In this document: positions 1-64,000 of the stretch, piece after piece
How positions within the stretch are numbered: position 1 is the first letter of the stretch
Layout of the letters: each line of letters opens with the position of its first letter
Virus record (IMG/VR): IMGVR_UViG_3300049911_000129
Location: 35,995-99,994 of that record
Direction: 5' to 3' (one strand)
DNA length: 64,000 bases
From: a virus
Notes under the pieces: model-generated
What the model was told of the DNA's origin: nothing
Seen by the model: only the letters and a program-made list of their open reading frames with translations
The model's database searches: none
Position numbers and translations under genes: made by a program

Positions 1-2
1 AC

Positions 3-314
3 GGCACCGGATCGCACCGGTGGACGCACAATAAGGGGGTCATCCCGAAGAAGATCTCCGTGCAGGTCGCGCAGGACTCGGGCAACGTCGATGCCCTCAA
101 CCGGCCGGTCCCGAAGCTGGGGACCGTCGTCGCGATGACGATGGCGCTGGTACTCAGTCCGGCCGACGGGCAGTGGGCGGGCTGGTACCCGACCGAGTTG
201 ACGGCGACGGACGTCACTATCCGCTACAGCGTGAATATAACGTACGACGAGGGCCTCTCGTGCGGGTGGATGACGGACGGCAACTCCCTGTTGCGCGTGA
301 TCATCGAGGGTTAG
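3..314 (+). CDS. 5'-truncated hypothetical protein, possibly tail-associated
   Basis: Frame of ORF 60..314 is open back to the window start (GTGSHRWTHNKGVIPKKISVQ...); lies directly before the lysin-like gene. Confidence 0.55.
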   Translation, partial: GTGSHRWTHNKGVIPKKISVQVAQDSGNVDALNRPVPKLGTVVAMTMALVLSPADGQWAGWYPTELTATDVTIRYSVNITYDEGLSCGWMTDGNSLLRVIIEG

Positions 315-318
315 GGCC

Positions 319-2892
319 ATGCCCGCCGTACCGGTGCTCAGGGACAGGGTCACGCCGGGCAAGTACGCGCTGGTGCGGACCGCGCTGTCGGCATCCGCCG
401 CCGACTATGCCGGGCGGGCGCAGGCATGCGGGCTCACCGGCCTAGTGTTCAAGCTGAACGACAAGGATAGGCCGATGTCCGAGTGGCTCCCGGACCCGGC
501 CGGCGAGGACTGGCAGAGGCTGCAGTACATGCTGGGGCCGGCCGGAGGGCTAGATGACCTGATCGGCTACGGCCTGAAGGTCGGCGTCGTGTTCGACGCC
601 GGCAGGGGCGCCTACGAGGTCCCGACGGCGGAGGGCTCGAGCTGGGCCGGCATCATGAGGCTGCTCGACCCCTTGGGGACGAAGATCGACTTCTACATGG
701 CCGACATCACCATCGAGCCACGATGGGCGGTTGCTTCGAACGTACAGGCGTACTTCTCCCCCTGGGTCGGTACTCACGCTACGCCGGCGCGCGCGCTTTC
801 GGCGCTGATAACCTCGTCCCGTGTTGCGCAGGCGGGTCGTTTGCGGCCGATCTACCTCATAACCCCGGCTGAGCCGCTGGCTGACTGGTTGGGGCTCTAT
901 AACAACCTGACGTCGGGTCATGACGGCTTCGGCGTACTGGCGTCGACGGATAATGTCTTCTGCAATGCGGTCCTCAACCTAGCGCATCGCGTCGACCCGG
1001 CCAACGGGACATCTGACATCTCGACGGCCTGGCTTTGGCATCAGACCGTCTATGGGACCCAGACCATGGTCCGGGGAGAGTTCGTCTTCGACCTCCGCAC
1101 GACGTCCGCCGATGCGGAGACGCTCAAGGGCATGGTCCAGTACGTGGTGGACGGCTTCGACGTCACTACGTCGGACCTGGGCGCCGGATGCGATTGTACG
1201 TGGCATCCGACGGCGGGCCTGGTCATGTTCGACGATCTCGACGCGATAGAGTCCAAGGGCCTCTACACGGCCGTCGGGGAGGCGATCACCCCGACCGACT
1301 TCTGGGACCTGGACATCTACGAGGGCGGACCGTGCCTCCTGGGTCCAGTGGGCGAACTGGTCTGGTGGTCGCTCGGGCAGGTCCCGGCGCTGGTCGCCGG
1401 CCAGCCGTGGGAGATGCGCCTGGCGGTCGAGAGCTGGCGACTCGGCAGACTACCCAACTGGATCTTCCTGTATGGTCTGCGCCCGTGCGCATCATACGAG
1501 GACCCCAGCTTTCCGTGGTTCTACCCAGGCTGGATTAGCGTCGGATCTTCGTTGATCCTGTTGAATGCCGGCGCGGGCTTCAGCACGCGTGTCGAGGACG
1601 AGCTCGAGGACTACGTCGACCCAGCCACGGGGCTGTCGCACAAGGTCTTCCGCCTGAGTGGGACGCCCAGCGCGGCCGACGCCGACGCTTACACTTTGCA
1701 GCTCACCTTCTATGGTGGGTTCTTGGCCATGAACGAGTGCGGAAGATTCCTACTGGTCGTTACGCCGGCGTCGACCATACTCCCGTCCATCGGATCGGGG
1801 GGCGCTGCATCGGATATGCTGCACCCGATACTGCCGTCCATGGGTGCGCTCGTCTCGCCCTGCATGCCGATACCGACCGGCCCGGGACCGGGACCAGTTA
1901 CACCACCGGGCCCCGGTGGCGTCGGGGACTGCGGGCAGACGACTACGCTCAGCTGCCCGGATGGGACATACGAGGTGTGCAACGCCATACTGAACCTCGT
2001 CTGGGTGGTGGCGGGTCAGACATCTGATTGGGAGGAGATGGCGTTCTACATCGCGGTCATGGTGCGCGAGTCGGCCGGCTACGCGGACGCCGCGGGGGAC
2101 TGCTGCCCCAACCCGGCCCTGAACTGCGCGCTGTGCGCGACGTGCACCCAGAGCGACCACCCGACGACGTGCTGCTGCTCGTTCGGCCTGTTCATGCTCA
2201 ACAGGTGCGGCGGCCAGGGCGCGGGGATGACCTGCGCGCAGCTGCTCGACCCGGCGACCAACGCGAGCGTCGCCATGGCCTCTATGAAGCCGGCTTGGGA
2301 CGCAAACAAGGCGGCCGGGTTGACCGGTATCGCATTGTACAAGGCCGTCGCGGCAGATAGCGGGCACCCAGGCAGTAGCGCCAGCGGCGAGCTGTCGAGG
2401 CAGTGGATCGCCCGCTTCACGCAGTGCCTGGTGGCTATGGGCTCGCTCTCGTTCCCGCTGCCGTCGTTCTGGCTGTCTTGGCCGATGCGGGCGCCGCTTA
2501 CGGCCGACTGCGCGTGGCACATGGCGTCGCCTGAGGCCCTTTCGGCCATCGACATCGGCTGCACCCCGGGCGTCGGGGGAGAGACGATCAAGGCGGCGCA
2601 TGACGGGTATGTGACGTTCGCCGGGCTAGACCCGACGACGGTGGACAACCCGGCCACGGGCTACGGCTACATGGTCGAGATCAGGGACAAGGCGTTCGGC
2701 GAGTACGTTACGAGGTACGGCCACATGAAGGCAGGCTCGCTCATGGTCAGCACCGGCGACGAGGTCGCGCGCGGCGATGGGATCGGGCTTTGCGGAAACA
2801 CAGGGCACTCGACGGGATACCACCTGCACTTCGAGCTGCGGCACAGCGGGGTAACGGTGTGCCCGTGCACATACTTGGAGGGGGGTTGCTAA
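319..2892 (+). CDS. Large peptidoglycan hydrolase: lytic-transglycosylase-like domain plus C-terminal M23 peptidase
   Basis: MVRESAG...SFGLFMLN...LLDPATNA (SLT-like); AIDIG, AAHDGYV, GYGYMVEI, TRYGHM, GNTGHSTGYHLHFELR (M23). Confidence 0.85.
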   Translation: MPAVPVLRDRVTPGKYALVRTALSASAADYAGRAQACGLTGLVFKLNDKDRPMSEWLPDPAGEDWQRLQYMLGPAGGLDDLIGYGLKVGVVFDAGRGAYEVPTAEGSSWAGIMRLLDPLGTKIDFYMADITIEPRWAVASNVQAYFSPWVGTHATPARALSALITSSRVAQAGRLRPIYLITPAEPLADWLGLYNNLTSGHDGFGVLASTDNVFCNAVLNLAHRVDPANGTSDISTAWLWHQTVYGTQTMVRGEFVFDLRTTSADAETLKGMVQYVVDGFDVTTSDLGAGCDCTWHPTAGLVMFDDLDAIESKGLYTAVGEAITPTDFWDLDIYEGGPCLLGPVGELVWWSLGQVPALVAGQPWEMRLAVESWRLGRLPNWIFLYGLRPCASYEDPSFPWFYPGWISVGSSLILLNAGAGFSTRVEDELEDYVDPATGLSHKVFRLSGTPSAADADAYTLQLTFYGGFLAMNECGRFLLVVTPASTILPSIGSGGAASDMLHPILPSMGALVSPCMPIPTGPGPGPVTPPGPGGVGDCGQTTTLSCPDGTYEVCNAILNLVWVVAGQTSDWEEMAFYIAVMVRESAGYADAAGDCCPNPALNCALCATCTQSDHPTTCCCSFGLFMLNRCGGQGAGMTCAQLLDPATNASVAMASMKPAWDANKAAGLTGIALYKAVAADSGHPGSSASGELSRQWIARFTQCLVAMGSLSFPLPSFWLSWPMRAPLTADCAWHMASPEALSAIDIGCTPGVGGETIKAAHDGYVTFAGLDPTTVDNPATGYGYMVEIRDKAFGEYVTRYGHMKAGSLMVSTGDEVARGDGIGLCGNTGHSTGYHLHFELRHSGVTVCPCTYLEGGC

Positions 2893-3269
2893 TGCAGCAC
2901 TACGACGCCTGGATTCAGAACGACTACCCGACGCTGGAGGCCGCGTTCGAGCAGGTGCAGGGCATCATCTGCCGCTCGCTGCTGCTCTGCGCGAGCATCG
3001 GCTGCCGGTGCGTCATGGGCAAGGGCGAGCAGCACTGCAGCGAGGTCTACCACGGCAAGGTTCTCCGGGTCTCGGTCAGCGAGGGCCCGACGTGGCTGGT
3101 CATCGCGTACCTGCTCCGCGAGTCGCTGCACGTGCAGATATACCTGGACAGCCTGCCGGGCCTGGACCAGCGCAAGGAGCTGGAGCGCGCCCTACGTGCC
3201 CTCGGCGGCCTGCTGTACTGGACGCAGGACAGCAAGGCGATAACGATGGAGGAGCGCCTTGGACGCTAG
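2892..3269 (+). CDS. hypothetical protein
   Basis: ATG overlaps upstream TAA; phage-like codon usage. Confidence 0.65.
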   Translation: MQHYDAWIQNDYPTLEAAFEQVQGIICRSLLLCASIGCRCVMGKGEQHCSEVYHGKVLRVSVSEGPTWLVIAYLLRESLHVQIYLDSLPGLDQRKELERALRALGGLLYWTQDSKAITMEERLGR

Positions 3270-3942
3270 CCTGGCACGGCCATTCGACGCCCACGCTGCA
3301 CGGGAGGCGTGGCTTACAGCCGCCTGGAAGCATGGCGACAAGAAGTCGCAGCGCGTCGCCCAGATGTGCTGCTGGAACAATATCGTAGAGGACATGCGTC
3401 GGCTGCCGGAGAAGCAGCGGCTGGCGATGCTCAGGGACTTCTTCTCCGCCTACCCGGCGGGCGGCGAGCAGATCGCGCGCGCCATCGACACCCTCGGGAC
3501 TGCGGAGCTCTTCGTCCCGAACAAGCCGCTCGCGAGCGTGGCCGGGCCGATCACGGCGTGGGCCGAGAAGCAGGGCATGGAGCTGGAGGGGGTCGACGTG
3601 GTGCCGTGGGGGCCACCGAGGGTGCTCGGTGGGGCATGGCAGGCGCGGCACGTGCAGGCGCGACAGTCGATGGGCGCCCAGGCCGAGGGCAACACATACC
3701 TTCAGCGGCTCGATGACATCCTCACGGCTGTGGTCGCCCTGCAGCGCGCGGCCATGGACAGGGTTGGCCGGCTGGCGCTTCAGGACGTGAGGCTCATAGC
3801 GCAGCGTGCGCTGTGGGACATGGCGGTCGAGGAGGACTCCGGCTGGGGGAACCTCCTGGACGTGGTGTTCATGGGGTTCTGGCCGTGCGGGGTCACACCG
3901 GAGAACGTGTTCGTAGTGGCGCACAGGCCGGCGCAGGAGTAG
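3259..3942 (+). CDS. hypothetical protein (C-terminus similar to next gene)
   Basis: 227 aa ORF with GGAG RBS. Confidence 0.7.
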   Translation: MDASLARPFDAHAAREAWLTAAWKHGDKKSQRVAQMCCWNNIVEDMRRLPEKQRLAMLRDFFSAYPAGGEQIARAIDTLGTAELFVPNKPLASVAGPITAWAEKQGMELEGVDVVPWGPPRVLGGAWQARHVQARQSMGAQAEGNTYLQRLDDILTAVVALQRAAMDRVGRLALQDVRLIAQRALWDMAVEEDSGWGNLLDVVFMGFWPCGVTPENVFVVAHRPAQE

Positions 3943-3951
3943 GGGGGCGGG

Positions 3952-4674
3952 ATGGCATTCGAGGTCGAGAGGGGACACCTGATCTCCGTGGCGCGGGACC
4001 TGGGAGTGGAGCTGCGCCTGTCCAGCCTGCAGGTCTGGACGCAGACGTGCTTCGCTCAGATCCTCAAGGAGACCGAGACGTATCCGGACGGGACCATGCG
4101 GAACGTCCTTTGGAAGTGGCTCGAGGCGGTGAGCCGGGACGAGGGGATAGGCGAGTGGCCGGCGCGCGCGACCGCGCAGGCGTTCTGGAGGGTGTGGTCG
4201 GCCAGGATGTTCTACCCGGTCGAGTCGCCGCTCAAGGCATGCTCTGCGGCCGTGAGGGAGCACCTCAAGCGCATGGCGGAGACGTCGCCGATCCCGCAGT
4301 CGGCCATCGAGCAGGAGCCGATCGGCGGGCGCGTGGCGTGGACGTCGCTCGACAGGTGGTTCGAGAAGCCGCTCAACCCGGTGTGGCGCGCCAAGTACGA
4401 CGACGCGAACAGGCAGCTGAGGGAGCACTCCGACGACCGGTATGACATGCTGCGGCAGCTGGCGTTCGGGCACCTACAGAACGTCTCGGAGCCGGCGCAC
4501 GCGTCGGCGTACAAGTGGCTGAGGCCGGTGTGGGTCATGGGGCTGTGGGAGGCGTGGGACGAGGCCCCCGCGGTGTGGCTCCCGCTGCTCAGCATCATCG
4601 AGCGGGGGTACCTACCGGTCGGACTGTCGGCGGACGGGCGGTCGTTCCTGGTCGCGTCGCAGGTGCTGCCGTGA
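3952..4674 (+). CDS. hypothetical protein
   Basis: 240 aa ORF in tandem with previous gene. Confidence 0.7.
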   Translation: MAFEVERGHLISVARDLGVELRLSSLQVWTQTCFAQILKETETYPDGTMRNVLWKWLEAVSRDEGIGEWPARATAQAFWRVWSARMFYPVESPLKACSAAVREHLKRMAETSPIPQSAIEQEPIGGRVAWTSLDRWFEKPLNPVWRAKYDDANRQLREHSDDRYDMLRQLAFGHLQNVSEPAHASAYKWLRPVWVMGLWEAWDEAPAVWLPLLSIIERGYLPVGLSADGRSFLVASQVLP

Positions 4675-4901
4675 CGGCCCCGCGGTACCGGTACAGGATC
4701 ATCTCGTTCGACAATGAGCGGATGCGAATCGAGAAGTTCGAGGACTCGTCGGTGCGCGACAGGCGCGCGGCGGCACTCGCGGCCGAGGGTAAGGCGGTCC
4801 TGGTGTGCGAGGTCCTGGACGTGATAGGCGGCGGCGACGAGGGAGCTCCGGGCCCTCTTCCGGGTCCTCTTCCGAGGCGCCAGATACGGCATCGGCGATA
4901 A
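4671..4901 (+). CDS. hypothetical protein
   Basis: GTGA start/stop overlap; VTAPRYRYRIISFD... Confidence 0.55.
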   Translation: MTAPRYRYRIISFDNERMRIEKFEDSSVRDRRAAALAAEGKAVLVCEVLDVIGGGDEGAPGPLPGPLPRRQIRHRR

Positions 4902-4942
4902 TTCTGCGATCTTTTTGTGCTTTCGGCCGTTCGGGCTGCTCT

Positions 4943-4972
4943 CGTTTGACCCGTTCGGCCGATTATTATAAT
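4943..4972 (+). promoter_or_regulatory. putative early promoter (CGTTT...TATTATAAT)
   Basis: AT-rich -10-like box in an intergenic gap; same GTTT-N15/16-TATWRT spacing at 5176, 7591 and 7645. Confidence 0.6.
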
Positions 4973-5012
4973 GAAGGGCCGGACATGACGGCCACGGTCG
5001 AGAGGTGAGGAT

Positions 5013-5174
5013 ATGGTGCACATCTACGAGACAGGCAGGCACTACGGCAAGAGCAGGCGCGAGAGCGCGCGGCAGGCACTCAGGGGCGAGGCGTCCCTGT
5101 TCTGGGGCCGCGACGAGCGGCTCGCCTTCCTGGCCGGTTACGGTCGCGGGAGGCAGGAGCGGTCGGCGTCGTAG
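5013..5174 (+). CDS. small hypothetical protein
   Basis: GAGG RBS, ATG; 53 aa MVHIYETGRHYGK... Confidence 0.5.
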   Translation: MVHIYETGRHYGKSRRESARQALRGEASLFWGRDERLAFLAGYGRGRQERSAS

Positions 5175-5200
5175 CGTTTCGAGCCTTCGTGCGTTATAGT
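5175..5200 (+). promoter_or_regulatory. putative early promoter
   Basis: CGTTT-N15-TATAGT. Confidence 0.55.
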
Positions 5201-5249
5201 ATGTAGAGGGCCGCCGATGGCGGTCGCGGTTACGGAAGGGACAAGGCAG

Positions 5250-5594
5250 ATGGCAGACAACGGGCTGTTCGGATATAAGAATGAAGGCGAGCTGCATGCG
5301 GCGTTCGACGCGCGCAAGGCGAGGCGCCTCGGGAAGATGGGCAGGACTGTGGTGATTGACCGCGAGTCGGCGAAGGCCGCGCGGGTGGACGGTCTGCATC
5401 CGGACCGCAAGCCGCTTACGGATACGGAGCTTGTCGGCTTCGACTTGAGCGACCTGAACAACACCACGGAGTTCTGGTGCACATGCGACGACGGGGGACT
5501 CGAGCCGCGTTACGTCCCCGACGGCGAGCACACGCACTGCGGCAAGCACCACTGGGACTGCGCCCGCTGCGGCAGGGTGGTCCAGGTAGGCTAG
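5250..5594 (+). CDS. hypothetical protein with C-terminal Cys/His Zn-binding motif
   Basis: WCTC...HCGKHHWDCARCG. Confidence 0.7.
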   Translation: MADNGLFGYKNEGELHAAFDARKARRLGKMGRTVVIDRESAKAARVDGLHPDRKPLTDTELVGFDLSDLNNTTEFWCTCDDGGLEPRYVPDGEHTHCGKHHWDCARCGRVVQVG

Positions 5595-5617
5595 ACGGTT
5601 ATTGAGGAGGCACGGTC

Positions 5618-5860
5618 ATGAAGGCACCAACCATCATTGGCAAGAGAATCACGGCACTCCGCCCCATGACCCCGCAGGAGCAGTCTTCGTGGGGTTGGTA
5701 TGGGGACCCGACGGCAGTCGTCATCGAGCTCGAGGGCGGACTACGGTTCGTCCCGCTGCGTGACGAGGAAGGCAATGGTCCGGGGGCGCTCCTCCTTGAG
5801 GACGACCGCGGCAATGACTACGCCTGCTTCGAGAAGGACGGCAAGGTGCAGATTGCGTAG
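5618..5860 (+). CDS. hypothetical phage protein
   Basis: GAGGAGG RBS; RDEEGNGPGAL motif. Confidence 0.7.
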   Translation: MKAPTIIGKRITALRPMTPQEQSSWGWYGDPTAVVIELEGGLRFVPLRDEEGNGPGALLLEDDRGNDYACFEKDGKVQIA

Positions 5861-5926
5861 GACCAGGGGGCTTCCGCCCCTTGACACGGTGACCGGGCTT
5901 CGGCCGCCGGGTGAATGGGCAGAAGG
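5861..5926 (+). promoter_or_regulatory. conserved intergenic hairpin, copy A
   Basis: CTTCCGCCC...GGGCAGAAG stem with apical TTCG loop, directly before RBS. Confidence 0.65.
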
Positions 5927-5945
5927 TATCTGAGGAGGTACAAGA

Positions 5946-6983
5946 ATGGCACACAAGGTCGAATCGGCAGCGTACGCTGACGAACCGGCGTGGCACGGTC
6001 TAGGCACGGTAGTCAAGGGCGCGATGTCCTCAGCTGAGGTATGCGCGCTGTCTGGCACCGACTGGACGGTGGGCATCCGGAAGGCGTACACAAGGGGATT
6101 GGGCGGCAGGTTCGTCGAGATGCCCGGGCGCTTCGCGGTCGTTCGTGAGACCGATGGCGCGGTCCTCGGCAACGTCGGGCGCGCGTACCGACCCATCCAG
6201 AACGCGGATGGCATCAGCTTCCTGGACCACCTGGTGGCGACCGAGGAGCTCGGCTACGAGGCGGCTGGTTCGCTCCGCGGCGGTCAGACGTTCTGGGCGC
6301 TGTGCCGGGTCCCAGAGGACATGATCATCGGCAAGCGCGGCGACGTCAGCAAGAGGTTCATCCTCTTCACGACGACGCACGACGGGCTGTCGGCGGCCAG
6401 GGCCATCCCGACGAGTGAGCGGGTCGTCTGCTGGAACACCCTGCAGGCTGCGCTCTGGCACGGCGAGAAGGAGCTCACGGTCCACATCCCCCACACTGGC
6501 GACATCAACCGCAAGATCGCGGTCGCCCGCCAGATCATGGGGATCAGCGTCGACACGTTCAAGCTCTACGGCATCGCCATGAACCAGCTCGCCGACACGG
6601 ACGGGCTGCCGATGATCGAGCCGCTGCTGAACGCCCTCTTCCCCCAGAAGGAAGACCTGCCAGGCGAGGAGAACACGCGCCGGCAGGAGAAGGTCGACGC
6701 CATCGTCAGCCTCTACAAGAGCGACGGCGAGGAGTCGGCCTGGGGGCTGCTGAACGCGGTCACCGCCTGGGTCGACCACAAGTACGTCCCGACGGCTACC
6801 AAGGACGGGTTCCACCGTCCGAAGATCGACGGGCAGTTCCTCTCCACGCTCGCGGGCGCCGGCGCGGACATCAAGTCGCAGGCGGCGAGCATGCTGCTTA
6901 CGACGGCCGGCATCTACGAGAGGATGCAGTCCGACCTCGACGCCCTCAAGGTGCGGGCGGTCAGCATCAGGCAGGGGGGCTAA
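5946..6983 (+). CDS. DUF932 family phage/plasmid protein
   Basis: AWHGLGTVV, YRPIQN, AGSLRGG, THDG, RVVCWNTL, HTG motifs. Confidence 0.85.
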   Translation: MAHKVESAAYADEPAWHGLGTVVKGAMSSAEVCALSGTDWTVGIRKAYTRGLGGRFVEMPGRFAVVRETDGAVLGNVGRAYRPIQNADGISFLDHLVATEELGYEAAGSLRGGQTFWALCRVPEDMIIGKRGDVSKRFILFTTTHDGLSAARAIPTSERVVCWNTLQAALWHGEKELTVHIPHTGDINRKIAVARQIMGISVDTFKLYGIAMNQLADTDGLPMIEPLLNALFPQKEDLPGEENTRRQEKVDAIVSLYKSDGEESAWGLLNAVTAWVDHKYVPTATKDGFHRPKIDGQFLSTLAGAGADIKSQAASMLLTTAGIYERMQSDLDALKVRAVSIRQGG

Positions 6984-7000
6984 TTGAGACACAACGGAGC

Positions 7001-7057
7001 GGGCTTACTGCCCCTCCGCGTGCCCACCGCCTGGTGGGCGCACGATAGGGCAGAAGG
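7001..7057 (+). promoter_or_regulatory. conserved intergenic hairpin, copy C
   Basis: GGGCTTACTGCCCCT...GGGCAGAAGG with different but paired inner stem. Confidence 0.6.
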
Positions 7058-7072
7058 CAGAGGAGACAGCAG

Positions 7073-7582
7073 ATGGCTAGGGCAACGAGACGGGAGTTCA
7101 CGGTAGGGCAGGAGGTCATGGTGTGCAATGGGCGGCCGTCGCGCTACTCGCCTCAGGGCTACTGGCAGTTCGCGGTGGTCGCGGAGCCGGACGTCTTCGA
7201 GGGTCGACGCAGCTTCTACGGCAGCCGTGCCAAGCGCCACTACGTCAGGGTCCAGTACGTCAACCACGACGGGACGGTGGAGTCCTGGGTTCACGGCGTC
7301 CTCAACGCCAGGAACGCGATCCTCAGCATGGAGGACTACGAACCGATCAAGGCGGCCCGGCTGGCCAGGGAGCAGAGGGAGCGCGAGCAGCCGGCGCGCG
7401 AGGCGGCCGAGAGGATGCGCGAGTGCGGGTTCTACGCCCGCGAGATCATCGGGTGCGTCCAGGACTACAAGCCGGACGGAGGCCCAGGCTTGGTCGAGGT
7501 GATCACCCAGTACCTCGTCGAGACGTTCGAGAAGACGAAATGGGACGCTGACGCGCGGAGCCGGTACATCGCGACTAGGTAG
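7073..7582 (+). CDS. hypothetical protein
   Basis: AGGAG RBS, 169 aa. Confidence 0.7.
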   Translation: MARATRREFTVGQEVMVCNGRPSRYSPQGYWQFAVVAEPDVFEGRRSFYGSRAKRHYVRVQYVNHDGTVESWVHGVLNARNAILSMEDYEPIKAARLAREQREREQPAREAAERMRECGFYAREIIGCVQDYKPDGGPGLVEVITQYLVETFEKTKWDADARSRYIATR

Positions 7583-7589
7583 GCCGTAG

Positions 7590-7670
7590 CGTTTGGCTAG
7601 TTCGCGCATTATTATATGTGAACGGCCTGTCATGAGGCGTTCGTGTTTCGGCGGATGTGCCGATTATAAT
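7590..7670 (+). promoter_or_regulatory. two tandem putative early promoters
   Basis: GTTT(7591)-TATTAT(7610) and GTTT(7645)-TATAAT(7665). Confidence 0.6.
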
Positions 7671-7728
7671 AGTGAAGGCACACGGACTTTAACAATCGTA
7701 TAGGTGCCCTAGCAGAAAGGAACTGGTC

Positions 7729-8037
7729 ATGGCAAATGGTTGGGACACAGTCAAGTTCGACAAGGACGGCACGATCAAGCTAGAGGAGCGCGGGACGGCC
7801 ACAGTCGAGGAGCTCAGGCGTCTGGACGCGGACGACGTCGAGTTTTACGTCGACCGCTTGGTGGACATAAAGCGGGCCCGGGAGCTCGGGGTTCTGGACC
7901 TCATCCGGTGCGCGACGTGCATTCGGCGACTGAGCGCGTATGGCGACGAGCCCGTATGCCTGTGTGAGACGTCGTCTGACGACGAGACGCCAGAAGATCG
8001 CAACCTCACTGAGCTGGCGCACATCCAGCACGGCTAG
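7729..8037 (+). CDS. hypothetical protein
   Basis: AAAGGA RBS; CxxC...CxC. Confidence 0.7.
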   Translation: MANGWDTVKFDKDGTIKLEERGTATVEELRRLDADDVEFYVDRLVDIKRARELGVLDLIRCATCIRRLSAYGDEPVCLCETSSDDETPEDRNLTELAHIQHG

Positions 8038-8040
8038 CGG

Positions 8041-8105
8041 AACCAAGGGGCTTCTGCCCCTTGACCCGGCGACCGGCTTCGGCCGTCGGATGAACGGGCA
8101 GAAGG
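8041..8105 (+). promoter_or_regulatory. conserved intergenic hairpin, copy B
   Basis: CTTCTGCCC/GGGCAGAAG perfect stem, inner GGC-TTCG-GCC hairpin. Confidence 0.65.
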
Positions 8106-8125
8106 TAGCGAAGGAGACGACGATT

Positions 8126-8278
8126 ATGGTTGACCCGAATGCGGTGCCGGTATGGCTGAGGCAGCTGCGCGAGGAGCAGAACGCGAAGCTGGAGGCCAGG
8201 ATACCGCCAGAGAAGCGCGGGAGATTCCGCCTGGTCATGGCGGTCCTCCAGGCGCTGGACGAGCAGCAGAGGAGCTAG
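8126..8278 (+). CDS. small hypothetical protein
   Basis: AAGGAG RBS, ATG. Confidence 0.6.
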   Translation: MVDPNAVPVWLRQLREEQNAKLEARIPPEKRGRFRLVMAVLQALDEQQRS

Positions 8279-8280
8279 AC

Positions 8281-8679
8281 ATGGGCGACGAGGACGGCAA
8301 GGCAGAGGAGCAGGCGGTAGGGACGGCCGACGTCGGGCTCGCCAACGGGCGGTGCCCGTTCAGGGGCATAGTGCTAGGCGGAGGCGGCGACGCCCACACG
8401 TTCATGGTCGACGAGCGGTGCCCACCTGGCATCCCGGCCATGAGGGTTCGGGTGTATCTCGACAAGAACAAGCCGGACGAGGAGGTCCCCGGCGCGATGT
8501 TGGTGCCGGTACTGCGCGAGGGCACGCCGTGCTACGAGTGCATGGATACGCTTAGGCGCGAGGAGGAGGCGGGGTTCGGCAAGAGCAGGCACAAGATCAG
8601 CGACTTCAAGCCGGCGAGGCGGCGGGCATCCGGGCGGCGCAAGCCGCGGAGGAAGTATGGCTGGCAAGCGAGCCGATAA
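8281..8679 (+). CDS. hypothetical protein
   Basis: GGAG RBS, basic C-terminus. Confidence 0.6.
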   Translation: MGDEDGKAEEQAVGTADVGLANGRCPFRGIVLGGGGDAHTFMVDERCPPGIPAMRVRVYLDKNKPDEEVPGAMLVPVLREGTPCYECMDTLRREEEAGFGKSRHKISDFKPARRRASGRRKPRRKYGWQASR

Positions 8680-8926
8680 GTCGAAGGTCTTCGGGACCTT
8701 CATGGTCAACCCGACGACGCAGCTCCGGGTCTCGACGCAGACGAACCCGAAGACCGGGGTGCGTTCGGTCAGCATCAGGAAGTATTGGCTTCCGGCCAGC
8801 GGGGACCGGTTCCTGCCGACGAGGATAGGGGTCGAGATCTACCGCGAGCACGCGACGGGCGTGCTGGACGCCATCGTCGAGGCCGTCAGGGACCTGATGG
8901 CGGCGCCAGTCAAGGGAGGCATATGA
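8657..8926 (+). CDS. PC4/YdbC-like ssDNA-binding protein
   Basis: LRVS...VSIRKYW...FLPTRIGVEI pattern typical of PC4 fold. Confidence 0.7.
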   Translation: MAGKRADKSKVFGTFMVNPTTQLRVSTQTNPKTGVRSVSIRKYWLPASGDRFLPTRIGVEIYREHATGVLDAIVEAVRDLMAAPVKGGI

Positions 8927-9120
8927 TGAGCAAGTGCGCATGCGGCGGGAACATGGTCAAGGTCTGGGACACGGAGCAGGACCTGCCGAGGGTGAAGTGC
9001 GACAACCCAATGCACAGCCCGGCGCGCCGCTGGGAGGGTGAGGACGATCCCCTGATCCAGCTGCTGAAGACCCCGGGCGCGTTCGTCATGGACATGACAG
9101 ATCCGGAAGGGATCCGATAG
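8923..9120 (+). CDS. small Zn-ribbon protein
   Basis: CACGGNM...KCDNPMH. Confidence 0.55.
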   Translation: MMSKCACGGNMVKVWDTEQDLPRVKCDNPMHSPARRWEGEDDPLIQLLKTPGAFVMDMTDPEGIR

Positions 9121-9136
9121 CGAAAGGAGAATCGCC

Positions 9137-9766
9137 GTGGTGGCGATGCAAGCGATAGGCAAGAGTAGGGTCGGACGCGTGGGGTGTGGACACCCGGCGC
9201 CGTGCGGGTGCCCATACGGCGGCGCCTGCTGCGAGGACTGCGTACTGCCAGATTGTGTGCTGCCCGACGAGGTCGAGCTCCGCGGCGCTGCCAGGGCGCG
9301 CCCGTCGGTCGACAAGGTCATGATGATACTGGCGGGCATGCTAGCCGGTGGGCCACGGCCGCTGCCGGAGATACGGATGGCCGTGGAGGGCATAGGGTTC
9401 GGCGAACGAACCCTGTACGCGGCGAAGGACACGCTCGGCATCGTCGGCCAGATGTCCCGCGCGGGCGGGCATCCGACGTGCCTGTGGGCGTTGCCGCCGC
9501 GGGCGACCGAACCACTGGTGGAGGACGAGCCGGCCAAGCCGGCCGCCCCCGCGAGGACGGGGCGTATATTGAAGGTAGGGGACCCGTGTCCGCGCTGCCG
9601 CGGGCGGCTATTCAGCGAGCGGGGCGACCTCTACTGTCTGAACTGCGGGTACAGGGAGTCGGACGGCATCGATGCGGCGCTCGCGATGATCACGACTGAG
9701 CGTGCACTTATCCGTCCCGTACCACTTCCTCTGGTTGCTAGAGGTGAGGAGGTCAGCGATGACTAG
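9137..9766 (+). CDS. Cys-rich putative DNA-binding protein (wHTH-like middle, Zn ribbon)
   Basis: CCEDCVLPDC; CPRCRG...CLNCG. Confidence 0.6.
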   Translation: MVAMQAIGKSRVGRVGCGHPAPCGCPYGGACCEDCVLPDCVLPDEVELRGAARARPSVDKVMMILAGMLAGGPRPLPEIRMAVEGIGFGERTLYAAKDTLGIVGQMSRAGGHPTCLWALPPRATEPLVEDEPAKPAAPARTGRILKVGDPCPRCRGRLFSERGDLYCLNCGYRESDGIDAALAMITTERALIRPVPLPLVARGEEVSDD

Positions 9767-10223
9767 GATAGCCATCGTAGGCCCGAAGTCGGGCGTCAAC
9801 TCGATGCGTGTGGTCAGCTACGTGCGCGACCTCCCGGTCGGGACGGTAGTGGTCTCGACGGGGGCGAAGGGCGTAGAGGAAACCGCGGCGTGGGCGGCCG
9901 AGGCACGCAGCCTCGAGACGGTCGTCTGCCGACCCGACTGGGACCGCTTCGTCCTCGTCGGCGGCAGGGGCACCGACAAATGGGCCGCGCTCGACGCCAT
10001 GAACAACGACATCGTGGACAAGTGCGACGAGGTGCATGCGTTCCTGCACTGGGGCTCGAGGGACGGCCATGTGCTGTCGGTGGCGGCCAAGGCCCGGCGG
10101 CTCGGCAAGACGGTCATCGTCCGCTGGGACAACGGCAACGAGGCCATAGTCCCACGTCTGCCGCCCCCGCTGCGCGCGTCGCTCGCGCGATTCCTATTCC
10201 CATGGGAGGACGCGTCGCGATGA
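9759..10223 (+). CDS. SLOG-family (DUF2493/YspA-like) protein
   Basis: RIAIVG, VVSTGAKGV, PDW, NDIVDKCD, ARRLGK. Confidence 0.7.
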   Translation: MTRIAIVGPKSGVNSMRVVSYVRDLPVGTVVVSTGAKGVEETAAWAAEARSLETVVCRPDWDRFVLVGGRGTDKWAALDAMNNDIVDKCDEVHAFLHWGSRDGHVLSVAAKARRLGKTVIVRWDNGNEAIVPRLPPPLRASLARFLFPWEDASR

Positions 10224-10495
10224 AGGTAGGGGACTACATCCGGCCCAGGGACCGGAAGCGGCAGGACGAGGTCTTCCTGGTCGCGAGCATCGAGCTCGAG
10301 ATAGACGAGGGGTACCTCGCGAGGGGCGGCAACAGGCAGCTGGCGGCGATGCCGATACTGCAGCTGACGGCCCCGCCGGGGTCGCCGTATGGGGACCAGG
10401 TCCTGCGGTCGCCGTGGGACTTCGAGGTCATGACGGACCGGTCACCCAGGACGATGGGGAGGCTCAAGGCGGCTTGGCGCAAGCACGGGGTATAA
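10220..10495 (+). CDS. hypothetical protein, paralogue 1
   Basis: MKVGDYI...DEVFLV.IEL.IDE. Confidence 0.65.
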   Translation: MKVGDYIRPRDRKRQDEVFLVASIELEIDEGYLARGGNRQLAAMPILQLTAPPGSPYGDQVLRSPWDFEVMTDRSPRTMGRLKAAWRKHGV

Positions 10496-10513
10496 TATGA
10501 TCGGAGGCACGAG

Positions 10514-10792
10514 GTGAGGGTAGGGGACTGGATTCAGAATAGGGAGCGGCCGGACGAGGTATTCTTGGTCGAGGGCATCGAGCTCACGATCGACGAGACC
10601 CTGGTGCACGAGGCCGGCACGGGTCGGGGCTCGAGGCTACTGAGGCAGAGGGCGGTTATGCCGCTCATCGGGCTGAGGGCACCTACGGAGTCTTCGTACC
10701 CGGGCGGGTTCACGCAGTACCCGGCGGACTTCAGGGTCATATCGGTACAGGAGATGGAGGAGGTCAAGGCATCATGGCGAACGAGAAGCTGA
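10514..10792 (+). CDS. hypothetical protein, paralogue 2
   Basis: MRVGDWI...DEVFLV.IEL.IDE; GGTATAAT at 10489 upstream. Confidence 0.65.
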   Translation: MRVGDWIQNRERPDEVFLVEGIELTIDETLVHEAGTGRGSRLLRQRAVMPLIGLRAPTESSYPGGFTQYPADFRVISVQEMEEVKASWRTRS

Positions 10793-11235
10793 GCCTACCG
10801 CCGGCGGTCATCCGCGCGCTGGCGGCGAGGGCGGTGGAGGTGGACTCGCTGGACGCGGAGATCAAGGCGAAGTCTGCCCGCATGGCGCTGCTGCGCGGCG
10901 AGATACGGGAGACCGTCGAGAAGTACGTCGACCTGGTGCCGCTCGTCGGGGCCAGCAGGATCATCCCGCTGTCCACGGTCGGACGGCAGATCCGCGTGAC
11001 GTACACGACCGGGACGCCCGGCATGGACTACGGCGCGCTCCAGTCGAAGATCGGCGACCGGGTCTTCGCGCGAATCACCAAGGCGACCGCGTGGGAGCTG
11101 GACGTTGACAGGGTGAACAAGGCCATCGAGCGCGAGGAGCTCAAGGAGTCCGACCTCGTGGCCTGCGTTACGGAGGCACCGGCGCGCAAGCCGTCAGTCT
11201 ACGTGGACGACCTGAAGGGGGCAGAGGTATTATGA
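10774..11235 (+). CDS. hypothetical coiled-coil phage protein
   Basis: 153 aa, coupled ORF. Confidence 0.7.
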   Translation: MANEKLSLPPAVIRALAARAVEVDSLDAEIKAKSARMALLRGEIRETVEKYVDLVPLVGASRIIPLSTVGRQIRVTYTTGTPGMDYGALQSKIGDRVFARITKATAWELDVDRVNKAIEREELKESDLVACVTEAPARKPSVYVDDLKGAEVL

Positions 11236-11522
11236 GCGATGACATCGATGGCACGGTCATAGTCGAGGTCTCGGTGCATACCGTTGGCCGCCCGCTGGTG
11301 GCCAAGGTCCGCGACTTCTCCAACTTCACGACGCTGGAGATCCTGGTCAGTGGGGGGCCAACACGCCCGGACCAGAAGATCGCGTTCTTCATCGGGCACC
11401 ACGACGACGCACAGCTCGAGGCCGTGGTCAACGGCATCCTCGAGGCCAGGCCGGAGCTCAGGGAGAAGCTGGTGCGAGAGGACACGGGTCCGGAGGAGGC
11501 GGTAGGCGATGGGCAGGCGTAG
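11232..11522 (+). CDS. hypothetical protein
   Basis: ATGA overlap. Confidence 0.65.
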   Translation: MSDDIDGTVIVEVSVHTVGRPLVAKVRDFSNFTTLEILVSGGPTRPDQKIAFFIGHHDDAQLEAVVNGILEARPELREKLVREDTGPEEAVGDGQA

Positions 11523-11952
11523 GCGCATAGCGGACGGCGACCCGCTGCCGACCAAGGTGACGGTAGACGTCTGCCAGTGGTGCGCGGCGCGCGGCCTGCC
11601 GTGCGAGAAGTATGACATCCCCGAGCTCGGGCTGTCGCAGCTAAGCTGGGAGGTCGCGGCGAGGATCGCCCTCGCCTGGAACGACGGCAACGACCTCAGC
11701 CTCATACTCCGGCGGATCCAAGGGGCGATGGCGTCGAGGGGCAACCTCTCGGACAAGCAGGTGCTCAGCGAGATCCAGTCGGCGCTCATGGCCGGCCTCG
11801 GGCCGGCGGCGGAGGGGTCGCTCTACGGGCGGCCGCTGTCCGAGTGGCTGGCGGTCGGGCGCGCGATGCAGGAGTTCGACATCCACGACGCGGACGAGCT
11901 GCGCCGGCGGATGATCTACCTGAAGGGCGTGATTGCGATGGTGGCGAAGTGA
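11509..11952 (+). CDS. hypothetical protein
   Basis: GGAGG RBS. Confidence 0.6.
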   Translation: MGRRRRIADGDPLPTKVTVDVCQWCAARGLPCEKYDIPELGLSQLSWEVAARIALAWNDGNDLSLILRRIQGAMASRGNLSDKQVLSEIQSALMAGLGPAAEGSLYGRPLSEWLAVGRAMQEFDIHDADELRRRMIYLKGVIAMVAK

Positions 11953-12356
11953 GGCTGATCAGTTGGCTGCAGGACAGGTGGTACGCCGCGAGGTGCTTCG
12001 TGCAGCGCGGCCGCCGCGGCTGGTCGGACGGCGACTGGTGGGTGGGGTACTCATACTTCGGGCGCGTCATGGTCGGTATGCTGACGGAACTGCGGGACAA
12101 GGGCCACGGCTATTGGTGCCCGGACATGCCGTTCCCCAGCAGCTTCTCCCAGGGCGTCGCGTGCGACGATGACGACGCCGACAACGAGTGTCGCCGCTGG
12201 TGGCGGGAGACGCTGACGACGATGATCGAGGGCTTCGAGCGGATGGCCACCGCCGAGGATCTGCTCGGCGACGCCTGGGCGAACCCGGAGACCGATCCGC
12301 AGATCATCGAGGCGCTCAGGCTGTTCGCGCTGTACTGGCCGGCGCTGTGGGACTGA
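11949..12356 (+). CDS. hypothetical phage protein
   Basis: GTGA overlap; ends LFALYWPALWD. Confidence 0.65.
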   Translation: MRLISWLQDRWYAARCFVQRGRRGWSDGDWWVGYSYFGRVMVGMLTELRDKGHGYWCPDMPFPSSFSQGVACDDDDADNECRRWWRETLTTMIEGFERMATAEDLLGDAWANPETDPQIIEALRLFALYWPALWD

Positions 12357-12359
12357 ACG

Positions 12360-13013
12360 ATGCACACGAGCATTAGGCTAGATGCGCTGAGGCTGCCGCT
12401 GGCAGACGAGAGCGTCGACACCATCATCACGGACCCGCCGTGGCACTTCGACCGGCGCGTTAGCGCGAGGGCGAAGGCCGTCAAGGCGACGGACTACCCC
12501 ATCCTGGAGGACCACCAGATGCGGGAGGCGATCGCCGAGGCGTGCAGGGTCCTCAAGCCCGGCGCGCACCTCTATGTGTTCTGCCCCGAGCAGAAGCTCG
12601 GCTGGCTGCTTGGCAACTACCCCCTGATGCTGGAGCACTTCCATACGCTCGTCTGGGTGAAGACGCGCAAGGATGGGACAGACTTGAGGATCGGGCTTGG
12701 GCATTCGTATCGCGTCGCGCATGAGTTCATCGTGTGCTTCTGGCGGCGGTCGTATGACGACGTCAGCGCCGAGATGGCAGGTAAGCCGGTGAAGTTGCGC
12801 CGGCGGCCGCTCATGACTAAGTCTGTTCCGACTGTGTTCTTCGCCCCGCCGATCGGCGGGTCGCGCAAGCCGCCGGAGATCTACGCCGCGCTGGCCCGGG
12901 CGAGCACGCCGCCGGGTGCTGTCATCCTGGACATGTTCGCGGGGCTTGACCCCCTCGGGCAGGCCGGGTTGGACGGGTATGTTACTGTCAGCGGAGACAT
13001 CAGAGCATGGTGA
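12360..13013 (+). CDS. DNA N6/N4 methyltransferase (beta class)
   Basis: ESVDTIITDPPW, RVLKPG, LVWVK, SRKP, VILDMFAG. Confidence 0.8.
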   Translation: MHTSIRLDALRLPLADESVDTIITDPPWHFDRRVSARAKAVKATDYPILEDHQMREAIAEACRVLKPGAHLYVFCPEQKLGWLLGNYPLMLEHFHTLVWVKTRKDGTDLRIGLGHSYRVAHEFIVCFWRRSYDDVSAEMAGKPVKLRRRPLMTKSVPTVFFAPPIGGSRKPPEIYAALARASTPPGAVILDMFAGLDPLGQAGLDGYVTVSGDIRAW

Positions 13014-15643
13014 ATGACGGTGAGGCTCCGCGCTACAAGCCGCGGACCGACAGGCAGCTGAACGACGTCCGGAACCTGGAGGCGGAGGATGTGCCGCCCC
13101 TGACTCCGGGCGCTACCGCGTTGCGGCGGGACGTGCGCAACCCGCGGTGCGAGGCGTGCCCGCTGTCGCAGGGGGTTCTCAACGTCTGCATGATGGGCGA
13201 CGGGCCGGTCCCCGCCGACGGGATGATCATCGGTTCGGCCCCGGGACTGGTGGACGACAGGGTCGGGAGCCCGCTGCGCAATGAGCCCGGGATCTACCTG
13301 GACGAGATACTCGCCGACGCCGGGGTGGCGCGAGACGACGTCTATGTGACGAGCGCGGTCAAGTGCGCTCCGCCGGCCGCCGGCAACAGGGACGCGGACA
13401 TTAAGAAGGCGATCAAGCCGTGCGGCGTCTACCTCAGGCGGGAGATCGAGGCAGTGAAGCCGAAGGTCATCCTCCTCATGGGCGCACCGGCGCTCAAGGC
13501 CATCACCGGCAAGGAGGCAGTGACATCGGCCAGGGGGCAGGAGTACTTCGACGAGGACCTCAAGGCGTGGGTCATCGTATCGATGCACCCGTCGTGGGTC
13601 CTAGAGCACCCCAACGGCCACGACAACTTCTATGGCGACGTCGGGAGGTTCGTGCGCAGGCTCCGCGGGGAGGCGCCACCGGCCGACCCGGAGGTCAGGA
13701 TCTGCATGACGCGCGAGGAGGTGGATCTCTGCCTCGCGAGGTTCGAGAAGGCCGGCCCGTTCAGCTGCGACCTCGAGACCCAAGGCTTCTTCGACTTCAG
13801 GACCGGCGCCAAGATATGGATGCTCGCGCTGTCGGACGACCCGCAACTGGGCTTCGTCATCCCGCTCGAGCACCCTGAGTCGCCGTGGGTTGGGCACGAG
13901 TCATACCTGCGAGACCTGTGGACCCGCATCGGCGCGCTGCTCGAGGGCGGCAAGACGGTGTGGCACAACGCCAAGTTCGACTCGCGGTGGACATACCGCC
14001 GCGGCATCACACCGAACGTCTGGTTCGACACGGCCACCGCGGCCCACCTGCTGGACGAGAACAGGCCGATAAACCTCGAGGACCTGGCGGTCTCCGAGCT
14101 CGGCGCGTCGCGCTGGGGCAAGGGCAAGATCAAGTTCGATCCGCCCGATCCGCTCGAGAAGATGGCCATCTACTCCGGCGTCGACGTCGCGCATACGCAC
14201 GGGCTCTACATGAAGTTCCGCGAGAAGCTAGGGGCGGACCAGCAGCTCGCCAGGCTGTACAAGTACGCCTGCCTACCGGGGGCGGCCGCGCTCTGCAAGG
14301 CAGAGGTGCACGGCATATGGCTCGACCAGAAGCGGCTGGAGACGCGCGAGGGCGAGACAAAGGTACTCGTGGCGGAGACGGTCGAGAAGCTGTACAACTT
14401 CGTCCCGCCGGCGATGCTCGGCGACGCGGAGGCCCAGGCGGCGAAGTCGAAGCTCGGGCACCCGTTCGGGTCGAGCTCGACATTCCTCCTGGAGTGGCTG
14501 TTCGGGGAGGCGGGCCTCGGGGTCAAGGCGCACAGGCTGACGCCGAAGAAGAAGGCGCCGGCGACCGACAAGAGCGCCCTCGACGAGCTCGCGGGCCAGC
14601 ACCCGGCGATCGACCTCGTGCTGATGCTCAGGCACGCCGAGAAGCAGATCACCTTCTTCAACCAGTGGAAGGAGTTCTTAGGACCCGACGGCAGGCTGCA
14701 CCCGTTCTTCAACATGGTCGGCACCGTGACCGGCCGGAGGAGCTGCGCCACGCCGAACCTGCACCAGGTGCCGCGTGAGGTCTACTTGAAGTCCATCTTC
14801 GGCGCGCCTCCTGGGTGGCGGTTCATCGACGCTGACTACTCGCAGGTCGAGCTGCGCATCGCGGCGTTCCTGTCCGGCGACCCGATCATGCTGCTGGCGT
14901 TCCAGTTGGGGCGGGACATCCACTCCCTGACGGCGGCGCAGGTGACCGGCAAGTTCGGGAAGCTGGTAGACCGGTTCGGCCTCGCCGGGCAGGGCATAGA
15001 GGACCTGCTCCACCACGATGACTTCATGGCCGCTATAGAGTCGGCGGTCACCAAGGTCGAGAGGGATATGGCCAAGGCGGTCAACTTCGGGTTCCTCTTC
15101 GGCATGGGCGCCCGCGGGTTCCAGGTGTACGCGAAGGAGAAGTACGGGCTGACCGTCTCGCTCGAGGAGGCGACGGCGTTCCGGGCCATGTTCTTCGGCC
15201 TGTACCGCGAGCTCCTGTCGTGGCACGCGCGGCAGAAGGCGATCCTGCGGAAGTCGCTGGAGGTCAGGGACCCGGCCGGTCGGCTGCGGCACCTGGCGAC
15301 CATCATGTCGGTCGACGAGGGGCTACGCGCAGAGGCCGAGCGGCAGTCCATCAACTCCCCGGTGCAGGGGTTCGGCGGCGACTTGACGCTGACGTCAGAG
15401 GGCATCTTCGGGCTCGAGCTGGACTGGGACGAGTGCAGGATGGTCGGCGAGGTCCATGACTCGATACTGTTCGAGGTCAGGGAGGACCTGGTTGACAAGT
15501 GGGTACCCGTCATAAAGAAGGTCATGGAGTACCCCGAGCTGCGTGAGCGATTCGGACTGGAGTTCACCGTCCCGCTGGTCGCCGACGTCAAGGTCGGCCA
15601 GCATTGGGGCGAGTGCGAGCTGTGGCGGGAGAAGGCCGCATAG
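13007..15643 (+). CDS. polA: DNA polymerase family A with N-terminal uracil-DNA-glycosylase-like domain and 3'-5' exonuclease
   Basis: CEACPL, GSAPG, VKC, HPS (UDG family 4-like); DLET, HNAKFD, FDT (exo); TGRRSC..PNLHQVP, DYSQVELR, AKAVNFG, NSPVQG, VHDS. Confidence 0.95.
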   Translation: MVNDGEAPRYKPRTDRQLNDVRNLEAEDVPPLTPGATALRRDVRNPRCEACPLSQGVLNVCMMGDGPVPADGMIIGSAPGLVDDRVGSPLRNEPGIYLDEILADAGVARDDVYVTSAVKCAPPAAGNRDADIKKAIKPCGVYLRREIEAVKPKVILLMGAPALKAITGKEAVTSARGQEYFDEDLKAWVIVSMHPSWVLEHPNGHDNFYGDVGRFVRRLRGEAPPADPEVRICMTREEVDLCLARFEKAGPFSCDLETQGFFDFRTGAKIWMLALSDDPQLGFVIPLEHPESPWVGHESYLRDLWTRIGALLEGGKTVWHNAKFDSRWTYRRGITPNVWFDTATAAHLLDENRPINLEDLAVSELGASRWGKGKIKFDPPDPLEKMAIYSGVDVAHTHGLYMKFREKLGADQQLARLYKYACLPGAAALCKAEVHGIWLDQKRLETREGETKVLVAETVEKLYNFVPPAMLGDAEAQAAKSKLGHPFGSSSTFLLEWLFGEAGLGVKAHRLTPKKKAPATDKSALDELAGQHPAIDLVLMLRHAEKQITFFNQWKEFLGPDGRLHPFFNMVGTVTGRRSCATPNLHQVPREVYLKSIFGAPPGWRFIDADYSQVELRIAAFLSGDPIMLLAFQLGRDIHSLTAAQVTGKFGKLVDRFGLAGQGIEDLLHHDDFMAAIESAVTKVERDMAKAVNFGFLFGMGARGFQVYAKEKYGLTVSLEEATAFRAMFFGLYRELLSWHARQKAILRKSLEVRDPAGRLRHLATIMSVDEGLRAEAERQSINSPVQGFGGDLTLTSEGIFGLELDWDECRMVGEVHDSILFEVREDLVDKWVPVIKKVMEYPELRERFGLEFTVPLVADVKVGQHWGECELWREKAA

Positions 15644-15728
15644 CCGCCCGCTGACGGCGCGGCCGCCGGCGATCGCGGTATGATAATGAAGGCGCGGGCG
15701 TGCGAGACGCTGGAAGGGAAATGGTACG

Positions 15729-15944
15729 ATGGACATACCAGTCAGGCTAGCCCGGAAGGGCGGCAACGCCGGTGAAAAGCAGGCCGGGGTCTACTACGGT
15801 CGGCTCGTCGGCATCGTGTACGCACCACCGGAGGACGACGTCTTCGGGGTGGTGATCATAGAAGATGGGATCTTCAGGCTGGTCCAGCTTGACCAGCTGA
15901 GGGCGGTTGACATGTCCGATCCCCCCGACGGTACGGAAGTATAG
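15729..15944 (+). CDS. hypothetical protein
   Basis: ORF after GCGGTATGAT promoter-like site at 15675-15684. Confidence 0.55.
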   Translation: MDIPVRLARKGGNAGEKQAGVYYGRLVGIVYAPPEDDVFGVVIIEDGIFRLVQLDQLRAVDMSDPPDGTEV

Positions 15945-15947
15945 AGG

Positions 15948-16181
15948 ATGACGAATGTCGATCTGGTCATGGCGCCCAGGTACCAGCGTGTACGCGCCAT
16001 TGACAGCCCCGACAACAGGGAGCGCGGCTTCGCAGGCAAGTGCGGTGAGATCCGGCACTACTCGTTTGGCGCGCAATCCTGGATGACCCCTGACGTACCA
16101 CCAAAGTCGTACGTCGACGTCGCGTTCGACGACGGGGCGTATGGGGTCAACATCTACGGTACAGAGCTGGAGGTCGAGTGA
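15948..16181 (+). CDS. hypothetical protein
   Basis: coupled ORF. Confidence 0.55.
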   Translation: MTNVDLVMAPRYQRVRAIDSPDNRERGFAGKCGEIRHYSFGAQSWMTPDVPPKSYVDVAFDDGAYGVNIYGTELEVE

Positions 16182-16903
16182 TGGACGCACCGGAGTACCC
16201 GAAGATCAAGACGCTGTGGGTCCGCGGCGAGGACCACAAGGTCATACCGTGGGGCTGGAGCCAGCCGGAGTTCGGGTACCTCCGCGACTGCCAGTGGGAG
16301 TTGACCGAGAAGGTCGACGGGACGAATATCCGCGTGGCGCTGGAGCCGTTCCCGGAGTCGGGTGGGAATCCGTTTGACGACTGGTTCCTCGGCCTCTACG
16401 GGCGCACGAACGCCGCGGATATCCCGCCGTTTCTGGCGGACAAGCTCATGAGGCTGTTCACGGCAGACAATCTGAAGGCGCTCTGGCGCGGTCAGAAGGA
16501 CTGCAAGGAGTGCGGCGGCTTCGGTCGCGTCGGTCCGGCGACCTGCGGGTGCGTCGTGCCGTACCCGATCACCCTCTACGGCGAGGGGTTCGGGGAGCGG
16601 ATACAGAAGGTCGGCCACAAGTACATCCCCGACGGCGTCGACTTTACGCTGTTCGACGTCAGGGTCGGCGACGTGTGGCTGAAGCGCGAGGACGTCTACG
16701 AGGTAGCCGATAGGCTGGGGATCTCGCGCGTGCCGGTCGTGAAGGTGGCGACGCTGCATGAGGCGGCCGTCATGGTGCGCAATGGGATCCGATCGGCCTG
16801 GGGCGACTTCGAGGCCGAGGGCGTGGTGGCGCGGCCGACGGTCGAGCTGCAGACGCGGTTCGGCCGGCGGGTCATAGGCAAGCTGAAGACGAAGGACTTC
16901 TAG
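16181..16903 (+). CDS. ATP-dependent RNA ligase (Rnl2-like)
   Basis: YPKI, TEKVDGTN (motif I), LYGEGFG, FDV, EGVVARP, KLK. Confidence 0.85.
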   Translation: MDAPEYPKIKTLWVRGEDHKVIPWGWSQPEFGYLRDCQWELTEKVDGTNIRVALEPFPESGGNPFDDWFLGLYGRTNAADIPPFLADKLMRLFTADNLKALWRGQKDCKECGGFGRVGPATCGCVVPYPITLYGEGFGERIQKVGHKYIPDGVDFTLFDVRVGDVWLKREDVYEVADRLGISRVPVVKVATLHEAAVMVRNGIRSAWGDFEAEGVVARPTVELQTRFGRRVIGKLKTKDF

Positions 16904-16919
16904 GAAAGGCAGGCACGGG

Positions 16920-17969
16920 ATGTTCGGTAGAGGCGGTAAGGGCTATCCGGACGACAAGGGCTACCCGGGAGATATTCACGGGCGCGACATAGACATAGAG
17001 GCGACCCGAGAGAGGCTTGGCGAGGAGGTTGATCGCGCCAACGATGGGCGGGTGCTGCAGATCGCGCACCACCTGGGCATAGCCCCGGCGTACGTGGAGC
17101 CGCCATGCTATTGTCATACACGCAGTTGCGCTTGCTGCTGCCACCCGCAGTGTGGGCGGTGTTGCGCCTGCAGCAACGACAAGCGCCCGGACTTCGGGAA
17201 GAAGCAGGTCCGGTGCCTCTGCCAGGTGGTGAGGGGCCAGCAGTATCGGCTGATGCACATCAAGTACGGCGATCACGGTGTTGTGACCGCGACGAGCGGT
17301 CCGTACATACGCAGCGGGTCGTGGTGGTTTGACGTGGTGACCTCAAGCGGGTACCACGACCGCCACTCGCTAGTGGACCACAGCGTCGTCCCGATCGTGC
17401 GGGGCCGTTGGAACGAGTCCAACTGGTTGGAGTTCGTCCAGCATGAGACACCCGACGACAAGGGTCGGGCAACCCCGGGCACGCTCTGGCTGTACAAAAA
17501 GTACGCAGAGGCGTTGGCACGGCTCAATGACTGTTGCCGGCGATGTGGGTGCGAGTGCCTGCCGTGCGGGTGCTGTGGCGACCGCTGCTGCCTGTGCTAC
17601 GTGCGGCATGACCGCTGCTATGGCGAGTGCTGCAACGGGCCGAACCAGGCAGCGCGCACGAACTACGGGCCGTGCCACGTTCGGTGCCTCTGCCAGGTGG
17701 TGAGGGGCCAGCGCTACCGGCTGCACTTCCAAGGTCTGGGGACCAAGTTGGTGACCGCGACGAGCGGTCCCTACGAGCGCGACGGGTCGCTGTGGTTCGA
17801 TGCCTGGTACAACGACTGCGGATTCAAGCGTGAGTGCAAGTACTCGCTCGCGGACCTCGGGGTCGTCCGGAGCAGGTGTGGCGCGAACAGCGGGTGGGGA
17901 GGTTGGGCGCAGGGCGACTGGATGGAACACATAGATCCGGCGCACAGCGGCTACCAACTGGACTACTAG
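16920..17969 (+). CDS. Cys-rich protein with internally duplicated domain
   Basis: Two VRCLCQVVRGQxYRL...VTATSGPY units, each preceded by a Cys cluster. Confidence 0.65.
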   Translation: MFGRGGKGYPDDKGYPGDIHGRDIDIEATRERLGEEVDRANDGRVLQIAHHLGIAPAYVEPPCYCHTRSCACCCHPQCGRCCACSNDKRPDFGKKQVRCLCQVVRGQQYRLMHIKYGDHGVVTATSGPYIRSGSWWFDVVTSSGYHDRHSLVDHSVVPIVRGRWNESNWLEFVQHETPDDKGRATPGTLWLYKKYAEALARLNDCCRRCGCECLPCGCCGDRCCLCYVRHDRCYGECCNGPNQAARTNYGPCHVRCLCQVVRGQRYRLHFQGLGTKLVTATSGPYERDGSLWFDAWYNDCGFKRECKYSLADLGVVRSRCGANSGWGGWAQGDWMEHIDPAHSGYQLDY

Positions 17970-17976
17970 GATACGG

Positions 17977-18423
17977 TTGATGGTCAAGAGCAGGGTCGAG
18001 CTCGGGGGCGATCTGGCCGAGCCGGTCTACGCGAGGTTGAAGGAGATCTTCGGCGGGCAGTACGGCGACTACGTCGTGCTGCGGCGTCGGATGCACGACC
18101 TGGCGGGGGACTTCGGCGACGCGGACATGGTCGTGGCCGTCGCGCTCGAGATAGTCGAGGTCGATGGCGCGAGGTTCTCCCCCATATCGTCCCTCGCGTT
18201 CGTGCACTTCGCGTACGTGAGGGAGAAGCTGGGCTGGCCCGACGGGTCCTGGCGCTACGTGAGGTGGCTCTCCGAAGGGGCGGGCGACGAGCGCACGGCG
18301 TCCTCCGTGGACCACTGGCTGTCGAGGTGGCGCGGCGCGTACGAGGACGGCGACCTAGATGCGCAGCTGGGGTGCGCTGCGGCGCTCGAGGGGCTGTGGT
18401 CCGAGAGGGGAGCGGTGATGTGA
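17977..18423 (+). CDS. hypothetical protein
   Basis: 148 aa ORF. Confidence 0.65.
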   Translation: MMVKSRVELGGDLAEPVYARLKEIFGGQYGDYVVLRRRMHDLAGDFGDADMVVAVALEIVEVDGARFSPISSLAFVHFAYVREKLGWPDGSWRYVRWLSEGAGDERTASSVDHWLSRWRGAYEDGDLDAQLGCAAALEGLWSERGAVM

Positions 18424-18842
18424 GCGAGCTGAGGGTCGGCTACCACTACACCCCATGCGCGATGTGGCCGCAGATAGAGCGCGACGGGCTGGTCCCGCAG
18501 CGGGTCGTCCACCCGGACATCATCAGGCAGTTCCCGAAGCTGCGGGCGACCTGGCTCTGGCCGGAGATGGAGGTTGGCGACGCCCATCTGGGGAACCTCA
18601 TGCGGCAGGTCGCGGTCCACTGCTCCACGCGCACGGTCCTCCTCGAAGTGCGATACCGATCAATTGACGTGTTCAGGCCCGACCTCATATTTGATCACAG
18701 CGCTGCGGTCGGCGCCTGGGTCTACCACGTGGCCGAACCGGGTATTCTAATAATGCGGCGGGTACCGCCGTCTCGGCTTAAGGTGCTCGGCGTATACGAC
18801 CTGGCGCTACTGTTGACGCCGTTGGAGGGGATCAGTGCCTGA
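18420..18842 (+). CDS. possible ADP-ribosyltransferase-fold (Tpt1/KptA-like) protein
   Basis: YHYT...IERDGLVP ... VLLEV ... VPPSRL. Confidence 0.45.
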   Translation: MSELRVGYHYTPCAMWPQIERDGLVPQRVVHPDIIRQFPKLRATWLWPEMEVGDAHLGNLMRQVAVHCSTRTVLLEVRYRSIDVFRPDLIFDHSAAVGAWVYHVAEPGILIMRRVPPSRLKVLGVYDLALLLTPLEGISA

Positions 18843-20109
18843 CCTGACGCCCGCGGAAGTGGAGCGCCTCGCGCTGTCTGCAATGAGGACGGCTGACGCC
18901 GTCCAGTGGGCGCTCAAGCGCGGACTTGCCGTAGAGGCTTTCCAGACGGAGGCGGGTGCGGCCGTGTGGTCGCTGCTCAGGGAGCGGGCGCTCTCCGGCT
19001 CGCCGCTGCCGGGACCCGATGACTTGAGGGCCCTCGGGCTGGAGCCGGCCGAGGGGGCGAGGGACTTCCAGACGTACGTCGAGGAGTTGGTCCGCGCCGG
19101 CGTGGCGAGCCAGGCGCGCGCGTCGCTGATGTCGCGGGTCCAGAAGCTGGACGAGGATCCGGAGGGTACCGTCAGGGCCATTGCGGCCGACATGGCGGGA
19201 CTGTCCCTCGGGACCGACCTCCACGTCGGCATGTCCGACAGGGACGCCGCCGACCGCCTCGTGCTGATCCGCGAGCGGGTGGAGGCGAAGTCGGCCGGGC
19301 GCTCGCTGGGCATACCGACCGGACTGCCGGTGTTCGACGACATAGGAGGCGAGTGGCGGCCGGGCGAGGTGGCGACCGTCATGGGCGCGACCGGGTCTGG
19401 AAAGAGCTTCATGCTCGTGTACTGGTGCTGCGTAGCGTACGCGGCCGGGAGGCGGGTCCTCCTGCTGTCGCCCGAGAACACGAAGACCGACATGGAGTGG
19501 CGCGTCGATGTCATTCTGTCCAGGCTCGACTCCGAGGACTGGGGGCTGACGCTGGACGACCTCAGGATGGGCACAGTGGACGTCGCGGCGTATGAGAAGT
19601 GGCTCGACAGGTTCGGGATCCGGGACGACTGGATCACTGTCGACTCCGGGGAGGGCGGCGGGGCGTTCACCGCGGACGACGTGGTGGCCCTCGCGCGCGA
19701 GCACAGGCCGGACATCCTGGCGTTGGACGGCTTCCACCTGCTGGCCGGCAAGGGCAAGAGCTGGGAGGTCATGTTCGACGCCGGCAAGAGGATCAAGGGG
19801 CTCGCCCAGGGGCTGGGGATCCCGATACTCTGCGCGACCCAGGCGACGAGGGAGGCGTCGGTCATACAGGAGGACACTCCGGAGCTGAGCCAGGCGGCCT
19901 ACGGCTACGCCATCATGGAGGACTCCAACAGGGTCGTCGGCATGGCGCGCCAGCGCGGCAACAAGGGCAGGCGCATCTTCAGGGTAACCAAGTGGAGGGA
20001 TGGCCCCGATGTCACGCAGAGGCAGTACCTGAGTTTCGACGTCAACAGGGGGATGATCAGGCAGGTTACGGCGAGGGAGGGGGCGGACGGGCAGGTTGAC
20101 TTCGTATGA
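18835..20109 (+). CDS. dnaB: DnaB-like replicative helicase
   Basis: GIPTG, GATGSGKS, LSPEN, LDGFHL, ATQ, KWRDG. Confidence 0.9.
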   Translation: MPDLTPAEVERLALSAMRTADAVQWALKRGLAVEAFQTEAGAAVWSLLRERALSGSPLPGPDDLRALGLEPAEGARDFQTYVEELVRAGVASQARASLMSRVQKLDEDPEGTVRAIAADMAGLSLGTDLHVGMSDRDAADRLVLIRERVEAKSAGRSLGIPTGLPVFDDIGGEWRPGEVATVMGATGSGKSFMLVYWCCVAYAAGRRVLLLSPENTKTDMEWRVDVILSRLDSEDWGLTLDDLRMGTVDVAAYEKWLDRFGIRDDWITVDSGEGGGAFTADDVVALAREHRPDILALDGFHLLAGKGKSWEVMFDAGKRIKGLAQGLGIPILCATQATREASVIQEDTPELSQAAYGYAIMEDSNRVVGMARQRGNKGRRIFRVTKWRDGPDVTQRQYLSFDVNRGMIRQVTAREGADGQVDFV

Positions 20110-20173
20110 TGATTGCGGAAGACCGATCGAAGAATACCCGCGGGGGACGCGCGGATGACGAGGGAGGCATGAG

Positions 20174-20506
20174 ATGATGGGACCGTGTACCGGGGCGACC
20201 GGGGCGAAGGCGCCCTCATGGGAGGAGCAGCGGGAGAAGGCGGCCCTGACCGGTGAGGTGCTGCTATGCAAGGCGAAGATGCTGGTCGAGGAGGCCGGGA
20301 TACCGGGGCTCCAGATCTACACGATCACGGAGGGGCTCGAGTCGCCCGTGCTGCACAGGCGCAGCATACTGGGGCTTGTCGTAGACCAGCGGTACGGGGA
20401 CTGGGTCCTGCAGACGCTGCACGACGACGACGGCGAGGAGCGCGCGACGACCATCTCCGAGCACGAGGCGGCGGACGTCCTCCAGCAGCTACTGGAGCTG
20501 GTGTGA
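20174..20506 (+). CDS. hypothetical protein
   Basis: GGAGG RBS. Confidence 0.6.
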   Translation: MMGPCTGATGAKAPSWEEQREKAALTGEVLLCKAKMLVEEAGIPGLQIYTITEGLESPVLHRRSILGLVVDQRYGDWVLQTLHDDDGEERATTISEHEAADVLQQLLELV

Positions 20507-20721
20507 TGGCCGACCCGACGGTCGAGGACGACGTCCTCCAGCTCGGAGACGTGGAGACGAGGCGCGGGCTCTACGAGGCGATGACTACGTCGTTCGAGGC
20601 CGTGTTGGCCGCCATGCCGCACATCGGGTGCGACGCGTGCAAGGCGCCGAGGGAGGTCAAGCGGTGCAGGTGCCAGTGCCACATCGACTACTACGTGGAG
20701 GACCTGCCGCTCTATGGCTGA
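20506..20721 (+). CDS. small Cys-containing protein
   Basis: TGATG overlap; CDAC, CRCQCH. Confidence 0.55.
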   Translation: MADPTVEDDVLQLGDVETRRGLYEAMTTSFEAVLAAMPHIGCDACKAPREVKRCRCQCHIDYYVEDLPLYG

Positions 20722-20911
20722 TCTGATAAGGGTAAAGCTAGTGAGATACGTGGACCGGAGCGCCAGGGAGTTCGTGGCCATCGTGGTGGACGAGGACCTG
20801 AGCGAGTTCGAGGGCGGCGGGTACGCCCTGGCCGGTATCGTCGAGTTCGACGTCGACGGGGACTCCATCAGGGATTTCCCGATAGACCGGACACTGGTCG
20901 AGGAGCGCTGA
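20714..20911 (+). CDS. hypothetical protein
   Basis: coupled ORF. Confidence 0.55.
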   Translation: MADLIRVKLVRYVDRSAREFVAIVVDEDLSEFEGGGYALAGIVEFDVDGDSIRDFPIDRTLVEER

Positions 20912-20913
20912 CA

Positions 20914-21339
20914 GTGGCGGATCGGGTCAGCCAGGAGGTGAGGAGCAGGATGATGTCGCGCATACGCGGGCGAGACACCGGCCCGGAGCTGGCGGTCAGG
21001 CGTGCGCTGCACGCGTGGGGCTACCGCTTCCGGGTGTGCTGCGCCGACCTTCCGGGCAAGCCCGACATCTGCTTCCACGCCAGGAGGCACGCGGTCTTCG
21101 TGCACGGCGACTTTTGGCACAGGTGCCCAATTCATACGCATAAGAAGAGGGTCGCGTCCAACGTCAGGTTTTGGGAGGAGAAGTTCGAGAGGAACGTCGA
21201 GCGCGACGCGCGGGTCGCGGCCGAGCTCAGGGCGCTCGGCTGGACGGTGCACGTGATCTGGGAGTGCGAGGTGAAGGACAGGGGCAAGCTGCTGAAGCTG
21301 GCGGCGGCGCTGGGTCCGCCGAGGTTGCGACATGGCTAG
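20914..21339 (+). CDS. vsr: Very-short-patch repair endonuclease
   Basis: RSRMMSRIRGRDTGPE, LPGKPD, FVHGDFWH, NVERD, GW.V.VIWECE. Confidence 0.95.
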   Translation: MADRVSQEVRSRMMSRIRGRDTGPELAVRRALHAWGYRFRVCCADLPGKPDICFHARRHAVFVHGDFWHRCPIHTHKKRVASNVRFWEEKFERNVERDARVAAELRALGWTVHVIWECEVKDRGKLLKLAAALGPPRLRHG

Positions 21340-22294
21340 CGGGGCCGACAGGCTGCGCAAGCTGGTGGCGGCGTCGTCCGGGCCTGACGTCCTCGCGGTC
21401 CTAGAGACGCTCGGCATCGAGGTCGTGCGCGTGGAGCAGAAGAAGCGCGACCCATGGGCGATGTGCCTCTGCCCGTTCCACGACGATCATGACCCATCGT
21501 TCGCCATCGCCATCGAGAACGGTTACTGGGTGTGCTACGCCAGCTGCGGGGTAGGTCGCCTCGCCGAGCTCGTGGCGAGGGTCAAGGGGATAACGGAGGC
21601 TGAGGCCGACATCTGGCTCGGGTCGGTCAAGGCGCCGGACCCCGGCAATGAAGCGTTGAGGAAGGCCATAGTCGGAACGGGCATCGCGGTGGCGGAAGGT
21701 CCGCCGGTGATGCCGGAGTACGAGCATGGGCAGACGTACAAGTACATGGAGGGGCGTGGTTTCGAGCCTGCGACGCTGAGGGCATGGGACGTGGGGATGG
21801 ACAAGGTGCGGGCCGCTGTCGTGATGCCGATCACGTTCCGCGGCAGGATAGAGGGATTGGTGTACAGGTACGTCAACCCGCTCACGTCGCCCAAGTACGT
21901 CTACACGGCCGGCCTCAAGGCGGGTGAGGTGCTGTTCGGCTGGGACATGATACCGGACGCACCAGACGAGATAGTACTCGTCGAGGGGCCACTGGATGCC
22001 ATGTGGCTGTGGCAGTGCGGGATACCGGGGGTCGCACTGCTCGGGGCGCAGATCTCGAGGGCGCAGGCGTCGCTCATCGCCGGCCGCACGAGGGGGGCCG
22101 TGCTTGCGCTCGACATGGACGAGGCGGGTCAGAGGGGCGTGGCGCAGGCTGCGAGGCTCCTCGGCCACAGGATGCGCGTCAGGGCGGCCATCCTGCCGCC
22201 CGGCAAGAAGGATGTCCAGGAGTGCGGGTGCATAGAGCTGAAGGTCGTGGTGTCCCAGGCGGTCGACGTGGCCACAATCGGGTTCCCGAAATGA
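21332..22294 (+). CDS. DNA primase (CHC2 Zn finger + TOPRIM)
   Basis: CPFHDDHDPS...CYASCG; PKY; LVEGPLD; LALDMDEAG; KD. Confidence 0.9.
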   Translation: MASGADRLRKLVAASSGPDVLAVLETLGIEVVRVEQKKRDPWAMCLCPFHDDHDPSFAIAIENGYWVCYASCGVGRLAELVARVKGITEAEADIWLGSVKAPDPGNEALRKAIVGTGIAVAEGPPVMPEYEHGQTYKYMEGRGFEPATLRAWDVGMDKVRAAVVMPITFRGRIEGLVYRYVNPLTSPKYVYTAGLKAGEVLFGWDMIPDAPDEIVLVEGPLDAMWLWQCGIPGVALLGAQISRAQASLIAGRTRGAVLALDMDEAGQRGVAQAARLLGHRMRVRAAILPPGKKDVQECGCIELKVVVSQAVDVATIGFPK

Positions 22295-22362
22295 TGCCGC
22301 CATGTAGGCCCCCATCGCCCCCCGACTGTGGTATAATATGATAAGGAAAGGTTGGCAAGGCA

Positions 22363-23103
22363 GTGGATCTTGAAGGGAGTGGTCATGTGAGCATCCAGGT
22401 AGGCGATAAGCACAGCAACTTGCTGGGCGAGTACACGGCCGTCAAGATCGACGGGGACGATCTCTTCGTCGAGTACACCAGCAGGCCCGGCATCAGGGTC
22501 AAGACGAGCCTCGTCGTGCAGGAGCGGATAGTCGAGAACCTCGCTCGCAAGGAGATGCTGAGGACGAGGCCACCGGAGCCGTCGAGGCGGTCGCGCCGCA
22601 GTTCGACGTTCCAGCCGTTCCGCCCGGCCAAGGCCGATTGGGCGCGGACACCGCTCTACTACCGGACAGTGGGGCTCCTCGCGGCCAACGCGAGCAACTT
22701 CACGTGCGCCGTACCCCACAAGGACATCGACCGGTTCCAGGCGACGTACCGCTCGCTGACCGGAGAGACCGCCGGTTACGACACGCCGGGTATCTCTGAA
22801 CGAGACGTGACGGACATGCGCCGGGACTGGTTGAGGTACGTCTGGTTGAGCTGGAAGATCTCGTTCAACGCCGACGACCACACGGTATTCCGCATACACC
22901 TCATGAGCCAGGAGATACGCGTCGCCAACCCAGATGACGGGTACCCGACGCGGCGCCTCATATCCAACAACGCGCTGTGCTGGGAGCTGGTCGACCTGGG
23001 GTTCAGGCCGGGGCTCAAGCATCAGGACGTGGACGCGATAAGGGCGCTGGTGCCGGCGACGCAGCGGGCGGAGTTCGACCGGGGGTTGGCGGGGTACGTG
23101 TGA
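22363..23103 (+). CDS. hypothetical protein
   Basis: 246 aa ORF after TGGTATAAT (22329-22337); start uncertain. Confidence 0.65.
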   Translation: MDLEGSGHVSIQVGDKHSNLLGEYTAVKIDGDDLFVEYTSRPGIRVKTSLVVQERIVENLARKEMLRTRPPEPSRRSRRSSTFQPFRPAKADWARTPLYYRTVGLLAANASNFTCAVPHKDIDRFQATYRSLTGETAGYDTPGISERDVTDMRRDWLRYVWLSWKISFNADDHTVFRIHLMSQEIRVANPDDGYPTRRLISNNALCWELVDLGFRPGLKHQDVDAIRALVPATQRAEFDRGLAGYV

Positions 23104-23104
23104 T

Positions 23105-23731
23105 ATGGACCCCACGGAGTTCGCCCAGCAGTACGAGCCGTTCATAGCAGCGACGGTCAGACGGTGGGGCATCCCCGGCTGCGACGACGACGACAAGCGC
23201 AGCGAGATATACCACGTGCTCGTCAAGTGCGCCAAGGGGTACGACCAGGCGTCCGGCGTCCCGTTCTTCTTCTACTTCAGGTCGGCGGTGGCCAACCACC
23301 TCGGGAAGGTGTTGACGAGGGGACTCGCCAGGCGCGGGCTGTTGGCTGAGTACAGCTCGCTGTTTCTCTGCGGCATGGGCGAGTTCTACGACGACGACCC
23401 AGAGCTCCGGCAGATCCCGGACCCCAGCCCCGGGCCGGACAGGCTCGCCGAGTCGTCAGAGTTCATGGAGAGGCTCAATAGGCTCAGCCCGGTCGCGCGC
23501 GCCTACATCAGTTGGCGCAGGCTGGGTCCACACTGCGAGCTGCGCGACCCGGTCGACATTAGACTGACTGCGGCGCAGCGCCGGACCGCCAGGGCAGAGC
23601 TCAAGAGGGAGTTGGCCGAGGAACTGCGCGAGTGGCGCAACAGCCTCAGGGTTCCGGTGGACCGCGACGGGAAGCCGGTGCGGAACGTGGCTTCGGCGGT
23701 GCGCTGGGTGCGAGCCGAGCAGATAACGTAG
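23105..23731 (+). CDS. sigma-70-like factor (region 2)
   Basis: YEPFI...DDKRSE...KGYDQASGVPFFFYFRSAVAN. Confidence 0.7.
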   Translation: MDPTEFAQQYEPFIAATVRRWGIPGCDDDDKRSEIYHVLVKCAKGYDQASGVPFFFYFRSAVANHLGKVLTRGLARRGLLAEYSSLFLCGMGEFYDDDPELRQIPDPSPGPDRLAESSEFMERLNRLSPVARAYISWRRLGPHCELRDPVDIRLTAAQRRTARAELKRELAEELREWRNSLRVPVDRDGKPVRNVASAVRWVRAEQIT

Positions 23732-23760
23732 AGACGGAATGGCATATAGGAGGTATCGAC

Positions 23761-24504
23761 ATGGGTGACAGGGGACTCAACTACCTGATGGGGATGCGCG
23801 ACAGGTTCGCGTACCAGGGCGGGAAGATCCGGAAGCTGTGGCTGACCGGCGACGGCGACGTGGCCAAGTTCCGGGTGCTGACCGAGGGGGACGCGATGTT
23901 CAGTCACGTCTTCCACGAAGTGAAGGTCCAGTCTACCAGGAAGGACTTCACGAAGGACGTGATCTGCTCGCGCAGGCTGGACGATGACTGGAACTTCATC
24001 GACCCGATCGAGTCGTGCGCGCAGTGCGTCGCCGGCCTGTACGTGAAGCCCAAGGCCGTGCTTTGGGTCTTCGTCGAGGCGATAGCGCACAACAGCCCGG
24101 CGCAGGACGGGAGCTGGCCGCTCGGCAAGCGCGGACTGCTGAACGTCTACATCGAGACGGTCAACGAGCTGCGCCTGTGGCTGCTTCGCGACCGGATGAT
24201 AGACACCGTCGTCAAGCGGTACGGTGAGAACGGGTCGCTCGTAGACCGCGACTGGGAGCTCGAGCGGCAGGGCGTGACTGGCAAGGGCCCGGTCTCGTAC
24301 ACGCTCATCGGAAAGGACGCGGCACCGCCGAGCGCGGCGTGCCAGAAGGCGATAGCGGAGCTGAGGCCGCTCGAGGAGGTTGTCCTCGAGGAGTTCGGAG
24401 ACCGCAAGCCGGGCGCGCCACAGCAGGCAGTCGTCGAGCCGATCGTGGGGCCGACAAACTCCTCGGGCGGCGGGACGGGCCTCGACGAGGTTACGACGTT
24501 CTGA
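23761..24504 (+). CDS. probable single-stranded DNA-binding protein (gp32-like)
   Basis: L.GDGD.AKFRVL, H..C..CxxC, ERQG, acidic tail ending in F; lies near recA. Confidence 0.65.
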   Translation: MGDRGLNYLMGMRDRFAYQGGKIRKLWLTGDGDVAKFRVLTEGDAMFSHVFHEVKVQSTRKDFTKDVICSRRLDDDWNFIDPIESCAQCVAGLYVKPKAVLWVFVEAIAHNSPAQDGSWPLGKRGLLNVYIETVNELRLWLLRDRMIDTVVKRYGENGSLVDRDWELERQGVTGKGPVSYTLIGKDAAPPSAACQKAIAELRPLEEVVLEEFGDRKPGAPQQAVVEPIVGPTNSSGGGTGLDEVTTF

Positions 24505-24950
24505 TGGCCGAGGAGCCGCTGATGGTCTCGGTCTCGCTCGGGGCCACAATCCCGACCGGCGACTACGGCAACCTGAAGCCGCAGCTGGAGATCCACAACG
24601 TGCGGCTGGACCAGCCGCTGGAGCCCCAGCTGGAGCAGGCGCTCGCGGCCGGCCGGGCGGCGTGGCTCGCCATCGATAGTGAGATAGAGGTCCGCATCAC
24701 GGAGATGCTGTCAGTCAGCGCGGGCGGGCAGGCAGGGGTCGGCGTTCGCGAGCGGCTCGCGGCTCTGGAGGCGTTCATGTCCGTGGTCGGCCCGAGCGTC
24801 AAGAACATCGCGGAGGAGGTGCGCAAGCACAAGGCCGCGCTGGAGAAGCCGAAGAAGGCGAAGAAGGCGAAGGTGAAGAAGGGGGTGGCAGTTGAGCACG
24901 GTCAGGATAGTGGAGATAGCGCACGGGAGGCCGGTGATGGACAGAGCTAA
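24504..24950 (+). CDS. hypothetical phage protein
   Basis: VSLGATIPTGDYGNLK motif. Confidence 0.7.
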   Translation: MAEEPLMVSVSLGATIPTGDYGNLKPQLEIHNVRLDQPLEPQLEQALAAGRAAWLAIDSEIEVRITEMLSVSAGGQAGVGVRERLAALEAFMSVVGPSVKNIAEEVRKHKAALEKPKKAKKAKVKKGVAVEHGQDSGDSAREAGDGQS

Positions 24951-25197
24951 GATAGTGGGCTACAGCGACAAGGTCGGCATGGTTGGCCTGCTCGCGTTCT
25001 ACGCGTTCCACTTGTGGAACCTGCTGTGGACCAGGGAGACGGCCGGGCTGTCGCTACCGGCGTTCTCTTGCCTGCTGGTCGGGTGCGTCGCGTTCACGGT
25101 CCTCGGGGCCGCGACCGGCAAGGTCGGGCTGCTCGTGGCGAACGGCCTGGCCACGATCGTGACGACGATAACGCTGGGGTTCATTCTGTGGGCCTGA
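24937..25197 (+). CDS. small 3-TM membrane protein (PQ-loop/SemiSWEET-like)
   Basis: hydrophobic helices; TRETAGLS; LLVANG. Confidence 0.55.
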   Translation: MDRAKIVGYSDKVGMVGLLAFYAFHLWNLLWTRETAGLSLPAFSCLLVGCVAFTVLGAATGKVGLLVANGLATIVTTITLGFILWA

Positions 25198-25397
25198 CGC
25201 CGTTCAAGTCGCGCTGCCACTCCGACAAGTGCGACGGGCGAGAGCGGGAGTTCGAGAGGCCGCGCAAGATCATGCGCCTGTCGGACGCCGCGGTGGAGGC
25301 GCTCAAGGTCAGGTTCGCCTGCAAGGTGTGCCACGTCGACCAGGATTTCGTCATGACGCCGGCCAACGCGCTGAAGGCCGGACTGAAGAGCGTATGA
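25188..25397 (+). CDS. small Zn-ribbon protein
   Basis: CHSDKC...CKVC. Confidence 0.5.
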   Translation: MGLTPFKSRCHSDKCDGREREFERPRKIMRLSDAAVEALKVRFACKVCHVDQDFVMTPANALKAGLKSV

Positions 25398-26389
25398 GCG
25401 ACGAGAAGGTGCTGGACAGGGCCGGGCTGGAGATCCTGAGGGCCGAGCTGTCGAAGGACAAGTCCGTCGGCGGCATGCTCTTCTGGGGCAGCGACGAGCG
25501 CCTGGTGATCGAGTGGCTGCCGACCGGGATCGCGCCGTTCGACGCGGCCATGGGCGGAGGCTTCGCCTTCGGCCGGATAACCGAGCTGATCGGCGCGTTC
25601 TCCTCCGGCAAGACGCTGCTCGCGTACATGGCCGTCGTCCAGGCGCAGGCCCGCGGGCTGACAGCGTGCTTCGTGGACGTGGAGAAGTCATACGACCCCG
25701 AGTGGGCGAAGACCCTCGGGGTGAACACCGACGACCTATTGGTCGCGCGGCCGCGGTCCGGCGAGCAGGCCTGGGACATGGTCGAGCAGATGTGCCTCGC
25801 CGGCGTCGGGGTCGTCGTCATGGACAGCATCGCGCAGCTCGTGCCGACGGCGGAGGCCGAGGGCGGGATGGACGATCTCCAGGTCGGCGCCCAGGCGCGC
25901 CTCGTCAACAAGGGGCTGCGCAAGGTCACGCTCGCCAACGAGAAGACCATCGTCATCCTCATAAACCAGCTGCGGTCGGCCGTAGGCGTCAGGTACGGGA
26001 ACCCGGAGGTCCTGCCCGGCGGCAAGGGCCAGGGATTCGTCGCGAGCCAGCTCGTGCGCGTGAGGCGCGGGGACTGGATCGAGGAGGGTACCGGCGACCA
26101 CAAGCGGCGCATCGGATACATACTCATGATACGGGTAGAGAAGTCGAAGCTGGGCGAGCCGTGGCGGGAGGGGAGCGTCCCGTTCTTCTTCACCGGCCAG
26201 ATGGACGAGGCCGCCGCGATGGCCCCGCTGGCCGTGGAGCTCGGGATCGTCACCAAGAGGGGCGCGACATACACGCTGCCCAACGGCGACCGGATCATCG
26301 GGATGGCGAAGCTCAGGGAGGCCATATCGGCCGACGAGGGGCTGCAGGCCGAACTGCGGCAGAAGATAGCGGAGGTTCCGGAGTTCTGA
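25394..26389 (+). CDS. recA: RecA recombinase
   Basis: GRITELIGAFSSGKT, FVDVE, DSIA, GAQAR, INQLR, PGG. Confidence 0.95.
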   Translation: MSDEKVLDRAGLEILRAELSKDKSVGGMLFWGSDERLVIEWLPTGIAPFDAAMGGGFAFGRITELIGAFSSGKTLLAYMAVVQAQARGLTACFVDVEKSYDPEWAKTLGVNTDDLLVARPRSGEQAWDMVEQMCLAGVGVVVMDSIAQLVPTAEAEGGMDDLQVGAQARLVNKGLRKVTLANEKTIVILINQLRSAVGVRYGNPEVLPGGKGQGFVASQLVRVRRGDWIEEGTGDHKRRIGYILMIRVEKSKLGEPWREGSVPFFFTGQMDEAAAMAPLAVELGIVTKRGATYTLPNGDRIIGMAKLREAISADEGLQAELRQKIAEVPEF

Positions 26390-26562
26390 TGCGCCAGAGA
26401 CTGACAATCATCCTGAAGCGCGAGGGCGGGCGCGGCGACCACGTGGAGCGCGGCGAGTGCCTCCTCTACGTGGACGAGACCCCGCGCATCCTGACGCGCG
26501 GCAAGAACAAGGCCGGCAAGCGGCGACAGGGAAAGCAGCGCCCGAAGGTAGTGGATGCCTGA
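26389..26562 (+). CDS. small basic protein
   Basis: TGATG overlap. Confidence 0.45.
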   Translation: MRQRLTIILKREGGRGDHVERGECLLYVDETPRILTRGKNKAGKRRQGKQRPKVVDA

Positions 26563-26941
26563 GTGGGACCGTGAGCCGCCGCAGACGGCGCTGACGCGGC
26601 CGCACAGGCGCCTCATGGACCTGCTGAGGGGCATGGGACTGGAGGTGCGGGCCGAGGTCAGGGTCGGGCGGTACGTGCTCGACATCCTGGTGGACGAGCT
26701 CTGGGTCGGCCTGGAGGCCGACGGCCGGGCAGCGCACGCCGGGCCGCGGAAGCGGAAGCGCGACGCCGAACGGGACGTCTGGATACTGGTCAATGCCGGG
26801 ATCCCAATCCTGCGGGTCAGCGAGTGGGAGCTCAAGACGGCCAATAGACCCGCTTTGAACATGCGGATACACGAGTTCGTTGACTCGCATTCGGAGGACA
26901 CGGAGGAGAGGAGGGCGCGCGGCAGATGGGTGGTCGACTGA
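26555..26941 (+). CDS. DUF559/Vsr-like PD-(D/E)xK endonuclease
   Basis: VGRYVLD, LEADG..H, RDAERD, GIPILR. Confidence 0.8.
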   Translation: MPEWDREPPQTALTRPHRRLMDLLRGMGLEVRAEVRVGRYVLDILVDELWVGLEADGRAAHAGPRKRKRDAERDVWILVNAGIPILRVSEWELKTANRPALNMRIHEFVDSHSEDTEERRARGRWVVD

Positions 26942-27384
26942 GGGAGGTCCACGGGGAGCTGGACTACGACGGTGGGCTGACGCGGCTCAAGCACAAGCTG
27001 CAGGGCGCGCACGCCACGTGGCCACCGAGGGACGGGGTTCTGCAGATCATGCTCGACGAGCAGCAGAGCGTTCTCGACGCGATACAGGAGCGGCTGGGCG
27101 AGTCGGATCTACCGGCGTCGCTGCGGCTCGTCGAGATGGCCGACGCGATTGTTATGGAGGCGGCGGAGCTGAAGGCGTGGCTGCCGTGGAAGCGGTGGAA
27201 GGGCGACTACGGCCGCGAGCTCACCGACGAGGAGGAGGCCGGCGTCATCGAGGAGCTGGTCGACATCCTGCACTTCCTGATGGAGGCGCTCCTGATGGCC
27301 GGCGTGGAGTCGGAGTACGACCTGGGCGCGCTCTATCTCGCGAAGGCCGCCGTCAACAAGAAGCGGCAGGAGGACGGGTACTGA
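26926..27384 (+). CDS. dimeric dUTPase/dCTPase (all-alpha NTP pyrophosphatase)
   Basis: EAAEL...PWKRWK...EELVDILHF...K.AVN..RQEDGY. Confidence 0.85.
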   Translation: MGGRLREVHGELDYDGGLTRLKHKLQGAHATWPPRDGVLQIMLDEQQSVLDAIQERLGESDLPASLRLVEMADAIVMEAAELKAWLPWKRWKGDYGRELTDEEEAGVIEELVDILHFLMEALLMAGVESEYDLGALYLAKAAVNKKRQEDGY

Positions 27385-27418
27385 TGCCGCGAGGGTATCA
27401 TATTATAGGAGGGGACGC

Positions 27419-28483
27419 GTGAGATACGGGCCCTACATCGTATTCGAGGGGGCGGACGGGACCGGCAAGACGACGCTGGCCGAGGAGGTCGCCAGGCGGA
27501 CCGGCGTCGGCTACATACACTGCGGACCGCCGGACAAGCCAGCGCTCGAATACTACCTGCAGAAGCTGCGCTCGGTCGAGGGGCCGGCCGTGGTCGACAG
27601 GCTGCACCTCGGGAGCTACTGCTACGGGCTGCCGTTCCGCAACACGGCGGACCTCACGGAGTTCGAGGAGTGGCTGATTGAGGGGTTCCTCTGGGCGCAC
27701 GGTGCGCTCCTCGTCTACTGCACGATCCCACCGGACGTCGTGGACCGCAACCTAGCGCGCGGGCCAGACAACGCGGACGCGGTGATCTACGAGGACCCCG
27801 GGAAGCGGGCGGAGGTTAGGCGCCTCTACGAGGAGAGGATGCTGACGACCGAACTGCTGTCCGTACGGTACGACTACACGAGCTGCGATCACGTCTTCGA
27901 TGCCGCCGCGGCCTACGCCGAGTCCATGATCTACAGCATGTACCGGAGGCGATCCGGCCTCCCGGAGTTCGACGCCATAGGCAACACGGTCGACCCGCAC
28001 TGGGTGCTCGTAGCGGACAGGCCGCACTGGTACGGGCGCGCCCTGGCGAGGGATCGCGGGCAGCGCTTCATGGAGCGGGTCAGCAGGCGGTCGACGGGCC
28101 TCGCGCTGGACGCGGAGTCGGACCGGCACCTGTACATGGCGCTGAAGGCCGCCGGGCTGAGGCTTGGCGACATGTGCCTGTTCAACTCGGTGCAGGGCGA
28201 CGAGCGGACCCTGGCCACGCACTCGCTGGATCTGTCTGACAAGCTGCTGTCGCCGTCAAGGCCGCCGATCGACATCGTCGCCCTCGGGCGGAACGCGGCA
28301 GCTGAACTGTCGTGCGTCGAGGCGGCGTACGGATACAGGATGGTGCCGAGCCCGTCGCACATCCGGCGGGTCCACTACAAGGACGTCGCCAGGTACGGCG
28401 CGGCCATCAGCGGCGAACGCCCGTGGGATGAGGGACAATGCGGCTTCTGCGGCATCGTCCGTTATGAAGGGGGGCAGGCATGA
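27419..28483 (+). CDS. dNMP (thymidylate-like) kinase with extra C-terminal domain
   Basis: IVFEGADGTGKTT, VDRLH; C-terminal VLVADRP...IVALGRNA. Confidence 0.8.
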   Translation: MRYGPYIVFEGADGTGKTTLAEEVARRTGVGYIHCGPPDKPALEYYLQKLRSVEGPAVVDRLHLGSYCYGLPFRNTADLTEFEEWLIEGFLWAHGALLVYCTIPPDVVDRNLARGPDNADAVIYEDPGKRAEVRRLYEERMLTTELLSVRYDYTSCDHVFDAAAAYAESMIYSMYRRRSGLPEFDAIGNTVDPHWVLVADRPHWYGRALARDRGQRFMERVSRRSTGLALDAESDRHLYMALKAAGLRLGDMCLFNSVQGDERTLATHSLDLSDKLLSPSRPPIDIVALGRNAAAELSCVEAAYGYRMVPSPSHIRRVHYKDVARYGAAISGERPWDEGQCGFCGIVRYEGGQA

Positions 28484-29370
28484 ACCCGGAGATCATCGTC
28501 GGAGAGTACGCGACGGCCGTCTGGCTTAACGCCATCCTCGCGCTGACCGAGCGGGGCAGGCGGGTCAGCCCGCGCGGCATAGGCACGGTCGAGCTGCGAC
28601 CGGCGATACTCGTCCTGGAGAACCCCCGGATGCGCTGGGTCGAGGTCCCCGAGCGGAAGCTGTCGAAGCGCCTCGGATACCTCGAGGCGCTGATGCTCCT
28701 GGCCGGCGTGAGCTACCCGGACCTGCTGATGAAGGCCGCGCCGCACTACTCCAATTTCGTAAACCCGGGGACGGGCGAGCTCGACGGGGCATACGGGCCG
28801 CGCGTCGGGCCGCAGCTGCCGTACGTCAGGGACCTGCTGAGGCGCGACCCGGACACCAGGCAGGCAGTCGTCACCGTCTTCGGGCCGGCCGACCACCACG
28901 AGTCGCTGGACGTGCCGTGCACGGTCAGCCTGCACTTCATGGTGCGGGACGGCGCGCTAGAGCTCATCACCTACATGAGGTCGAACGATGTCTGGCTCGG
29001 GTGGCCATATGACGTCGTGATGTTCACGGTGCTGCAGGAGGCGCTGGCCACGGACCTGGGGCTGGGGCTCGGGCAGTACACGCACGTGGACGGGTCGCTC
29101 CACCTCTACGACACCAACCGCGACAAGGTCGACCGGATCATCCACAGCTCATGGAGAATCATGCGGGCCCTGGCCTCGCCAGGCGACGCGCCGATGCCGG
29201 ATGGGGCGACGCTCGAGGAGCTGCAGGCGTACGCGGTCGAGGCGCTCGCGGCGTACCGGCGCAGCATCGAGGAGGGCTCTACCACGGAGTACGTCCTGCA
29301 GCGCGGCAGGTGGTTCCCGCCGTTCTTCGACGCGGCCATCCACGCGATGCTGAAGGGGAAGGGGGCGTAG
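28480..29370 (+). CDS. thymidylate-synthase homologue (probable dCMP hydroxymethylase/methylase type)
   Basis: AYGPR, DPDTRQAV, DVPCT, MRSNDVWLGWPYD, SLHLY. Confidence 0.9.
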   Translation: MNPEIIVGEYATAVWLNAILALTERGRRVSPRGIGTVELRPAILVLENPRMRWVEVPERKLSKRLGYLEALMLLAGVSYPDLLMKAAPHYSNFVNPGTGELDGAYGPRVGPQLPYVRDLLRRDPDTRQAVVTVFGPADHHESLDVPCTVSLHFMVRDGALELITYMRSNDVWLGWPYDVVMFTVLQEALATDLGLGLGQYTHVDGSLHLYDTNRDKVDRIIHSSWRIMRALASPGDAPMPDGATLEELQAYAVEALAAYRRSIEEGSTTEYVLQRGRWFPPFFDAAIHAMLKGKGA

Positions 29371-29372
29371 GC

Positions 29373-29654
29373 ATGCCGCACATCGAACAGAGGGAGCGCG
29401 ATGGGATAGACCCGCGCCGCGAGGGCCGCAGGAACGGCGGCGAGTGCGAGGGCCCGGGCGAGCTCAACTGGGTGCTGACGGAGGTCATCATCGGATACCT
29501 CCTGGCTAACGGGCTGCGCTACCGGACATGCAACGACATCGTCGGCGCGCTGGACAACGCCAAGGACGAGTTCCAGAGGCTCGTGCAGCACCCGTACGAG
29601 GACAAGAAGATAGCCGAGAACGGGAACGCCTATCCAGAGGAGGTATTGCCATGA
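29373..29654 (+). CDS. conserved phage protein (DUF6899-like)
   Basis: PGELN...NDIVGAL..AK.EF.R...PYEDKKI.ENG. Confidence 0.7.
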   Translation: MPHIEQRERDGIDPRREGRRNGGECEGPGELNWVLTEVIIGYLLANGLRYRTCNDIVGALDNAKDEFQRLVQHPYEDKKIAENGNAYPEEVLP

Positions 29655-30100
29655 ACCTCTACCTCGCCGGCCCGATAACGGGCTGCACCTACAAGGGGGC
29701 GACCAACTGGCGCGCGTCGTTCGCGGAGCGGGCGCAGGAGCTCGGGTACAACGTGTACAGCCCGATGCGGGGCAAGGAGCACCTGTCGCGCGTTCGGCGG
29801 CTCAGGCCGCACGGGTACGACAACCCGACGTCGACCGACAAGGCGATCATGCGCCGCGACTCGTTCGATGTCAGGCGCTCGGACGTGATCGTGGCCAACC
29901 TGAAGGGCGCCACGATAGTGAGCATCGGGACGGTGATGGAGATCGGGTGGGGATACCTGCTCGGCAAGTTCGTCATCGTAGTCATGGGGCACGACGACAA
30001 GGTACACGACCACGCGTTCGTCGAGCAGGCGGCGAGCATCATCGTCGAGACGCTCGAGGACGCCGAGACGGTGCTCGAGGTCCTGGCGGGCAGCATATAG
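29651..30100 (+). CDS. nucleoside 2-deoxyribosyltransferase-like protein
   Basis: YLAGPI, WR, RDSFDVRRSD, SIGTVMEIG. Confidence 0.85.
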   Translation: MNLYLAGPITGCTYKGATNWRASFAERAQELGYNVYSPMRGKEHLSRVRRLRPHGYDNPTSTDKAIMRRDSFDVRRSDVIVANLKGATIVSIGTVMEIGWGYLLGKFVIVVMGHDDKVHDHAFVEQAASIIVETLEDAETVLEVLAGSI

Positions 30101-30111
30101 AGGGAGGCCAG

Positions 30112-30954
30112 ATGGCAACAAAGGGCGGGGGCATAGGCAGACTGCTGCGCCAGCTCGGGTCGGATGACTGGCTCAGCCGGGTAGTGGACAACTACTTCAC
30201 GACCAAGTCCCCGGAGCGGTGGGTCCAGCCGGACTACACGATCCACCCCAGCGGATCCGGCCCGCCATGCGCGTTGGCCATCGAGCTGTGGATGCTCGGC
30301 CACCGCGGCGTTGTCAAGTCGCGCAACCGCCGCCGGATGGACAACGGGACGGACGCCCACAGGCGGTGGCAGCGGTACTTCGCCGAGATGCGGATCCTCG
30401 TGGCCAAGGAGTGGCCGCTGAGGGGCATCGACCCGACGGTGAGCGGGAAGATAGACCTGATCTTGCAGAATCCGGCGACCGGCGGCCTGTCGGTCGGGGA
30501 GATCAAGACGACCAACTCGCGGAAGTTCGCCACGCTGCCGCGGCCGACCGCGGACCGCGCTACTAACGCGAATCTCATGTACGCCTGGGATCGCGAGTGG
30601 TTCCTGCAGTTCGTCTGGTACTCGGTCAACGGCGACTACAACGGTCGGAAGTTCGTCGAGAAGTTCTTCCTGATAGAGAACACCGATGACCAGGACTTCA
30701 GGATAATCTACGTCGAGCCGACGCCGGAGCACGTCGCGGAGGCGCGGCGGGCGGCCGTGGCGGCGCAGGACGCGATACTCGGCGGCGAGCTGCTGGTGCG
30801 CTCGTTCGAGAAGGGCGACCGGGGCTGTAAGTGGTGCGACCACGACGGCGTATGCGATCTGTTGAGTAACGGGGAGGCAGGGATATGGGAGACGGTAAAG
30901 AAGCAGTTCAAGAGGCTAGGGATCCCGCTGAAGACTCCTGGACCTGGCAAGTAG
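30112..30954 (+). CDS. Cas4/RecB-like PD-(D/E)xK exonuclease
   Basis: HPS..GPPC, GTDAH, SGKIDL, GEIKT, CKWC....C. Confidence 0.8.
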   Translation: MATKGGGIGRLLRQLGSDDWLSRVVDNYFTTKSPERWVQPDYTIHPSGSGPPCALAIELWMLGHRGVVKSRNRRRMDNGTDAHRRWQRYFAEMRILVAKEWPLRGIDPTVSGKIDLILQNPATGGLSVGEIKTTNSRKFATLPRPTADRATNANLMYAWDREWFLQFVWYSVNGDYNGRKFVEKFFLIENTDDQDFRIIYVEPTPEHVAEARRAAVAAQDAILGGELLVRSFEKGDRGCKWCDHDGVCDLLSNGEAGIWETVKKQFKRLGIPLKTPGPGK

Positions 30955-31421
30955 CGACCGCGAAGGCCGAGGACTACATACAGGAGCACGGGCTTCCGGC
31001 GCCGAAGAAGCCGGTGGGGCTCGGCATGGAGTACGACTTTCCGACCGACGCCCGGTCCCTCGGGAGCGAGAAGCTCGGCGGGCTGCGTCTGATGCTGTCC
31101 GCCTACCACGGCTACGCGCTGTGGCTGACCGGCAAGGAGGAGGTCGAGCTGGACGCGTTCAAGGCCGTCTACGATATGCTGCTCGGCAGGGCGATGGACG
31201 AGGCGCAGCGCGCGAAGGAGAAGCGGGCCGTGAAGGAGATCCTGCGGTCGGTCGCCATCATGGAGAACGAGGACCTGAAGCGCCTGACTCGCGCCATCAT
31301 CGAGAGGGAGGCACGCGTCGGTCGGCTGAAGAATCAGCTGGCCATCTACGAGGCGCACCTGAGCACGCTGTCGCGCGAGCAGTCCAGGCGCGAATCCGAG
31401 GCCCGGACTGGTATTATCTAA
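30885..31421 (+). CDS. hypothetical coiled-coil phage protein
   Basis: ends LSRE.SRR; start uncertain. Confidence 0.65.
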   Translation: MGDGKEAVQEARDPAEDSWTWQVATAKAEDYIQEHGLPAPKKPVGLGMEYDFPTDARSLGSEKLGGLRLMLSAYHGYALWLTGKEEVELDAFKAVYDMLLGRAMDEAQRAKEKRAVKEILRSVAIMENEDLKRLTRAIIEREARVGRLKNQLAIYEAHLSTLSREQSRRESEARTGII

Positions 31422-31702
31422 TGGGCAGCAGCGGGCCGCAGTCGCGGGAGTGGTTCAGGAAGGGCGCGCACGTGACGGTTCCGTCGCGGTGGCGCCGGTA
31501 CGTGATCTGCTCCGACGACTGCGACTCTTGTCCGCTGGCGATCAACGGGTGCGCCCTGAGGTGCACGAGGTGGGACGACCTGGTGTGCGCGGACTGCCCG
31601 TGCCTGGCCACCGAGACCAAGTCGGGCGTACGGAAGCGCTGCGTAGACCCGTCGCAGGCGACCATCGTCGACATGCCGTGCGGGGACATGCCCCACGCGT
31701 AG
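31421..31702 (+). CDS. small Cys-rich protein
   Basis: CSDDCDSC, CADCPC. Confidence 0.5.
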   Translation: MGSSGPQSREWFRKGAHVTVPSRWRRYVICSDDCDSCPLAINGCALRCTRWDDLVCADCPCLATETKSGVRKRCVDPSQATIVDMPCGDMPHA

Positions 31703-31749
31703 GCTTTGGGCCCGCGATCCGCGGGCTATCATAGATAGGGGGTTGTGCC

Positions 31750-32235
31750 ATGGGTGACGAAGAGGAAGAGACGCCGTTGACCGACAAGAAGTCCGCCGGC
31801 GGACCACCGGGGCCGAGCCTTGTCGACTCGGTCGCGGCATGGGAGCTCCTGAAGGGCGAGATCATAGGCCAGTTGGACAAGCTGACCAGCGCGCTGCAGG
31901 AGGCCGACAACATCAGGGTCTACCTTCAGGCGGAGTACGGCGTCATGGTGCCGGACCTGCTGCCGTTCAACCGCCTCGCCACCAGTGGGGCGCTCGAGAC
32001 GACGGGGGTCGAGAAGGCTGAGCAGGACGGGCCGCTGCCGCCGATCGAGGAGGGCGCAGGCGTACGGGAGTATGTCCCGCCGCTCCAGCGGGCGGTGCAG
32101 ATCACCGAGCCGACGATCGGGCCGGCCGACGTCGAGAAGATCAGGAAGGACTCCTCGATACCGGCTGCCGGCGGCGAGTCCATGGACTCGTTCACGCAGC
32201 GCATGCTCGGCAGCATCGGCAAGACGCTCTCATAG
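31750..32235 (+). CDS. hypothetical protein
   Basis: 161 aa ORF. Confidence 0.65.
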   Translation: MGDEEEETPLTDKKSAGGPPGPSLVDSVAAWELLKGEIIGQLDKLTSALQEADNIRVYLQAEYGVMVPDLLPFNRLATSGALETTGVEKAEQDGPLPPIEEGAGVREYVPPLQRAVQITEPTIGPADVEKIRKDSSIPAAGGESMDSFTQRMLGSIGKTLS

Positions 32236-32244
32236 GGAGGAATC

Positions 32245-32841
32245 ATGGGCGACATGAAGACACTGGGGCCGGCCGTGTCCGGCATACCGCTCGACACGGT
32301 GGCGCTCAGGGCCATCGAGAACTCCGAGCTCGAGAGGCTCATACCGCGCTTCTACAACCGCGCGGAGCTCGGCGTGGAGCAGTTCCTCGGGGCGAACATC
32401 GAGCTGTCGAAGAACGCAGAGGCGTCGTTCACGCTGCCGGAGGTGGTAGAGGTCTGGTTCGAGAGCTACACGGGCGCCGAGCCAGCACTGAGCTTCCCGG
32501 ACTTCGTCAAGGGAGTGGGATGCGCGGCGCAGGCCGTCAACCCGGCGGACATCGGGATGGTGAAGGCCATGGTCAGGGAACTGTCGACGCGCGTGGCGCA
32601 GGGCGCCGGACTGCCGACACTCGACGAGGCGTTCGTCGACCAGGTGCGCGGGTGCTTCGAGGCCATACTCTCCAACGGCGAGCCGATAAGCTGGCGCGGG
32701 CTGATGGCGTTCACGGTCGGGGCGTTCTGGCTCCTCGGCTTCATCGGCCCGTCGCACCCGAAGCGCGGGATGCAGAGCCCGCTGGCGTTCGTAGAGGGAT
32801 TCGTCAGGCAGTACGCCGCGCTCGGCTACCTGCCTGCGTGA
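32245..32841 (+). CDS. hypothetical protein
   Basis: GGAGG RBS. Confidence 0.7.
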   Translation: MGDMKTLGPAVSGIPLDTVALRAIENSELERLIPRFYNRAELGVEQFLGANIELSKNAEASFTLPEVVEVWFESYTGAEPALSFPDFVKGVGCAAQAVNPADIGMVKAMVRELSTRVAQGAGLPTLDEAFVDQVRGCFEAILSNGEPISWRGLMAFTVGAFWLLGFIGPSHPKRGMQSPLAFVEGFVRQYAALGYLPA

Positions 32842-32996
32842 TTGCAAGGGGCCAGGTGAGGGAGCAACGCAGAAAACTACCCCGAGACCCTAATCCGGCG
32901 CGAAGACTTGAGGGAGACGAGGCGGCCGTGCTCGAGCCGCTGATCCCAAGGGGTAACAACGTCCAGTCGCGGGCCGGTAACCTGAGACCCTAGGAG

Positions 32997-33662
32997 GTGA
33001 CGGTGGCCAAGAAGGCGATGTTCAGCGAGGACCACCCACTGTGGAACACGCTTCTGGATATGAGGCGCGCCGGGGCCTTCCTCGAGCAGCTCGTAACGGA
33101 GGCGCATCGGCAGGGCTACACCGACCTCACGTACTCCGGCATCATGCACGGGCTGAATCGCTCGGCCGAGTACTTCGGTCAGTCGGTCCGGGGCGCACTC
33201 TGGCTGCGCAACAAGTACGCGGCTAACCTGGCGCTGATCGACACCTTCGACACCATGCGGGCGCTGACGGGCGAGTCGCTGGAGCGGCTCCAGAAGTTCC
33301 ACATCGACATGGCGGCGGCCGACACTGACGCGCGGAAGTTCCTCATCGAGCATGAGTATATCCCTGTGGAGATGAACCGGGCCTACAGGTTCGCCCAGGC
33401 CCTGGCCGAGCTCGAGATCAAGCTCCGCAACGCGCTCGGCGACAAGGCGGTGCCGAGCCCGCTGATGGTAGGGACGCAGAACGTCCTCGTATTGAGTGGA
33501 GGTGATCCGCAGTCATTCGCCGCCGAGCTGGGGCGGGCGTTCAGCGAGCTGATAGGCGCGCCCTCGCCGGAGTTGGCGGCGCTGGAGCAGTTCGGCCACG
33601 ACAACGTGCGGCCGATGAAGGACGAGGGGGAGGACCCGGGCGGCGAGGGGGAATACGAGTAG
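32997..33662 (+). CDS. putative terminase small subunit
   Basis: Position immediately before TerL, helical character; no motif proof. Confidence 0.45.
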   Translation: MTVAKKAMFSEDHPLWNTLLDMRRAGAFLEQLVTEAHRQGYTDLTYSGIMHGLNRSAEYFGQSVRGALWLRNKYAANLALIDTFDTMRALTGESLERLQKFHIDMAAADTDARKFLIEHEYIPVEMNRAYRFAQALAELEIKLRNALGDKAVPSPLMVGTQNVLVLSGGDPQSFAAELGRAFSELIGAPSPELAALEQFGHDNVRPMKDEGEDPGGEGEYE

Positions 33663-35201
33663 ATGGAGAGGACCGGCGTACCGTTCGCGGAGTTCCCGGC
33701 GCCGCTCACGGACGAGGAGTCCCGGGACATTATGCTGGCGTGCGCCTCGTTCCCGCACTTCATAGAGAAGATCTTCCCGGCGTCGTTCGAGGGCGAGACG
33801 TTCGTCATGGCGGACCGCGGGAGGCACCCGTTCGCCCTGAGCAAGCTGCACTACATGTGGGCCGGCTTCGCGCAGAAGTACCCGCGGCTCTGCGTCATGG
33901 CCCCCAGGCTGCACCTCAAGAGCACCATCCTCAACCACGCCTTCACGCTCTGGCAGATCTTCAAGGCGTGGGCGTTCGTCGACGGCATAGTCGTCTCGTA
34001 CAAGGAGGACCTGGCGCGCGACCACGTCAAGATCGCCAAGCGCCTGGCCAAGGCCAACCGCTACTTCCGGTTCTTCCAGGACCTGAAGCCGCGCTCCGAG
34101 CACGTCATCAGCTTCGTGTGCGGGTTCGGGACAGGCGAGACGTGGCACGCGGCGGTCCAGGGGATAGGCGTCATGGGGGCAAAGCGAGGGCTCCACCCCA
34201 AGTTCGTCATCTGCGACGACATCCTGAGCGACTACACTAACCCACTCGAGCCGGCCGCGATCGCGAAGATAAACTCCGTGTTCAACAACGTCATACAGTC
34301 GCTGCCCGGGCCGGACGATCCGCTGATAGTGGTCGGGACCCCGCAGTCGTACGACGACACGCTCTACAAGCTGCGCGCCAACGACGAGTTCTTCTGGATC
34401 CGCTGCCCGGCGGAGACGGATCAGGCGGACCCGAACAAGGTCGCGTGGCCGGAGCGGTTCGACAGGCGCGTGCTGAGGCAGATCAGGCGCAGGGTCGGCC
34501 GCACGGCGTACCAGGTCGAGTACCTGCTGGTTCCCCTCATGGCCGTCAACAGCCTGCTGCCGCGCGAGGCCGTGGAGCTATGCGTCGAACCCGGGCTGCA
34601 GGCCTTCTCGCTCGACGAGCCGTTCGAGAATCCGGACGGGTGGCCGGTGTACGGCGGCATGGACATAGGCAAGGAGGTCCACCCGACGCACATCGCGATT
34701 GCGGTCCAGGCGCCGGACGGGACGCTCGTGCAGGTGTACCAGCGGTTCGTGGACCACATGAAGTACGGCCAGCAGGCGAAGCTGGTCAACAAGCTGATGG
34801 AGCACTTCAACATTTCGCGGTTATACTACGACTCGACCAGGGCCGAGCTGGACGAGCGCGGGCTCACCAGGCGCGCGTACGGCCGGAAGTTCACGAAGCA
34901 ACGCAAGCCGCAGCTGGCCCTGCTCCTCGAGCGGAGGATCTTCGCGGGGCCGGACGAGGCAGGCCTGGTGCTGCTCCCTGACCCGCGCCAGGTGAGCCAG
35001 ATATGCGCGGTCAACCCGCAGCTGAAGTCGCTCGAGACCTCGGAGGGCCACGGCGACAGCTTCTGGTCGAACGCCCTCATGGTACAGGCGGCCGAGGACG
35101 GGCCGGCCATGACGGTGCTTGGCGACGCCAACGAGATATTTGGCGGGCAGCGCGGGCGGGCGACGTCAGGGCTCCCGCGGGGCTTCGAGAGTGGACGATA
35201 G
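33663..35201 (+). CDS. terL: terminase large subunit
   Basis: APRLHLKST (Walker A), RGLHP..VICDD (Walker B), VGTP, GGMDIG, HGDSFWS. Confidence 0.92.
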   Translation: MERTGVPFAEFPAPLTDEESRDIMLACASFPHFIEKIFPASFEGETFVMADRGRHPFALSKLHYMWAGFAQKYPRLCVMAPRLHLKSTILNHAFTLWQIFKAWAFVDGIVVSYKEDLARDHVKIAKRLAKANRYFRFFQDLKPRSEHVISFVCGFGTGETWHAAVQGIGVMGAKRGLHPKFVICDDILSDYTNPLEPAAIAKINSVFNNVIQSLPGPDDPLIVVGTPQSYDDTLYKLRANDEFFWIRCPAETDQADPNKVAWPERFDRRVLRQIRRRVGRTAYQVEYLLVPLMAVNSLLPREAVELCVEPGLQAFSLDEPFENPDGWPVYGGMDIGKEVHPTHIAIAVQAPDGTLVQVYQRFVDHMKYGQQAKLVNKLMEHFNISRLYYDSTRAELDERGLTRRAYGRKFTKQRKPQLALLLERRIFAGPDEAGLVLLPDPRQVSQICAVNPQLKSLETSEGHGDSFWSNALMVQAAEDGPAMTVLGDANEIFGGQRGRATSGLPRGFESGR

Positions 35202-35217
35202 GGGGTAAGATCTGAAT

Positions 35218-35442
35218 ATGCCTAACATAAACACGAGGAGGCAGCACCTGGAGGAGGCCAATAGGCGCCGAGCCCTGAGGGAGCGCGCCGGCAGCTTCGG
35301 CAGCCGCCGCGGCCAGTTCATAGACTTCATGAAGAAGCAGGGCCTGCCAGAAGAGGCGCGCGAGGCGCAGCTGCGCAAGTTCGACGAGATGATCGAGACG
35401 ATGGAGGATCAGGCGGAGGAGCAGGCGGTCGATGGTCTCTAA
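35218..35442 (+). CDS. hypothetical protein
   Basis: 74 aa ORF. Confidence 0.55.
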   Translation: MPNINTRRQHLEEANRRRALRERAGSFGSRRGQFIDFMKKQGLPEEAREAQLRKFDEMIETMEDQAEEQAVDGL

Positions 35443-35752
35443 CAGTTCGGGGTTCCAGCTGCCGTCGCCGATGGCGCGCCGCATGCAGCACCCGCAGCTG
35501 CCTGCCGAGCTGCTGGACCTGACTGAGGACGAGTACGCGGCCAAGCTGCGTGAGTGGGGCTACGGCGAGCACGCGATAGAGCAGGAGCTGGTGCGCTGGC
35601 GGGAGTACGTCGATAAGATGGTGCCGAAGCGCGTGGTTCCCGACGTCGAGGACGGCCCGATCAAGGGCAGGCTGTTCGACTCGTGGGTGCAGGCTAGGCG
35701 GCGTAGGCGGAAGCAGAAGGAAGAGGGTGACGATGGCGAGGCGGAAGAGTAG
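35432..35752 (+). CDS. hypothetical protein
   Basis: GGAGG RBS. Confidence 0.6.
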   Translation: MVSNSSGFQLPSPMARRMQHPQLPAELLDLTEDEYAAKLREWGYGEHAIEQELVRWREYVDKMVPKRVVPDVEDGPIKGRLFDSWVQARRRRRKQKEEGDDGEAEE

Positions 35753-36083
35753 CAAGATACCGGGCTCCGGCTACATGCGGCAGCCAGTGTCGGTCGCCGT
35801 GCTAGAGATGGTCGGCCAGTGGCTCATCGTTGTCGAGGACTTCGAGGACCCGACCAGGCCGTCCGGGATCGTGGTCGTGACGCCAGGGACGCTGACGACG
35901 ACGATCGGGACGGTCGTCAAGGCCGGGCCGGAGTGCGAGTTGATCGGCGTCGTCGAGGGGTCGAGGGTCCTGTTCGAGCAGTGGGCCGGAGGGCGCTGGG
36001 CGCTGAAGGACGGCGCGGGACATGACCTGCATGTTCTAATCATGAGCGCCGATTCGATCCTCGCGCTCGTAGAGGAGGGATAG
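35733..36083 (+). CDS. GroES-like co-chaperonin 1
   Basis: SGIVV, GTVVKAGP, GSRVLFEQWAG, IMSADSILA. Confidence 0.75.
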   Translation: MARRKSSKIPGSGYMRQPVSVAVLEMVGQWLIVVEDFEDPTRPSGIVVVTPGTLTTTIGTVVKAGPECELIGVVEGSRVLFEQWAGGRWALKDGAGHDLHVLIMSADSILALVEEG

Positions 36084-38063
36084 ATGGGCGTACTGGACTT
36101 CTTCCGTAGGCCCCAGAGCGGCGTGGCCGCTGCTGCGCCGAGCCCGCAGTTCGGCGGCGAGAAGGGCATGGACTTCTTCTCGTTCCTCGAGTCCCGCCTG
36201 AAGCAGGGCGGGCCGGGGCTGTCGACGGTGCAGTTCGCGCACGACACCATGCTCAAGTCGGCCGCGCAGGCGTCCGGCGGGCTCATAGGCATCAACGACT
36301 ACGGGTTCAAGGGCAAGCGCCAGTACATAGCCGATCGGCGCTACCTGTTGGACCTCTACGTCATCCACTACAACAACGCGGACATCAGGACGGTGACCAC
36401 CCACTTGCGCAACGAGATCTTCCGGCGCGGCATCGAGTGGGAGGCGGCCTTCGAGTGGAAGTGCGGACAGTGCGACAAGGAGTACACCGCCTCCGAGGCG
36501 CGCAAGCTCACGGACAAGGACGGGACCCCGCGGTGCAGGGTGTGCAAGGTCTGGACCAAGAAGGACGCGGACGGGCAGGATGTCCCGCTCGGCGTGGACG
36601 GCGAACCGGCGATAGTGGGGGTCGGTCTCAGCGACAAGCCGCTGCCGGGGGCGCCGGTCAAGCCGCCGCTCTACCAGCCGGACGAGAAGCAGAAGGACAG
36701 GTTCGAGGGGTTCCTGACCGAGGCCAACTACTTCGGGCAGAGCCTCGAGACCGTCCTCAGGGAGTGCGAGGACGACGTCAACACGGTCGACGACGCGTTC
36801 ATATACCTCCGCCCGGAGTACATCATGTCGGAGGAGGACGGGCAGCGCGCGGCCCGCGGCGAGGACGTCCACCCGCGGAAGATCGTGAAGCACGTCCTCA
36901 GGCTCGACCCGGTGCTGCTGGAGTACGACCTCGACTACCGCGGCATCCCCGGCATGCGCCACCACCTGTGCGTCTTCCACCGGGAGAACATCATGGAGGT
37001 GCCGGCCGAGGAGGGGTGGGAAGAGGAGTGGCAGGGCAGGTGCCCCGAGTGCGGGCTCCAGACATACCCGGTCTACTACAAGTACAACGAGCAGTACCTG
37101 CAGGGCGGCTACGGGTCCGCGCAGACGAAGGTCATGTACCTCCTGCGCGACGAGATCATCCACTGGAGCTACTACACGCCGACGGAGCTCTACGGCTACC
37201 CGCCCATCCTGAGCATCTACGAGAAGGCGCTGACGCTCATCGGGATGGACCGGTACGTATACGACTACTTCTACGAGCGCAAGGTCCCGCAGGGCATAAT
37301 CGCGACGACGACGGACGACACGCAGGGCATGGACCAGCGCAAGGCCGCCATCGAGGCGCGCATGCGGCAGGACCCGCACTACATACCGTGGATCGCCGTG
37401 TCGAGCAAGACCGGCCAGGGCAAGACCGAGTTCGTCAGGTTCGCCTACAGCCTGGACGAGCTCAACTACCTGCCGGTCCGCGACGAGATCAGGGAGCGCA
37501 TCGCCGGCCTCTACGGCGTGTCGGCCATATGGATGTCTGACAGCACGGCGGCGGGCGGGCTGAACAACGAGAGCCAGCAGCTGGTCGTCATGAGCCGCGT
37601 GGTCGAGGGCAAGCAGAGGGCGTACCACGAGGCCGTCTTCCCGGCGCTGCTCGCCGCGTTCGGCATCACCGACTGGCACCTGAGGCTGCTGCAGCCTGAG
37701 GAGGTGTCGGAGCTGGCCGAGCTGCAGGTCCGCACGACGAAGATGCAGTGGGCCAGCGGTATGGCCCAGATGGGGTTCGGCATCCGCTACGACCAGGGGG
37801 CCGACGAGTACGAGGTGTACGGCGACGTGAAGCCCGGCACGGAGCGCCCGCAGCAGGGCGGCGAGGGCGGCGGGGCGCCAGGCGGCGCTGCGACTGCGCC
37901 CGGCACGTTCGGGCTGATGGAGAAGGCCGACCCAGGCATGGAGGGCGAGGCCGAGGGCGACGTCGGGGAGGTCATGGAGGAGCCACCGCAGGAGCCGATG
38001 AGCACACGCGGCGACGAGGACGAGGACGCGCGGCTGGGGCTCGAGCCCGGCCTGGAGATCTAG
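36084..38063 (+). CDS. portal protein with Zn-ribbon insertions
   Basis: DDVNTVDDAF, EIIH, YGYPP, RERIAGLYGV, GGLNNE; between TerL and MuF. Confidence 0.85.
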   Translation: MGVLDFFRRPQSGVAAAAPSPQFGGEKGMDFFSFLESRLKQGGPGLSTVQFAHDTMLKSAAQASGGLIGINDYGFKGKRQYIADRRYLLDLYVIHYNNADIRTVTTHLRNEIFRRGIEWEAAFEWKCGQCDKEYTASEARKLTDKDGTPRCRVCKVWTKKDADGQDVPLGVDGEPAIVGVGLSDKPLPGAPVKPPLYQPDEKQKDRFEGFLTEANYFGQSLETVLRECEDDVNTVDDAFIYLRPEYIMSEEDGQRAARGEDVHPRKIVKHVLRLDPVLLEYDLDYRGIPGMRHHLCVFHRENIMEVPAEEGWEEEWQGRCPECGLQTYPVYYKYNEQYLQGGYGSAQTKVMYLLRDEIIHWSYYTPTELYGYPPILSIYEKALTLIGMDRYVYDYFYERKVPQGIIATTTDDTQGMDQRKAAIEARMRQDPHYIPWIAVSSKTGQGKTEFVRFAYSLDELNYLPVRDEIRERIAGLYGVSAIWMSDSTAAGGLNNESQQLVVMSRVVEGKQRAYHEAVFPALLAAFGITDWHLRLLQPEEVSELAELQVRTTKMQWASGMAQMGFGIRYDQGADEYEVYGDVKPGTERPQQGGEGGGAPGGAATAPGTFGLMEKADPGMEGEAEGDVGEVMEEPPQEPMSTRGDEDEDARLGLEPGLEI

Positions 38064-38942
38064 ATGCCGATCGACCCTGCGGACATCGCGCACCTCACCA
38101 TATACCCAGGCGTGCAGGAGATAGCGCAGAGCCTCGAGGCGGTGCTCGGCGCGTCGTACGAGGGCCTGCTGTCGGAGATAGTCGAGGGCTGGCGCAAGCT
38201 GGGCCCGGACCTCACCCCGAACACGGCGCGCGAGGTCATCTCCGAGAAGCTGCTGATGTGGCCGGAACTGACGGCCGGCGCCTACGCCGACCTGATAGAC
38301 AACATCTTCTACGCCGGGTTCATGGTAGGGGTGGTCGACACCGGCGTGAGGATCGCGCCGGACCACGGGGACGCCATGGCCCTGGAGTGGATCAAGAGCA
38401 ACCCGAACGGCTTCGTGCCGGCGCTCCGGCGCTTCGCCGAGGACGAGCGGAGGTTCTTCGAGGACGTGCTGAGGGACGCGTACGCCGGGGTCGACCGCGA
38501 GGGCAAGGTCCGGCCGTTCAGCTTCCGGAGCATGATCGCGAGGGTCCAGGAGCGCACCGGCGCGGCGAGGTCGGCCGTCGAGCTGGTCGTGCGGACGGAG
38601 ACGGCGAAGGTGACCTCGCTCGGGCGGGTGGCGGCCTGGGCCAACGACGCCGACAGGTACCTCTACGACTACCACTGGGTCGCGACGCACGACGAGCGGA
38701 CGAAGGACGTATCGCTCCTCTTCGAGCGCGACGGCCCGTACGAGTTCGACGGGATCAAGAAGCGGTGGACCGAGGACCACAACAAGCCGTGGCCGGTGGT
38801 CAATAGGCACACCAACAGGCTGGAGTACCAGACATCGGCCTACAACTGCCGCTGCACGGCCGCGCGGACGCCCAAGTCGCCGGAGCGGATGCTCGAGCAG
38901 GGGCTCATAACGCGCGAGCAGTACGAGGCGATGGTCGCGTGA
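38064..38942 (+). CDS. MuF/SPP1 gp7-like head morphogenesis protein
   Basis: VRTET, WVATHDERT, YNCRC. Confidence 0.85.
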   Translation: MPIDPADIAHLTIYPGVQEIAQSLEAVLGASYEGLLSEIVEGWRKLGPDLTPNTAREVISEKLLMWPELTAGAYADLIDNIFYAGFMVGVVDTGVRIAPDHGDAMALEWIKSNPNGFVPALRRFAEDERRFFEDVLRDAYAGVDREGKVRPFSFRSMIARVQERTGAARSAVELVVRTETAKVTSLGRVAAWANDADRYLYDYHWVATHDERTKDVSLLFERDGPYEFDGIKKRWTEDHNKPWPVVNRHTNRLEYQTSAYNCRCTAARTPKSPERMLEQGLITREQYEAMVA

Positions 38943-38982
38943 CGGGTATTATACTGGTGAGACTGAGAGGGGGTTTGCATAC

Positions 38983-40281
38983 GTGGCTATAATCTGGACT
39001 GACGAGAAGAAGCGCCTGCTTGCCGGGTGCGTGACCAACGAGCTCCTGATGGCCAACTTCCCCGGCTACAGGTTGGAGTACCTCAAGGAGGAGCGGTCGC
39101 GCGCCAGGGCGGCGATCAAGATAGCGGGAGGCGACCTAGTCGAATACTCGCACGGCCGGGGTAAGTCCTACGAGCCCGGTGAGTTGGTGGAGGCCGCGAT
39201 CAAGGCCGAGCAGGAGCGCCAGCACAACAGGGAGATGATCCGCCAGCTGACGCAGATGCAGCGGACCGAGGCCAAGAGGCAGGAGTACATCAGCATGATC
39301 CGCGAGTGCCTCCAGCCGTTCGAGCCCACGCCGCTTCTGCCGCTCTTCGACGGAGTGGCACGCGACCCGGCCACGCACAAGCCGATCCACCGGTGGGTGC
39401 TCGACCTGTCCGACTGGCACCTGGGGCAGCGGACGCCGATCCAGAGCACGGGCGGGATCTACGAGCAGACAACGGAGATCGTCCGCTGGCAGGTTCAGCA
39501 GCTGATAAGCGCCGCGCGCTCCATCTTCGACGTCGAGGTGAAGGGGCAGACGATCGAGGAGATTCTGGTCGTATTCAACGGCGACCTGCACGAGAACGAT
39601 AGCATGCGCCCGGGCCAGGCGGCCAAGATAGATCTGCTGGTGACGCAGCAGGTCGTAGAGGTGTTCGACCTGGCGAGTTACGTCCTGAGGGAGCTGCTCA
39701 CGTTCCCCGGCGTCAAGCGCATCGAGGTGCACAACGTCGGCGGCAACCACGACAGGACGAGCCCCAAGCGCGGCGACGCCGGGCTCGGCGAGCTGGACTA
39801 CGTGGACACGTACGCCTGGCTGATCGGCGAGTTCCTGTCGCGTGCGTTCGAGGCCGAGCCTCGGCTGACGGTCAAGAATTGGGCGACGTACTACGGCTAC
39901 ACCGAGTTCGCCGGCCGCAAGATCATATTCGAGCACGGCTCGTCGTTCAAGGGCGGAGCCGGAAGCTACGGCGGCATTCCGTGGTACCCGATAGTCAACT
40001 CGGCGCGCATGCTCACCGACATGCTCGGCGGCGGGGACCTGGTGCTGTTCGGGCACGTCCACCAGCCGGCCATCCTGCCCATCAGGCAGGACTCCTGGGT
40101 GGTGATCAACGGCGCGCTGCCGGCCACGTCGACGTACCTGCAGTCGACCTACAAGGCGCTGCGGACGCCGACGCAGTGGCTGCTCGACCTACACGAGGAG
40201 CACGGGGTGACCGACTTCAGGCCGCTATACGCGAGGCCAGCGTCGCTGGAGCGCCCCGGCGCGATCTGGAAGAGGGGATGA
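38983..40281 (+). CDS. calcineurin-like metallophosphoesterase
   Basis: SDWH, GDLHE, GNHD, EHG, GHVH. Confidence 0.85.
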   Translation: MAIIWTDEKKRLLAGCVTNELLMANFPGYRLEYLKEERSRARAAIKIAGGDLVEYSHGRGKSYEPGELVEAAIKAEQERQHNREMIRQLTQMQRTEAKRQEYISMIRECLQPFEPTPLLPLFDGVARDPATHKPIHRWVLDLSDWHLGQRTPIQSTGGIYEQTTEIVRWQVQQLISAARSIFDVEVKGQTIEEILVVFNGDLHENDSMRPGQAAKIDLLVTQQVVEVFDLASYVLRELLTFPGVKRIEVHNVGGNHDRTSPKRGDAGLGELDYVDTYAWLIGEFLSRAFEAEPRLTVKNWATYYGYTEFAGRKIIFEHGSSFKGGAGSYGGIPWYPIVNSARMLTDMLGGGDLVLFGHVHQPAILPIRQDSWVVINGALPATSTYLQSTYKALRTPTQWLLDLHEEHGVTDFRPLYARPASLERPGAIWKRG

Positions 40282-40550
40282 CGAAGAAGGGATTCACGAA
40301 GGAGCAGAAGGCCTACTACAACTACCTGCGGAGGCGGCTGACCGCCGGCGAGGCCGGCCAACGCATAAGCATGGGCGCGGTCTTCATAGCGTCCAACAGA
40401 CTATCGGCCCTCCTGAAGGAGAGGCTGGGGGCGGCCGGCGAGGGCGGGGTCGCGGAGGTGACGGACGAGATGAAGGCGCTGTGCGACCTGCTGTACATCG
40501 ACATGGCGAAGTACGTCATGCAGGACGGGGAAGGCGATGCCCAGCTTTGA
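40278..40550 (+). CDS. hypothetical protein
   Basis: ATGA overlap. Confidence 0.6.
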   Translation: MTKKGFTKEQKAYYNYLRRRLTAGEAGQRISMGAVFIASNRLSALLKERLGAAGEGGVAEVTDEMKALCDLLYIDMAKYVMQDGEGDAQL

Positions 40551-40986
40551 GGATAGGCTCAGGCGCGCGATGGTCCGCGGACTGCAGGACGCTGGCGAGA
40601 AGATCTTCACGGACTCGGATCGCACGGTCCCGGTCGACACCGGTGAGCTTAAGAAGAGCGGCGTGTTCAGGCGCCTACCTGACGGGTTCGAGATCGCTTA
40701 CAGGTCGGGTCATGCCGTCCCGGTGCACTTCGGCGTCCCGGCGCACGACGAGTGGGTCCGGCGCCACTGGGTCCGGCAGCACAGGATGCGCATCAGGCCC
40801 AGGTCGACAATGGTCGCGCGCCGCCGGACGGTGAATGTCGCCGGGCACCTCAGGGGTCCGTTCAGCAGGCATATGAATGACCGCGCGGCGCGGCCGTGGC
40901 TGCAGGACGCGGTCGACAGGGTCTATCCGGACATCGGGCGGTACATCAAGAGGCGTATCGTGCTCGAGTTCGGAGGGAGTTCGTAG
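40537..40986 (+). CDS. HK97 gp10-like neck/tail-completion protein
   Basis: VPVDTGELKKS, VHFG, ARPWL. Confidence 0.7.
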   Translation: MPSFEDRLRRAMVRGLQDAGEKIFTDSDRTVPVDTGELKKSGVFRRLPDGFEIAYRSGHAVPVHFGVPAHDEWVRRHWVRQHRMRIRPRSTMVARRRTVNVAGHLRGPFSRHMNDRAARPWLQDAVDRVYPDIGRYIKRRIVLEFGGSS

Positions 40987-40988
40987 CG

Positions 40989-41180
40989 ATGACGAGGGTA
41001 TACGACAAGGCCATCAGGCTGGCCCGCGGGCGCGCGTTCGCGCTCGCCGCGGCGGTGCAGAAGTACACAGTGCCGGTCGAGAGTGGCCCGCGGAAGAAGA
41101 CGCTCCGGCGCGTAAACCCGCTCAACACGCCTGACGACGCGGGCGCGAGCTACGGCAGCAACTACGGGGTCGTCTCTTGA
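40989..41180 (+). CDS. small hypothetical protein
   Basis: GGAG RBS. Confidence 0.5.
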   Translation: MTRVYDKAIRLARGRAFALAAAVQKYTVPVESGPRKKTLRRVNPLNTPDDAGASYGSNYGVVS

Positions 41181-41680
41181 CGCTCATCGCGCTCGACCTG
41201 TCGACGAAGAAGGTCGCGATAGCCGCGTTCGACGGCGAGGCCACCGTCCCGCGGCTGATAGAGGTCGTTGCCGGCGGCGCGCATGCAGTCGATAGGTTCG
41301 ATGCGCTCATGACGAACTTCCGCAACCGGCTCGGGCAGCTCACTCCGGTGGGGCGCGCCTTCATCGAGGACATTTCGTTCGTCAGGGGCCGCCGCGCGGA
41401 GCTCGACCTAGCGAAGGTGCTCGGCGGCGTGATGGCGCACTTGGTAGACGCCGGGATCCCGTACGTGACGGTCAACAACATGGTCTGGAAGCGCGACCTC
41501 GGGCTAGGCGGGCGGGCATCCAAGTCTGACATCGCCGAGTACGTCGCCGGACACTGGTCCGGCTTGAAGATACCGAGCCAAGACACGGCGGACGCGCTCT
41601 GCGTGCTCGAATGGGGTATCATACAATATAGGAAGGGCATATTCGATGGGCAAGAACTCGCAGAGGCGCAGGGCGGCTAA
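41177..41680 (+). CDS. RuvC-like Holliday junction resolvase
   Basis: IALDLS, FIED, WK, ASK, DTADA. Confidence 0.85.
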   Translation: MTLIALDLSTKKVAIAAFDGEATVPRLIEVVAGGAHAVDRFDALMTNFRNRLGQLTPVGRAFIEDISFVRGRRAELDLAKVLGGVMAHLVDAGIPYVTVNNMVWKRDLGLGGRASKSDIAEYVAGHWSGLKIPSQDTADALCVLEWGIIQYRKGIFDGQELAEAQGG

Positions 41681-41897
41681 GGCCGCGAGGCCAAGGGGCT
41701 CGGCTGGCCGCGTACCGGGGGAGATGTCGCGCAGGATCCGCAGGGCGATGACACTCGCCCTCGCCAACTCGATCAGGAGGGCGATGCGGACGCAGAGACC
41801 GACAGAGGAGGTCGTCGATGGCGACGAAGGCGAAGACGCAGGAGCGGCCGTCAGCGGTCAGGATCATTGCGCCGATCCATCTGAACAAAGTGATTGA
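41646..41897 (+). CDS. small basic hypothetical protein
   Basis: fills gap between RuvC and next gene; overlaps both. Confidence 0.4.
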   Translation: MGKNSQRRRAAKAARPRGSAGRVPGEMSRRIRRAMTLALANSIRRAMRTQRPTEEVVDGDEGEDAGAAVSGQDHCADPSEQSD

Positions 41898-42063
41898 GCG
41901 CGACAGGTTCTTCTTGTTCGTTGCGGATCTTCTGACGGATCTGGTGGGGCACACCGAGCGGTACGTCGTCGTTTCGCAGTCGCCTGCCGGGCTGGAGATA
42001 GCTCTCGCTAACCACGAGTACGACGCGCGGCATCCGCGCGGGGGAGGGGGCGCCGGTGCCTGA
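41818..42063 (+). CDS. hypothetical protein
   Basis: GAGGAGG RBS. Confidence 0.55.
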   Translation: MATKAKTQERPSAVRIIAPIHLNKVIERDRFFLFVADLLTDLVGHTERYVVVSQSPAGLEIALANHEYDARHPRGGGGAGA

Positions 42064-42460
42064 CGAAGAGGGGCCGGGGACGGACGACGAGTTCGACAGG
42101 TTGCTGGACATGTTCTTCGACCTGTTCAGGGCGTGCCCGGATGCGAAGGAGCGCGCGGACGGTATCGCGGAGCAGGAGTACGGCGAGGTCTTGCACCAGT
42201 TCGCGCACCGGATCATGATGCTAGGGGCGGTAGACCTCAGCCGCTGCGACATATCGACGCCAGTCCTGGGGGTCGTCTTCGCGGCAGGCTACGTGAAGCG
42301 GGCGATCGAGGACGCGGCGGGACAGGCACAGGACGCGGAGGGCCAGGCACCGGACATAGAGCTGACGAGTTCGGGGCCGGCCATGAGCCTGGACGCCATA
42401 AGGCAGCTGATGGGGCAGACAGGGGAGTCCGATGACGAAGAAGTACAGTCCGAGGGATAA
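42056..42460 (+). CDS. hypothetical acidic protein
   Basis: 134 aa ORF. Confidence 0.6.
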   Translation: MPDEEGPGTDDEFDRLLDMFFDLFRACPDAKERADGIAEQEYGEVLHQFAHRIMMLGAVDLSRCDISTPVLGVVFAAGYVKRAIEDAAGQAQDAEGQAPDIELTSSGPAMSLDAIRQLMGQTGESDDEEVQSEG

Positions 42461-42767
42461 CATCGTCCTGCTGGAGGTCGTGCGCCCCGGCGAGGAGATC
42501 GTTGGCGGTGGGATACTCATCCCTGACTCGGCGCAGGAGGTCTCGGCCGTCGGTCTGGTGCTGGCGCGGGGACCCGACGCGTACGAGGCGATCAAGCCCG
42601 GGAGGAAGGTCCTGTTTCAGCCGTACCTGGCGGAGCAGGCGTGGGACGAGGACGGCAGGCGGCTCGTCTTCGTGCTCGACGACAACATCTACGCTTGCTT
42701 GGCGTACGACGGCACCGGCCCGATCCCGGACACCCTGCCGGGGGAGCTGCTGAGCGAGGGAACGTAG
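42432..42767 (+). CDS. GroES-like co-chaperonin 2
   Basis: PRDNIVL, GGILIPDSAQE, GLVLARGP, KPGRKVLF, NIYA. Confidence 0.85.
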   Translation: MTKKYSPRDNIVLLEVVRPGEEIVGGGILIPDSAQEVSAVGLVLARGPDAYEAIKPGRKVLFQPYLAEQAWDEDGRRLVFVLDDNIYACLAYDGTGPIPDTLPGELLSEGT

Positions 42768-42769
42768 CG

Positions 42770-43114
42770 GTGCAGGTCGAGCTGGCGGCGTTCCTGGGAG
42801 TCTTCGCGGCGGCGTGCGCGGTCAACCAGATCTCGCACCTGCTGCTCAACGGCAGCCTGTTCATTTGGCTGCGCCATTGGGCGACCAACCCGGGCAGGGA
42901 GGGTCCGTTCGCGGCCTATACGCGCGGCCTCTTCGGCTGCCGGCTGTGCTTCGCGCAGGAGGTGGCCGCCGTCGTGACGTGGGCGACGCTCGCGCTGGCG
43001 TACTCCGTGGATCCGGGCATGACACCGTGGCAGGGCTGGCTGGGCGCGGCGGTCTTCGGGCCGTTCGCGGTCGGCGGGATAGACTGGCTACTGAACGCTT
43101 GCAGGGAGACGTAG
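42770..43114 (+). CDS. membrane protein (DUF1360-like)
   Basis: TM helices, F.WLR, LFGCRLC. Confidence 0.6.
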   Translation: MQVELAAFLGVFAAACAVNQISHLLLNGSLFIWLRHWATNPGREGPFAAYTRGLFGCRLCFAQEVAAVVTWATLALAYSVDPGMTPWQGWLGAAVFGPFAVGGIDWLLNACRET

Positions 43115-43115
43115 A

Positions 43116-43397
43116 ATGAACCCACTACCATCTGGCGCGCTAGGCCTACCGGTACTGGTGACGTGGCGGGACTCGGCCGAGTACAAGCTCGAGTGGCGGT
43201 CGCAGGACGCGCTGCACGACATGACGCTTGCGACCATCGAGACCGTCGGGTTCCTGGTCTTGGTGCGCGGCGCCGGCGATCAGCAGGACTCCATCGTCTT
43301 GGCCTCCGACCGCGACGGGCACGGCGACTGGAAGAACTTCACCGTCATCCCGGCCGAGAGCATTGTGGGGCTGCGTGTGCTGGAGACCAGGGACTGA
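43116..43397 (+). CDS. conserved phage protein
   Basis: VLVTWRDS...TVGFL...IVLAS...IP. Confidence 0.7.
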   Translation: MNPLPSGALGLPVLVTWRDSAEYKLEWRSQDALHDMTLATIETVGFLVLVRGAGDQQDSIVLASDRDGHGDWKNFTVIPAESIVGLRVLETRD

Positions 43398-43400
43398 ACG

Positions 43401-43712
43401 TTGGAGCGTAACCTAGTCAGGTTCAAGAGGGACGGCCGCATAGTCGGCCGGATAGACGCGGACGGGGTTCTGCACTGGACGGACTTCGAGTCGATGCAGC
43501 AGTTCTGCGCGCAGATGCTGACCGGGAGCATGCTCGAGTCTATGCGGCGCGGGCCGGTGACCGAGGTCGTGGCGACGGCGGCCTTCGAGATAGACTTTCG
43601 ATCCGTGGGCGTCGCCGGCGACGGCTCGAAGGCAAGCGTCTCGATCGGGTTCGACGTGGAGGACAGGGTGGAGCTTCCGCGGCCGGAGGAGGTCGCCGAT
43701 GCCGATCTATGA
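43401..43712 (+). CDS. hypothetical protein
   Basis: 103 aa ORF. Confidence 0.55.
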   Translation: MERNLVRFKRDGRIVGRIDADGVLHWTDFESMQQFCAQMLTGSMLESMRRGPVTEVVATAAFEIDFRSVGVAGDGSKASVSIGFDVEDRVELPRPEEVADADL

Positions 43713-43893
43713 CTTCAGGTGTGAGATCTGCCACCATGTATTCGACAAGCTGACGGCGTGGGATGTCAAGCGGGTTGCGTGTCCGGAGTGTCATGGTGTG
43801 TCCGTGCGCATGCCGGTGCCGACTTCGCCGCCGGTGGCCATCTTCAAGGCCGGGGGATTCACGCGCTCTAGCACGAACGGTGGGCGGCGGTGA
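43699..43893 (+). CDS. FmdB-family Zn-ribbon protein
   Basis: MPIYDFRCEICHHVF...CPECHG...FK.GGF. Confidence 0.85.
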   Translation: MPIYDFRCEICHHVFDKLTAWDVKRVACPECHGVSVRMPVPTSPPVAIFKAGGFTRSSTNGGRR

Positions 43894-44783
43894 CCGAGGA
43901 CCGCGAGCCGTACGAGTCGTATGAGGCCCTGGCGCGCGGGCCCATGGAGGGCACCGGGTACTTCAACTGCCCGGTGTGCACATACATGAAGCAGGCGCGT
44001 GGGCCCGATGTCCAGATCCTGTTGGATCGGCGCCACTCGCTGTCGAGGCCGCCGGGGTCGGGTATGGTGACGGCCGTGACGCGCAAGCACATGCCGGTCG
44101 ACCTGGATCCCGCGAGGGCGCGCGCCGAGGAGCTGTTGGTTCTGTACGCCGAGAAGCACCGGCTGCCTGGCATGCTGGACGGGCGTCCGGCGCAGGGGCT
44201 GTATTCGCACTGGCGCGCGTGCTGGGTGCCGATCAACAACCTGGCCATCCCCACGTTTCCGCACGAGCTGGCGGGCATGATGGCCTACGAGACGCAGCAG
44301 GCCGTGGAGTGGTTCCATGACCGGTCGCACGTGCTGGTCGGGGATTCGACCGTCCGCTCGATACCGGACGACGAGGTTGACGAGCGCATAGCCGGGATGC
44401 AGTACGCGATAGACAAGGAGGTCATGAGGATCGACCACGGTGGTGTCATATCTGACTACGTGGACCCCGAGACGATGGTCGGCTACGGGACGTTCCACGA
44501 CTGGTACGGGGCGGCGGCGGGCGAGGAGGGCGCGACGCTTAGGTACGACCTGGCTGCGATGCCGCGCGAGAGGCAGAGGGCGCTGGTCGAGCGGTGGGAG
44601 AGGGCCCACCTAGACTTCCTGGCGGCGCACCAGGACATCGGGTACGACCGGGACTACGGGTACCTTAGGCGGCCGTTCAGGGTCTTCGACCGGCCACCGG
44701 TCGTTAAGCAGACGCCGACGGTCTCGATGTGGCCGGACGCGGCGCGGTGGACCATCTACGGGACCGGCGATCTGGAGTACTGA
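43890..44783 (+). CDS. hypothetical protein
   Basis: 297 aa, GTGA overlap. Confidence 0.7.
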   Translation: MTEDREPYESYEALARGPMEGTGYFNCPVCTYMKQARGPDVQILLDRRHSLSRPPGSGMVTAVTRKHMPVDLDPARARAEELLVLYAEKHRLPGMLDGRPAQGLYSHWRACWVPINNLAIPTFPHELAGMMAYETQQAVEWFHDRSHVLVGDSTVRSIPDDEVDERIAGMQYAIDKEVMRIDHGGVISDYVDPETMVGYGTFHDWYGAAAGEEGATLRYDLAAMPRERQRALVERWERAHLDFLAAHQDIGYDRDYGYLRRPFRVFDRPPVVKQTPTVSMWPDAARWTIYGTGDLEY

Positions 44784-44785
44784 GC

Positions 44786-44974
44786 ATGCGTAAAGATCTT
44801 CGACAGCGGGCGGCGCGGGTGCGCCACGCGCTGTTCGGGCACGGGACGGTAGTCGCGTACCCACCATCGACTGGATCCGCCCTCGGGGTGTTCCTCGAAG
44901 GGGCGCTGTTCTGCCGGTGCGGACATCGGCTCGGGTGGTGGGACGCCGACGGGGGCTGGCACAAGACTAAGTGA
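44786..44974 (+). CDS. small hypothetical protein
   Basis: LFGH...CRCG. Confidence 0.45.
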   Translation: MRKDLRQRAARVRHALFGHGTVVAYPPSTGSALGVFLEGALFCRCGHRLGWWDADGGWHKTK

Positions 44975-44990
44975 GAAGGAGGCGACGGGA

Positions 44991-45791
44991 ATGCCACGTT
45001 ACGAAGAGCTAGACAATCACCTCGGGCGCACGGTCAGGGCGATCACGCTCGACGGCAAGCGGATAGAGGGCGAGCTGCAGTCGGTCGCGCACCTAGACGC
45101 CGACGACGCGCTCACCATCGGCAACACAAACATCCGCCTCGGCAAGCTTCAGCAGCTGTTCGTGCTGGAGGACGGGGGGAAGTTCAGGCTGTGGCCTCCG
45201 TACGACGCCAATGTTGGCGACATCGCGGATCCGGAGCCGGCCGAGGTCCAGTTCGACCCCGCGCTCTACGACAAGGCCGTCTCGCTGGTGGGCCACGAGG
45301 TGATCGTGTCCGTTGGGACCGATGTCATCTCCGGCATACTGGAGGCGATAAGCTCCGAGACCGACACGCACGGTCCCTCCATGCACATCAGCCGGGGGGA
45401 GGACCAGCCGACAGTAACCGTCAGGCTCGGGGCCGTGACGAGGATCGGCTGCCCGGATGACGACGAGGTCAAGCCGCCGCCTTTGACGGCGGACGAGCTC
45501 GAGCGCGCCATCCTCCCCGGGGCAGACGACTACCCGTTCGCCGGGAAGGCTAAGCGGAAGGCCAGCATCGAGAAGATAGCCGCTTCGGTCATCAAGGTGA
45601 GCAACGAGTACGACGAGCCGATCATCGCCACCATGGCGGCCGCGGCGGGGTTCTACGGCCTCGACGAGACCGCGGTGAGTGCGGTCCAGGCGTTCATCGC
45701 CAGGGCGCAGGGGGCGGCAGAGGAGGCGCAGTACCCGGCCGATGCGACGGTCGATCCGGAGGACGGCGGGCTGCTCGCTCCACCGGCGTAG
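44991..45791 (+). CDS. hypothetical protein with two Sm-like segments
   Basis: LGRTV...LDGKRIEGELQSV and LVGHEV...DVISGILEAI. Confidence 0.65.
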   Translation: MPRYEELDNHLGRTVRAITLDGKRIEGELQSVAHLDADDALTIGNTNIRLGKLQQLFVLEDGGKFRLWPPYDANVGDIADPEPAEVQFDPALYDKAVSLVGHEVIVSVGTDVISGILEAISSETDTHGPSMHISRGEDQPTVTVRLGAVTRIGCPDDDEVKPPPLTADELERAILPGADDYPFAGKAKRKASIEKIAASVIKVSNEYDEPIIATMAAAAGFYGLDETAVSAVQAFIARAQGAAEEAQYPADATVDPEDGGLLAPPA

Positions 45792-45859
45792 GTTTCCATG
45801 CGCCGCGCGATCTGATACTATTGCAGTGCGGCCGCGGATAGGCCGACTGGAGGGGGCTT

Positions 45860-46255
45860 ATGAGCGTCAACAAGTGTATTGAGCTGCTTAAGGCGGCTGC
45901 CGTGGATGCGGCGCCTGGCAGGACCGCTGACGAGACGGCGACTTCGCTGTGTCTCGCGGCCGAGGTGCACAAGGCGGCGGCCGATGGGCTGACGTCCGAG
46001 GTGCTGCTCGATATGAGGTCCACCCGGTGGTCGAGCCTGACAAAGGCCATCGAGGGGGGCTTCCAGCATCTCATCTCGGTGGACAACGGCGCCGTCTACG
46101 CCGAGCTCTGGGCCAAGGGCGACAACTGGTACGCGGTGACCGGCGCGGGGATCAACCTGATAGACGGCGTCCGCAAGGGCATGAACGCGATCGACGCCAC
46201 GCCGCTCTTCCTGAAGGCGGTCTTCGGCAAGCGGGGGAAGGGCTGCTGCGGATAG
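45860..46255 (+). CDS. hypothetical protein
   Basis: GGAGG RBS. Confidence 0.65.
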   Translation: MSVNKCIELLKAAAVDAAPGRTADETATSLCLAAEVHKAAADGLTSEVLLDMRSTRWSSLTKAIEGGFQHLISVDNGAVYAELWAKGDNWYAVTGAGINLIDGVRKGMNAIDATPLFLKAVFGKRGKGCCG

Positions 46256-46788
46256 TGGGCGAGCCAGTCTGTGTACTGAGCTGCGGGGCCGGCGTATACG
46301 AGATAGCCGACGGGCTGTTTCAGTCGCCGGGGCCCGAGACCGAGGCGGACTGGGTCGCGCTGTGGGCGCTCGCCGACATACTGGTGGATCTCAACGGCGC
46401 GCGCGGGTACGACGTGCCGACCAACAGGATGCTGGTGCGGTGGCCGATCGAGGACGGGCCGCTCCCGGACCTCGACGTGCTGAGGCCGCTGGCCGAGCTG
46501 CTTTCCAGGCTGATGGAGGCCGGGCTGAGGGTGGCGGTGTTCTGCGGTGCTGGGTCCAACAGGGCGGGCCTGGTATGCGCGCTGGTCGCACGGGAGCTAA
46601 GCGGAGTCAGTGGTAGGCGCGCCGCCGACCACGTGCGGGCGCTGAGGCCAGGTGCGCTGATCAACGGAACGTTCAACGCATACCTGCATGCGCTGCCCAG
46701 GCTGGAGGAAGAGTTCTACCACGAGACACGCGGGCCAGAGCAGGCCGCGGAGATAAAGGGGCTGCTGAGCCCCGAGGAGAGCGACTGA
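46255..46788 (+). CDS. dual-specificity/PTP-like phosphatase
   Basis: WPIEDG loop; VFCGAGSNRAG (CX5R); VRALRPGA. Confidence 0.85.
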   Translation: MGEPVCVLSCGAGVYEIADGLFQSPGPETEADWVALWALADILVDLNGARGYDVPTNRMLVRWPIEDGPLPDLDVLRPLAELLSRLMEAGLRVAVFCGAGSNRAGLVCALVARELSGVSGRRAADHVRALRPGALINGTFNAYLHALPRLEEEFYHETRGPEQAAEIKGLLSPEESD

Positions 46789-46789
46789 C

Positions 46790-47458
46790 ATGATTAGCTT
46801 CTTGAGGCGTGCGCTCGCGAAGGCTAAGAAGGAGACAGAGGAGACCGGCACCACGTTCGAGGACCTGTGGGAGCCGGGCGACTCGGTCGAGCCGACCGAC
46901 AGCATCTACACCGACGAGACGGAGGACCCTGACGAGGAGTACGCCGAGGTCCACGACGTGGGCGACATCGACGTCGCCGGTAAGGTGCCGGAGGTGGTCA
47001 AGAAGGGCGGCCTGGCGGGGGACATCTTCGAGACCATCCGCGACCTGAAGGAGGCCCAGGCGTCGCTCGCCGAGATCGGCGACTCTCTGGACAACGTGGG
47101 GAAGGCGGCCGCGTGCAAGTCGTGCGGCGGCAGGGTCTCCGGCACGCAGAGGCAGCTGTACCGGCGCCTGATGGCGCAGCGCGGATGGACGCCCGAGAGC
47201 CACCGCGGCTTCTGGTCGAAGATCTCGTCCGGCCTCGAGAAGGACGGCCCTGGTGGGCATAGGGCGTGCGTCGGGCGCATGGAGGGCAAGGTCGACGACC
47301 CGCATGCGTTCTGCGCGTGGGCCGAGGCCGAGTCCACGGGCCAGTGGCCGTCGGAGAAGAAGAGGCTCGATCGCGCGGTGCGCAACGTGCGCAAGGCGTC
47401 GGCCGAGGTCTCGAGGCGCGCCACCGAGCTGAGGAAGGCCACAGGGCGCGGGGAGTAG
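46790..47458 (+). CDS. hypothetical acidic protein, possibly virion-associated
   Basis: GGAG RBS; C...KVDDPHAFCA motif. Confidence 0.65.
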   Translation: MISFLRRALAKAKKETEETGTTFEDLWEPGDSVEPTDSIYTDETEDPDEEYAEVHDVGDIDVAGKVPEVVKKGGLAGDIFETIRDLKEAQASLAEIGDSLDNVGKAAACKSCGGRVSGTQRQLYRRLMAQRGWTPESHRGFWSKISSGLEKDGPGGHRACVGRMEGKVDDPHAFCAWAEAESTGQWPSEKKRLDRAVRNVRKASAEVSRRATELRKATGRGE

Positions 47459-47491
47459 AGCCGCCCCGGCGCTCGCGGAACCGCCGCGGCG

Positions 47492-47500
47492 TGGTATAAT
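47492..47500 (+). promoter_or_regulatory. extended -10 promoter TGGTATAAT
   Basis: Same GGTA(T/C)AAT box at 10489, 22330, 51155, 53726, 57759. Confidence 0.65.
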
Positions 47501-47503
47501 AAG

Positions 47504-47680
47504 GATGACGCATTGGCAGGGAGGCCAGGGTAAGGGGGCGAGGGCGAAGGACTACTGGTCCTACCTAGTAGCCGTGCCGAAGAGGCACAGGCCCTCCCTG
47601 CGGGCATTCTAGTGCAAAACGGGTAGCTGACCCGATGTAGCCCCCCGCAGGTGTCCAGACGGTCTTCCGTCATCGCCCCT
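47504..47680 (+). ncRNA. candidate structured RNA / 5' leader
   Basis: ORF-free gap after TATAAT; stems GATGACG/CGTCATC, GCAGGGAG/CTCCCTGC, CTACTGG/CTAGTAG, GTGCC/GGCAC, CGGGT/ACCCG. Confidence 0.5.
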
Positions 47681-47696
47681 CGAAGAAGGGTACGGT

Positions 47697-48104
47697 ATGA
47701 GGCTAGTGGCAGTCAAGGGGATACTGGTTAGACTGGTCGCTGCGGCGGCCATTTTGGCGTCTGCGGCGCTCGGGAGCGGCTGCTTCGGAGTCACTTCGGA
47801 GTTCCTCCGGGGCTACAGGGACGGTGCCGGTCCGGTCGAGCACGAGATGCACCTGGTCATGGACGTCATCCCGTGCGAGAGCGAGTGGATCTCGGACAAG
47901 GTCAGCCCGGCCTACCAACGGGGGTTGGCGCAGTTTACGGATGGGACATGGGCGGCCTACGCGCGGTTTGGGGCTGAGACGGACTGGCGGGACCCGTACG
48001 AGCAGGGCTGGGCGGTGGCTAACCTACTCAACGGCCTGCGGGACATTGGGCTGGAACCCTGGTCGACGCAGGGGTGGCCATGGTGCTGGTTGGAGGGACT
48101 GTAG
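47697..48104 (+). CDS. secreted lysozyme-like/lytic transglycosylase (Rpf-like)
   Basis: signal/lipobox-like N-terminus; VIPCES, GLAQF..GTW, GWP.C. Confidence 0.7.
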   Translation: MRLVAVKGILVRLVAAAAILASAALGSGCFGVTSEFLRGYRDGAGPVEHEMHLVMDVIPCESEWISDKVSPAYQRGLAQFTDGTWAAYARFGAETDWRDPYEQGWAVANLLNGLRDIGLEPWSTQGWPWCWLEGL

Positions 48105-48106
48105 GA

Positions 48107-48370
48107 ATGAAGACCGGTGGCCTATACATCGATGCGGATGGCGTCTCGGTACCGGTGGCGCATAACATCAGGGCGGCCCCTCACGGGGTTCAGGTCAAGG
48201 CGGGCGCGACGTGGGTCCCTGAGAAGCCGGCTGGGCCAGGCGCACGATTCGGTCCGAACGGTGTGGACCCGGGTCGGTCGGTCAACGGGGTGGATCCAGG
48301 CTCGTCGGTCAACGGGCCGCAGGGTCCCGACGGCATCAGGGGTCCCGACGGCGTTAGGTGTGATGACTGA
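48107..48370 (+). CDS. small Gly/Pro-rich protein with short repeats
   Basis: NGVDPG x2, GPDG x2. Confidence 0.5.
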   Translation: MKTGGLYIDADGVSVPVAHNIRAAPHGVQVKAGATWVPEKPAGPGARFGPNGVDPGRSVNGVDPGSSVNGPQGPDGIRGPDGVRCDD

Positions 48371-48483
48371 TGGATAACGACGACGCGGTCGTGTGGTGCG
48401 TGGTCGTCACGTTGACGGCCGCGGCCGTTCTGCTGGCGGGGTGCCTCGCCGCGATCTGGTGGAGCCTCCCGCTCGGGGGTTGA
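48370..48483 (+). CDS. small 1-TM protein
   Basis: TGATG overlap; MDNDDAVVWCVVVTL... Confidence 0.45.
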   Translation: MDNDDAVVWCVVVTLTAAAVLLAGCLAAIWWSLPLGG

Positions 48484-48485
48484 GC

Positions 48486-48818
48486 ATGATAAGGCTGGTG
48501 GCCCAGCTGGCGCGCGGGTTCGCGCGCTACGTTGGTCTGACGTGGATCCTGGGGTTCGGCGGCATGGCGCTAGCGGCCGCCGGTAGGAGGGACCTCGCCG
48601 GACTCATGTGGGTGTCGCTCGGCGCCGGTAGCGTCGGGGTGGCGTTCGACCGCGCGACCGCTGGCGACTTGCATTTTGACAAGGTGCGCCACGGGTCGTT
48701 GACTGAGGAGGAGGTCGACTTCCTGGTTGGTCATCTGCCGTTCCTCGCGCTCGGGCTCCTGGCCTTGGCGGTCGGGGAGGGGCGCAAGTACGGACGGGAG
48801 GGTGGCCGAGAGGCTTAA
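48486..48818 (+). CDS. membrane protein
   Basis: 3 hydrophobic segments; 3' end overlaps tRNA-Ser. Confidence 0.55.
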   Translation: MIRLVAQLARGFARYVGLTWILGFGGMALAAAGRRDLAGLMWVSLGAGSVGVAFDRATAGDLHFDKVRHGSLTEEEVDFLVGHLPFLALGLLALAVGEGRKYGREGGREA

Positions 48819-48883
48819 GGCGCCGCGTTGCTAGCGCGGAGGTCCGAAAGGGCACGGGGGTTCGAATCCCTCCCCTTCCGCCA
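48796..48883 (+). tRNA. tRNA-Ser(GCT)
   Basis: cloverleaf, long variable arm, CCA. Confidence 0.92.
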
Positions 48884-48900
48884 TGAGAGGAGCGGTAGCG

Positions 48901-49041
48901 ATGGCTAACCTATGCGGCAAGTGCAATGGTCCGGCTATCATGAAGATGACGGACGGCAAGGCCACGGTCAAGGTCTGCGCGTACCACTGGCATATGCTGT
49001 CTGGGCAGGGCTGGAAGCAGGTCTACCCGAAGGGGCGGTAG
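48901..49041 (+). CDS. small Zn-finger-like protein
   Basis: GAGGAG RBS; MANLCGKC...CAYH. Confidence 0.55.
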   Translation: MANLCGKCNGPAIMKMTDGKATVKVCAYHWHMLSGQGWKQVYPKGR

Positions 49042-49106
49042 CTCAGAGGCAGAGCGCCCGGCTGTCGACCGGGAGGTCGCGGGTTCGATGCCCGTCCGCC
49101 CCGCCA
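49032..49106 (+). tRNA. tRNA-Asp(GTC)
   Basis: CCCGG-CTGTCGA-CCGGG, CCA. Confidence 0.92.
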
Positions 49107-49109
49107 AGT

Positions 49110-49199
49110 TGGGGAGTGGCCGAGTCTGGGTTATGGCGACCGTCTCGAAAACGGTTGGTCCGAAAGGGCACGGGGGTTCGAATCCCTCCTCCCCAGCCA
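49110..49199 (+). tRNA. tRNA-Ser(CGA)
   Basis: ACCGT-CTCGAAA-ACGGT, long variable arm. Confidence 0.92.
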
Positions 49200-49208
49200 T
49201 TATGATGA

Positions 49209-49286
49209 CACCGTCCCGCAACGGACGAGGCTTAGGGCGGTAACCAGTCCGCATGGGAAGCGAGCGGTTGACCAGGGGCGGTGCCA
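49209..49286 (+). ncRNA. CCA-ended non-tRNA structured RNA
   Basis: 9-bp terminal stem CACCGTCCC/GGGGCGGTG then CCA; no T-loop. Confidence 0.5.
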
Positions 49287-49289
49287 GTG

Positions 49290-49366
49290 GCCGGAGTAGC
49301 TCAAGTGGGGAGAGCGGCTGTCTTGTAAACAGCGGGTTGGGGGTTCGAGGCCCTCCTCCGGCTCCA
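49290..49366 (+). tRNA. tRNA-Thr(TGT)
   Basis: GCTGT-CTTGTAA-ACAGC. Confidence 0.92.
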
Positions 49367-49377
49367 GTATGGTGCGG

Positions 49378-49453
49378 TGCGGGGTGGAGCAATGGTTAGC
49401 TCGGCGGCCTCATAAGCCGTAGGTTGAGGGTTCGAATCCCTCCCCCGCTACCA
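49378..49453 (+). tRNA. tRNA-Met(CAT), initiator-like
   Basis: CTCATAA loop; unpaired 1:72; GCGGGGTGGAGCA start. Confidence 0.88.
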
Positions 49454-49456
49454 CAA

Positions 49457-49533
49457 GCCGAGGTAGCTCAGCTAGGTAGAGCGCCTGGTTGAAGGCCAGG
49501 GCGTCGGCGGTCCGATTCCGTCCCTCGGCACCA
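49457..49533 (+). tRNA. tRNA-Phe(GAA)
   Basis: CCTGG-TTGAAGG-CCAGG; T-loop TCCGA. Confidence 0.9.
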
Positions 49534-49534
49534 A

Positions 49535-49613
49535 GGGCCCGTAGCTCAGTTGGATTCAGAGCGCCTGCCTTCGAAGCAGGGCGTCGGGGGTTCGAGTCCC
49601 TCCGGGCCTTCCA
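49535..49613 (+). tRNA. tRNA-Arg(TCG)
   Basis: CCTGC-CTTCGAA-GCAGG. Confidence 0.92.
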
Positions 49614-49614
49614 T

Positions 49615-49690
49615 AGGGGCGTAGCTCAATTGGGAGAGTGCCTGTTTTACAAGCAGGAAGTTGGGGGTTCGACTCCCTCCGCCCCTACCA
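49615..49690 (+). tRNA. tRNA-Val(TAC)
   Basis: CCTGT-TTTACAA-GCAGG. Confidence 0.92.
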
Positions 49691-49691
49691 C

Positions 49692-49766
49692 GGGCCGGTA
49701 GCTTAATGGGAGAGCGGGTGCCCTGCAAGCATTCAGGCGGGAGTTCGAATCTCCCCCGGTCCACCA
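49692..49766 (+). tRNA. tRNA-Ala(TGC)
   Basis: G3:U70 pair; loop CCTGCAA. Confidence 0.85.
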
Positions 49767-49779
49767 TCTTAACAAACGT

Positions 49780-49856
49780 GGCTCTCTAGCCCAATTGGTA
49801 GAGGCATCTGCCTTAGAAGCAGATCAGTCAGAGTTCGAATCTCTGGGGGGCCACCA
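49780..49856 (+). tRNA. tRNA-Leu(TAG), short variable loop
   Basis: TCTGC-CTTAGAA-GCAGA. Confidence 0.88.
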
Positions 49857-49859
49857 TGA

Positions 49860-49936
49860 GCGCCAGTAGTTCAATTAGGTAGAGCGCCTGCCCTCCAAGC
49901 AGGTTGTTGGGGGTTCGATTCCCCCCTGGCGCTCCA
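49860..49936 (+). tRNA. tRNA-Gly(TCC)
   Basis: CCTGC-CCTCCAA-GCAGG; U73. Confidence 0.9.
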
Positions 49937-49938
49937 GT

Positions 49939-50013
49939 GCGGGGGTAGCTCAGCGGCAGAGCGCCTGCTTGCCATGCAGGAGGTCGTGGGTTCGAGCCCC
50001 ATTCCCCGCTCCA
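49939..50013 (+). tRNA. tRNA-Gly(GCC)
   Basis: CCTGC-TTGCCAT-GCAGG. Confidence 0.92.
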
Positions 50014-50014
50014 G

Positions 50015-50091
50015 AGGCGGGTAGCTCAGTCTGGTAGAGCAACGGCCTTATAAGCCGTATGTCGGAGGTCCGATTCCTCCCCCGCCTACCA
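50015..50091 (+). tRNA. tRNA-Ile(TAT)
   Basis: ACGGC-CTTATAA-GCCGT; T-loop TCCGA. Confidence 0.88.
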
Positions 50092-50167
50092 GGGCCGGTA
50101 GCTCAGAGGATAGAGCGGCGGTTTCCTAAACCGCGGGTCGCGGGTTCGAGTCCCGCTCGGCCTTCCA
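50092..50167 (+). tRNA. tRNA-Arg(CCT)
   Basis: GCGGT-TTCCTAA-ACCGC. Confidence 0.92.
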
Positions 50168-50168
50168 G

Positions 50169-50243
50169 AGGCGGGTAGCTCAAAGGCAGAGCAGGGGTCT
50201 GATATGCCTCAGGTTGGAGGTTCGAGCCCTCCCTCGCCTACCA
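50169..50243 (+). tRNA. tRNA-Ile(GAT)
   Basis: GGGGT-CTGATAT-GCCTC. Confidence 0.9.
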
Positions 50244-50246
50244 CCC

Positions 50247-50321
50247 ACCGGGGTGGCGCAATGGTAGCGCGGCTCCCTGTTAAGGAGACGGTTGCAGGTC
50301 CGAGTCCTGCCCCCGGTGCCA
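50247..50321 (+). tRNA. tRNA-Asn(GTT)
   Basis: CTCC-CTGTTAA-GGAG; T-loop TCCGA. Confidence 0.88.
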
Positions 50322-50322
50322 A

Positions 50323-50396
50323 GGCCCGCTCGTCTAAGGGCAGGATGCCTCCCCCTCAAGGAGGCGGTGTCGGTTCGAATCCGGCGCGGGCTACCA
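50323..50396 (+). tRNA. tRNA-Glu(CTC)
   Basis: CCTCC-CCCTCAA-GGAGG. Confidence 0.9.
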
Positions 50397-50406
50397 ATAA
50401 GATCGC

Positions 50407-50471
50407 GGGGGACTGTGCGAGGCCGGGGGTACGCGACCCCGGTACGAGGGTAAACTCCCTCCAGCCCCCCA
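50407..50471 (+). ncRNA. D-arm-less tRNA-like element
   Basis: acceptor-like stem + CCA, GCCGGGG/CCCCGGT stem, GAGGG-TAAACT-CCCTC T-like arm. Confidence 0.55.
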
Positions 50472-50479
50472 TCATAGTT

Positions 50480-50556
50480 GGCGTCGTAGCCCAATTGGCA
50501 GAGGCACCGGCTTCAAGACCCGGACAGTGCAGGTTCGAATCCTGCGGGCGCCACCA
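50480..50556 (+). tRNA. tRNA-Leu(CAA), short variable loop
   Basis: loop TTCAAGA; Leu-type D arm. Confidence 0.85.
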
Positions 50557-50557
50557 T

Positions 50558-50633
50558 ACGGACGTGGCTCAGCGGCGAGAGCGGCCGTCTCCAAAACGGC
50601 TGGTCGGAGGTTCGAGTCCTCCCGTCCGTGCCA
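50558..50633 (+). tRNA. tRNA-Trp(CCA)
   Basis: GCCGT-CTCCAAA-ACGGC. Confidence 0.92.
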
Positions 50634-50708
50634 GGGGGCGTAGCTCAGCGGTAGAGCGGCGGACTCTTAATCCGCGCGGCGGGGGTTCGAATCCCTCCGC
50701 CCCTACCA
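50634..50708 (+). tRNA. tRNA-Lys(CTT)
   Basis: GCGGA-CTCTTAA-TCCGC. Confidence 0.92.
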
Positions 50709-50709
50709 T

Positions 50710-50784
50710 CAGCGCGGTAGTGTAAGGGTAGCACGATAGGTTGTGGCCCTGTTAGTGCGGGTTCGAATCCCGCCCCGCTGACCA
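50710..50784 (+). tRNA. tRNA-His(GTG)
   Basis: ATAGG-TTGTGGC-CCTGT; irregular acceptor stem. Confidence 0.82.
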
Positions 50785-50785
50785 T

Positions 50786-50859
50786 TCTGGGGTAGTTTAG
50801 AGGTAGAACGGGTGGCCCTGGACCATCAGGCGGAGGTTCGAGTCCTTCCCCCAGAGCCA
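50786..50859 (+). tRNA. tRNA-Gln(CTG)
   Basis: GGTGG-CCCTGGA-CCATC. Confidence 0.88.
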
Positions 50860-50874
50860 GGAATCGAGGCGTAT

Positions 50875-51066
50875 ATGCGAGAGTTGGTGGTCGTCTTGGT
50901 CGCGGCGTCGGCGGCGGCGCTCCTCGCCCGGTGGATGTGGGATGCGCTGGTGACGAAGTGGCTGCTGTGGCTGGTCATGGACAGCGGCATCCCGCTGGGC
51001 CGGGCAGGGCCGTGGGTGTTCGCGCTGGCCATAGGGCGGTGGCCGCACAAGAGGCCGAGCGGGTAG
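50875..51066 (+). CDS. small membrane protein
   Basis: GAGG RBS; hydrophobic, Trp-rich. Confidence 0.55.
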   Translation: MRELVVVLVAASAAALLARWMWDALVTKWLLWLVMDSGIPLGRAGPWVFALAIGRWPHKRPSG

Positions 51067-51069
51067 CGT

Positions 51070-51147
51070 CTGGGCGTAGCTCAGTCAGGGCAGAGCTCCT
51101 GGCTTGGGACCAGGGGGCCGGCGGTTCGAATCCGTCCGCCCAGACCA
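51070..51147 (+). tRNA. tRNA-Pro(TGG)
   Basis: CCTGG-CTTGGGA-CCAGG. Confidence 0.92.
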
Positions 51148-51185
51148 CAACTGCGGTATAATATAGATGGAAGGGAACCGCCCGA

Positions 51186-51290
51186 TGGCAGCGGGGGTGA
51201 GGCAGGGCGAGGCGAAGCGCCCTCGAGGCGCTCTCAATCGGTTGCCGAACCGGCCTGGTGGATGAGTCAGGGAAGTCCTGCCCCCCTGCA
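51186..51290 (+). ncRNA. candidate multibranch structured RNA
   Basis: follows GGTATAAT (51155); closing GCAG..GGGG..GGCAGG/CCTGCC-CCCCTGC; three inner hairpins. Confidence 0.5.
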
Positions 51291-51297
51291 CGATGAT

Positions 51298-51321
51298 GGG
51301 CCGTTGGCCGAGCGGCTGAAG
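51298..51321 (+). pseudogene. 5' tRNA fragment
   Basis: GGGCCGT-TG-GCCGAGCGGCTGAAG = acceptor 5' strand plus D arm, broken off before the HNH RBS. Confidence 0.45.
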
Positions 51322-51329
51322 AGGTAACA

Positions 51330-51755
51330 ATGACGGGGCGTAAGGACGCAGTTCTCGGGATGGCGCACGGTACGGCCTGCGGTCGGCTGCGGAAGGCGGT
51401 GCTATTCTCCCTGATTCAGCAACTCGGATTGGCCGCCTGCGCGCGGTGCGGCGGCGAGATTGCGTCGGCGGAGGAGCTCTCGCTCGACCACGTGGTCGAT
51501 TGGGAGGGGGCAGAAGACCCGTGTGGTGTATTCTTCGATCTCGACAACGTGACGTTCAGTCATTTGGCCTGTAACAACAGGGCGCGCTCCAAGCGCGAGT
51601 ACTGCGCGAAGGGGCACGCGTATACCAGCGCGGGAGTATTGGAGCGGGGCTCCGATGGAGTAGTGCGTCGCCGGTGTGGCATTTGCAAACGGGCGGCGAA
51701 TCGAGATAGCATGCAGCGGATCCGTGGCAGAGTGGCCGATTGCGGCAGCCTGTAG
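51330..51755 (+). CDS. HNH endonuclease (putative homing)
   Basis: CARCG, SLDH, SHLACN, C.KGH, RRCGIC. Confidence 0.8.
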   Translation: MTGRKDAVLGMAHGTACGRLRKAVLFSLIQQLGLAACARCGGEIASAEELSLDHVVDWEGAEDPCGVFFDLDNVTFSHLACNNRARSKREYCAKGHAYTSAGVLERGSDGVVRRRCGICKRAANRDSMQRIRGRVADCGSL

Positions 51756-51807
51756 AGCTGCTCTCCTTAACTGGGGCGCGCCTGTTCGAATCGGGCCGGA
51801 TCCACCA
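51718..51807 (+). tRNA. tRNA-Tyr(GTA)
   Basis: GCAGC-CTGTAGA-GCTGC, long variable arm; overlaps HNH 3' end. Confidence 0.9.
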
Positions 51808-51856
51808 ATAACGTAGGGCCTTCACGGCCCACCAACAAGGAAAGGCGCGCGGGCAC

Positions 51857-52708
51857 ATGGGTGCGATGGTATTCAACACGAGGGCGCTGGGGCGCTTCTG
51901 GTACTGGATCGAGGAGCGGCACCGCATCTACATGAAGCGTCAGGCCGGCGAGCTGGCCCCGTGGACGCTCGACCCGGTGCTGCGCGACTACTTCTTCTGC
52001 AACGTCTTCAGGGAGCTGGACCCGGGGACCGTGTGGCTCAGGCAGGGCTGGACCGACCGGCACGGGTACGGGTCCGACGCGTTCGACGGCCCGACGCTCC
52101 TGTTCAACATCATCAAGTACCGGCTGTTCGGGACCGAGCGCGCCGGGGCGGCACTCGGCTACCAGACTGCGTGGGACGACTCCATGGCGGCCATCACCAC
52201 CCGACTGCTCACCCAGGCGCGGATGGACGGGCCGATCTACACGGCGGCCTACATGCACTCCGGCGGGCTGGCGGACCACGTCAAGCTGCTCGGCGACGTC
52301 TGGGCAGACAGGCACAACCTCTACGGGAGGATCGTCGCGGACCGCACGATCCAGGGGGCGACGAAGATCCTGACGGAGATCCCGCACTTCGGGCCGTTCA
52401 TGGCGTACGAGGTGGCCACGGACCTCAGGCACACGCCGGTGCTGGACGGTGCGCCGGACACGATGACGTGGGCCAACCCGGGCCCAGGCTCCTGGCGCGG
52501 GCTGAGGAGGATCTTCCCATACGTCAGCAAGGCGGAGGCCGTGGCGGCGATGGCACTGCTGCTGCTCTGGTCGCAGAGCAAGCTGGCGGCCTACGTGCCG
52601 CCCCTCGAGATGCGCGACATCGAGCACAGCCTCTGCGAGTTCGACAAGTACGAGAGGGCCTCGCAGCCCGGCGTGGTCGGGCTGAGGCGGTATGGGGTGA
52701 AGGCATGA
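51857..52708 (+). CDS. aGPT-Pplase1 / 5-hmdU DNA kinase helical-domain family protein
   Basis: ERHRIY.KR.AG..PWT.DPVL..Y.FCNVFRELD; AY; GPFMAYEVATDL; GPGS.RGL; DIEHSLCEFDKY. Confidence 0.8.
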   Translation: MGAMVFNTRALGRFWYWIEERHRIYMKRQAGELAPWTLDPVLRDYFFCNVFRELDPGTVWLRQGWTDRHGYGSDAFDGPTLLFNIIKYRLFGTERAGAALGYQTAWDDSMAAITTRLLTQARMDGPIYTAAYMHSGGLADHVKLLGDVWADRHNLYGRIVADRTIQGATKILTEIPHFGPFMAYEVATDLRHTPVLDGAPDTMTWANPGPGSWRGLRRIFPYVSKAEAVAAMALLLLWSQSKLAAYVPPLEMRDIEHSLCEFDKYERASQPGVVGLRRYGVKA

Positions 52709-53412
52709 TCACACTACTGGAGGTCCTGGTGGGCAGCCGGGCGTACGGCACGGCGACGGACGGAAGCGATATAGACAGGCGAGTCGTCTTCGCCCACGGC
52801 ACGCGCGACCTGCTGTCCGTGGACGGCCGCGGCAACTGCCCGTTGAAGGACACTGTCTGGGACGAGAAGGCCCACGGCGGCGACGAGGACGTGACCGGCT
52901 GGGAGGTCGGCAAGTTCGTCAAGCTCGCGCTCAACTGCAACCCGACGATCCTCGAGGTGCTTTGGGCGCCTGACTACAGCGAGCCGCACTACCAGGGCAC
53001 GAAGCTGCGGCGGATCAGGCGCGCGTTCCTGAGCCGCGATCGCATCTTCGAGTCGTTCAAGGGCTACGCGTCGAACCAGGCCAAGAAGATGCTCTTCGAG
53101 CCCGGCGCCGGCATCTGGACCGTGCGCAACTGGAAGTTCGCCGAGGCCTACATGCGCTCCCTCTATCAGGGCGTGCAGCTGCTGGGGACCGGCGAGCTGC
53201 CGGTGGACTTCACCGACAAGCGGCACGTCAACATCATGGGGACGCTCCAGATGATCAAGCGCGGCGAGGTGCCTAAGAGTCAAGTGATCGAGGCGGCGGA
53301 CGCGCTCGAGCGCATGATGCTCACGGCCTACACGGCCAGCGAGGTACCCGGCGAGCCCGACCTGGTCACGATCAACGACTACCTTACGGAGATGCGGTTC
53401 GCCATGTGGTGA
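52705..53412 (+). CDS. Pol-beta-family nucleotidyltransferase (RlaP/YcgL-like)
   Basis: VGSRAYG....SDID; KF..LAL.CNP.ILE.L; F.GYA..Q. Confidence 0.85.
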   Translation: MITLLEVLVGSRAYGTATDGSDIDRRVVFAHGTRDLLSVDGRGNCPLKDTVWDEKAHGGDEDVTGWEVGKFVKLALNCNPTILEVLWAPDYSEPHYQGTKLRRIRRAFLSRDRIFESFKGYASNQAKKMLFEPGAGIWTVRNWKFAEAYMRSLYQGVQLLGTGELPVDFTDKRHVNIMGTLQMIKRGEVPKSQVIEAADALERMMLTAYTASEVPGEPDLVTINDYLTEMRFAMW

Positions 53413-53429
53413 GCCGAGGGGAGGAAGCA

Positions 53430-53720
53430 ATGAAGATCGGTCCGTACAAGAGCGGCTTCATCTGGGTGGCAGACGGCATCGGCGAGGTGCTGTCCGGCCT
53501 CTTCGACTTCGACGTGAGCCTCAAGATCTCGCTGCTCGAGATAGCCGTCGGCCTGCAGGTGTTCGGAGTCGGGTTCGACCTCTGGGTCGGCGCGAGCGAC
53601 TTCTACGGCCACGCGCAGGTCGGGCTGTCCCTCTACACGCCGGTCGTCGGCCTCAACGTCGAGGGCGGGGTGAAGTGGGTCGGGAAGCTCGACCGCCCCG
53701 AGGAGTCGGGCGAAGACTAG
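53430..53720 (+). CDS. hypothetical beta-rich protein
   Basis: GGAGG RBS. Confidence 0.55.
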   Translation: MKIGPYKSGFIWVADGIGEVLSGLFDFDVSLKISLLEIAVGLQVFGVGFDLWVGASDFYGHAQVGLSLYTPVVGLNVEGGVKWVGKLDRPEESGED

Positions 53721-53760
53721 ACCGCGGTACAATGGATGCAGTAAGGCACAGGAGGTAACG

Positions 53761-54243
53761 GTGCGCGAGGCAAAGGGCAGGATATTCGGGTACGAGGGCG
53801 CGGATGCCCTCTGCATCCCGATCCTCGGATACTCGCTGTGCAGCGGCAGGGCGCGGGTACCCATCGACTTCATACGGGAGCTGAACTGGGCGGGGTGGGA
53901 CCACTTCTGCAACGTGGCGTGCGACCTGCTGCGCGACCATCCGGAGTACCGCTACAGTGCGGTCGCCGACGTCATGAAGCCCGGCCGCGGCGCTCCGACG
54001 CTCCTGGCGCTATCGGTCATACCGAAGTACGGCTGGGGGTTCGACGAGGAGTGCGCCATGGGCAGCATCGCGCGGCTCACTGAGAAGGCAGACGTACTCG
54101 GTCTCACCAATGTCGTGGTGCCTGATCCCGTGCACTGGGGCGAGTACGAGCCGCCAGTCGCGGCGCGTTGCCGGAGGCTCAGGGCCGCGCTCAGGGCCGC
54201 GCTGGACGACAGGTTCGTCATGGTCAGGCAGGCGCGCGAATGA
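53761..54243 (+). CDS. hypothetical protein, weakly Macro-domain-like
   Basis: GRIF...ADALCIP; VVVP; LDDRF; after GGTACAAT. Confidence 0.55.
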   Translation: MREAKGRIFGYEGADALCIPILGYSLCSGRARVPIDFIRELNWAGWDHFCNVACDLLRDHPEYRYSAVADVMKPGRGAPTLLALSVIPKYGWGFDEECAMGSIARLTEKADVLGLTNVVVPDPVHWGEYEPPVAARCRRLRAALRAALDDRFVMVRQARE

Positions 54244-54533
54244 TCGGCGGCAGCGGGTATGCTTTGATCGGCGTCCTGATCGGCGGGGCGGCCGAGCTCA
54301 TCGCGTGGGGCATCGAGGGATCGGACGACTCATCTGATCAGCCGCTGTACTCGAAGCTGTGGGACCGACTGCGGCCGGTGCGGCAGGAGTACGCGGCGGT
54401 GCTGTTAGTCCCGATGCGGTACGGGCGCATCGACATCAGGGCTGTGGAGGACATTAGAATGGTGAGCAGCTGCTGGCCATACATCACAAGGCAGGCGGAC
54501 GGCAGGCTGACTCCGGAGAAGATGGTGCGGTGA
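54240..54533 (+). CDS. hypothetical protein, N-terminal TM
   Basis: ATGA overlap. Confidence 0.55.
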   Translation: MIGGSGYALIGVLIGGAAELIAWGIEGSDDSSDQPLYSKLWDRLRPVRQEYAAVLLVPMRYGRIDIRAVEDIRMVSSCWPYITRQADGRLTPEKMVR

Positions 54534-54534
54534 T

Positions 54535-54906
54535 ATGGAAGAGGACGAGCTGAACGAGAGGGTGGTCAGGACCGGCAAGAAGGGCGCGGACTACATCAAT
54601 GGGCTCACGGACTCGTTCCGCGAGGGGTACCCGGTAGTCTATGCGCACCTGCTCCACATCCTCGGTGGCGACATCGAGGACGACGGGGACAGGCCGCGTT
54701 CGCTCGAGCGCTCGACCGAGCTGCTGGAGAACGCGCACCCGATGCTCGCCGCGCTTGCGGTGTGCATGTCGAACCTCGTCGGCCACGGGTGCATCATACC
54801 CGCCGAGGCGCAGCTGCTGCTGGTCTCGCGGACTCTCCGCGACGCCGTCGGGTATGGGTACCTGCAGGCGATACGCGACATGCTGGACGAGGAGATCACG
54901 ATATGA
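54535..54906 (+). CDS. hypothetical protein
   Basis: 123 aa ORF. Confidence 0.65.
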   Translation: MEEDELNERVVRTGKKGADYINGLTDSFREGYPVVYAHLLHILGGDIEDDGDRPRSLERSTELLENAHPMLAALAVCMSNLVGHGCIIPAEAQLLLVSRTLRDAVGYGYLQAIRDMLDEEITI

Positions 54907-55262
54907 TAGCCGAGATCATCGGCGTCGCCTTCCTGGTCGCGGTTACGGCGCTCTCGGTGGTCGCCGTGGTGCGCGGGCGCAGGCGGCAGCGCAGGTACGA
55001 CGACATCCTGGTGGAGGTCCTGAAGGTGGGCAACTCGGCCCTGCTGATGGCCGTCACCACGGCCATCGCGTGGCGGAAGGAGTATGACAGGGCCATGGGG
55101 ATCCTGGAGGACCTCGACGCCTGCCTGGACTTCGAAGAGCCGCTGAGCTACTACAACGTACACCCGTGGCCGTCTGAGAGGGCGAGACTGAATAGCGTAT
55201 TCGCTAGGGCGCGCGAGCTGCTGCAGGGCGTGGAGTCAGGAGATGTTCGGACTGACCCCTGA
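54903..55262 (+). CDS. membrane-anchored hypothetical protein
   Basis: ATGA overlap, TM then Arg cluster. Confidence 0.6.
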   Translation: MIAEIIGVAFLVAVTALSVVAVVRGRRRQRRYDDILVEVLKVGNSALLMAVTTAIAWRKEYDRAMGILEDLDACLDFEEPLSYYNVHPWPSERARLNSVFARARELLQGVESGDVRTDP

Positions 55263-55524
55263 TATGATCCTGGCGACCGCCGCGGCCGGCCAGTCGGTGC
55301 TGTTCTACCCGATGGTCGTGCGCAACTGGCGGCGCCGTTACTGCCACTTCCCGCTCTGGGTCTCGACCCTGAAGCTGGTGTTCCTGGCGGAGGCGTTCGT
55401 CGGGTTCATGGCGGCGGATCTGCCGATGGCAGCCGTGGTGGTGGTGATAGACGCCGGCGCGTGGGTCGTGCTCGCCGCGCAGCGTCAGGCATTTGGCGAT
55501 GGGTCGAACGGAGGTGTCCGATGA
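55243..55524 (+). CDS. small 3-TM membrane protein
   Basis: hydrophobic pattern, PQ-loop-like size. Confidence 0.55.
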   Translation: MFGLTPDMILATAAAGQSVLFYPMVVRNWRRRYCHFPLWVSTLKLVFLAEAFVGFMAADLPMAAVVVVIDAGAWVVLAAQRQAFGDGSNGGVR

Positions 55525-55820
55525 ACCCGCCGGTGGAGCCGGGCCAGATCTGGGCCAGCAAGGACGAGCGCGACATGGTGCTGGTGGTCGTGCCGCTCAA
55601 GCGGCCGGCGCCGTACAGCGGCGGGACGACGGAGAAGCGCTACGAGCGGAGGACGTTCAGGATCGCCCGCATAGTCGGGCAGAAGGCGGTGGTGGTCAAC
55701 ACGGTGACCGGCCGCAGCACGGGGATCTCGCTCAGGCGGCTGAAGTATAGCCTGGGCTCGCGGGGGTATGAGCTGGTAACGGACATAGACAGGGAAGGGG
55801 TAGATGGCGATGGTATCTAA
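55521..55820 (+). CDS. hypothetical protein
   Basis: VEPGQIWA.KD.R SH3-like start. Confidence 0.6.
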   Translation: MNPPVEPGQIWASKDERDMVLVVVPLKRPAPYSGGTTEKRYERRTFRIARIVGQKAVVVNTVTGRSTGISLRRLKYSLGSRGYELVTDIDREGVDGDGI

Positions 55821-56328
55821 GATCGTTACGGAGAAGGGCACAAGGCGGCCGGTGCTGCACCAGGTGTGCGCCGAGGTGCTGGACGAGGACGAGGCGATCT
55901 ACGGCGAGGCCCGGGCGGTGGCGGCCAAGCTCGTCGACACGCTTAAGGCGCACCCCGATGCGGTCGGCTTGTCGGCCCCGCAGATCGGGGCCTTGGTGCG
56001 CGTCATCGCGGTGCGGACCGACTTCGAGCATAACGAGCAGGTCGTCGCGCTGTTGAACCCCGTGGTCGAGCGCAGGGTAGGGTGGCGGATGGTCGACGAG
56101 GGCTGCCTGTCGCTCCCTAAGCGGACGTTCAGGGTGCAGCGCTCGCAGGTTGTGTGCGTACGCGCCCAGAGCTCGTTGGACGGCGCCACGGTGAAGATGA
56201 CCGCGCGTGGCATGCTGGCCCAGGCGCTCGAGCACGAGATAGACCACCTCGATGGGGTCCTCGTGTCGGACAAGGGGACCGAGCGCGACCTGGCGGCCAA
56301 GGTCATAGACCCCTGGGCGAAGAAGTAG
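55804..56328 (+). CDS. def: peptide deformylase
   Basis: GLSAPQIG, EGCLS, HEIDHLDG. Confidence 0.95.
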   Translation: MAMVSKIVTEKGTRRPVLHQVCAEVLDEDEAIYGEARAVAAKLVDTLKAHPDAVGLSAPQIGALVRVIAVRTDFEHNEQVVALLNPVVERRVGWRMVDEGCLSLPKRTFRVQRSQVVCVRAQSSLDGATVKMTARGMLAQALEHEIDHLDGVLVSDKGTERDLAAKVIDPWAKK

Positions 56329-56329
56329 G

Positions 56330-56515
56330 ATGGCGCATTCCGAGACCTGGGCGGTCTGTCCGCACTGCAACTGCGCGCTCCAGCTCCCGATGGACGTGTG
56401 GGGCGTGCACTACTGGCAGCTGCCGCGACACGGGCGCATGCGGCACATCTTCGGGACCTCGTTCTTCGTGGTGTGCCTGGGCAGCGGGGAGAGGGCGACG
56501 CCGCATGAGCTGTAG
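56330..56515 (+). CDS. small Zn-binding protein
   Basis: CPHC...H...C.GSG. Confidence 0.55.
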   Translation: MAHSETWAVCPHCNCALQLPMDVWGVHYWQLPRHGRMRHIFGTSFFVVCLGSGERATPHEL

Positions 56516-57506
56516 CGCGGGGTGGGTCAACCGGCTGTACATGGGCGACAACCTGTCAGCCATGCGCCTCCTGCTCGAGGATCCGGAGGTGCGTGGGAAG
56601 GTCGACCTGGTGTACATCGACCCGCCGTTCGGGACTGGTCGGCGCTTCGAGCTATGCGACGGGCGCGTGGCTTATGATGATACGCTCAAGGGCCAGGGGT
56701 ACCTGGACTTCCTGAGGCCGCGCCTCGAGCTGCTGCGGGGGCTGATGGCAGAGGGCGGCTCGATATACGTCCACGTCGACTGCAAGGTCGGCCACCGTGT
56801 CAGGGTCATCATGGACGAGGTCTTCGGGGCCTCCAACTTCCGGAACGACATCACGAGGGTCAAGTGCAACCCGAAGAACTTCAAGCGCTACGGCTACGGC
56901 AACACCAAGGACGTGATCCTCTTCTACACGATGGGGAAGAGCGCGACCTGGAACCACCCGCACGAGCCGTTCACGGACGAGGAGCTGCGGAGGCTCTACC
57001 AGAAGGTCGACGCCCACGGGCGGAGGTACACGACGACGCCGCTCCACGCGCCGGGCGAGACGCGGGACGGCCCCAGCGGCCAGCCGTGGAACGGCCTGAA
57101 GCCACCCGCCGGAAGGCACTGGCGCTGCCCGCCGGACGAGCTGACCAGGCTCGACGAGGAGGGGCTGATCGAGCGGTCGGCCGCGGGCAACCCCAGGAAG
57201 AGGCTCTTTGCTGACGAGGCGATCGCGCGGGGCCGGATGGTGCAGGACGTCTGGGTGTTCAAGGACCCGCAGGCGCCGCTGTACCCGACCGAGAAGAACC
57301 TGGACATGCTGAGGCGCATCGTCGGGGCCTCGAGCAACGTCGGCGACCTGGTGCTGGACTGCTTCTGCGGCTCAGGCGGGACCCTGGTGGCGGCGGAGGA
57401 GAGCGGCAGGCGCTGGATCGGGATAGACAGCTCGCAGACGGCGATGAGCGTGTGCGAGTGGCGGCTGATAAACGAGGTGGTGCGTGTCAACCCAGACGCT
57501 GGTTAA
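56505..57506 (+). CDS. DNA adenine methyltransferase (beta class, Mod-like)
   Basis: GDNL, VYIDPPF, GSIYVH, YPTEK, VLDCFCGSG, WIGID. Confidence 0.92.
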   Translation: MSCSAGWVNRLYMGDNLSAMRLLLEDPEVRGKVDLVYIDPPFGTGRRFELCDGRVAYDDTLKGQGYLDFLRPRLELLRGLMAEGGSIYVHVDCKVGHRVRVIMDEVFGASNFRNDITRVKCNPKNFKRYGYGNTKDVILFYTMGKSATWNHPHEPFTDEELRRLYQKVDAHGRRYTTTPLHAPGETRDGPSGQPWNGLKPPAGRHWRCPPDELTRLDEEGLIERSAAGNPRKRLFADEAIARGRMVQDVWVFKDPQAPLYPTEKNLDMLRRIVGASSNVGDLVLDCFCGSGGTLVAAEESGRRWIGIDSSQTAMSVCEWRLINEVVRVNPDAG

Positions 57507-57765
57507 GGCCTGGTTGGTCATGGCAGACAGCCTAGATGGACTTTACGATGGGCTCCTGCCGCTCCGAGAGATCATGGTTCCGGAGCCGCCGCCGCAGCGG
57601 TACTACATGCCGCACGCGGTGCGCCTGAGCAGCATCGTGGTGTCTGACGAGGTGTACGGGCCGCCGAACCCGTCGATGGTCATCACGGACGAGTTCCAGT
57701 ATGTTGGATTCGAGCGGCACCTCGGCCGCCATGTGTACCGCTATGCCAGCCACAAGGCGGTATAA
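57484..57765 (+). CDS. hypothetical protein
   Basis: GAGG RBS. Confidence 0.5.
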   Translation: MSTQTLVKAWLVMADSLDGLYDGLLPLREIMVPEPPPQRYYMPHAVRLSSIVVSDEVYGPPNPSMVITDEFQYVGFERHLGRHVYRYASHKAV

Positions 57766-57785
57766 TGTGATCAGGAGGTAAGGTC

Positions 57786-58136
57786 ATGGCTAGCAGGTAC
57801 AGGGGCTACGGCGGGCACACGGTCGAGAGGTTGACGGAGGTCGGCTGGGAGGCGCTCCCGCTGGAGCCGAGCCTCAAGGTCAACAACCACTCCCCGACGG
57901 GGTTCAGCTGGGGCTACCTTGGCAGCGGACCGTCGCAGCTCGCGCTCGCGATCCTGTTGGACGCGACACAGGCCGGGACTCGCGGCGCGATCGAAGTCAC
58001 CGGCGTATATCAGCAGTTCAAGACTGAGGTGGTGGCCGGATGGCCGATCGACGGGACGTGGGAGATTAGCGCGGACGAGGTATTCGATTGGCTGGCCCAA
58101 TGCGGTGGCCCGATACGCCCGCTCATGTATGACTGA
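57786..58136 (+). CDS. DUF6166-like protein
   Basis: [24 protein letters not shown]...YQQFK. Confidence 0.75.
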
Positions 58137-58330
58137 TGCGCTACCTACACGCCGTCGAGAGAATGGTCCGCGAGCTGGACGCGGACATCTACGTGATCAA
58201 CGACCGGTATACGCTCAACGTCAGCACGCTCAGGGACGAGGTGCGGTACCAGAACATGGAGACCGGCAGGTTCGTTACTCGCGCCAGGGCCATGATGATG
58301 GTCAGGGCAGGAAGGGTGAAGGCACAGTGA
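58136..58330 (+). CDS. small hypothetical protein
   Basis: TGATG overlap. Confidence 0.55.
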
Positions 58331-59322
58331 AGAAGTGGATCATAGTGGCATTGGCGGGGTTCGCCGCGGCGGTGGCCGTGGTGCTGGCCTCTGCGGCGTA
58401 CACGCCAGCATCGGGTTGCGTGAAGGTAACGATATGCCACGCAACCACCTCGGTGACGAACCCGTACAACAAGATCGATGTTGACGAGGACGCGGTCGAT
58501 GGGGTAGGGCATAGCGACCACACCAAGCATATCGGCCCGGTCGCGACGAGTGAGCAGGTGGCGCAGGCGCTTAAGGATGCGCACAGGGATTGGGGCGACA
58601 TCATTCCGCCGCACCCTGGCAACTCGCTGAACTGGACGGCGGACGGCATTGCGCTCTACAACAACGGTTGCAACTACGTGACGCCGTCGACCAATACGCC
58701 GACTGCGACCAACACGGCGACGCCTACGCCTACGGATACGGCTACGCCTGAGCCGACGGCAACGGATACGCCTGAGCCGACGGCAACGAATACGCCGGTC
58801 CCGACCGCGACTGACGTCCCGCCGACGGATACCCCTGAGCCTACGGCCACAAACACACCGGAGCCGACGGCCACGGAGGTCCCGCCGACCGATACGCCGG
58901 AGCCGACTGCTACGAACACGTTGGAGCCTACGGCGACTGAGGTCCCGCCGACTGATACCGCGGTGCCTACGGCGACGCTGACCCCGACTCCGGTGGATAC
59001 GGCTACCCCTGTCCCAACGGACACGGCTACCCCGCTTCCGACGGACACGGCGACGGCGACCCCATGGCATCGCGAGCATACGGCGACTCCAACGCCCGTG
59101 TACGTCGCGCCGCTGCCTCCGGTCGTGTTGCCAGCGCCGGTCCACGAGATAGTCGAGGCGCCAACGCTGACGCCGCCCGTGAGTGCGCTCCCCAGCTCGG
59201 GGGACGGCACGGGGTCGGTCGACCGCGGCGACGTAGTGGTCTCGCTGCTCATGGCGACGTTCTGCGTCATGGCGGCCACGGGCATCCTGCTCGTGTTCAG
59301 GCGCATCCTGAGGGAGGAATGA
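58327..59322 (+). CDS. secreted Thr/Pro-rich surface protein with LPxSG-TM-basic sorting signal
   Basis: signal peptide, VTICHAT..NPY domain, PTATDTP repeats, LPSSG + TM + RR. Confidence 0.8.
58680..59100 (+). repeat. degenerate Thr-Pro coding repeats
   Basis: (PTATxTPE / PPTDTPE)n. Confidence 0.8.
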
Positions 59323-59510
59323 TGGACCTCTGGGATCTGGAGCCGGGCAACAGGGTCAGGACGGTGGACCTGGGGGTGGCCGAGGTGGTCGCCCCCACCG
59401 AGGACGGCGAGTGGATCCTCGTCCGCTACGTGGAGTTCAACGGCGACCCGAGGATGGTCGGGACCGAGGACCTCTGCTCCGCGGACGAGATAGAGGGGCT
59501 GGACGACTGA
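59322..59510 (+). CDS. small SH3-like hypothetical protein
   Basis: L.PG.RVRT.D...AEVV..T.DG.WI.VRY. Confidence 0.6.
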   Translation: MDLWDLEPGNRVRTVDLGVAEVVAPTEDGEWILVRYVEFNGDPRMVGTEDLCSADEIEGLDD

Positions 59511-59511
59511 C

Positions 59512-59910
59512 GTGGGCAAGCTACTGCTTCTGAAGGTCTTCTACCTGTCCGGCGGCTTTTACTCCGGGTGGCAGCAGCGGCTCATGCGCGAGTGCGCTGG
59601 GCTCAGGGCGGTCAACCCGGAGACCGACGGCAGGCAGAACGCCATCTACGCCTTCGTGGAGGATGACCTGTCGGCCATAGACGCCGCGGACGGCGTCATC
59701 GCGAGGTGGGACGCCTACCCGCACGTGGAGGGTATGATAGCTGAGGTCGGGTACGCGACCGCGAAGGGCAAGCCGGTGCTGCTGATCCTGGACGGCGTGG
59801 AGGTGCCGAATGCCTTCGTCCTCGGGCTGGCCAAGCGGGTCTTCGTGGGCATGGACGCGTTCATCGCCTGGTGGAACGGTAGGGTACACACTAAGGCAGG
59901 TGTGATGTGA
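59512..59910 (+). CDS. nucleoside 2-deoxyribosyltransferase-like protein 2
   Basis: YLSGG, W, NP, DL.AI, EVGYA.AKGKPV. Confidence 0.75.
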   Translation: MGKLLLLKVFYLSGGFYSGWQQRLMRECAGLRAVNPETDGRQNAIYAFVEDDLSAIDAADGVIARWDAYPHVEGMIAEVGYATAKGKPVLLILDGVEVPNAFVLGLAKRVFVGMDAFIAWWNGRVHTKAGVM

Positions 59911-61082
59911 GAGTGATTCCGAAGAGCAACACCCAGGGTCCGTGCGTGGACATATACAATTGGGCTGACGACATCGAGGGCGGCGCACTCGAGCAGGCGT
60001 TCAACATCGCAAAGCTCCCGTTCGCGTTCCACCACGTGGCCGTCATGGCCGACGGGCACCAGGGATTCGGCATGCCGATCGGCGGCGTGCTTGCGACGCG
60101 CGGGGTGATAGTCCCGAACGCGGTCGGCGTCGACATCGGCTGCGGGATGGCGGCCGTCAGGACCAACCTGTTCGACTACGACCTCCAGCCGGACGCGCTC
60201 AAGCAGGTCATGGCGATCGTGCGCGGGACGGTGCCGCTCGGCCTCGGCCAGCGGCAGGCGGAGCCGCAGGACTGGGAGGGGTTCGACCGCGCCCCGCGCC
60301 TGTTCGTCATCCAGCGGCAGCTGGAGGCGGCCAGGAAGCAGCTCGGGACGCTCGGTGCGGGCAACCACTTCATCGAGATACAGGCCGAGGAGCACGGACC
60401 GGTATGGGTGATGGTCCACTCCGGCAGCCGCAACTTCGGGCTGCAGGTCGCCGGCGAGTACCACAAGGCGGCCAAAGTCATGTGCGAGCGCTGGCACTCC
60501 AAGATCCCGACGCCCGACCTGGCGTTCCTGCCGATAGAGACGCTGGAGGGCAAGGACTATCTGGAGGGCATGGGATACTGCCTGGAGTTCGCCAGGGAGA
60601 ACCGCGCCGTCATGATGCGGCACGTCATCGAGGCGCTCGATCAGATCACTGGCGCGGTGCGTGTCGTGGTGTCGCTTGACGTCCACCACAACTACGCCCG
60701 CTGGGAGCAGCACTACGGGCAGAGCGTCCTCGTCCACCGGAAGGGTGCGACGTATGCGGGCGCCGGGTCGGTTGGCATCATACCCGGCTCGATGGGCACC
60801 GCGAGCTACATCGTCCGCGGGCTTGGCAGCCAGGCGAGTTTCGACTCGTGTTCGCACGGGGCTGGCAGGCGCATGAGCAGGACGGCGGCGAGGCGGGACC
60901 TCGACCTCAACCTTGAGCAGGCCAAGATGACGGCGCTCGGGGTGGTCGGCGGGCCGCGGACGGCCGCGGACCTCGACGAGGCGCCCGGAGCGTACAAGGA
61001 CATAGACGTGGTCATGGCCGCGCAGAGGGACCTCGTGGAGGTCAGTAACAAGCTGCGGCCGCTGGCCAGTCTGAAGGGATAG
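59907..61082 (+). CDS. rtcB: RtcB RNA ligase
   Basis: DGHQG.GMPIG, VGVDIGCG, GTLG.GNHFIE, HSGSR, HHN, HRKGAT, PGSMG, SHGAGR, EAP.AYK. Confidence 0.95.
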   Translation: MRVIPKSNTQGPCVDIYNWADDIEGGALEQAFNIAKLPFAFHHVAVMADGHQGFGMPIGGVLATRGVIVPNAVGVDIGCGMAAVRTNLFDYDLQPDALKQVMAIVRGTVPLGLGQRQAEPQDWEGFDRAPRLFVIQRQLEAARKQLGTLGAGNHFIEIQAEEHGPVWVMVHSGSRNFGLQVAGEYHKAAKVMCERWHSKIPTPDLAFLPIETLEGKDYLEGMGYCLEFARENRAVMMRHVIEALDQITGAVRVVVSLDVHHNYARWEQHYGQSVLVHRKGATYAGAGSVGIIPGSMGTASYIVRGLGSQASFDSCSHGAGRRMSRTAARRDLDLNLEQAKMTALGVVGGPRTAADLDEAPGAYKDIDVVMAAQRDLVEVSNKLRPLASLKG

Positions 61083-61086
61083 GGGC

Positions 61087-61308
61087 ATGACGCAGAGACT
61101 ATCGGGGGGCGAGTTCCCCCACACGATCAAGGAGTGGCCGCGGTTCTCCTGGCGCGTGCTGTGGGCGTTCGTCCGCCAGTGGGGTCCGTGGCAGTTCAGC
61201 CACCATGGCGACATGGAGGCAGGCGGCGCCAGACATCTGATCCACGAGTATCGCGCATGCACGTTTCCTGGATGCGATGCGCGGCAATGGAGGAGTCGTT
61301 GGGTATGA
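61087..61308 (+). CDS. small hypothetical protein
   Basis: 73 aa ORF. Confidence 0.5.
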   Translation: MTQRLSGGEFPHTIKEWPRFSWRVLWAFVRQWGPWQFSHHGDMEAGGARHLIHEYRACTFPGCDARQWRSRWV

Positions 61309-61487
61309 ACAATGAGCCGGTGTGGCTGACGGAGTACTGGGACATGTACATTGACCTCGTCACCGAGGCGACGGCCAGCGTGTGGGAGCTCCACGGCGGC
61401 GGGTCCTTTGTCGCGATGCTGCTGGTGCACTCGGCGGAGTTCACCGCGGAGATCTCGGCGGCAACCTTGGAGGCTATGGGCGTATGA
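61305..61487 (+). CDS. small hypothetical protein
   Basis: ATGA overlaps at both ends. Confidence 0.5.
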   Translation: MNNEPVWLTEYWDMYIDLVTEATASVWELHGGGSFVAMLLVHSAEFTAEISAATLEAMGV

Positions 61488-63085
61488 AGGGCGCGGCGTA
61501 CTATGACAGGGTCTATAGGTCGGGAAAGTACGGGATAAGCGAGGGGCGCGCGCGGGTCGTGGCCGGGCTGTGCCGCGGGTCCGTGGTGGACCTCGGCTGC
61601 GGCGAGGGGATACTCGGTAGGTTGTACAGCGGGCGGTATGTTGGCGTCGACTTCTCGTTCCAGGCCATTGGGATCGCTACGGAGCGTGATCCGCACTTGT
61701 CGGACGTGCACCGGTATCTACGGCTTGACTTCCTGACGGACCCGCTGCCGAAGGTAGAGGCCGACACGGTGGTGCTGGGCGAGGTGCTCGAGCATCTGAC
61801 CGCCGCGGCTCAACACAAGTTGCTCAAGAGGATCACGACGGCATATCCTAAGGCGCGCCTGGTCGCGACGGTCCCCGAAGGTGACTCAATACCAGACCCG
61901 TCGCACGTACGGACGTTCGAGCGCGAGGATCTGCTGTTCGCCATGCTCTCGCACTACACATGGGCGACGCTGCGCAGGTGCCCGAAGCCATGGCTCTGCG
62001 CGACCGCGAGCCAGGAATGCGCCCTGTCCGTGGCGTTGATAGTCAAGGACGAGGAGCCCATGCTCGAGGGCTGCCTGGCGTCGCTCCGCGACATCTGGGA
62101 CGAGCTCGTCATCACCGACACCGGATCGACGGACCGGACCATCGAGATAGCCGAGGAGTTCGGCGCGCGCATCGAGCATTTCCCGTGGATCAACGACTTC
62201 GCGGCGGCTAGGAACTACTGCGAGTCCAAGTGCACCGGGAACTACGTCTACTGGATCGACGGCGACGAGCAGCAGGTCGAGGGACACGATGTGATACTCG
62301 AGATAGTCGCTGCGGGCAAGGCGGACGGGGTACAGCCGGTACTCGTGCTGTCGCGATCGCCCAATGGCAAGCCGGCGAAGACGTTCGCGCGCCAGGAGCT
62401 GCTCCACAAGCTCGACGGCAAGTGGCGGTGGATCGGGGCGGCCCACAACTACCTGGAGGGGCCAGGCCACTACATCGACCGCCGCATCGTGGCGGAGCAC
62501 TTCGACAGGCCGGGCGGCGACAGGCCGAACCTGGCCGACATGCTCGGGGCGCTGCGCGGCAACCTCGGCGACGGCTTCGACGAGCGGCACATGTACTACC
62601 TGCTCCGGCAGCACTGGTACCAGAGACACTACCAGGAGACCATCGCGCTCGCCGACCTCGCGCTTGCGCAGCCGCCCAGCTGGCCGATCCAGCGGTCCGA
62701 GATAGCCTTGACGGCCGGGCACGCCTGGAAGGCTCTGAAGCGCCTGCCGGAGGCGAGGCTCGCGTACCTCCGCGCGCTGAAGGAGTACGGGGAATGGGCC
62801 GAGCCGTACTACTGGCTCGGGATGCTGTGCTATGAGAAGGGCGACTGGCGCGGCGGGGCGGCCTGGTTCGCAGCGGCCCTTCCGTTCGACCCGCCGACCA
62901 ACTACTTTACCGATCGGTCCATCTACGACTGGCGTCGGTACGATCAGCTGGCCGTCTGCCTGTACAAGCTAGGGCGCTACGGCGAGGCTCTGCTGTACGG
63001 CGCCACGGCTCTCAACGCGCTGCCCGACGACCCGCGCATCAAGGACAACTTCGAGCACTACAAGAAGGGGGCCAAACGCGCGTAA
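61484..63085 (+). CDS. SAM methyltransferase + GT2 glycosyltransferase + TPR fusion
   Basis: VVDLGCGEG, EVLEHL; IVKDEE, DTGSTD.T, DFAAARN, IDGDE; TPR helices. Confidence 0.88.
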   Translation: MKGAAYYDRVYRSGKYGISEGRARVVAGLCRGSVVDLGCGEGILGRLYSGRYVGVDFSFQAIGIATERDPHLSDVHRYLRLDFLTDPLPKVEADTVVLGEVLEHLTAAAQHKLLKRITTAYPKARLVATVPEGDSIPDPSHVRTFEREDLLFAMLSHYTWATLRRCPKPWLCATASQECALSVALIVKDEEPMLEGCLASLRDIWDELVITDTGSTDRTIEIAEEFGARIEHFPWINDFAAARNYCESKCTGNYVYWIDGDEQQVEGHDVILEIVAAGKADGVQPVLVLSRSPNGKPAKTFARQELLHKLDGKWRWIGAAHNYLEGPGHYIDRRIVAEHFDRPGGDRPNLADMLGALRGNLGDGFDERHMYYLLRQHWYQRHYQETIALADLALAQPPSWPIQRSEIALTAGHAWKALKRLPEARLAYLRALKEYGEWAEPYYWLGMLCYEKGDWRGGAAWFAAALPFDPPTNYFTDRSIYDWRRYDQLAVCLYKLGRYGEALLYGATALNALPDDPRIKDNFEHYKKGAKRA

Positions 63086-63194
63086 CGCGGGTCCTCGAAT
63101 CGGCCCGTGCGGTATACAATATGGGTGTCCTGCGGATTCGCGGGGCGCCCATTATCTATGCTTGAGGGGAGGTGGTCGACCATGACCAAGGTAG

Positions 63195-63395
63195 GTGACG
63201 GCGATGACGCACAAGCCGGCGACTTATACTGTCATACGCACGCAGACGGCCAAGTTCCTCTACCTCTATTTCTCCAAGGTTGCACCCCGCGGGCCGGCTT
63301 CCGAGCGCGTGCTCATGGCCATATCGGCCGACCTCAGGCGCAGCCTCGTTGATGCCGGGGTCGATCCGGACGGGGCTTCGGGCGGGGGCGCGTAA
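63195..63395 (+). CDS. hypothetical protein
   Basis: 66 aa ORF after promoter-like GGTATACAAT (63111). Confidence 0.4.
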
Positions 63396-63412
63396 GACCT
63401 ACAATTGATCAG

Positions 63413-64000
63413 ATGGTAGAGATCCGACCGGCCAATTCCGCGCATGACACGCCGTATACTGGCGCGCCCTCGTGGGTCAGCAACCCCGACGACCCGCTGT
63501 TCTTCATCATAGACCGCGGGACGAACCAGGAGCTCGTGATCAACCTCTGGAAGCTCCTGGACATGGGCGTTGTCCTCGTTGAGCACAACGCGCTAGAGGG
63601 GCCGTTCGGCGGCACTGTCGGGGGGGCGACCGGGGCGACTGGCCCGACCGGGTCGCAGGGGCCCCAGGGCAGTGTCGGGCCTACCGGCACGGCCGGTCCG
63701 CAGGGTAGCCTCGGCCACACCGGGACGGCTGGTCCACAGGGCTCCGTGGGCCCTACTGGCACGGCTGGGCCGCGTGGATCGCTTGGCCCTACAGGAACGG
63801 CTGGCCCCCAGGGGTCGCAAGGCCCTACGGGGACCCAGGGACCGCAGGGAAGCATCGGTTTGACCGGGACGGCAGGACCTCAGGGATCGGTCGGCCCCAC
63901 TGGCACCGCAGGACCTCAGGGATCGGTCGGCCCCACTGGCACCGCCGGACCTCAGGGATCGGTCGGCCCCACTGGCACCGCCGGACCTCAGGGATCGGTC
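63413..64000 (+). CDS. collagen-like (Gly-X-Y) protein, 3'-truncated; probable fibre
   Basis: MVEIRPANS... then [12 protein letters not shown] repeats to window end. Confidence 0.85.
63875..64000 (+). repeat. 36-bp tandem repeat (3.5 copies visible)
   Basis: GGACCTCAGGGATCGGTCGGCCCCACTGGCACCGC(A/C). Confidence 0.9.

Follow-up and report, generated by a model that had tools for sequence, protein, structure and literature searches.

What does a run of nucleotide-metabolism genes around a thymidylate synthase (TS) homologue do to the DNA of an uncultured, GC-rich phage known from an IMG/VR contig? A sequence-only reading of the window, the whole stretch of 64,000 nucleotides analysed here, had proposed a cytosine-directed base-modification pathway at 26926-30100. 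Our analysis suggests, with a probability of roughly 65%, that these genes form a pre-replicative pathway feeding 5-hydroxymethyl-dCTP to the phage DNA polymerase. Replacement of cytosine by 5-hydroxymethylcytosine (5hmC) is a known anti-restriction strategy, and in this phage it would come with a few uncharacterised add-on genes.

A translationally coupled operon

Five genes on the + strand occupy positions 26926-30100. Neighbouring genes either overlap by ATGA or are separated by 2-34 nt, and the five form a translationally coupled operon. The genes and domains that enter the argument are:

26555..26941, + strand: DUF559/MTES_1575 (Vsr-like, PD-(D/E)XK) endonuclease; PF04480 23.1 bits (cut-off 20.6), PF18741 E 1.5e-07
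26926..27384, + strand: all-alpha dimeric dUTPase/dCTPase-family pyrophosphatase; PF08761 (dUTPase_2) E 4.9e-12
27419..27949, + strand: TMP-kinase/YorR-like P-loop kinase domain, by structure match; the kinase ORF overall is 27419-28483
27950..28483, + strand: UDG-superfamily-like C-terminal domain fused to the kinase, by family consensus; PF03167 in relatives
28480..29370, + strand: TS homologue, predicted dCMP 5-hydroxymethylase; PF00303 E 3.7e-19
29373..29654, + strand: DUF6899 protein, 93 aa; PF21840 E 4.6e-16
29651..30100, + strand: NDT/Rcl/MilB-superfamily enzyme; PF05014 (Nuc_deoxyrib_tr) E 3e-13
51857..52708, + strand: HMUDK_hel (5-hmdU DNA kinase helical domain, 'aGPT-Pplase1'-type); PF18723 E 1.7e-46, full length

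The four genes named in the sequence-only reading (pyrophosphatase, kinase, TS homologue and NDT-like gene) are genuine + strand ORFs, each with a family match. They do share one operon, but the proposed contiguity had overlooked the DUF6899 gene (29373-29654) between the TS homologue and the NDT-like gene, and the latter starts at the ATG at 29651, not at 29528. The order kinase-TS-DUF6899-NDT is kept in two IMG/VR contigs. Compared with locus L004, the TS homologue is less conserved (73% identity) than the adjoining genes (79-95%). The DUF559 endonuclease gene lies directly 5' of the pyrophosphatase gene with a 16 nt overlap, and its homologues hold the same position in loci L012 and L014. 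It is a conserved neighbour and a candidate pathway member only.

The TS homologue as a predicted dCMP hydroxymethylase

The choice of base turns on residues 167-178 of the TS homologue, RSNDVWLGWPYD. The Asp that ends this segment (D178) corresponds in the alignment to E. coli ThyA N177, T4 gp42 D179 and MilA D186, as the sequence-only reading had expected, and Asp is kept at this position in 120/120 of the closest TS homologues. The other key residues are the nucleophile Cys147, Asp144, Thr148, Ser168, Asp170 and Arg127. In E. coli numbering, the set R126, D143, C146, T147, S167, D169 and D177 is identical to that of T4 gp42. Among the enzymes compared with it, ThyA has L143, H147 and N177, the enzyme of the 5-methylcytosine (5mC) phage Xp12 has N143 and P147, the 5-hydroxy-dCMP synthase RB69 gp48 has E143 and N169, and the SP10 and PaMx11 dUMP hydroxymethylases have N177.

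Residue rules for N177D, L143D/E and D169N have been put forward, in which an acidic residue at E. coli L143 gives water access and leads to hydroxymethyl rather than methyl (PMC13326640); the L143 rule is correlative, and the Xp12 enzyme has Asn there, not a hydrophobic residue. Asp177 with a non-His147 is enriched among cytosine-modified contigs (PMC8670742), and the sugar preference follows Ser/Arg for deoxy versus Ala/Lys for ribo (PMC5175136). By these rules, a 5-methyl product is disfavoured by Asp at L143 together with Thr at H147, and a 5-hydroxy product by the retained Asp169, while Ser167 with Arg126 speaks for a deoxy rather than a ribo substrate.

The relatives of the protein point the same way. 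Its best solved relative is MilA (E 4.5e-31; ThyA ~1e-16), and SP10 gp188 shares 34% identity with it (E 2e-34). In the tree, which had been suggested as a check together with the alignment, it is sister to the SP10/PaMx11 hydroxymethylases and distant from the ThyA/Xp12 pair. Its nearest characterised relatives are hydroxymethylases (SP10, PaMx11, MilA). An identity as ThyA was rejected, both by the residues (D177, T147 and D143 instead of Asn177, His147 and a hydrophobic 143) and by NCBIfam, where the best score is 65 bits, the cut-off being 327, and every TS equivalog cut-off is missed widely. The 5-hydroxy-dCMP synthases (RB69 gp48, DLP3 gp80; described 2026) were set aside on Asp170, which is kept here and is Asn in the gp48 control. 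A MilA-type CMP hydroxymethylase was likewise rejected, Ser/Arg standing instead of Ala176/Lys133 in the phmmer alignment to 5jnh/5b6d.

The sequence-only reading had left 5-hydroxymethyl- and 5-methyl-dCMP side by side. It is very unlikely that the enzyme is a dCMP methyltransferase which, as in Xanthomonas phage Xp12, puts 5mC into the phage DNA. Asp177 alone is said to convert TS to a dCMP methylase, according to the N177D/N229D mutants as cited in PMC8670742, and the Xp12 enzyme also lacks a hydrophobic 143, which shows that the L143 rule is not absolute. Against a methylase, Asp143 and Thr147 are those of proven hydroxymethylases and differ from the Asn143 and Pro147 of Xp12, the protein branches beside hydroxymethylases far from ThyA and Xp12, and it is 25% identical to the Xp12 enzyme but 34% identical to SP10 gp188. 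In addition, no DHFR was found in the contig, whereas Xp12 has a DHFR gene adjoining its TS gene. Searches of the contig for ThyX, dCMP deaminase and a second TS gene were also negative; the contig is 79% complete, so the missing DHFR, deaminase and second TS weigh little. The cytosine-directed part of the earlier proposal is supported by the sequence, the methyl product is disfavoured, and the predicted product is most likely 5-hydroxymethyl-dCMP.

The pyrophosphatase and the kinase

The pyrophosphatase (26926-27384) carries a WKRWK motif and scores 46.9 bits against PF08761 (cut-off 22.9), and trypanosomatid and Campylobacter dimeric dUTPases match it at E 2e-5 to 6e-4. The family link to the T4 dCTPase drawn by the sequence-only reading is borne out: gp56 itself matches PF08761, and by BLASTP the two proteins are 33% identical across 83 aa (E 6e-11). 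The pyrophosphatase scores about equally well with gp56 and with the dimeric dUTPases, so that the scores do not assign dCTP over dUTP.

The kinase domain comprises residues 1 to ~177 and contains both a P-loop (GADGTGKT) and a DRLH motif. Its direct matches are weak P-loop and TMP-kinase ones only. In its AlphaFold model, pLDDT is 87-92 across residues 1-110; the N-terminal half gives VIA Z scores of 19.3 to 2axp (YorR/BSU20280) and 15.0 to vaccinia TMPK, with TMP kinases at ~15, and Foldseek matches the model to 3kb2 (E 5.8e-8). The dNMP kinase proposed earlier has the fold of a nucleotide kinase (Z 15-19), but it is not a plain one, as a degenerate UDG-like domain is fused to it.

A TS homologue lies near the kinase-family gene in 72/80 IMG/VR loci, and in most of these it abuts or overlaps the kinase ORF. 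Asp177 is present in all 72 of these TS homologues, and 66/72 have the full D143-D169-D177 signature. As a control, 70 TS genes beside HMUDK_hel homologues (within 9 kb of the 80 closest relatives of the protein at 51857..52708) were read at the same position. Of these, 69 are uracil-type hydroxymethylases with Asn177 and one is unreadable at 177, and this kinase family accompanies none of the 70. The kinase family is thus paired exclusively with the Asp-type TS at its 72 TS-linked loci, which supports a dedicated hm-dCMP kinase. With its modelled TMPK/YorR-like fold and its pairing only with Asp177 TS genes, the kinase would be at most a functional analogue of T4 gp1.

The UDG superfamily is characterised by an alpha/beta fold and, in sequence, by G(D/E)xP as motif A, HPS/HPQ as motif B, a Phe that stacks and an Asn that is conserved. 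The family to which the C-terminal domain (~175 residues) belongs shows these sequence motifs in its consensus, LLVG(D/E)..PF..SS..NA..ALG..A..PHPQ..RF. PF03167 is matched by 5/17 full-length kinase relatives and by 7/29 C-domains (best E 1e-7). In the query the motifs are degenerate (VADRP, FNS, PSPSH), and a Pfam scan of its UDG-like domain gave no match. The domain is present in 35/72 TS-linked kinases and absent from the other 37, which still keep the TS neighbour.

Joining a kinase to a domain of a base-flipping DNA glycosylase superfamily raises the question of whether the fusion acts on DNA, the UDG-like domain flipping 5hmC and the kinase phosphorylating its hydroxymethyl group, which would make the fusion the equivalent, for cytosine, of the 5-hmdU DNA kinase. 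The loss of the motif-B histidine in the query subclade would fit binding without excision. We consider this quite unlikely: homology to the 5-HMUDK PaMx11 gp49 is confined to 30 P-loop columns, in fold and DRLH motif the protein is of the nucleotide monophosphate kinase type, and the 37 TS-linked kinases mentioned above lack the domain. In addition, once hm-dCMP is produced, the phage depends on a kinase able to use it as substrate, with precedents in T4 gp1 and RB69 gp159.

DUF6899 and the NDT-like enzyme

The DUF6899 protein has a highly conserved CNDIVGALDNAKDEF core in an alignment of 31 homologues. Its model (pLDDT 78) shows two long helices, a predicted helical hairpin, and a fold search with this model returned no significant match. 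NDT, DUF4406 or SLOG genes are neighbours at 6/12 IMG/VR DUF6899 loci. A TS homologue lies within 5 kb of DUF6899 in only two close relatives and at no other of these loci, so the DUF6899 and NDT-like genes are candidates only for a role in the pathway. Judged by these neighbourhoods, the two genes are a separate module.

In the PDB, the NDT-like protein comes closest to the CMP N-glycosidases MilB, BlsM and BcmB, though all three matches are weak (E 0.008-0.08). In a weak alignment (E 0.008), its VSIGTVMEIGW segment keeps the counterparts of the catalytic MilB Glu103 and of Ser97 and Gly99, which bind phosphate. The motif F-L-(G/A)-(G/A)-P-F-(R/K) recognises the hydroxymethyl group and is shared by every MilB homologue with a link to TS/MilA genes (PMC4081090). 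Here the segment reads Y-L-A-G-P-I-T, without the Phe-Arg/Lys, which speaks against a MilB-type hmCMP N-glycosidase. The most likely activity, predicted from its family and kept residues, is that of a (deoxy)nucleoside 5'-monophosphate N-glycosidase. Its membership in the pathway, as first proposed, is at most putative, the gene travelling with DUF6899 in phages without a nearby TS gene and lacking the Phe-Arg/Lys motif.

Since MilA heads the solved matches to the TS homologue, the MilB group heads, though weakly, those to the NDT-like protein, and the two genes are 280 bp apart, they could be taken for a MilA/MilB-type ribonucleotide pair (CMP to hmCMP to free 5-hydroxymethylcytosine). This, together with a flavin-dependent 5-hydroxy-dCMP synthase like RB69 gp48, is already disfavoured, and we hold it to be highly improbable. 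The ribose determinants Ala176/Lys133 are replaced by Ser/Arg, as in deoxy-specific enzymes, the Phe-Arg/Lys of MilB is Ile-Thr here, and other phages have DUF6899 with NDT but no TS gene beside them. For the synthase, the 5-hydroxy signature D169N is absent.

Candidate genes for further modification

A homologue of PaMx11 gp50, the HMUDK_hel protein, is encoded 22 kb downstream of the operon. The gene was not found in the related operon-sharing contigs G001 and G002, nor in DSL-LC01, and its link to the operon is uncertain. Both this gene and the UDG-like domain hint at a DNA-level chemistry that the hm-dCTP explanation leaves idle.

It is conceivable, if unlikely, that 5hmC is only an intermediate and that a post-replicative step turns it into a hypermodified cytosine. 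Candidates for such a step are HMUDK_hel (51857-52708), the UDG-like domain of the kinase as a base-flipping domain, and a GT2/methyltransferase/TPR protein at 61382-63085, whose GT2 domain lies within the window. The full-length HMUDK_hel match is consistent with this, as is the placement of that family beside kinase and hydroxymethylase in thymidine-hypermodification clusters (PaMx11 gp49-gp51), and a UDG-fold domain accompanies about half of the TS-linked kinases. However, the closest relatives of HMUDK_hel pair with Asn177, not Asp177, TS genes, the two related contigs have the operon without it, and searches of the contig (79% complete) turned up neither a PF18748 5-hmdU DNA kinase nor an amino-acid:DNA transferase (PaMx11 gp46-like). 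Actinophage proteins that combine GT2 with a methyltransferase are usually tied to virion glycosylation, which also counts against a role on DNA. From its synteny with PaMx11 gp50, we take M6 gp55 to be a protein of HMUDK_hel type. The dispensability of M6 gp55 for 5-hmdU DNA glycinylation in vitro (PMC8989533) then counts against such a step as well.

A proposed route to 5-hydroxymethyl-dCTP

In the pre-replicative pathway that we favour, the all-alpha pyrophosphatase would hydrolyse dCTP/dCDP (and dUTP) to the monophosphate, both supplying dCMP and removing the canonical triphosphate. The TS-fold enzyme would then join the methylene of 5,10-methylene-tetrahydrofolate to C5 of dCMP via Cys147, and water would attack the exocyclic methylene to give 5hm-dCMP. 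In this reaction Asp178 would set the choice of cytosine, Asp144 the entry of water, and Ser168 with Arg127 the choice of deoxyribose. The TMP-kinase-like domain would convert 5hm-dCMP to 5hm-dCDP, a host NDP kinase would complete the triphosphate, and the phage family-A polymerase would incorporate it. The UDG-like domain and the DUF6899/NDT-like pair may be accessory, the NDT-like enzyme most likely acting as a nucleotide N-glycosidase to trim a pool of canonical or unwanted nucleotides. The catalytic activities and the 5hmC of the virion DNA are predictions from families, residues and gene order. Of the pathway first proposed, the T4-like core of pyrophosphatase, Asp-type TS and kinase is supported by sequence, and the NDT-like gene is a candidate member only.

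Comparison with known systems

In mildiomycin biosynthesis, MilA (CMP hydroxymethylase) and MilB (hmCMP N-glycosidase) have the catalytic Cys, Glu, Ser and Gly in common with the proteins described here. The ribose-preference determinants of MilA and the hydroxymethyl-recognition determinants of MilB are both absent, and the context here is a phage replication module.

The thymidine hypermodification clusters of M6, PaMx11, ViI and SP10, which consist of dUMP hydroxymethylase, 5-HMUDK, HMUDK_hel/aGPT-Pplase1 and AADT, contain the hydroxymethylases closest to our TS homologue, and HMUDK_hel is common to both. Their base-specificity residue is Asn, whereas it is Asp here. The kinase here belongs to a family other than 5-HMUDK, the contig yielded no AADT, and HMUDK_hel lies 22 kb off and is not conserved with the operon.

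MetaGPA (eLife 2021, PMC8670742) likewise describes TS of uncultured phages with Asp177, non-His147 and an NTP pyrophosphohydrolase, and contigs with an Asp177 TS were shown there empirically to carry modified cytosine. The tie between Asp-type metavirome TS genes and modified cytosine is thus already in the literature. The partners in MetaGPA are carbamoyltransferase, PRA-PH and deaminases, of which PRA-PH and deaminases were not found in our contig, and the terms kinase, UDG, DUF and deoxyribosyltransferase do not occur in the text of PMC8670742.

T4 follows the same three-step logic with gp56 (dCTPase/dUTPase), gp42 (dCMP hydroxymethylase) and gp1 (dNMP kinase), encoded by scattered genes rather than the single operon seen here. 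T4 gp56 has a true homologue here in the pyrophosphatase. T4 gp42 shares the diagnostic residues at E. coli 126, 143, 146, 147, 167, 169 and 177 but only 24% identity, the TS homologue here falling in the SP10/PaMx11 dUMP hydroxymethylase and MilA clade, and in place of gp1 there is a TMP-kinase/YorR-like enzyme fused to a UDG-like domain. A T4-type glucosyltransferase was not identified here. Taken together, the residues, families and gene order suggest that cytosine in this phage's DNA is most likely replaced by 5hmC, by a T4-like logic carried out with unrelated versions of the enzymes.

Operon organization and genome setting

The modification genes lie side by side on the plus strand.

26926-27384, +: pyrophosphatase of the dUTPase_2 family (PF08761, E 4.9e-12)
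27419-28483, +: P-loop kinase (N-terminal) with a separate C-terminal domain
28480-29370, +: TS homologue (PF00303, E 3.7e-19)
29373-29654, +: DUF6899 protein (PF21840, E 4.6e-16)
29651-30100, +: NDT-like protein, Nuc_deoxyrib_tr (PF05014, E 3e-13)

Since the kinase/TS and DUF6899/NDT junctions are ATGA overlaps and the remaining gaps measure 2-34 nt, these genes form one operon. The sequence-only reading had named the pyrophosphatase, kinase, TS homologue and NDT-like genes, and each of the four is present as an open reading frame, but it overlooked the DUF6899 gene and the separate C-terminal domain of the kinase. The kinase-TS-DUF6899-NDT block was found again in two IMG/VR contigs, with protein identities of 57-86% for the kinase, 67-73% for the TS homologue and ~80% for DUF6899 and NDT. 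Compared with its counterpart in the closest IMG/VR relative (6001-6876 of L004), the TS homologue is 73% identical, clearly below its neighbours (DUF6899 and NDT 79-80%, kinase 86%, pyrophosphatase 91%, RecA and Cas4 95%). Megablast of the phage collection with the locus gave no match, and tblastn with the kinase fusion gave three weak matches, confined to the N-terminal part.

The operon is placed within the replication module of the phage, at 65-68% GC and with almost every gene on the plus strand. The window covers bases 35995-99994 of one linear IMG/VR virus record of 99,994 bp, for which CheckV estimates 79% completeness.

13007-15643: family-A DNA polymerase with an N-terminal UDG domain (PF03167, E 4e-25)
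Replication module neighbours of the operon: DnaB-like helicase, primase, RNA ligase
25394-26389: RecA
30112-30954: Cas4-like nuclease

The host is probably an actinobacterium, a guess drawn only from the GC content and the actinophage matches of one neighbouring gene. One Vsr-type endonuclease gene lies at 20914-21339 (PF03852, E 2e-23) and a second, of the DUF559/MTES_1575 type, at 26555-26941, directly 5' of the pyrophosphatase, a position kept in two of the other loci compared (L012 and L014). The two putative endonucleases could serve G:(hm)U mismatch repair or cleave cytosine-containing host DNA. Two genes for N6/N4-type DNA methyltransferases (PF01555; 12360-13013 and 56154-57506) are predicted, so that the phage may also methylate adenine or cytosine-N4. 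A 567-aa protein (61382-63085) combines a SAM methyltransferase domain, a GT2 glycosyltransferase domain and TPR repeats; the target of its putative GT2 activity could be virion proteins or, with lower probability, hmC DNA. In addition, an RNA ligase (16178-16903), a peptide deformylase (55804-56328) and an RtcB ligase (59907-61082) accompany a tRNA array and look like a tRNA-repair and translation support set.

Predicted product of the TS homologue

The specificity of the pathway was read from the TS homologue, which we aligned with annotated records of known product: E. coli ThyA, T4 gp42 (5hm-dCMP), RB69 gp48 (5-hydroxy-dCMP), the Xp12 TS homologue (a 5mC phage), and SP10 gp188 and PaMx11 gp51 (hm-dUMP). 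In published work, N177D confers cytosine specificity, L143D/E hydroxymethyl rather than methyl transfer, and D169N the 5-hydroxy product (PMC13326640), and positions 177 and 147 are the two that best discriminate cytosine-modified from unmodified metagenomic contigs (PMC8670742). At positions 126, 143, 146, 147, 167, 169 and 177 (ThyA numbering) the window protein reads R-D-C-T-S-D-D, identical to T4 gp42. The controls behaved as published: ThyA has L143, H147 and N177, RB69 gp48 has E143 and N169, both dUMP hydroxymethylases (SP10 gp188 and PaMx11 gp51) have N177, and the Xp12 homologue has N143, P147 and D177. An Asp at the N177 position had been proposed from the sequence, and the alignment with known enzymes places it there, as in gp42; it is kept in 120/120 of the closest database homologues.

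The nearest characterised proteins by similarity are hydroxymethylases: SP10 gp188 (34% identity, E 2e-34) and PaMx11 gp51 (33%), with T4 gp42 at 24% and the Xp12 homologue at 25%; the PDB search matched MilA at E 4.5e-31 and E. coli ThyA at E ~1e-16. In a quick maximum-likelihood tree (IQ-TREE), the protein falls in a large metagenomic Asp-type clade, sister to SP10/PaMx11 and apart from T4/RB69 and from ThyA/Xp12, with moderate support at the deep nodes (SH-aLRT only 82-86). The contig, which is 79% complete, contains a single TS homologue, and DHFR, ThyX and dCMP deaminase were not detected in it. Together, the residue signature, the relatives, the tree and this gene content point to 5hm-dCMP as the predicted product. 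The gp42-like active-site solution would then have been arrived at in another branch of the TS family.

Three other activities were considered for this enzyme. A thymidylate synthase of the ThyA type is ruled out by D143, T147 and D177 in place of L143, H147 and N177. A 5-hydroxy-dCMP synthase was rejected on D169, which is kept here and is N169 in RB69 gp48. A third possibility is a free-base pathway of the MilA/MilB kind. The ribose preference of MilA comes from Ala176 and Lys133, and Ser and Arg at these places bring back dCMP preference (PMC5175136). The window protein has Ser167 and Arg126, and the NDT-like protein lacks the Phe-Arg/Lys pair, which every TS/MilA-linked MilB homologue has and which recognises the hydroxymethyl group (PMC4081090); this reading was therefore rejected. 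The earlier proposal of a pathway to 5hm- or 5m-dCMP was thus largely right in being cytosine-directed, and the diagnostic residues narrow it to 5-hydroxymethyl.

A kinase paired with cytosine-type TS genes

The AlphaFold model of the kinase fusion, built from 17 homologues, has a pTM of 0.82. Over the first 180 residues it resembles B. subtilis YorR/BSU20280 (Z 19.3) and TMP kinases (Z 13-15). Neither the P-loop nor a DRLH motif varies across the family, and the likeness to the 5-hmdU DNA kinase PaMx11 gp49 is limited to the P-loop. Scanning IMG/VR with the family alignment returned 80 loci, and in 72 of them a TS homologue lies near the kinase, mostly adjoining or overlapping its ORF. Asp177 is found in all 72 of these TS homologues, the full D143-D169-D177 signature in 66. 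As a reciprocal control, TS genes were counted within 9 kb of the 80 closest IMG/VR relatives of the HMUDK_hel gene of this phage, named after the helical domain of 5-hmdU DNA kinase. Of the 70 TS neighbours, 69 have Asn177 and none is of the cytosine type; the present kinase family is absent from all control loci with TS neighbours. A role of the kinase in the cytosine pathway is supported most strongly by this exclusive pairing with Asp177 TS genes. Such a clean split (72/72 Asp177 against 69/70 Asn177) also offers a simple genomic predictor of the base modified by a metagenomic phage.

The C-terminal domain is fused to the kinase in 35/72 TS-linked loci and absent in 37/72. The pairing, the fold and the many unfused members together point to a free nucleotide as the kinase substrate. 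The family consensus of the fused domain, LLVG(D/E)...PF...SS...NA...ALG..A...PHPQ..RF, follows the motif order of family-4-type UDGs. PF03167 was matched by 5/17 full-length relatives and 7/29 isolated C-domains (best E ~1e-7). Fold searches with the full model returned kinase matches, so the putative UDG-superfamily membership is based on these Pfam matches of relatives and on the motifs. The window protein and its nearest relatives have degraded motifs: they read ADRP, the Phe is preceded by an insertion, and PSPSH replaces PHPQH. Glycosylase activity is accordingly doubtful here. The phage would have two UDG-superfamily domains, a putative one in this fusion and one at the polymerase N-terminus. 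Literature searches found no description of a kinase-UDG fusion.

Pyrophosphatase, NDT-like protein and DUF6899

The pyrophosphatase matches dimeric dUTPases of trypanosomatids and Campylobacter (E 2e-5 to 6e-4) and T4 gp56 (33% identity over 83 aa, E 6e-11), with which it shares WK(K/R)WK, ELVDI(L/F)HF and a C-terminal RQ..GY. T4 gp56 is itself a PF08761 member, which bears out the sequence-only statement that T4 dCTPase belongs to the family of the WKxWK enzyme. The protein is predicted to act on dCTP or dUTP, between which its sequence does not separate.

In the NDT-like protein, the counterparts of MilB Ser97, Gly99 and Glu103 are kept, and the best solved matches are CMP N-glycosidases, though weak. 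These features favour a predicted nucleotide N-glycosidase over a nucleoside transferase. The viral DUF6899 family has a core of 40 residues that is extremely conserved, and a helical hairpin is predicted for it; a Foldseek search with its model gave no match below E 4.5. TS and kinase genes lie near DUF6899 in 2/12 IMG/VR loci, the close relatives only, and a Nuc_deoxyrib_tr, DUF4406 or LOG/SLOG gene stands beside it in 6/12. Therefore, DUF6899 and NDT are a module of their own that this lineage has taken into the operon. A preprint about 2,6-diaminopurine phages reported an NDT with a preference for removing dA. By analogy, the most economical guess is that the pair would deplete a canonical or unwanted pyrimidine pool. 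The phage has a second nucleotide-binding protein of the SLOG/NDT clan, a YspA/cpYpsA-related SLOG-family protein (PF10686) at 9702-10223.

An HMUDK_hel gene in a phage with a cytosine-type TS homologue

A full-length HMUDK_hel protein (PF18723, E 1.7e-46) is encoded at 51857-52708, and the one TS homologue of this genome is of the cytosine type. The HMUDK_hel protein is homologous to PaMx11 gp50, whose gene stands between those for the 5-hmdU DNA kinase and the dUMP hydroxymethylase. Neither the PF18748 kinase nor an amino-acid:DNA transferase was found in the 79% complete contig, and the TS has Asp177; this locus is probably not a thymidine-type hypermodification cluster. HMUDK_hel was not found in the two related contigs or in phage DSL-LC01, with PaMx11 as positive control. 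These absences and the uracil-type TS partners of its relatives do not agree with its presence here. A uracil pathway may be concealed in the missing 21% of the genome. Alternatively, the protein may have shifted to 5hmC, or the gene may be a stray one. The start of a Pol-beta-superfamily nucleotidyltransferase gene (52705-53412) overlaps the HMUDK_hel stop (ATGA). Streptomyces, Gordonia and Mycobacterium phages commonly carry homologues, which are frequently annotated close to tRNA genes. We considered it as another candidate for the activating step and set it aside, since nucleotidyltransferases of this kind are widespread in actinophages.

Under the boldest reading, the 5hmC DNA of the phage would be processed further, on the DNA itself, by a route so far undescribed for cytosine. 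The divergent HMUDK_hel protein, the UDG-like domain of the kinase fusion, or both would flip out 5hmC, and its hydroxymethyl group would be activated or substituted. We consider this unlikely, at roughly one chance in eight; if true, the thymidine hypermodification pathways would gain their first counterpart for cytosine. In a smaller version, the widespread kinase-UDG fusion would be a new bifunctional enzyme that links the supply of hm-dCMP with clearing uracil or unmodified cytosine out of phage DNA.

Comparison with known systems

5hmC in place of cytosine shields phage DNA from restriction enzymes and CRISPR nucleases, and it hampers sequencing and cloning. If cytosine is replaced in this phage, roughly one base in three would carry the modification. 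The locus has its counterpart in the Asp177 TS contigs, for which MetaGPA demonstrated modified cytosine (PMC8670742); a search of that paper for the terms 'kinase', 'UDG', 'DUF' and 'deoxyribosyltransferase' returned none of them. In Actinomycetia phage DSL-LC01 (OQ999401), positions 6973-9307 encode a 331-aa 'thymidylate kinase', an Asp177 TS homologue and a dCMP deaminase, directly 5' of the DNA polymerase. Its kinase weakly shares the C-terminal region of the window kinase. As an actinophage record with a cultured host, DSL-LC01 may be a tractable model for the module.

We regard the locus as a known cytosine-replacement strategy in altered form, with three uncharacterised accessories. The kinase-UDG fusion, the DUF6899 and NDT pair, and HMUDK_hel in a 'cytosine' phage could represent new DNA-modifying or pool-sanitising activities. 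The predicted pathway works like that of T4 genes 56, 42 and 1, and it would extend the T4 strategy to GC-rich phages, with enzymes of other lineages than those of T4.

Follow-up and report, generated by a model that had tools for sequence, protein, structure and literature searches.

To our knowledge, all C5 hypermodifications built with the toolkit of kinase, amino-acid:DNA transferase (AADT) and Pplase lie on thymine, and the cytosine hypermodifications that we know of are glycosylations. The AADTs of clade 2 (PF18724) include PaMx11 gp46 (PUGT; PDB 8z2n), M6 gp51 and ViI gp247; in PaMx11 gp46, E243 binds a metal and C247 attacks C6 of 5-phosphomethyl-dU (PMC11472151). The aGPT-Pplases of clade 1 (PF18723) are represented by M6 gp55 and PaMx11 gp50, and the genes of known members are flanked by one for a P-loop 5-hmdU DNA kinase on one side and one for an Asn-type dUMP hydroxymethylase on the other. 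Our survey of the literature found demonstrated activity for none of the clade-1 members, and M6 gp55 is dispensable for in vitro reconstitution (PMC8989533). The current Pfam name of clade 1, HMUDK_hel, probably comes from SP10 gp186, a kinase-Pplase fusion (PMC5889632). The T4 5hmC pathway, by comparison, comprises dCTPase gp56, dCMP hydroxymethylase gp42 and dNMP kinase gp1.

Here we describe a clade-1 gene from an uncultured, high-GC phage. Coordinates refer to the window, a 64,000-nt stretch of IMGVR_UViG_3300049911_000129, and record-wide searches covered all 99,994 bp of that record, which is classed as 'linear' and ~79% complete, with ~21% of the genome unseen. The target gene and its surroundings are as follows:

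48796-51807, + strand: array of 24 tRNA genes (ARAGORN), the last being tRNA-Tyr at 51718-51807; left border of the hel-NTase indel
51330-51755, + strand: HNH endonuclease between tRNA-Pro and tRNA-Tyr, just upstream of the target (PF01844; phrog_23251, 1.2e-20)
51857-52708, + strand: target gene, hel; 283 aa, aGPT-Pplase clade 1 / PF18723; alternative start at 51866
52705-53412, + strand: RlaP-type (Pol-beta superfamily) nucleotidyltransferase, NTase (PF10127, 5.9e-23; phrog_388)
53406-53720, + strand: conserved 104-aa ORF, right border of the hel-NTase indel (tblastn match to 60155-60505 of the sister phage G003, with the stop-to-stop frame 53277-53717, which contains this ORF, as query)

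The target matches PF18723 over residues 10-272 (profile positions 3-278 of 281; E 1.7e-46), and its score of 159.3 bits against a gathering cut-off of 25 bits, confirmed on a six-frame translation, bears out the family assignment proposed in the earlier note. It also matches phrog_2396 (E 1.8e-44) and is the single PF18723 match in the whole record. Its nearest homologues (P0002-P0005) are 48-52% identical, 52% being the best value among 5.8 billion proteins; no relative above 45% identity emerged from scans of viral, metagenome and genome contigs, and a near-identity DNA search of a phage collection returned no match. The target resembles M6 gp55 and PaMx11 gp50 in its full-length profile match, size, stand-alone architecture and invariant residues, and shares 34-38% identity with the clade-1 proteins of M6-like phages. 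An alignment of 52 family sequences shows 26 invariant residues, every one of which the target keeps, the polar ones being R21, H22, N49, R52, D55, T58, R89, E185, D189, D201, W205, E251, R253, E256, C260 and E261, including the EHSLCE motif.

The target also departs from its family in several places. Two near-invariant positions are changed (N92G and T96A), and the Lys-bearing loop after the (F/Y)T.A(H/Y)M motif, whose Lys is present in 304 of the 314 homologues examined, is deleted. The C-terminal GEGxPR of known members is lost, the tail reading QPGVVGLR. The reading frame is nevertheless uninterrupted and free of frameshifts, GC3 is 0.95, as in the surrounding genes, and the stop codon overlaps the start of the next gene; for these reasons the gene looks functional.

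The AlphaFold2 model (mean pLDDT 93, 13 helices) predicts an all-helical helix-hairpin-helix (HhH) fold of the DNA-glycosylase type. Its top structural match in the PDB is the PaMx11 gp46 AADT (8z2n; Z 12.1 and rmsd 3.5 A across 209 residues); QNG1 (Z 10.6) and the HhH glycosylases Ogg, AlkA and EndoIII (Z 8-10) come next. The match to the AADT becomes visible only after VIA re-alignment, Foldseek alone giving E 0.03, and the structural alignment holds ~12% identity. At the sequence level the two do not match: a PDB sequence search with the target found nothing, and hhalign of the PF18723 family alignment against PaMx11 gp46 gave E 0.1 with negligible probability. The target segment E256-H-S-L-C260 nevertheless matches E243-T-I-L-C247 of gp46 in sequence and position, a correspondence drawn from the motif, its position and the overall superposition ranges rather than from a residue-level structural alignment.

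The target is thus an HhH glycosylase-fold paralogue of the AADTs and not a kinase. The activating role that the earlier note had considered for this family falls away: activation is the work of a distinct P-loop protein, the 5-hmdU DNA kinase (M6 gp54, PaMx11 gp49), and the target consists of the helical PF18723 domain only, without a P-loop kinase domain.

The genomic setting likewise differs from that of known clade-1 genes. The target follows the tRNA array and stands beside the NTase, whose ATG overlaps the target TGA (ATGA), and the TS module lies 23 kb away. The NTase has metagenomic relatives at 78-92% identity, compared with at most 52% for the target, which argues for different histories of the two genes; other neighbouring genes have relatives at 70-90%. 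Many tRNA-rich actinophages without the PF18723 family have NTase homologues, and a pattern scan of viral contigs returned no NTase relatives. In the sister phage G003, hel and the NTase are both missing as one 1.55-kb indel, tRNA-Tyr being followed directly by the homologue of the ORF at 53406-53720.

The enzymes that could supply a modified base are encoded upstream in the window, and the same list holds one further DNA-related enzyme:

20914-21339, + strand: Vsr-type mismatch endonuclease (PF03852, 2e-23)
26926-27384, + strand: all-alpha NTP pyrophosphatase of the dimeric dUTPase_2 family, candidate dCTPase (PF08761, 4.9e-12)
27419-28483, + strand: thymidylate-kinase-like (TMK-like) P-loop protein (FEGADGTGKTT), presumed dNMP kinase for a modified nucleotide (weak AAA_28 match)
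28480-29370, + strand: TS homologue with Asp-type (dCMP hydroxymethylase) signature (PF00303; top PDB match MilA CMP hydroxymethylase, 4.5e-31)
29528-30100, + strand: nucleoside 2-deoxyribosyltransferase-like protein (NDT), downstream of the TS (PF05014, 6.1e-13)

The TS homologue, the only one in the record, carries the motifs LDVPC and RSNDVWLGWPYD, and the equivalents of E. coli ThyA L143, D169 and N177 are Asp144, Asp170 and Asp178. Asp at N177, an acidic residue at L143 and Asp at D169 characterize dCMP hydroxymethylases, and Asn at D169 marks 5-hydroxy-dCMP synthases (PMC13326640). We rejected a 5-hydroxy-dCMP synthase, since the D169 equivalent is Asp, and the earlier view that this enzyme looks cytosine-specific agrees with the Asp at the Asn177 position. 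The NTP pyrophosphatase, the P-loop gene of dNMP-kinase type and the TS with L143D, D169 and N177D lie contiguously and recall the T4 pathway. Differences from T4 are that MilA and phage 'pyrimidine hydroxymethylases' resemble the TS more closely than gp42 does, that the product of the TS is a prediction, and that the enzyme acting downstream would belong to the thymine-hypermodification type.

The TMK-like kinase is not a 5-HMUDK. It shows no significant similarity to PaMx11 gp49, and its homologue in DSL-LC01, annotated as a thymidylate kinase, adjoins an Asp-type TS. PDB sequence searches with this kinase, the NTase and the NDT-like protein gave no useful match. In two other viral records (L136 and G001), the position of the NTP pyrophosphatase ahead of an Asp-type TS is taken by a MazG/PRA-PH-type enzyme.

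Searches of the 99,994-bp record found no second TS, ThyX, dCMP deaminase or TET/JBP, and no AADT (PF18724 gave no match at E<=1), P-loop 5-hmdU DNA kinase or homologue of PaMx11 gp49; the sole AAA_33-like P-loop is that of the TMK-like kinase. The absence of a dUMP hydroxymethylase and an AADT, previously noted for the window, therefore extends to the whole record of ~100 kb. A TAGT (TET-associated-type) glycosyltransferase was likewise not found, in a search that did not include T4-type glucosyltransferase families. Kinase-less hel-TAGT-hydroxymethylase cassettes of uncultured phages similarly combine the PF18723 family with a hydroxymethylase and no P-loop DNA kinase, but there a TAGT adjoins the gene. 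The UDG-PolA fusion at 13007-15643, considered as a marker of T-modified genomes (PMC13697223), is not diagnostic, its nearest relatives being ordinary actinophage and Pseudomonas phage polymerases at ~35% identity.

The sister phage G003 (106 kb) is syntenic with the record at 60-85% amino acid identity and lacks homologues of both the target and the NTase. It shares the cluster of NTP pyrophosphatase, kinase, Asp-type TS and NDT (79% identity for the NDT-like protein), and one TS locus, Asp-type, was seen. Within this cluster G003 carries a 5.7-kb insert encoding Ino1 (an inositol-phosphate synthase), an AADT with E-V-M-L-C, a 5-HMUDK-like kinase and a C5-MTase.

To place this pairing in a wider context, we compared the family with TS type across other viruses. 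Among 134 loci with a PF18723 family member within about 10 kb of a TS, 133 have an Asn-type (dUMP) enzyme. Searching from the Asp-type side, we identified the family together with an Asp-type TS in six further viral records (L136, G001, G055, G072, G075 and G076). L136 and G001 combine an NTP pyrophosphatase, an Asp-type TS and a PF18723 member; G055, G072 and G076 hold an operon of Asp-type TS, hel and TAGT; and in G075, whose genome is complete and bears terminal repeats, an Asp-type TS, a kinase-like fusion and a divergent PF18723 member occur. A full-record search found one TS each in G001, G055, G072, G075 and G076, L136 being a 12-kb locus only. Machinery of the thymine-hypermodification type thus turns up repeatedly with cytosine-type hydroxymethylases, across several unrelated viral lineages.

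The reverse association is sparse: 76 of 80 records with an Asp-type TS lack the PF18723 family, including the nearest relatives G002 and G003, so the family is dispensable for the Asp-TS pathway. The target gene is a lone, lineage-specific addition outside the core of the hydroxymethylase pathway. The target, L136 and L018, all of which sit with an Asp-type TS, lack the Lys loop, which on the tree must have been lost twice independently (target; L136/L018). Loop loss was rejected as a mark of cytosine-type members, since three members that adjoin an Asp-type TS (G055, G072 and G076) retain the loop; its loss is a suggestive feature and not a rule.

We tentatively favour, at a little short of an even call, the reading that the target is an intact, probably catalytic clade-1 aGPT-Pplase whose likeliest substrate is 5hmC in DNA, or a derivative, and that it yields a chemically undescribed cytosine modification. 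5hmC is the likeliest substrate because no other C5-hydroxymethyl pyrimidine can be supplied by the encoded enzymes. As the only base-making enzyme has a hydroxymethylcytosine signature, the phage DNA may carry an undescribed cytosine modification. In the proposed scheme, 5hmC would be made before replication by the T4-like module (pyrophosphatase 26926, dNMP kinase 27419, hydroxymethylase 28480). After replication, by analogy with PaMx11 gp46, the HhH scaffold could flip a C5-substituted pyrimidine out of the phage DNA, Glu256 could serve as metal ligand or general acid, and Cys260 could attack C6, after which an exocyclic-methylene intermediate would allow the C5-methylene substituent to be swapped or lost.

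5hmC as the target's base is plausible and, at the level of comparison between genomes, gains support from the Asp-TS pairing in the six other records and from the kinase and AADT beside the same TS in G003. The earlier suggestion that the protein 'may activate 5hmC' needs another chemistry, PF18723 not being an activating kinase; it is therefore better worded as possible C6-thiolate chemistry on a 5hmC-derived base.

Several observations count against 5hmC, and some of them fit a reading that we consider unlikely, in which the target acts on 5hmU in DNA. This base would be supplied either by an Asn-type hydroxymethylase or T-dioxygenase encoded in the unseen ~21%, or by a host or unseen deaminase acting on hm-dCMP; the Asp-type TS would then be unrelated or merely upstream. 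The Asn-type TS in 133 of 134 TS-linked loci points this way, and every cultured phage that carries the family comes from a thymidine-hypermodifying group such as M6-like and ViI-like phages, SP10 and SH-Ab 15599. The target motif is the family consensus, with no sign of cytosine adaptation, and the metal of its paralogue contacts thymine O4. dCMP deaminases adjoin Asp-type TS genes in G001, G055, G076, DSL-LC01, Phendrix and others, and in the family-bearing phages among them could give hm-dUMP from hm-dCMP; the record itself is 79% complete. However, its 100 kb hold no second TS, ThyX, deaminase or TET/JBP, the 106-kb G003 also has one, Asp-type TS locus, the complete G075 has no TS but an Asp-type one alongside its family member, and in three records a single operon joins the family to an adjacent Asp-type TS. 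Also weighing against 5hmC are the 23 kb to the TS module, the lack of a recognizable activating partner (5-HMUDK or TAGT) in the record, the absence of the family from 76 of 80 Asp-type TS records, and the dispensability of M6 gp55 in a clade for which no activity has been demonstrated.

Another reading makes the target an orphan, recently acquired and cut off from its partners, that is inactive, decaying or recruited elsewhere (binding of modified DNA, countering of host defence). The target is absent from both nearest relatives, with the junction from tRNA-Tyr to the ORF at 53406 intact in G003; its best homologue reaches 52% against 70-90% for neighbouring genes; an HNH endonuclease adjoins it; and N92G, T96A, the deleted Lys loop and the lost GEGxPR could be read as decay. 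Retention of all 26 invariant residues, E256 and C260 among them, the confident model, a GC3 that fits the genome and the intact frame make this explanation quite improbable, and the independent loop deletion in L136/L018, also Asp-TS phages, looks more like adaptation than decay. We give least credence to a two-enzyme module in which the overlapping NTase nucleotidylylates the hydroxymethyl group in place of phosphorylation and the PF18723 enzyme displaces the nucleotide. The ATGA overlap and the loss of both genes from G003 as a single indel agree with such a module, and elsewhere the family adjoins hydroxyl-derivatising enzymes (the PaMx11 P-loop kinase, the SP10 gp186 kinase fusion (PMC5889632) and TAGT). 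Yet an NTase homologue occurs in none of 189 family loci (160 viral or metagenome, 29 from genomes), and this NTase type is common in actinophages without the family and has much closer relatives than the target, so that the module is very improbable. The genome also encodes RtcB and an RNA ligase, which fit a role of the NTase in RNA repair, the namesake of PF10127.

Returning to a cytosine substrate, a broader and somewhat doubtful version holds that clade-1 aGPT-Pplases are not thymine-specific. The target, possibly primed by the translationally coupled NTase instead of a kinase, would then convert 5hmC in DNA through the C6-thiol and exocyclic-methylene route to an unknown cytosine derivative or, by reduction, to 5-methylcytosine. 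The latter would mirror the way in which PhiW-14-type phages turn 5hmU into thymine, itself still without an explanation.

The occurrence of a thymine-type toolkit beside Asp-type hydroxymethylases in several unrelated lineages, namely the clade-1 Pplase here, kinase, AADT and inositol-phosphate synthase in G003, and the operons of clade 1 with TAGT, points to an undescribed class of cytosine modifications. Bases of this kind bear on evasion of restriction and CRISPR, on the sequenceability of metagenomic DNA and on enzymatic 5hmC-labelling tools. The result also offers a handle on clade 1, whose function has been open since 2013 and which might explain the reversal of 5hmU to thymine. Because the target is a lone gene without a partner, its locus makes a poor starting point, and the sister phage G003 and the TS-hel-TAGT operons are preferable.

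The Vsr-type endonuclease of the window had no match in G003 that passed the filters (E<=1e-8, half of the frame aligned). In bacteria, the Vsr family repairs T:G mismatches arising from deaminated 5-methylcytosine.

The uninterrupted 283-aa ORF at 51857-52708 (+ strand), with a Shine-Dalgarno-like AAGGAAAGG 11 nt upstream of its start and a further in-frame ATG at 51866, is matched end to end by PF18723 (Pfam: E 1.7e-46; 159 bits, cut-off 25); this HMM search bears out the family assigned to it in the earlier note. The protein also matches PHROG 2396, a family without assigned function. It is the sole PF18723 gene of the 99,994-bp IMG/VR virus contig of which the window forms bases 35995-99994. 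CheckV estimates this record to be 79% complete; no terminal repeats were found on it, its GC content is ~66%, and practically every gene lies on the + strand.

PF18723, the former 'aGPT-Pplase clade 1', is presently named '5-hmdU DNA kinase, helical domain' in Pfam, a kinase name that misleads for stand-alone proteins. Kinase activity has been demonstrated for a different, P-loop protein (M6 gp54, PaMx11 gp49), and amino-acid:DNA transferase (AADT) activity for clade 2, PF18724 (M6 gp51, PaMx11 gp46, ViI gp247); the one kinase-Pplase fusion listed is SP10 gp186 (PMC8989533, PMC5889632). The earlier suggestion that the protein may activate 5hmC therefore keeps its family assignment but loses its kinase-like activity. 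Nearly all of the ~2,400 homologues are stand-alone proteins of 270-320 aa, with only three longer forms found. The M6 clade-1 protein gp55 could be omitted from reconstitution (PMC8989533), and our literature search found no paper giving clade 1 an activity. We speculate that clade 1 may turn 5hmU in DNA into thymine, a step called 'still unknown' (PMC5889632), which would fit its near-universal presence in 5hmU-making phages; borohydride treatment of the clade-2 intermediate yields thymidine.

A structural model built with 52 homologues (mean pLDDT 93) found its closest solved structure in the clade-2 enzyme PaMx11 gp46 (8z2n: Z 12.1, rmsd 3.5 A, 209 residues), followed by the queuosine-nucleotide glycosylase QNG1 (Z ~10.5) and HhH DNA glycosylases (Z 8-10). 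All 26 family-invariant residues are kept, including E256 and C260 (block EHSLCEFDKY), and gp46 carries E243-T-I-L-C247 at the equivalent place. In gp46, E243/T244 bind a metal in contact with O4 of the flipped-out base, and C247 attacks C6 (PMC11472151). Judged by motif and position, clade 1 appears to keep the catalytic dyad of its clade-2 paralogue, and because of this, Cys-C6 chemistry on a flipped pyrimidine may reasonably be inferred for it. The protein deviates at the near-invariant positions N92G and T96A, lacks a loop of five residues with a Lys that 304 of the 314 homologues examined carry, and has lost the C-terminal GEGxPR. Its identity to PaMx11 gp50, whose gene is flanked by those of the kinase gp49 and the TS gp51, is 35%, and it forms a well-supported subclade with its four closest homologues (P0002-P0005; 48-52% identity).

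The only thymidylate synthase (TS) homologue in the record lies within a nucleotide module.

Nucleotide module of the record
26926: all-alpha NTP pyrophosphatase (NTP-PPase), flanking the TS
27419: thymidylate-kinase-like (TMK-like) P-loop protein, flanking the TS; unrelated to the 5-hmdU DNA kinase (5-HMUDK)
28480-29370: TS homologue
29528: nucleoside-2-deoxyribosyltransferase-like (NDT-like) protein, flanking the TS

At the positions of PMC13326640, ThyA L143 is replaced by Asp, D169 is kept as Asp and N177 is replaced by Asp, a residue set that reads as the signature of a dCMP hydroxymethylase; in 5-hydroxy-dCMP synthases, position 169 is Asn (PMC13326640). Actinophage DSL-LC01, Gordonia phage Phendrix, Bacillus phage G and the Manatee Spring phages have TS homologues with the same Asp; Asn takes its place in PaMx11 gp51 and in the SP8 and SP10 enzymes, which are proven dUMP hydroxymethylases. 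Among solved proteins, the closest to the present TS is MilA, a CMP hydroxymethylase (4.5e-31, versus ~1e-15 for true thymidylate synthases), which together with the three-residue signature upholds the earlier view of a cytosine-type enzyme. The TS gene is followed by the nucleoside-2-deoxyribosyltransferase-family gene (28480-30100), and the pair, kept in the sister phage G003, matches the family pairing of MilA and MilB in mildiomycin biosynthesis, where MilB sets free 5-hydroxymethylcytosine.

HMM searches over all six frames of the entire record gave no AADT, TET-associated-type glycosyltransferase (TAGT), TET/JBP, dCMP deaminase or ThyX, and the sole AAA_33-type kinase match was the P-loop of the TMK-like gene. 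With a single, Asp-type TS, the lack of a dUMP hydroxymethylase and an AADT claimed for the window thus extends to the whole record.

G003 (IMGVR_UViG_3300032053_000017; 106 kb, 59% GC) is collinear with the present genome at 60-85% protein identity. Both the PF18723 gene and the adjacent nucleotidyltransferase gene (NTase) are absent from it; since its tRNA-Tyr runs straight into the homologue of ORF 53406-53720, the two genes constitute a 1.55-kb two-gene indel. In G003, the same Asp-TS cluster holds a 5.7-kb insert between its NTP-PPase and TMK-like kinase genes.

Insert in the G003 cluster (region L289:8281-16263 = G003 28281-36263)
Inositol-3-phosphate synthase (7e-143 to 1gr0)
AADT (PF18724, 9e-11) with the intact E-x-x-L-C motif E-V-M-L-C
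5-HMUDK-like kinase (2e-10 to PaMx11 gp49)
C5-cytosine methyltransferase
Two unknown ORFs

These differing contents indicate that, in two sister phages, the thymine-hypermodification toolkit has contributed different members to the same Asp-TS module. The insert is a candidate module for cyclitol-linked hypermodification of cytosine and offers a better experimental entry point than the PF18723 gene.

To place the pairing of a PF18723 gene with an Asp-type TS, we gathered 189 family loci (80 viral, 80 metagenome, 29 genome), all ≤45% identical to the present protein. Of these, 134 had a TS no more than ~10 kb away; 133 times it was Asn-type, and the single Asp-type case was TARA contig L136. 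The dominant marine order is UvrD, endonuclease-V-like, PF18723 protein, TAGT, Asn-TS, PD-(D/E)XK and PolA; because this arrangement has neither kinase nor AADT, the family's link is to the synthesis of hydroxymethyl-pyrimidines and not to the kinase. A reverse scan with Asp-type TS queries returned 80 viral records, every one Asp-type, four of which contain the PF18723 family.

Loci pairing an Asp-type TS with a PF18723 member
G055 (L303), 27323-30975: Asp-TS, PF18723, TAGT operon
G076 (L304), 18801-21905: Asp-TS, PF18723, TAGT operon
G072 (L305), 1216-3942: Asp-TS, PF18723, TAGT operon
G075, complete with terminal repeats, 41 kb: Asp-TS, 534-aa protein with a 5-HMUDK-like part, deaminase, divergent family member
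G001 (= L018): NTP-PPase, Asp-TS, TMK-like kinase, deaminase, family member
L136, within a 12-kb locus: NTP-PPase, Asp-TS, family member

The pairing is rare, but real and recurrent. Each of the five G records, searched in full, has a single TS; for L136 the analysis covered its 12-kb locus. The operon of G055, G072 and G076 (28-32% GC) mirrors the hel-TAGT-Asn-TS cassette common in marine phages, hel being the PF18723 gene; elsewhere on their contigs, G055 and G076 encode a TMK-like kinase and a dCMP deaminase, with an NTP-PPase beside these in G055. The present case places the thymine-type enzyme and Asp-type TS in a high-GC, actinophage-like lineage. The Lys loop is also deleted in the PF18723 proteins of L136 (1358-2251) and L018/L297, which fall in a separate, well-supported clade, with an Asp-type TS in both lineages. 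Because the members of G055, G072 and G076 retain the loop, its link to the Asp-type TS is only suggestive.

The most likely reading, held at roughly even confidence, is that the enzyme acts post-replication on 5hmC-derived DNA of the present phage. Our literature search turned up no account of 5hmC as a substrate of kinase, AADT or Pplase enzymes. The main alternative, possible but on balance doubtful, is that the enzyme plays its usual part on 5hmU; its partners would then be encoded in the fifth of the genome that the record lacks, or the 5hmU would arise by deamination of hm-dCMP. Several Asp-TS phages do carry deaminases, but none occurs in the present record. It is unlikely that the gene is an orphan or decaying: although it is unique to the present lineage and several near-invariant residues are lost, its intact catalytic core and its codon usage argue otherwise.

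Functional coupling with the NTase (PF10127, RlaP) has low probability. The NTase start overlaps the stop codon of the PF18723 gene (ATGA), but NTase homologues are common among tRNA-rich phages of Streptomyces, Mycobacterium and Gordonia that lack the family, and not one of the 189 family loci contains any. Metagenomic proteins share 78-92% identity with the NTase, versus 52% for the best relative of its neighbour. An RNA-repair role fits better, since RtcB and an RNA ligase are encoded in the same genome.

RNA-repair-type set around the 24-tRNA array
16178-16900: RNA ligase
52705-53412: RlaP NTase
59512-61082: second NDT-like gene immediately upstream of RtcB

Two N6/N4 methyltransferases and the following genes are also encoded.

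Further genes of the record
13007-15643: family-A DNA polymerase with N-terminal UDG-superfamily domain
20914-21339: Vsr-type very-short-patch endonuclease
55804-56328: peptide deformylase (PF01327, 3e-31), kept in G003
61382-63085: 567-aa protein with SAM methyltransferase, GT2 glycosyltransferase and TPR repeats

The Vsr would suit a genome with abundant C5-modified cytosine, where deamination gives T:G or hmU:G mismatches, and the 567-aa protein could be a DNA or cell-surface glycosyltransferase; for neither did comparison with G003 give a match passing the filters (E≤1e-8, half of the frame aligned). UDG-polymerase fusions have been discussed for phages with T-modified genomes (PMC13697223); the present one shares only ~35% identity with ordinary polymerases of actinophages and Pseudomonas phages. 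Beyond viruses, divergent PF18723 homologues (24-30% identity) occur in Alphaproteobacteria, CPR and archaeal MAG contigs (L180-L202) with no TS nearby, and represent a cellular subfamily in a different context.
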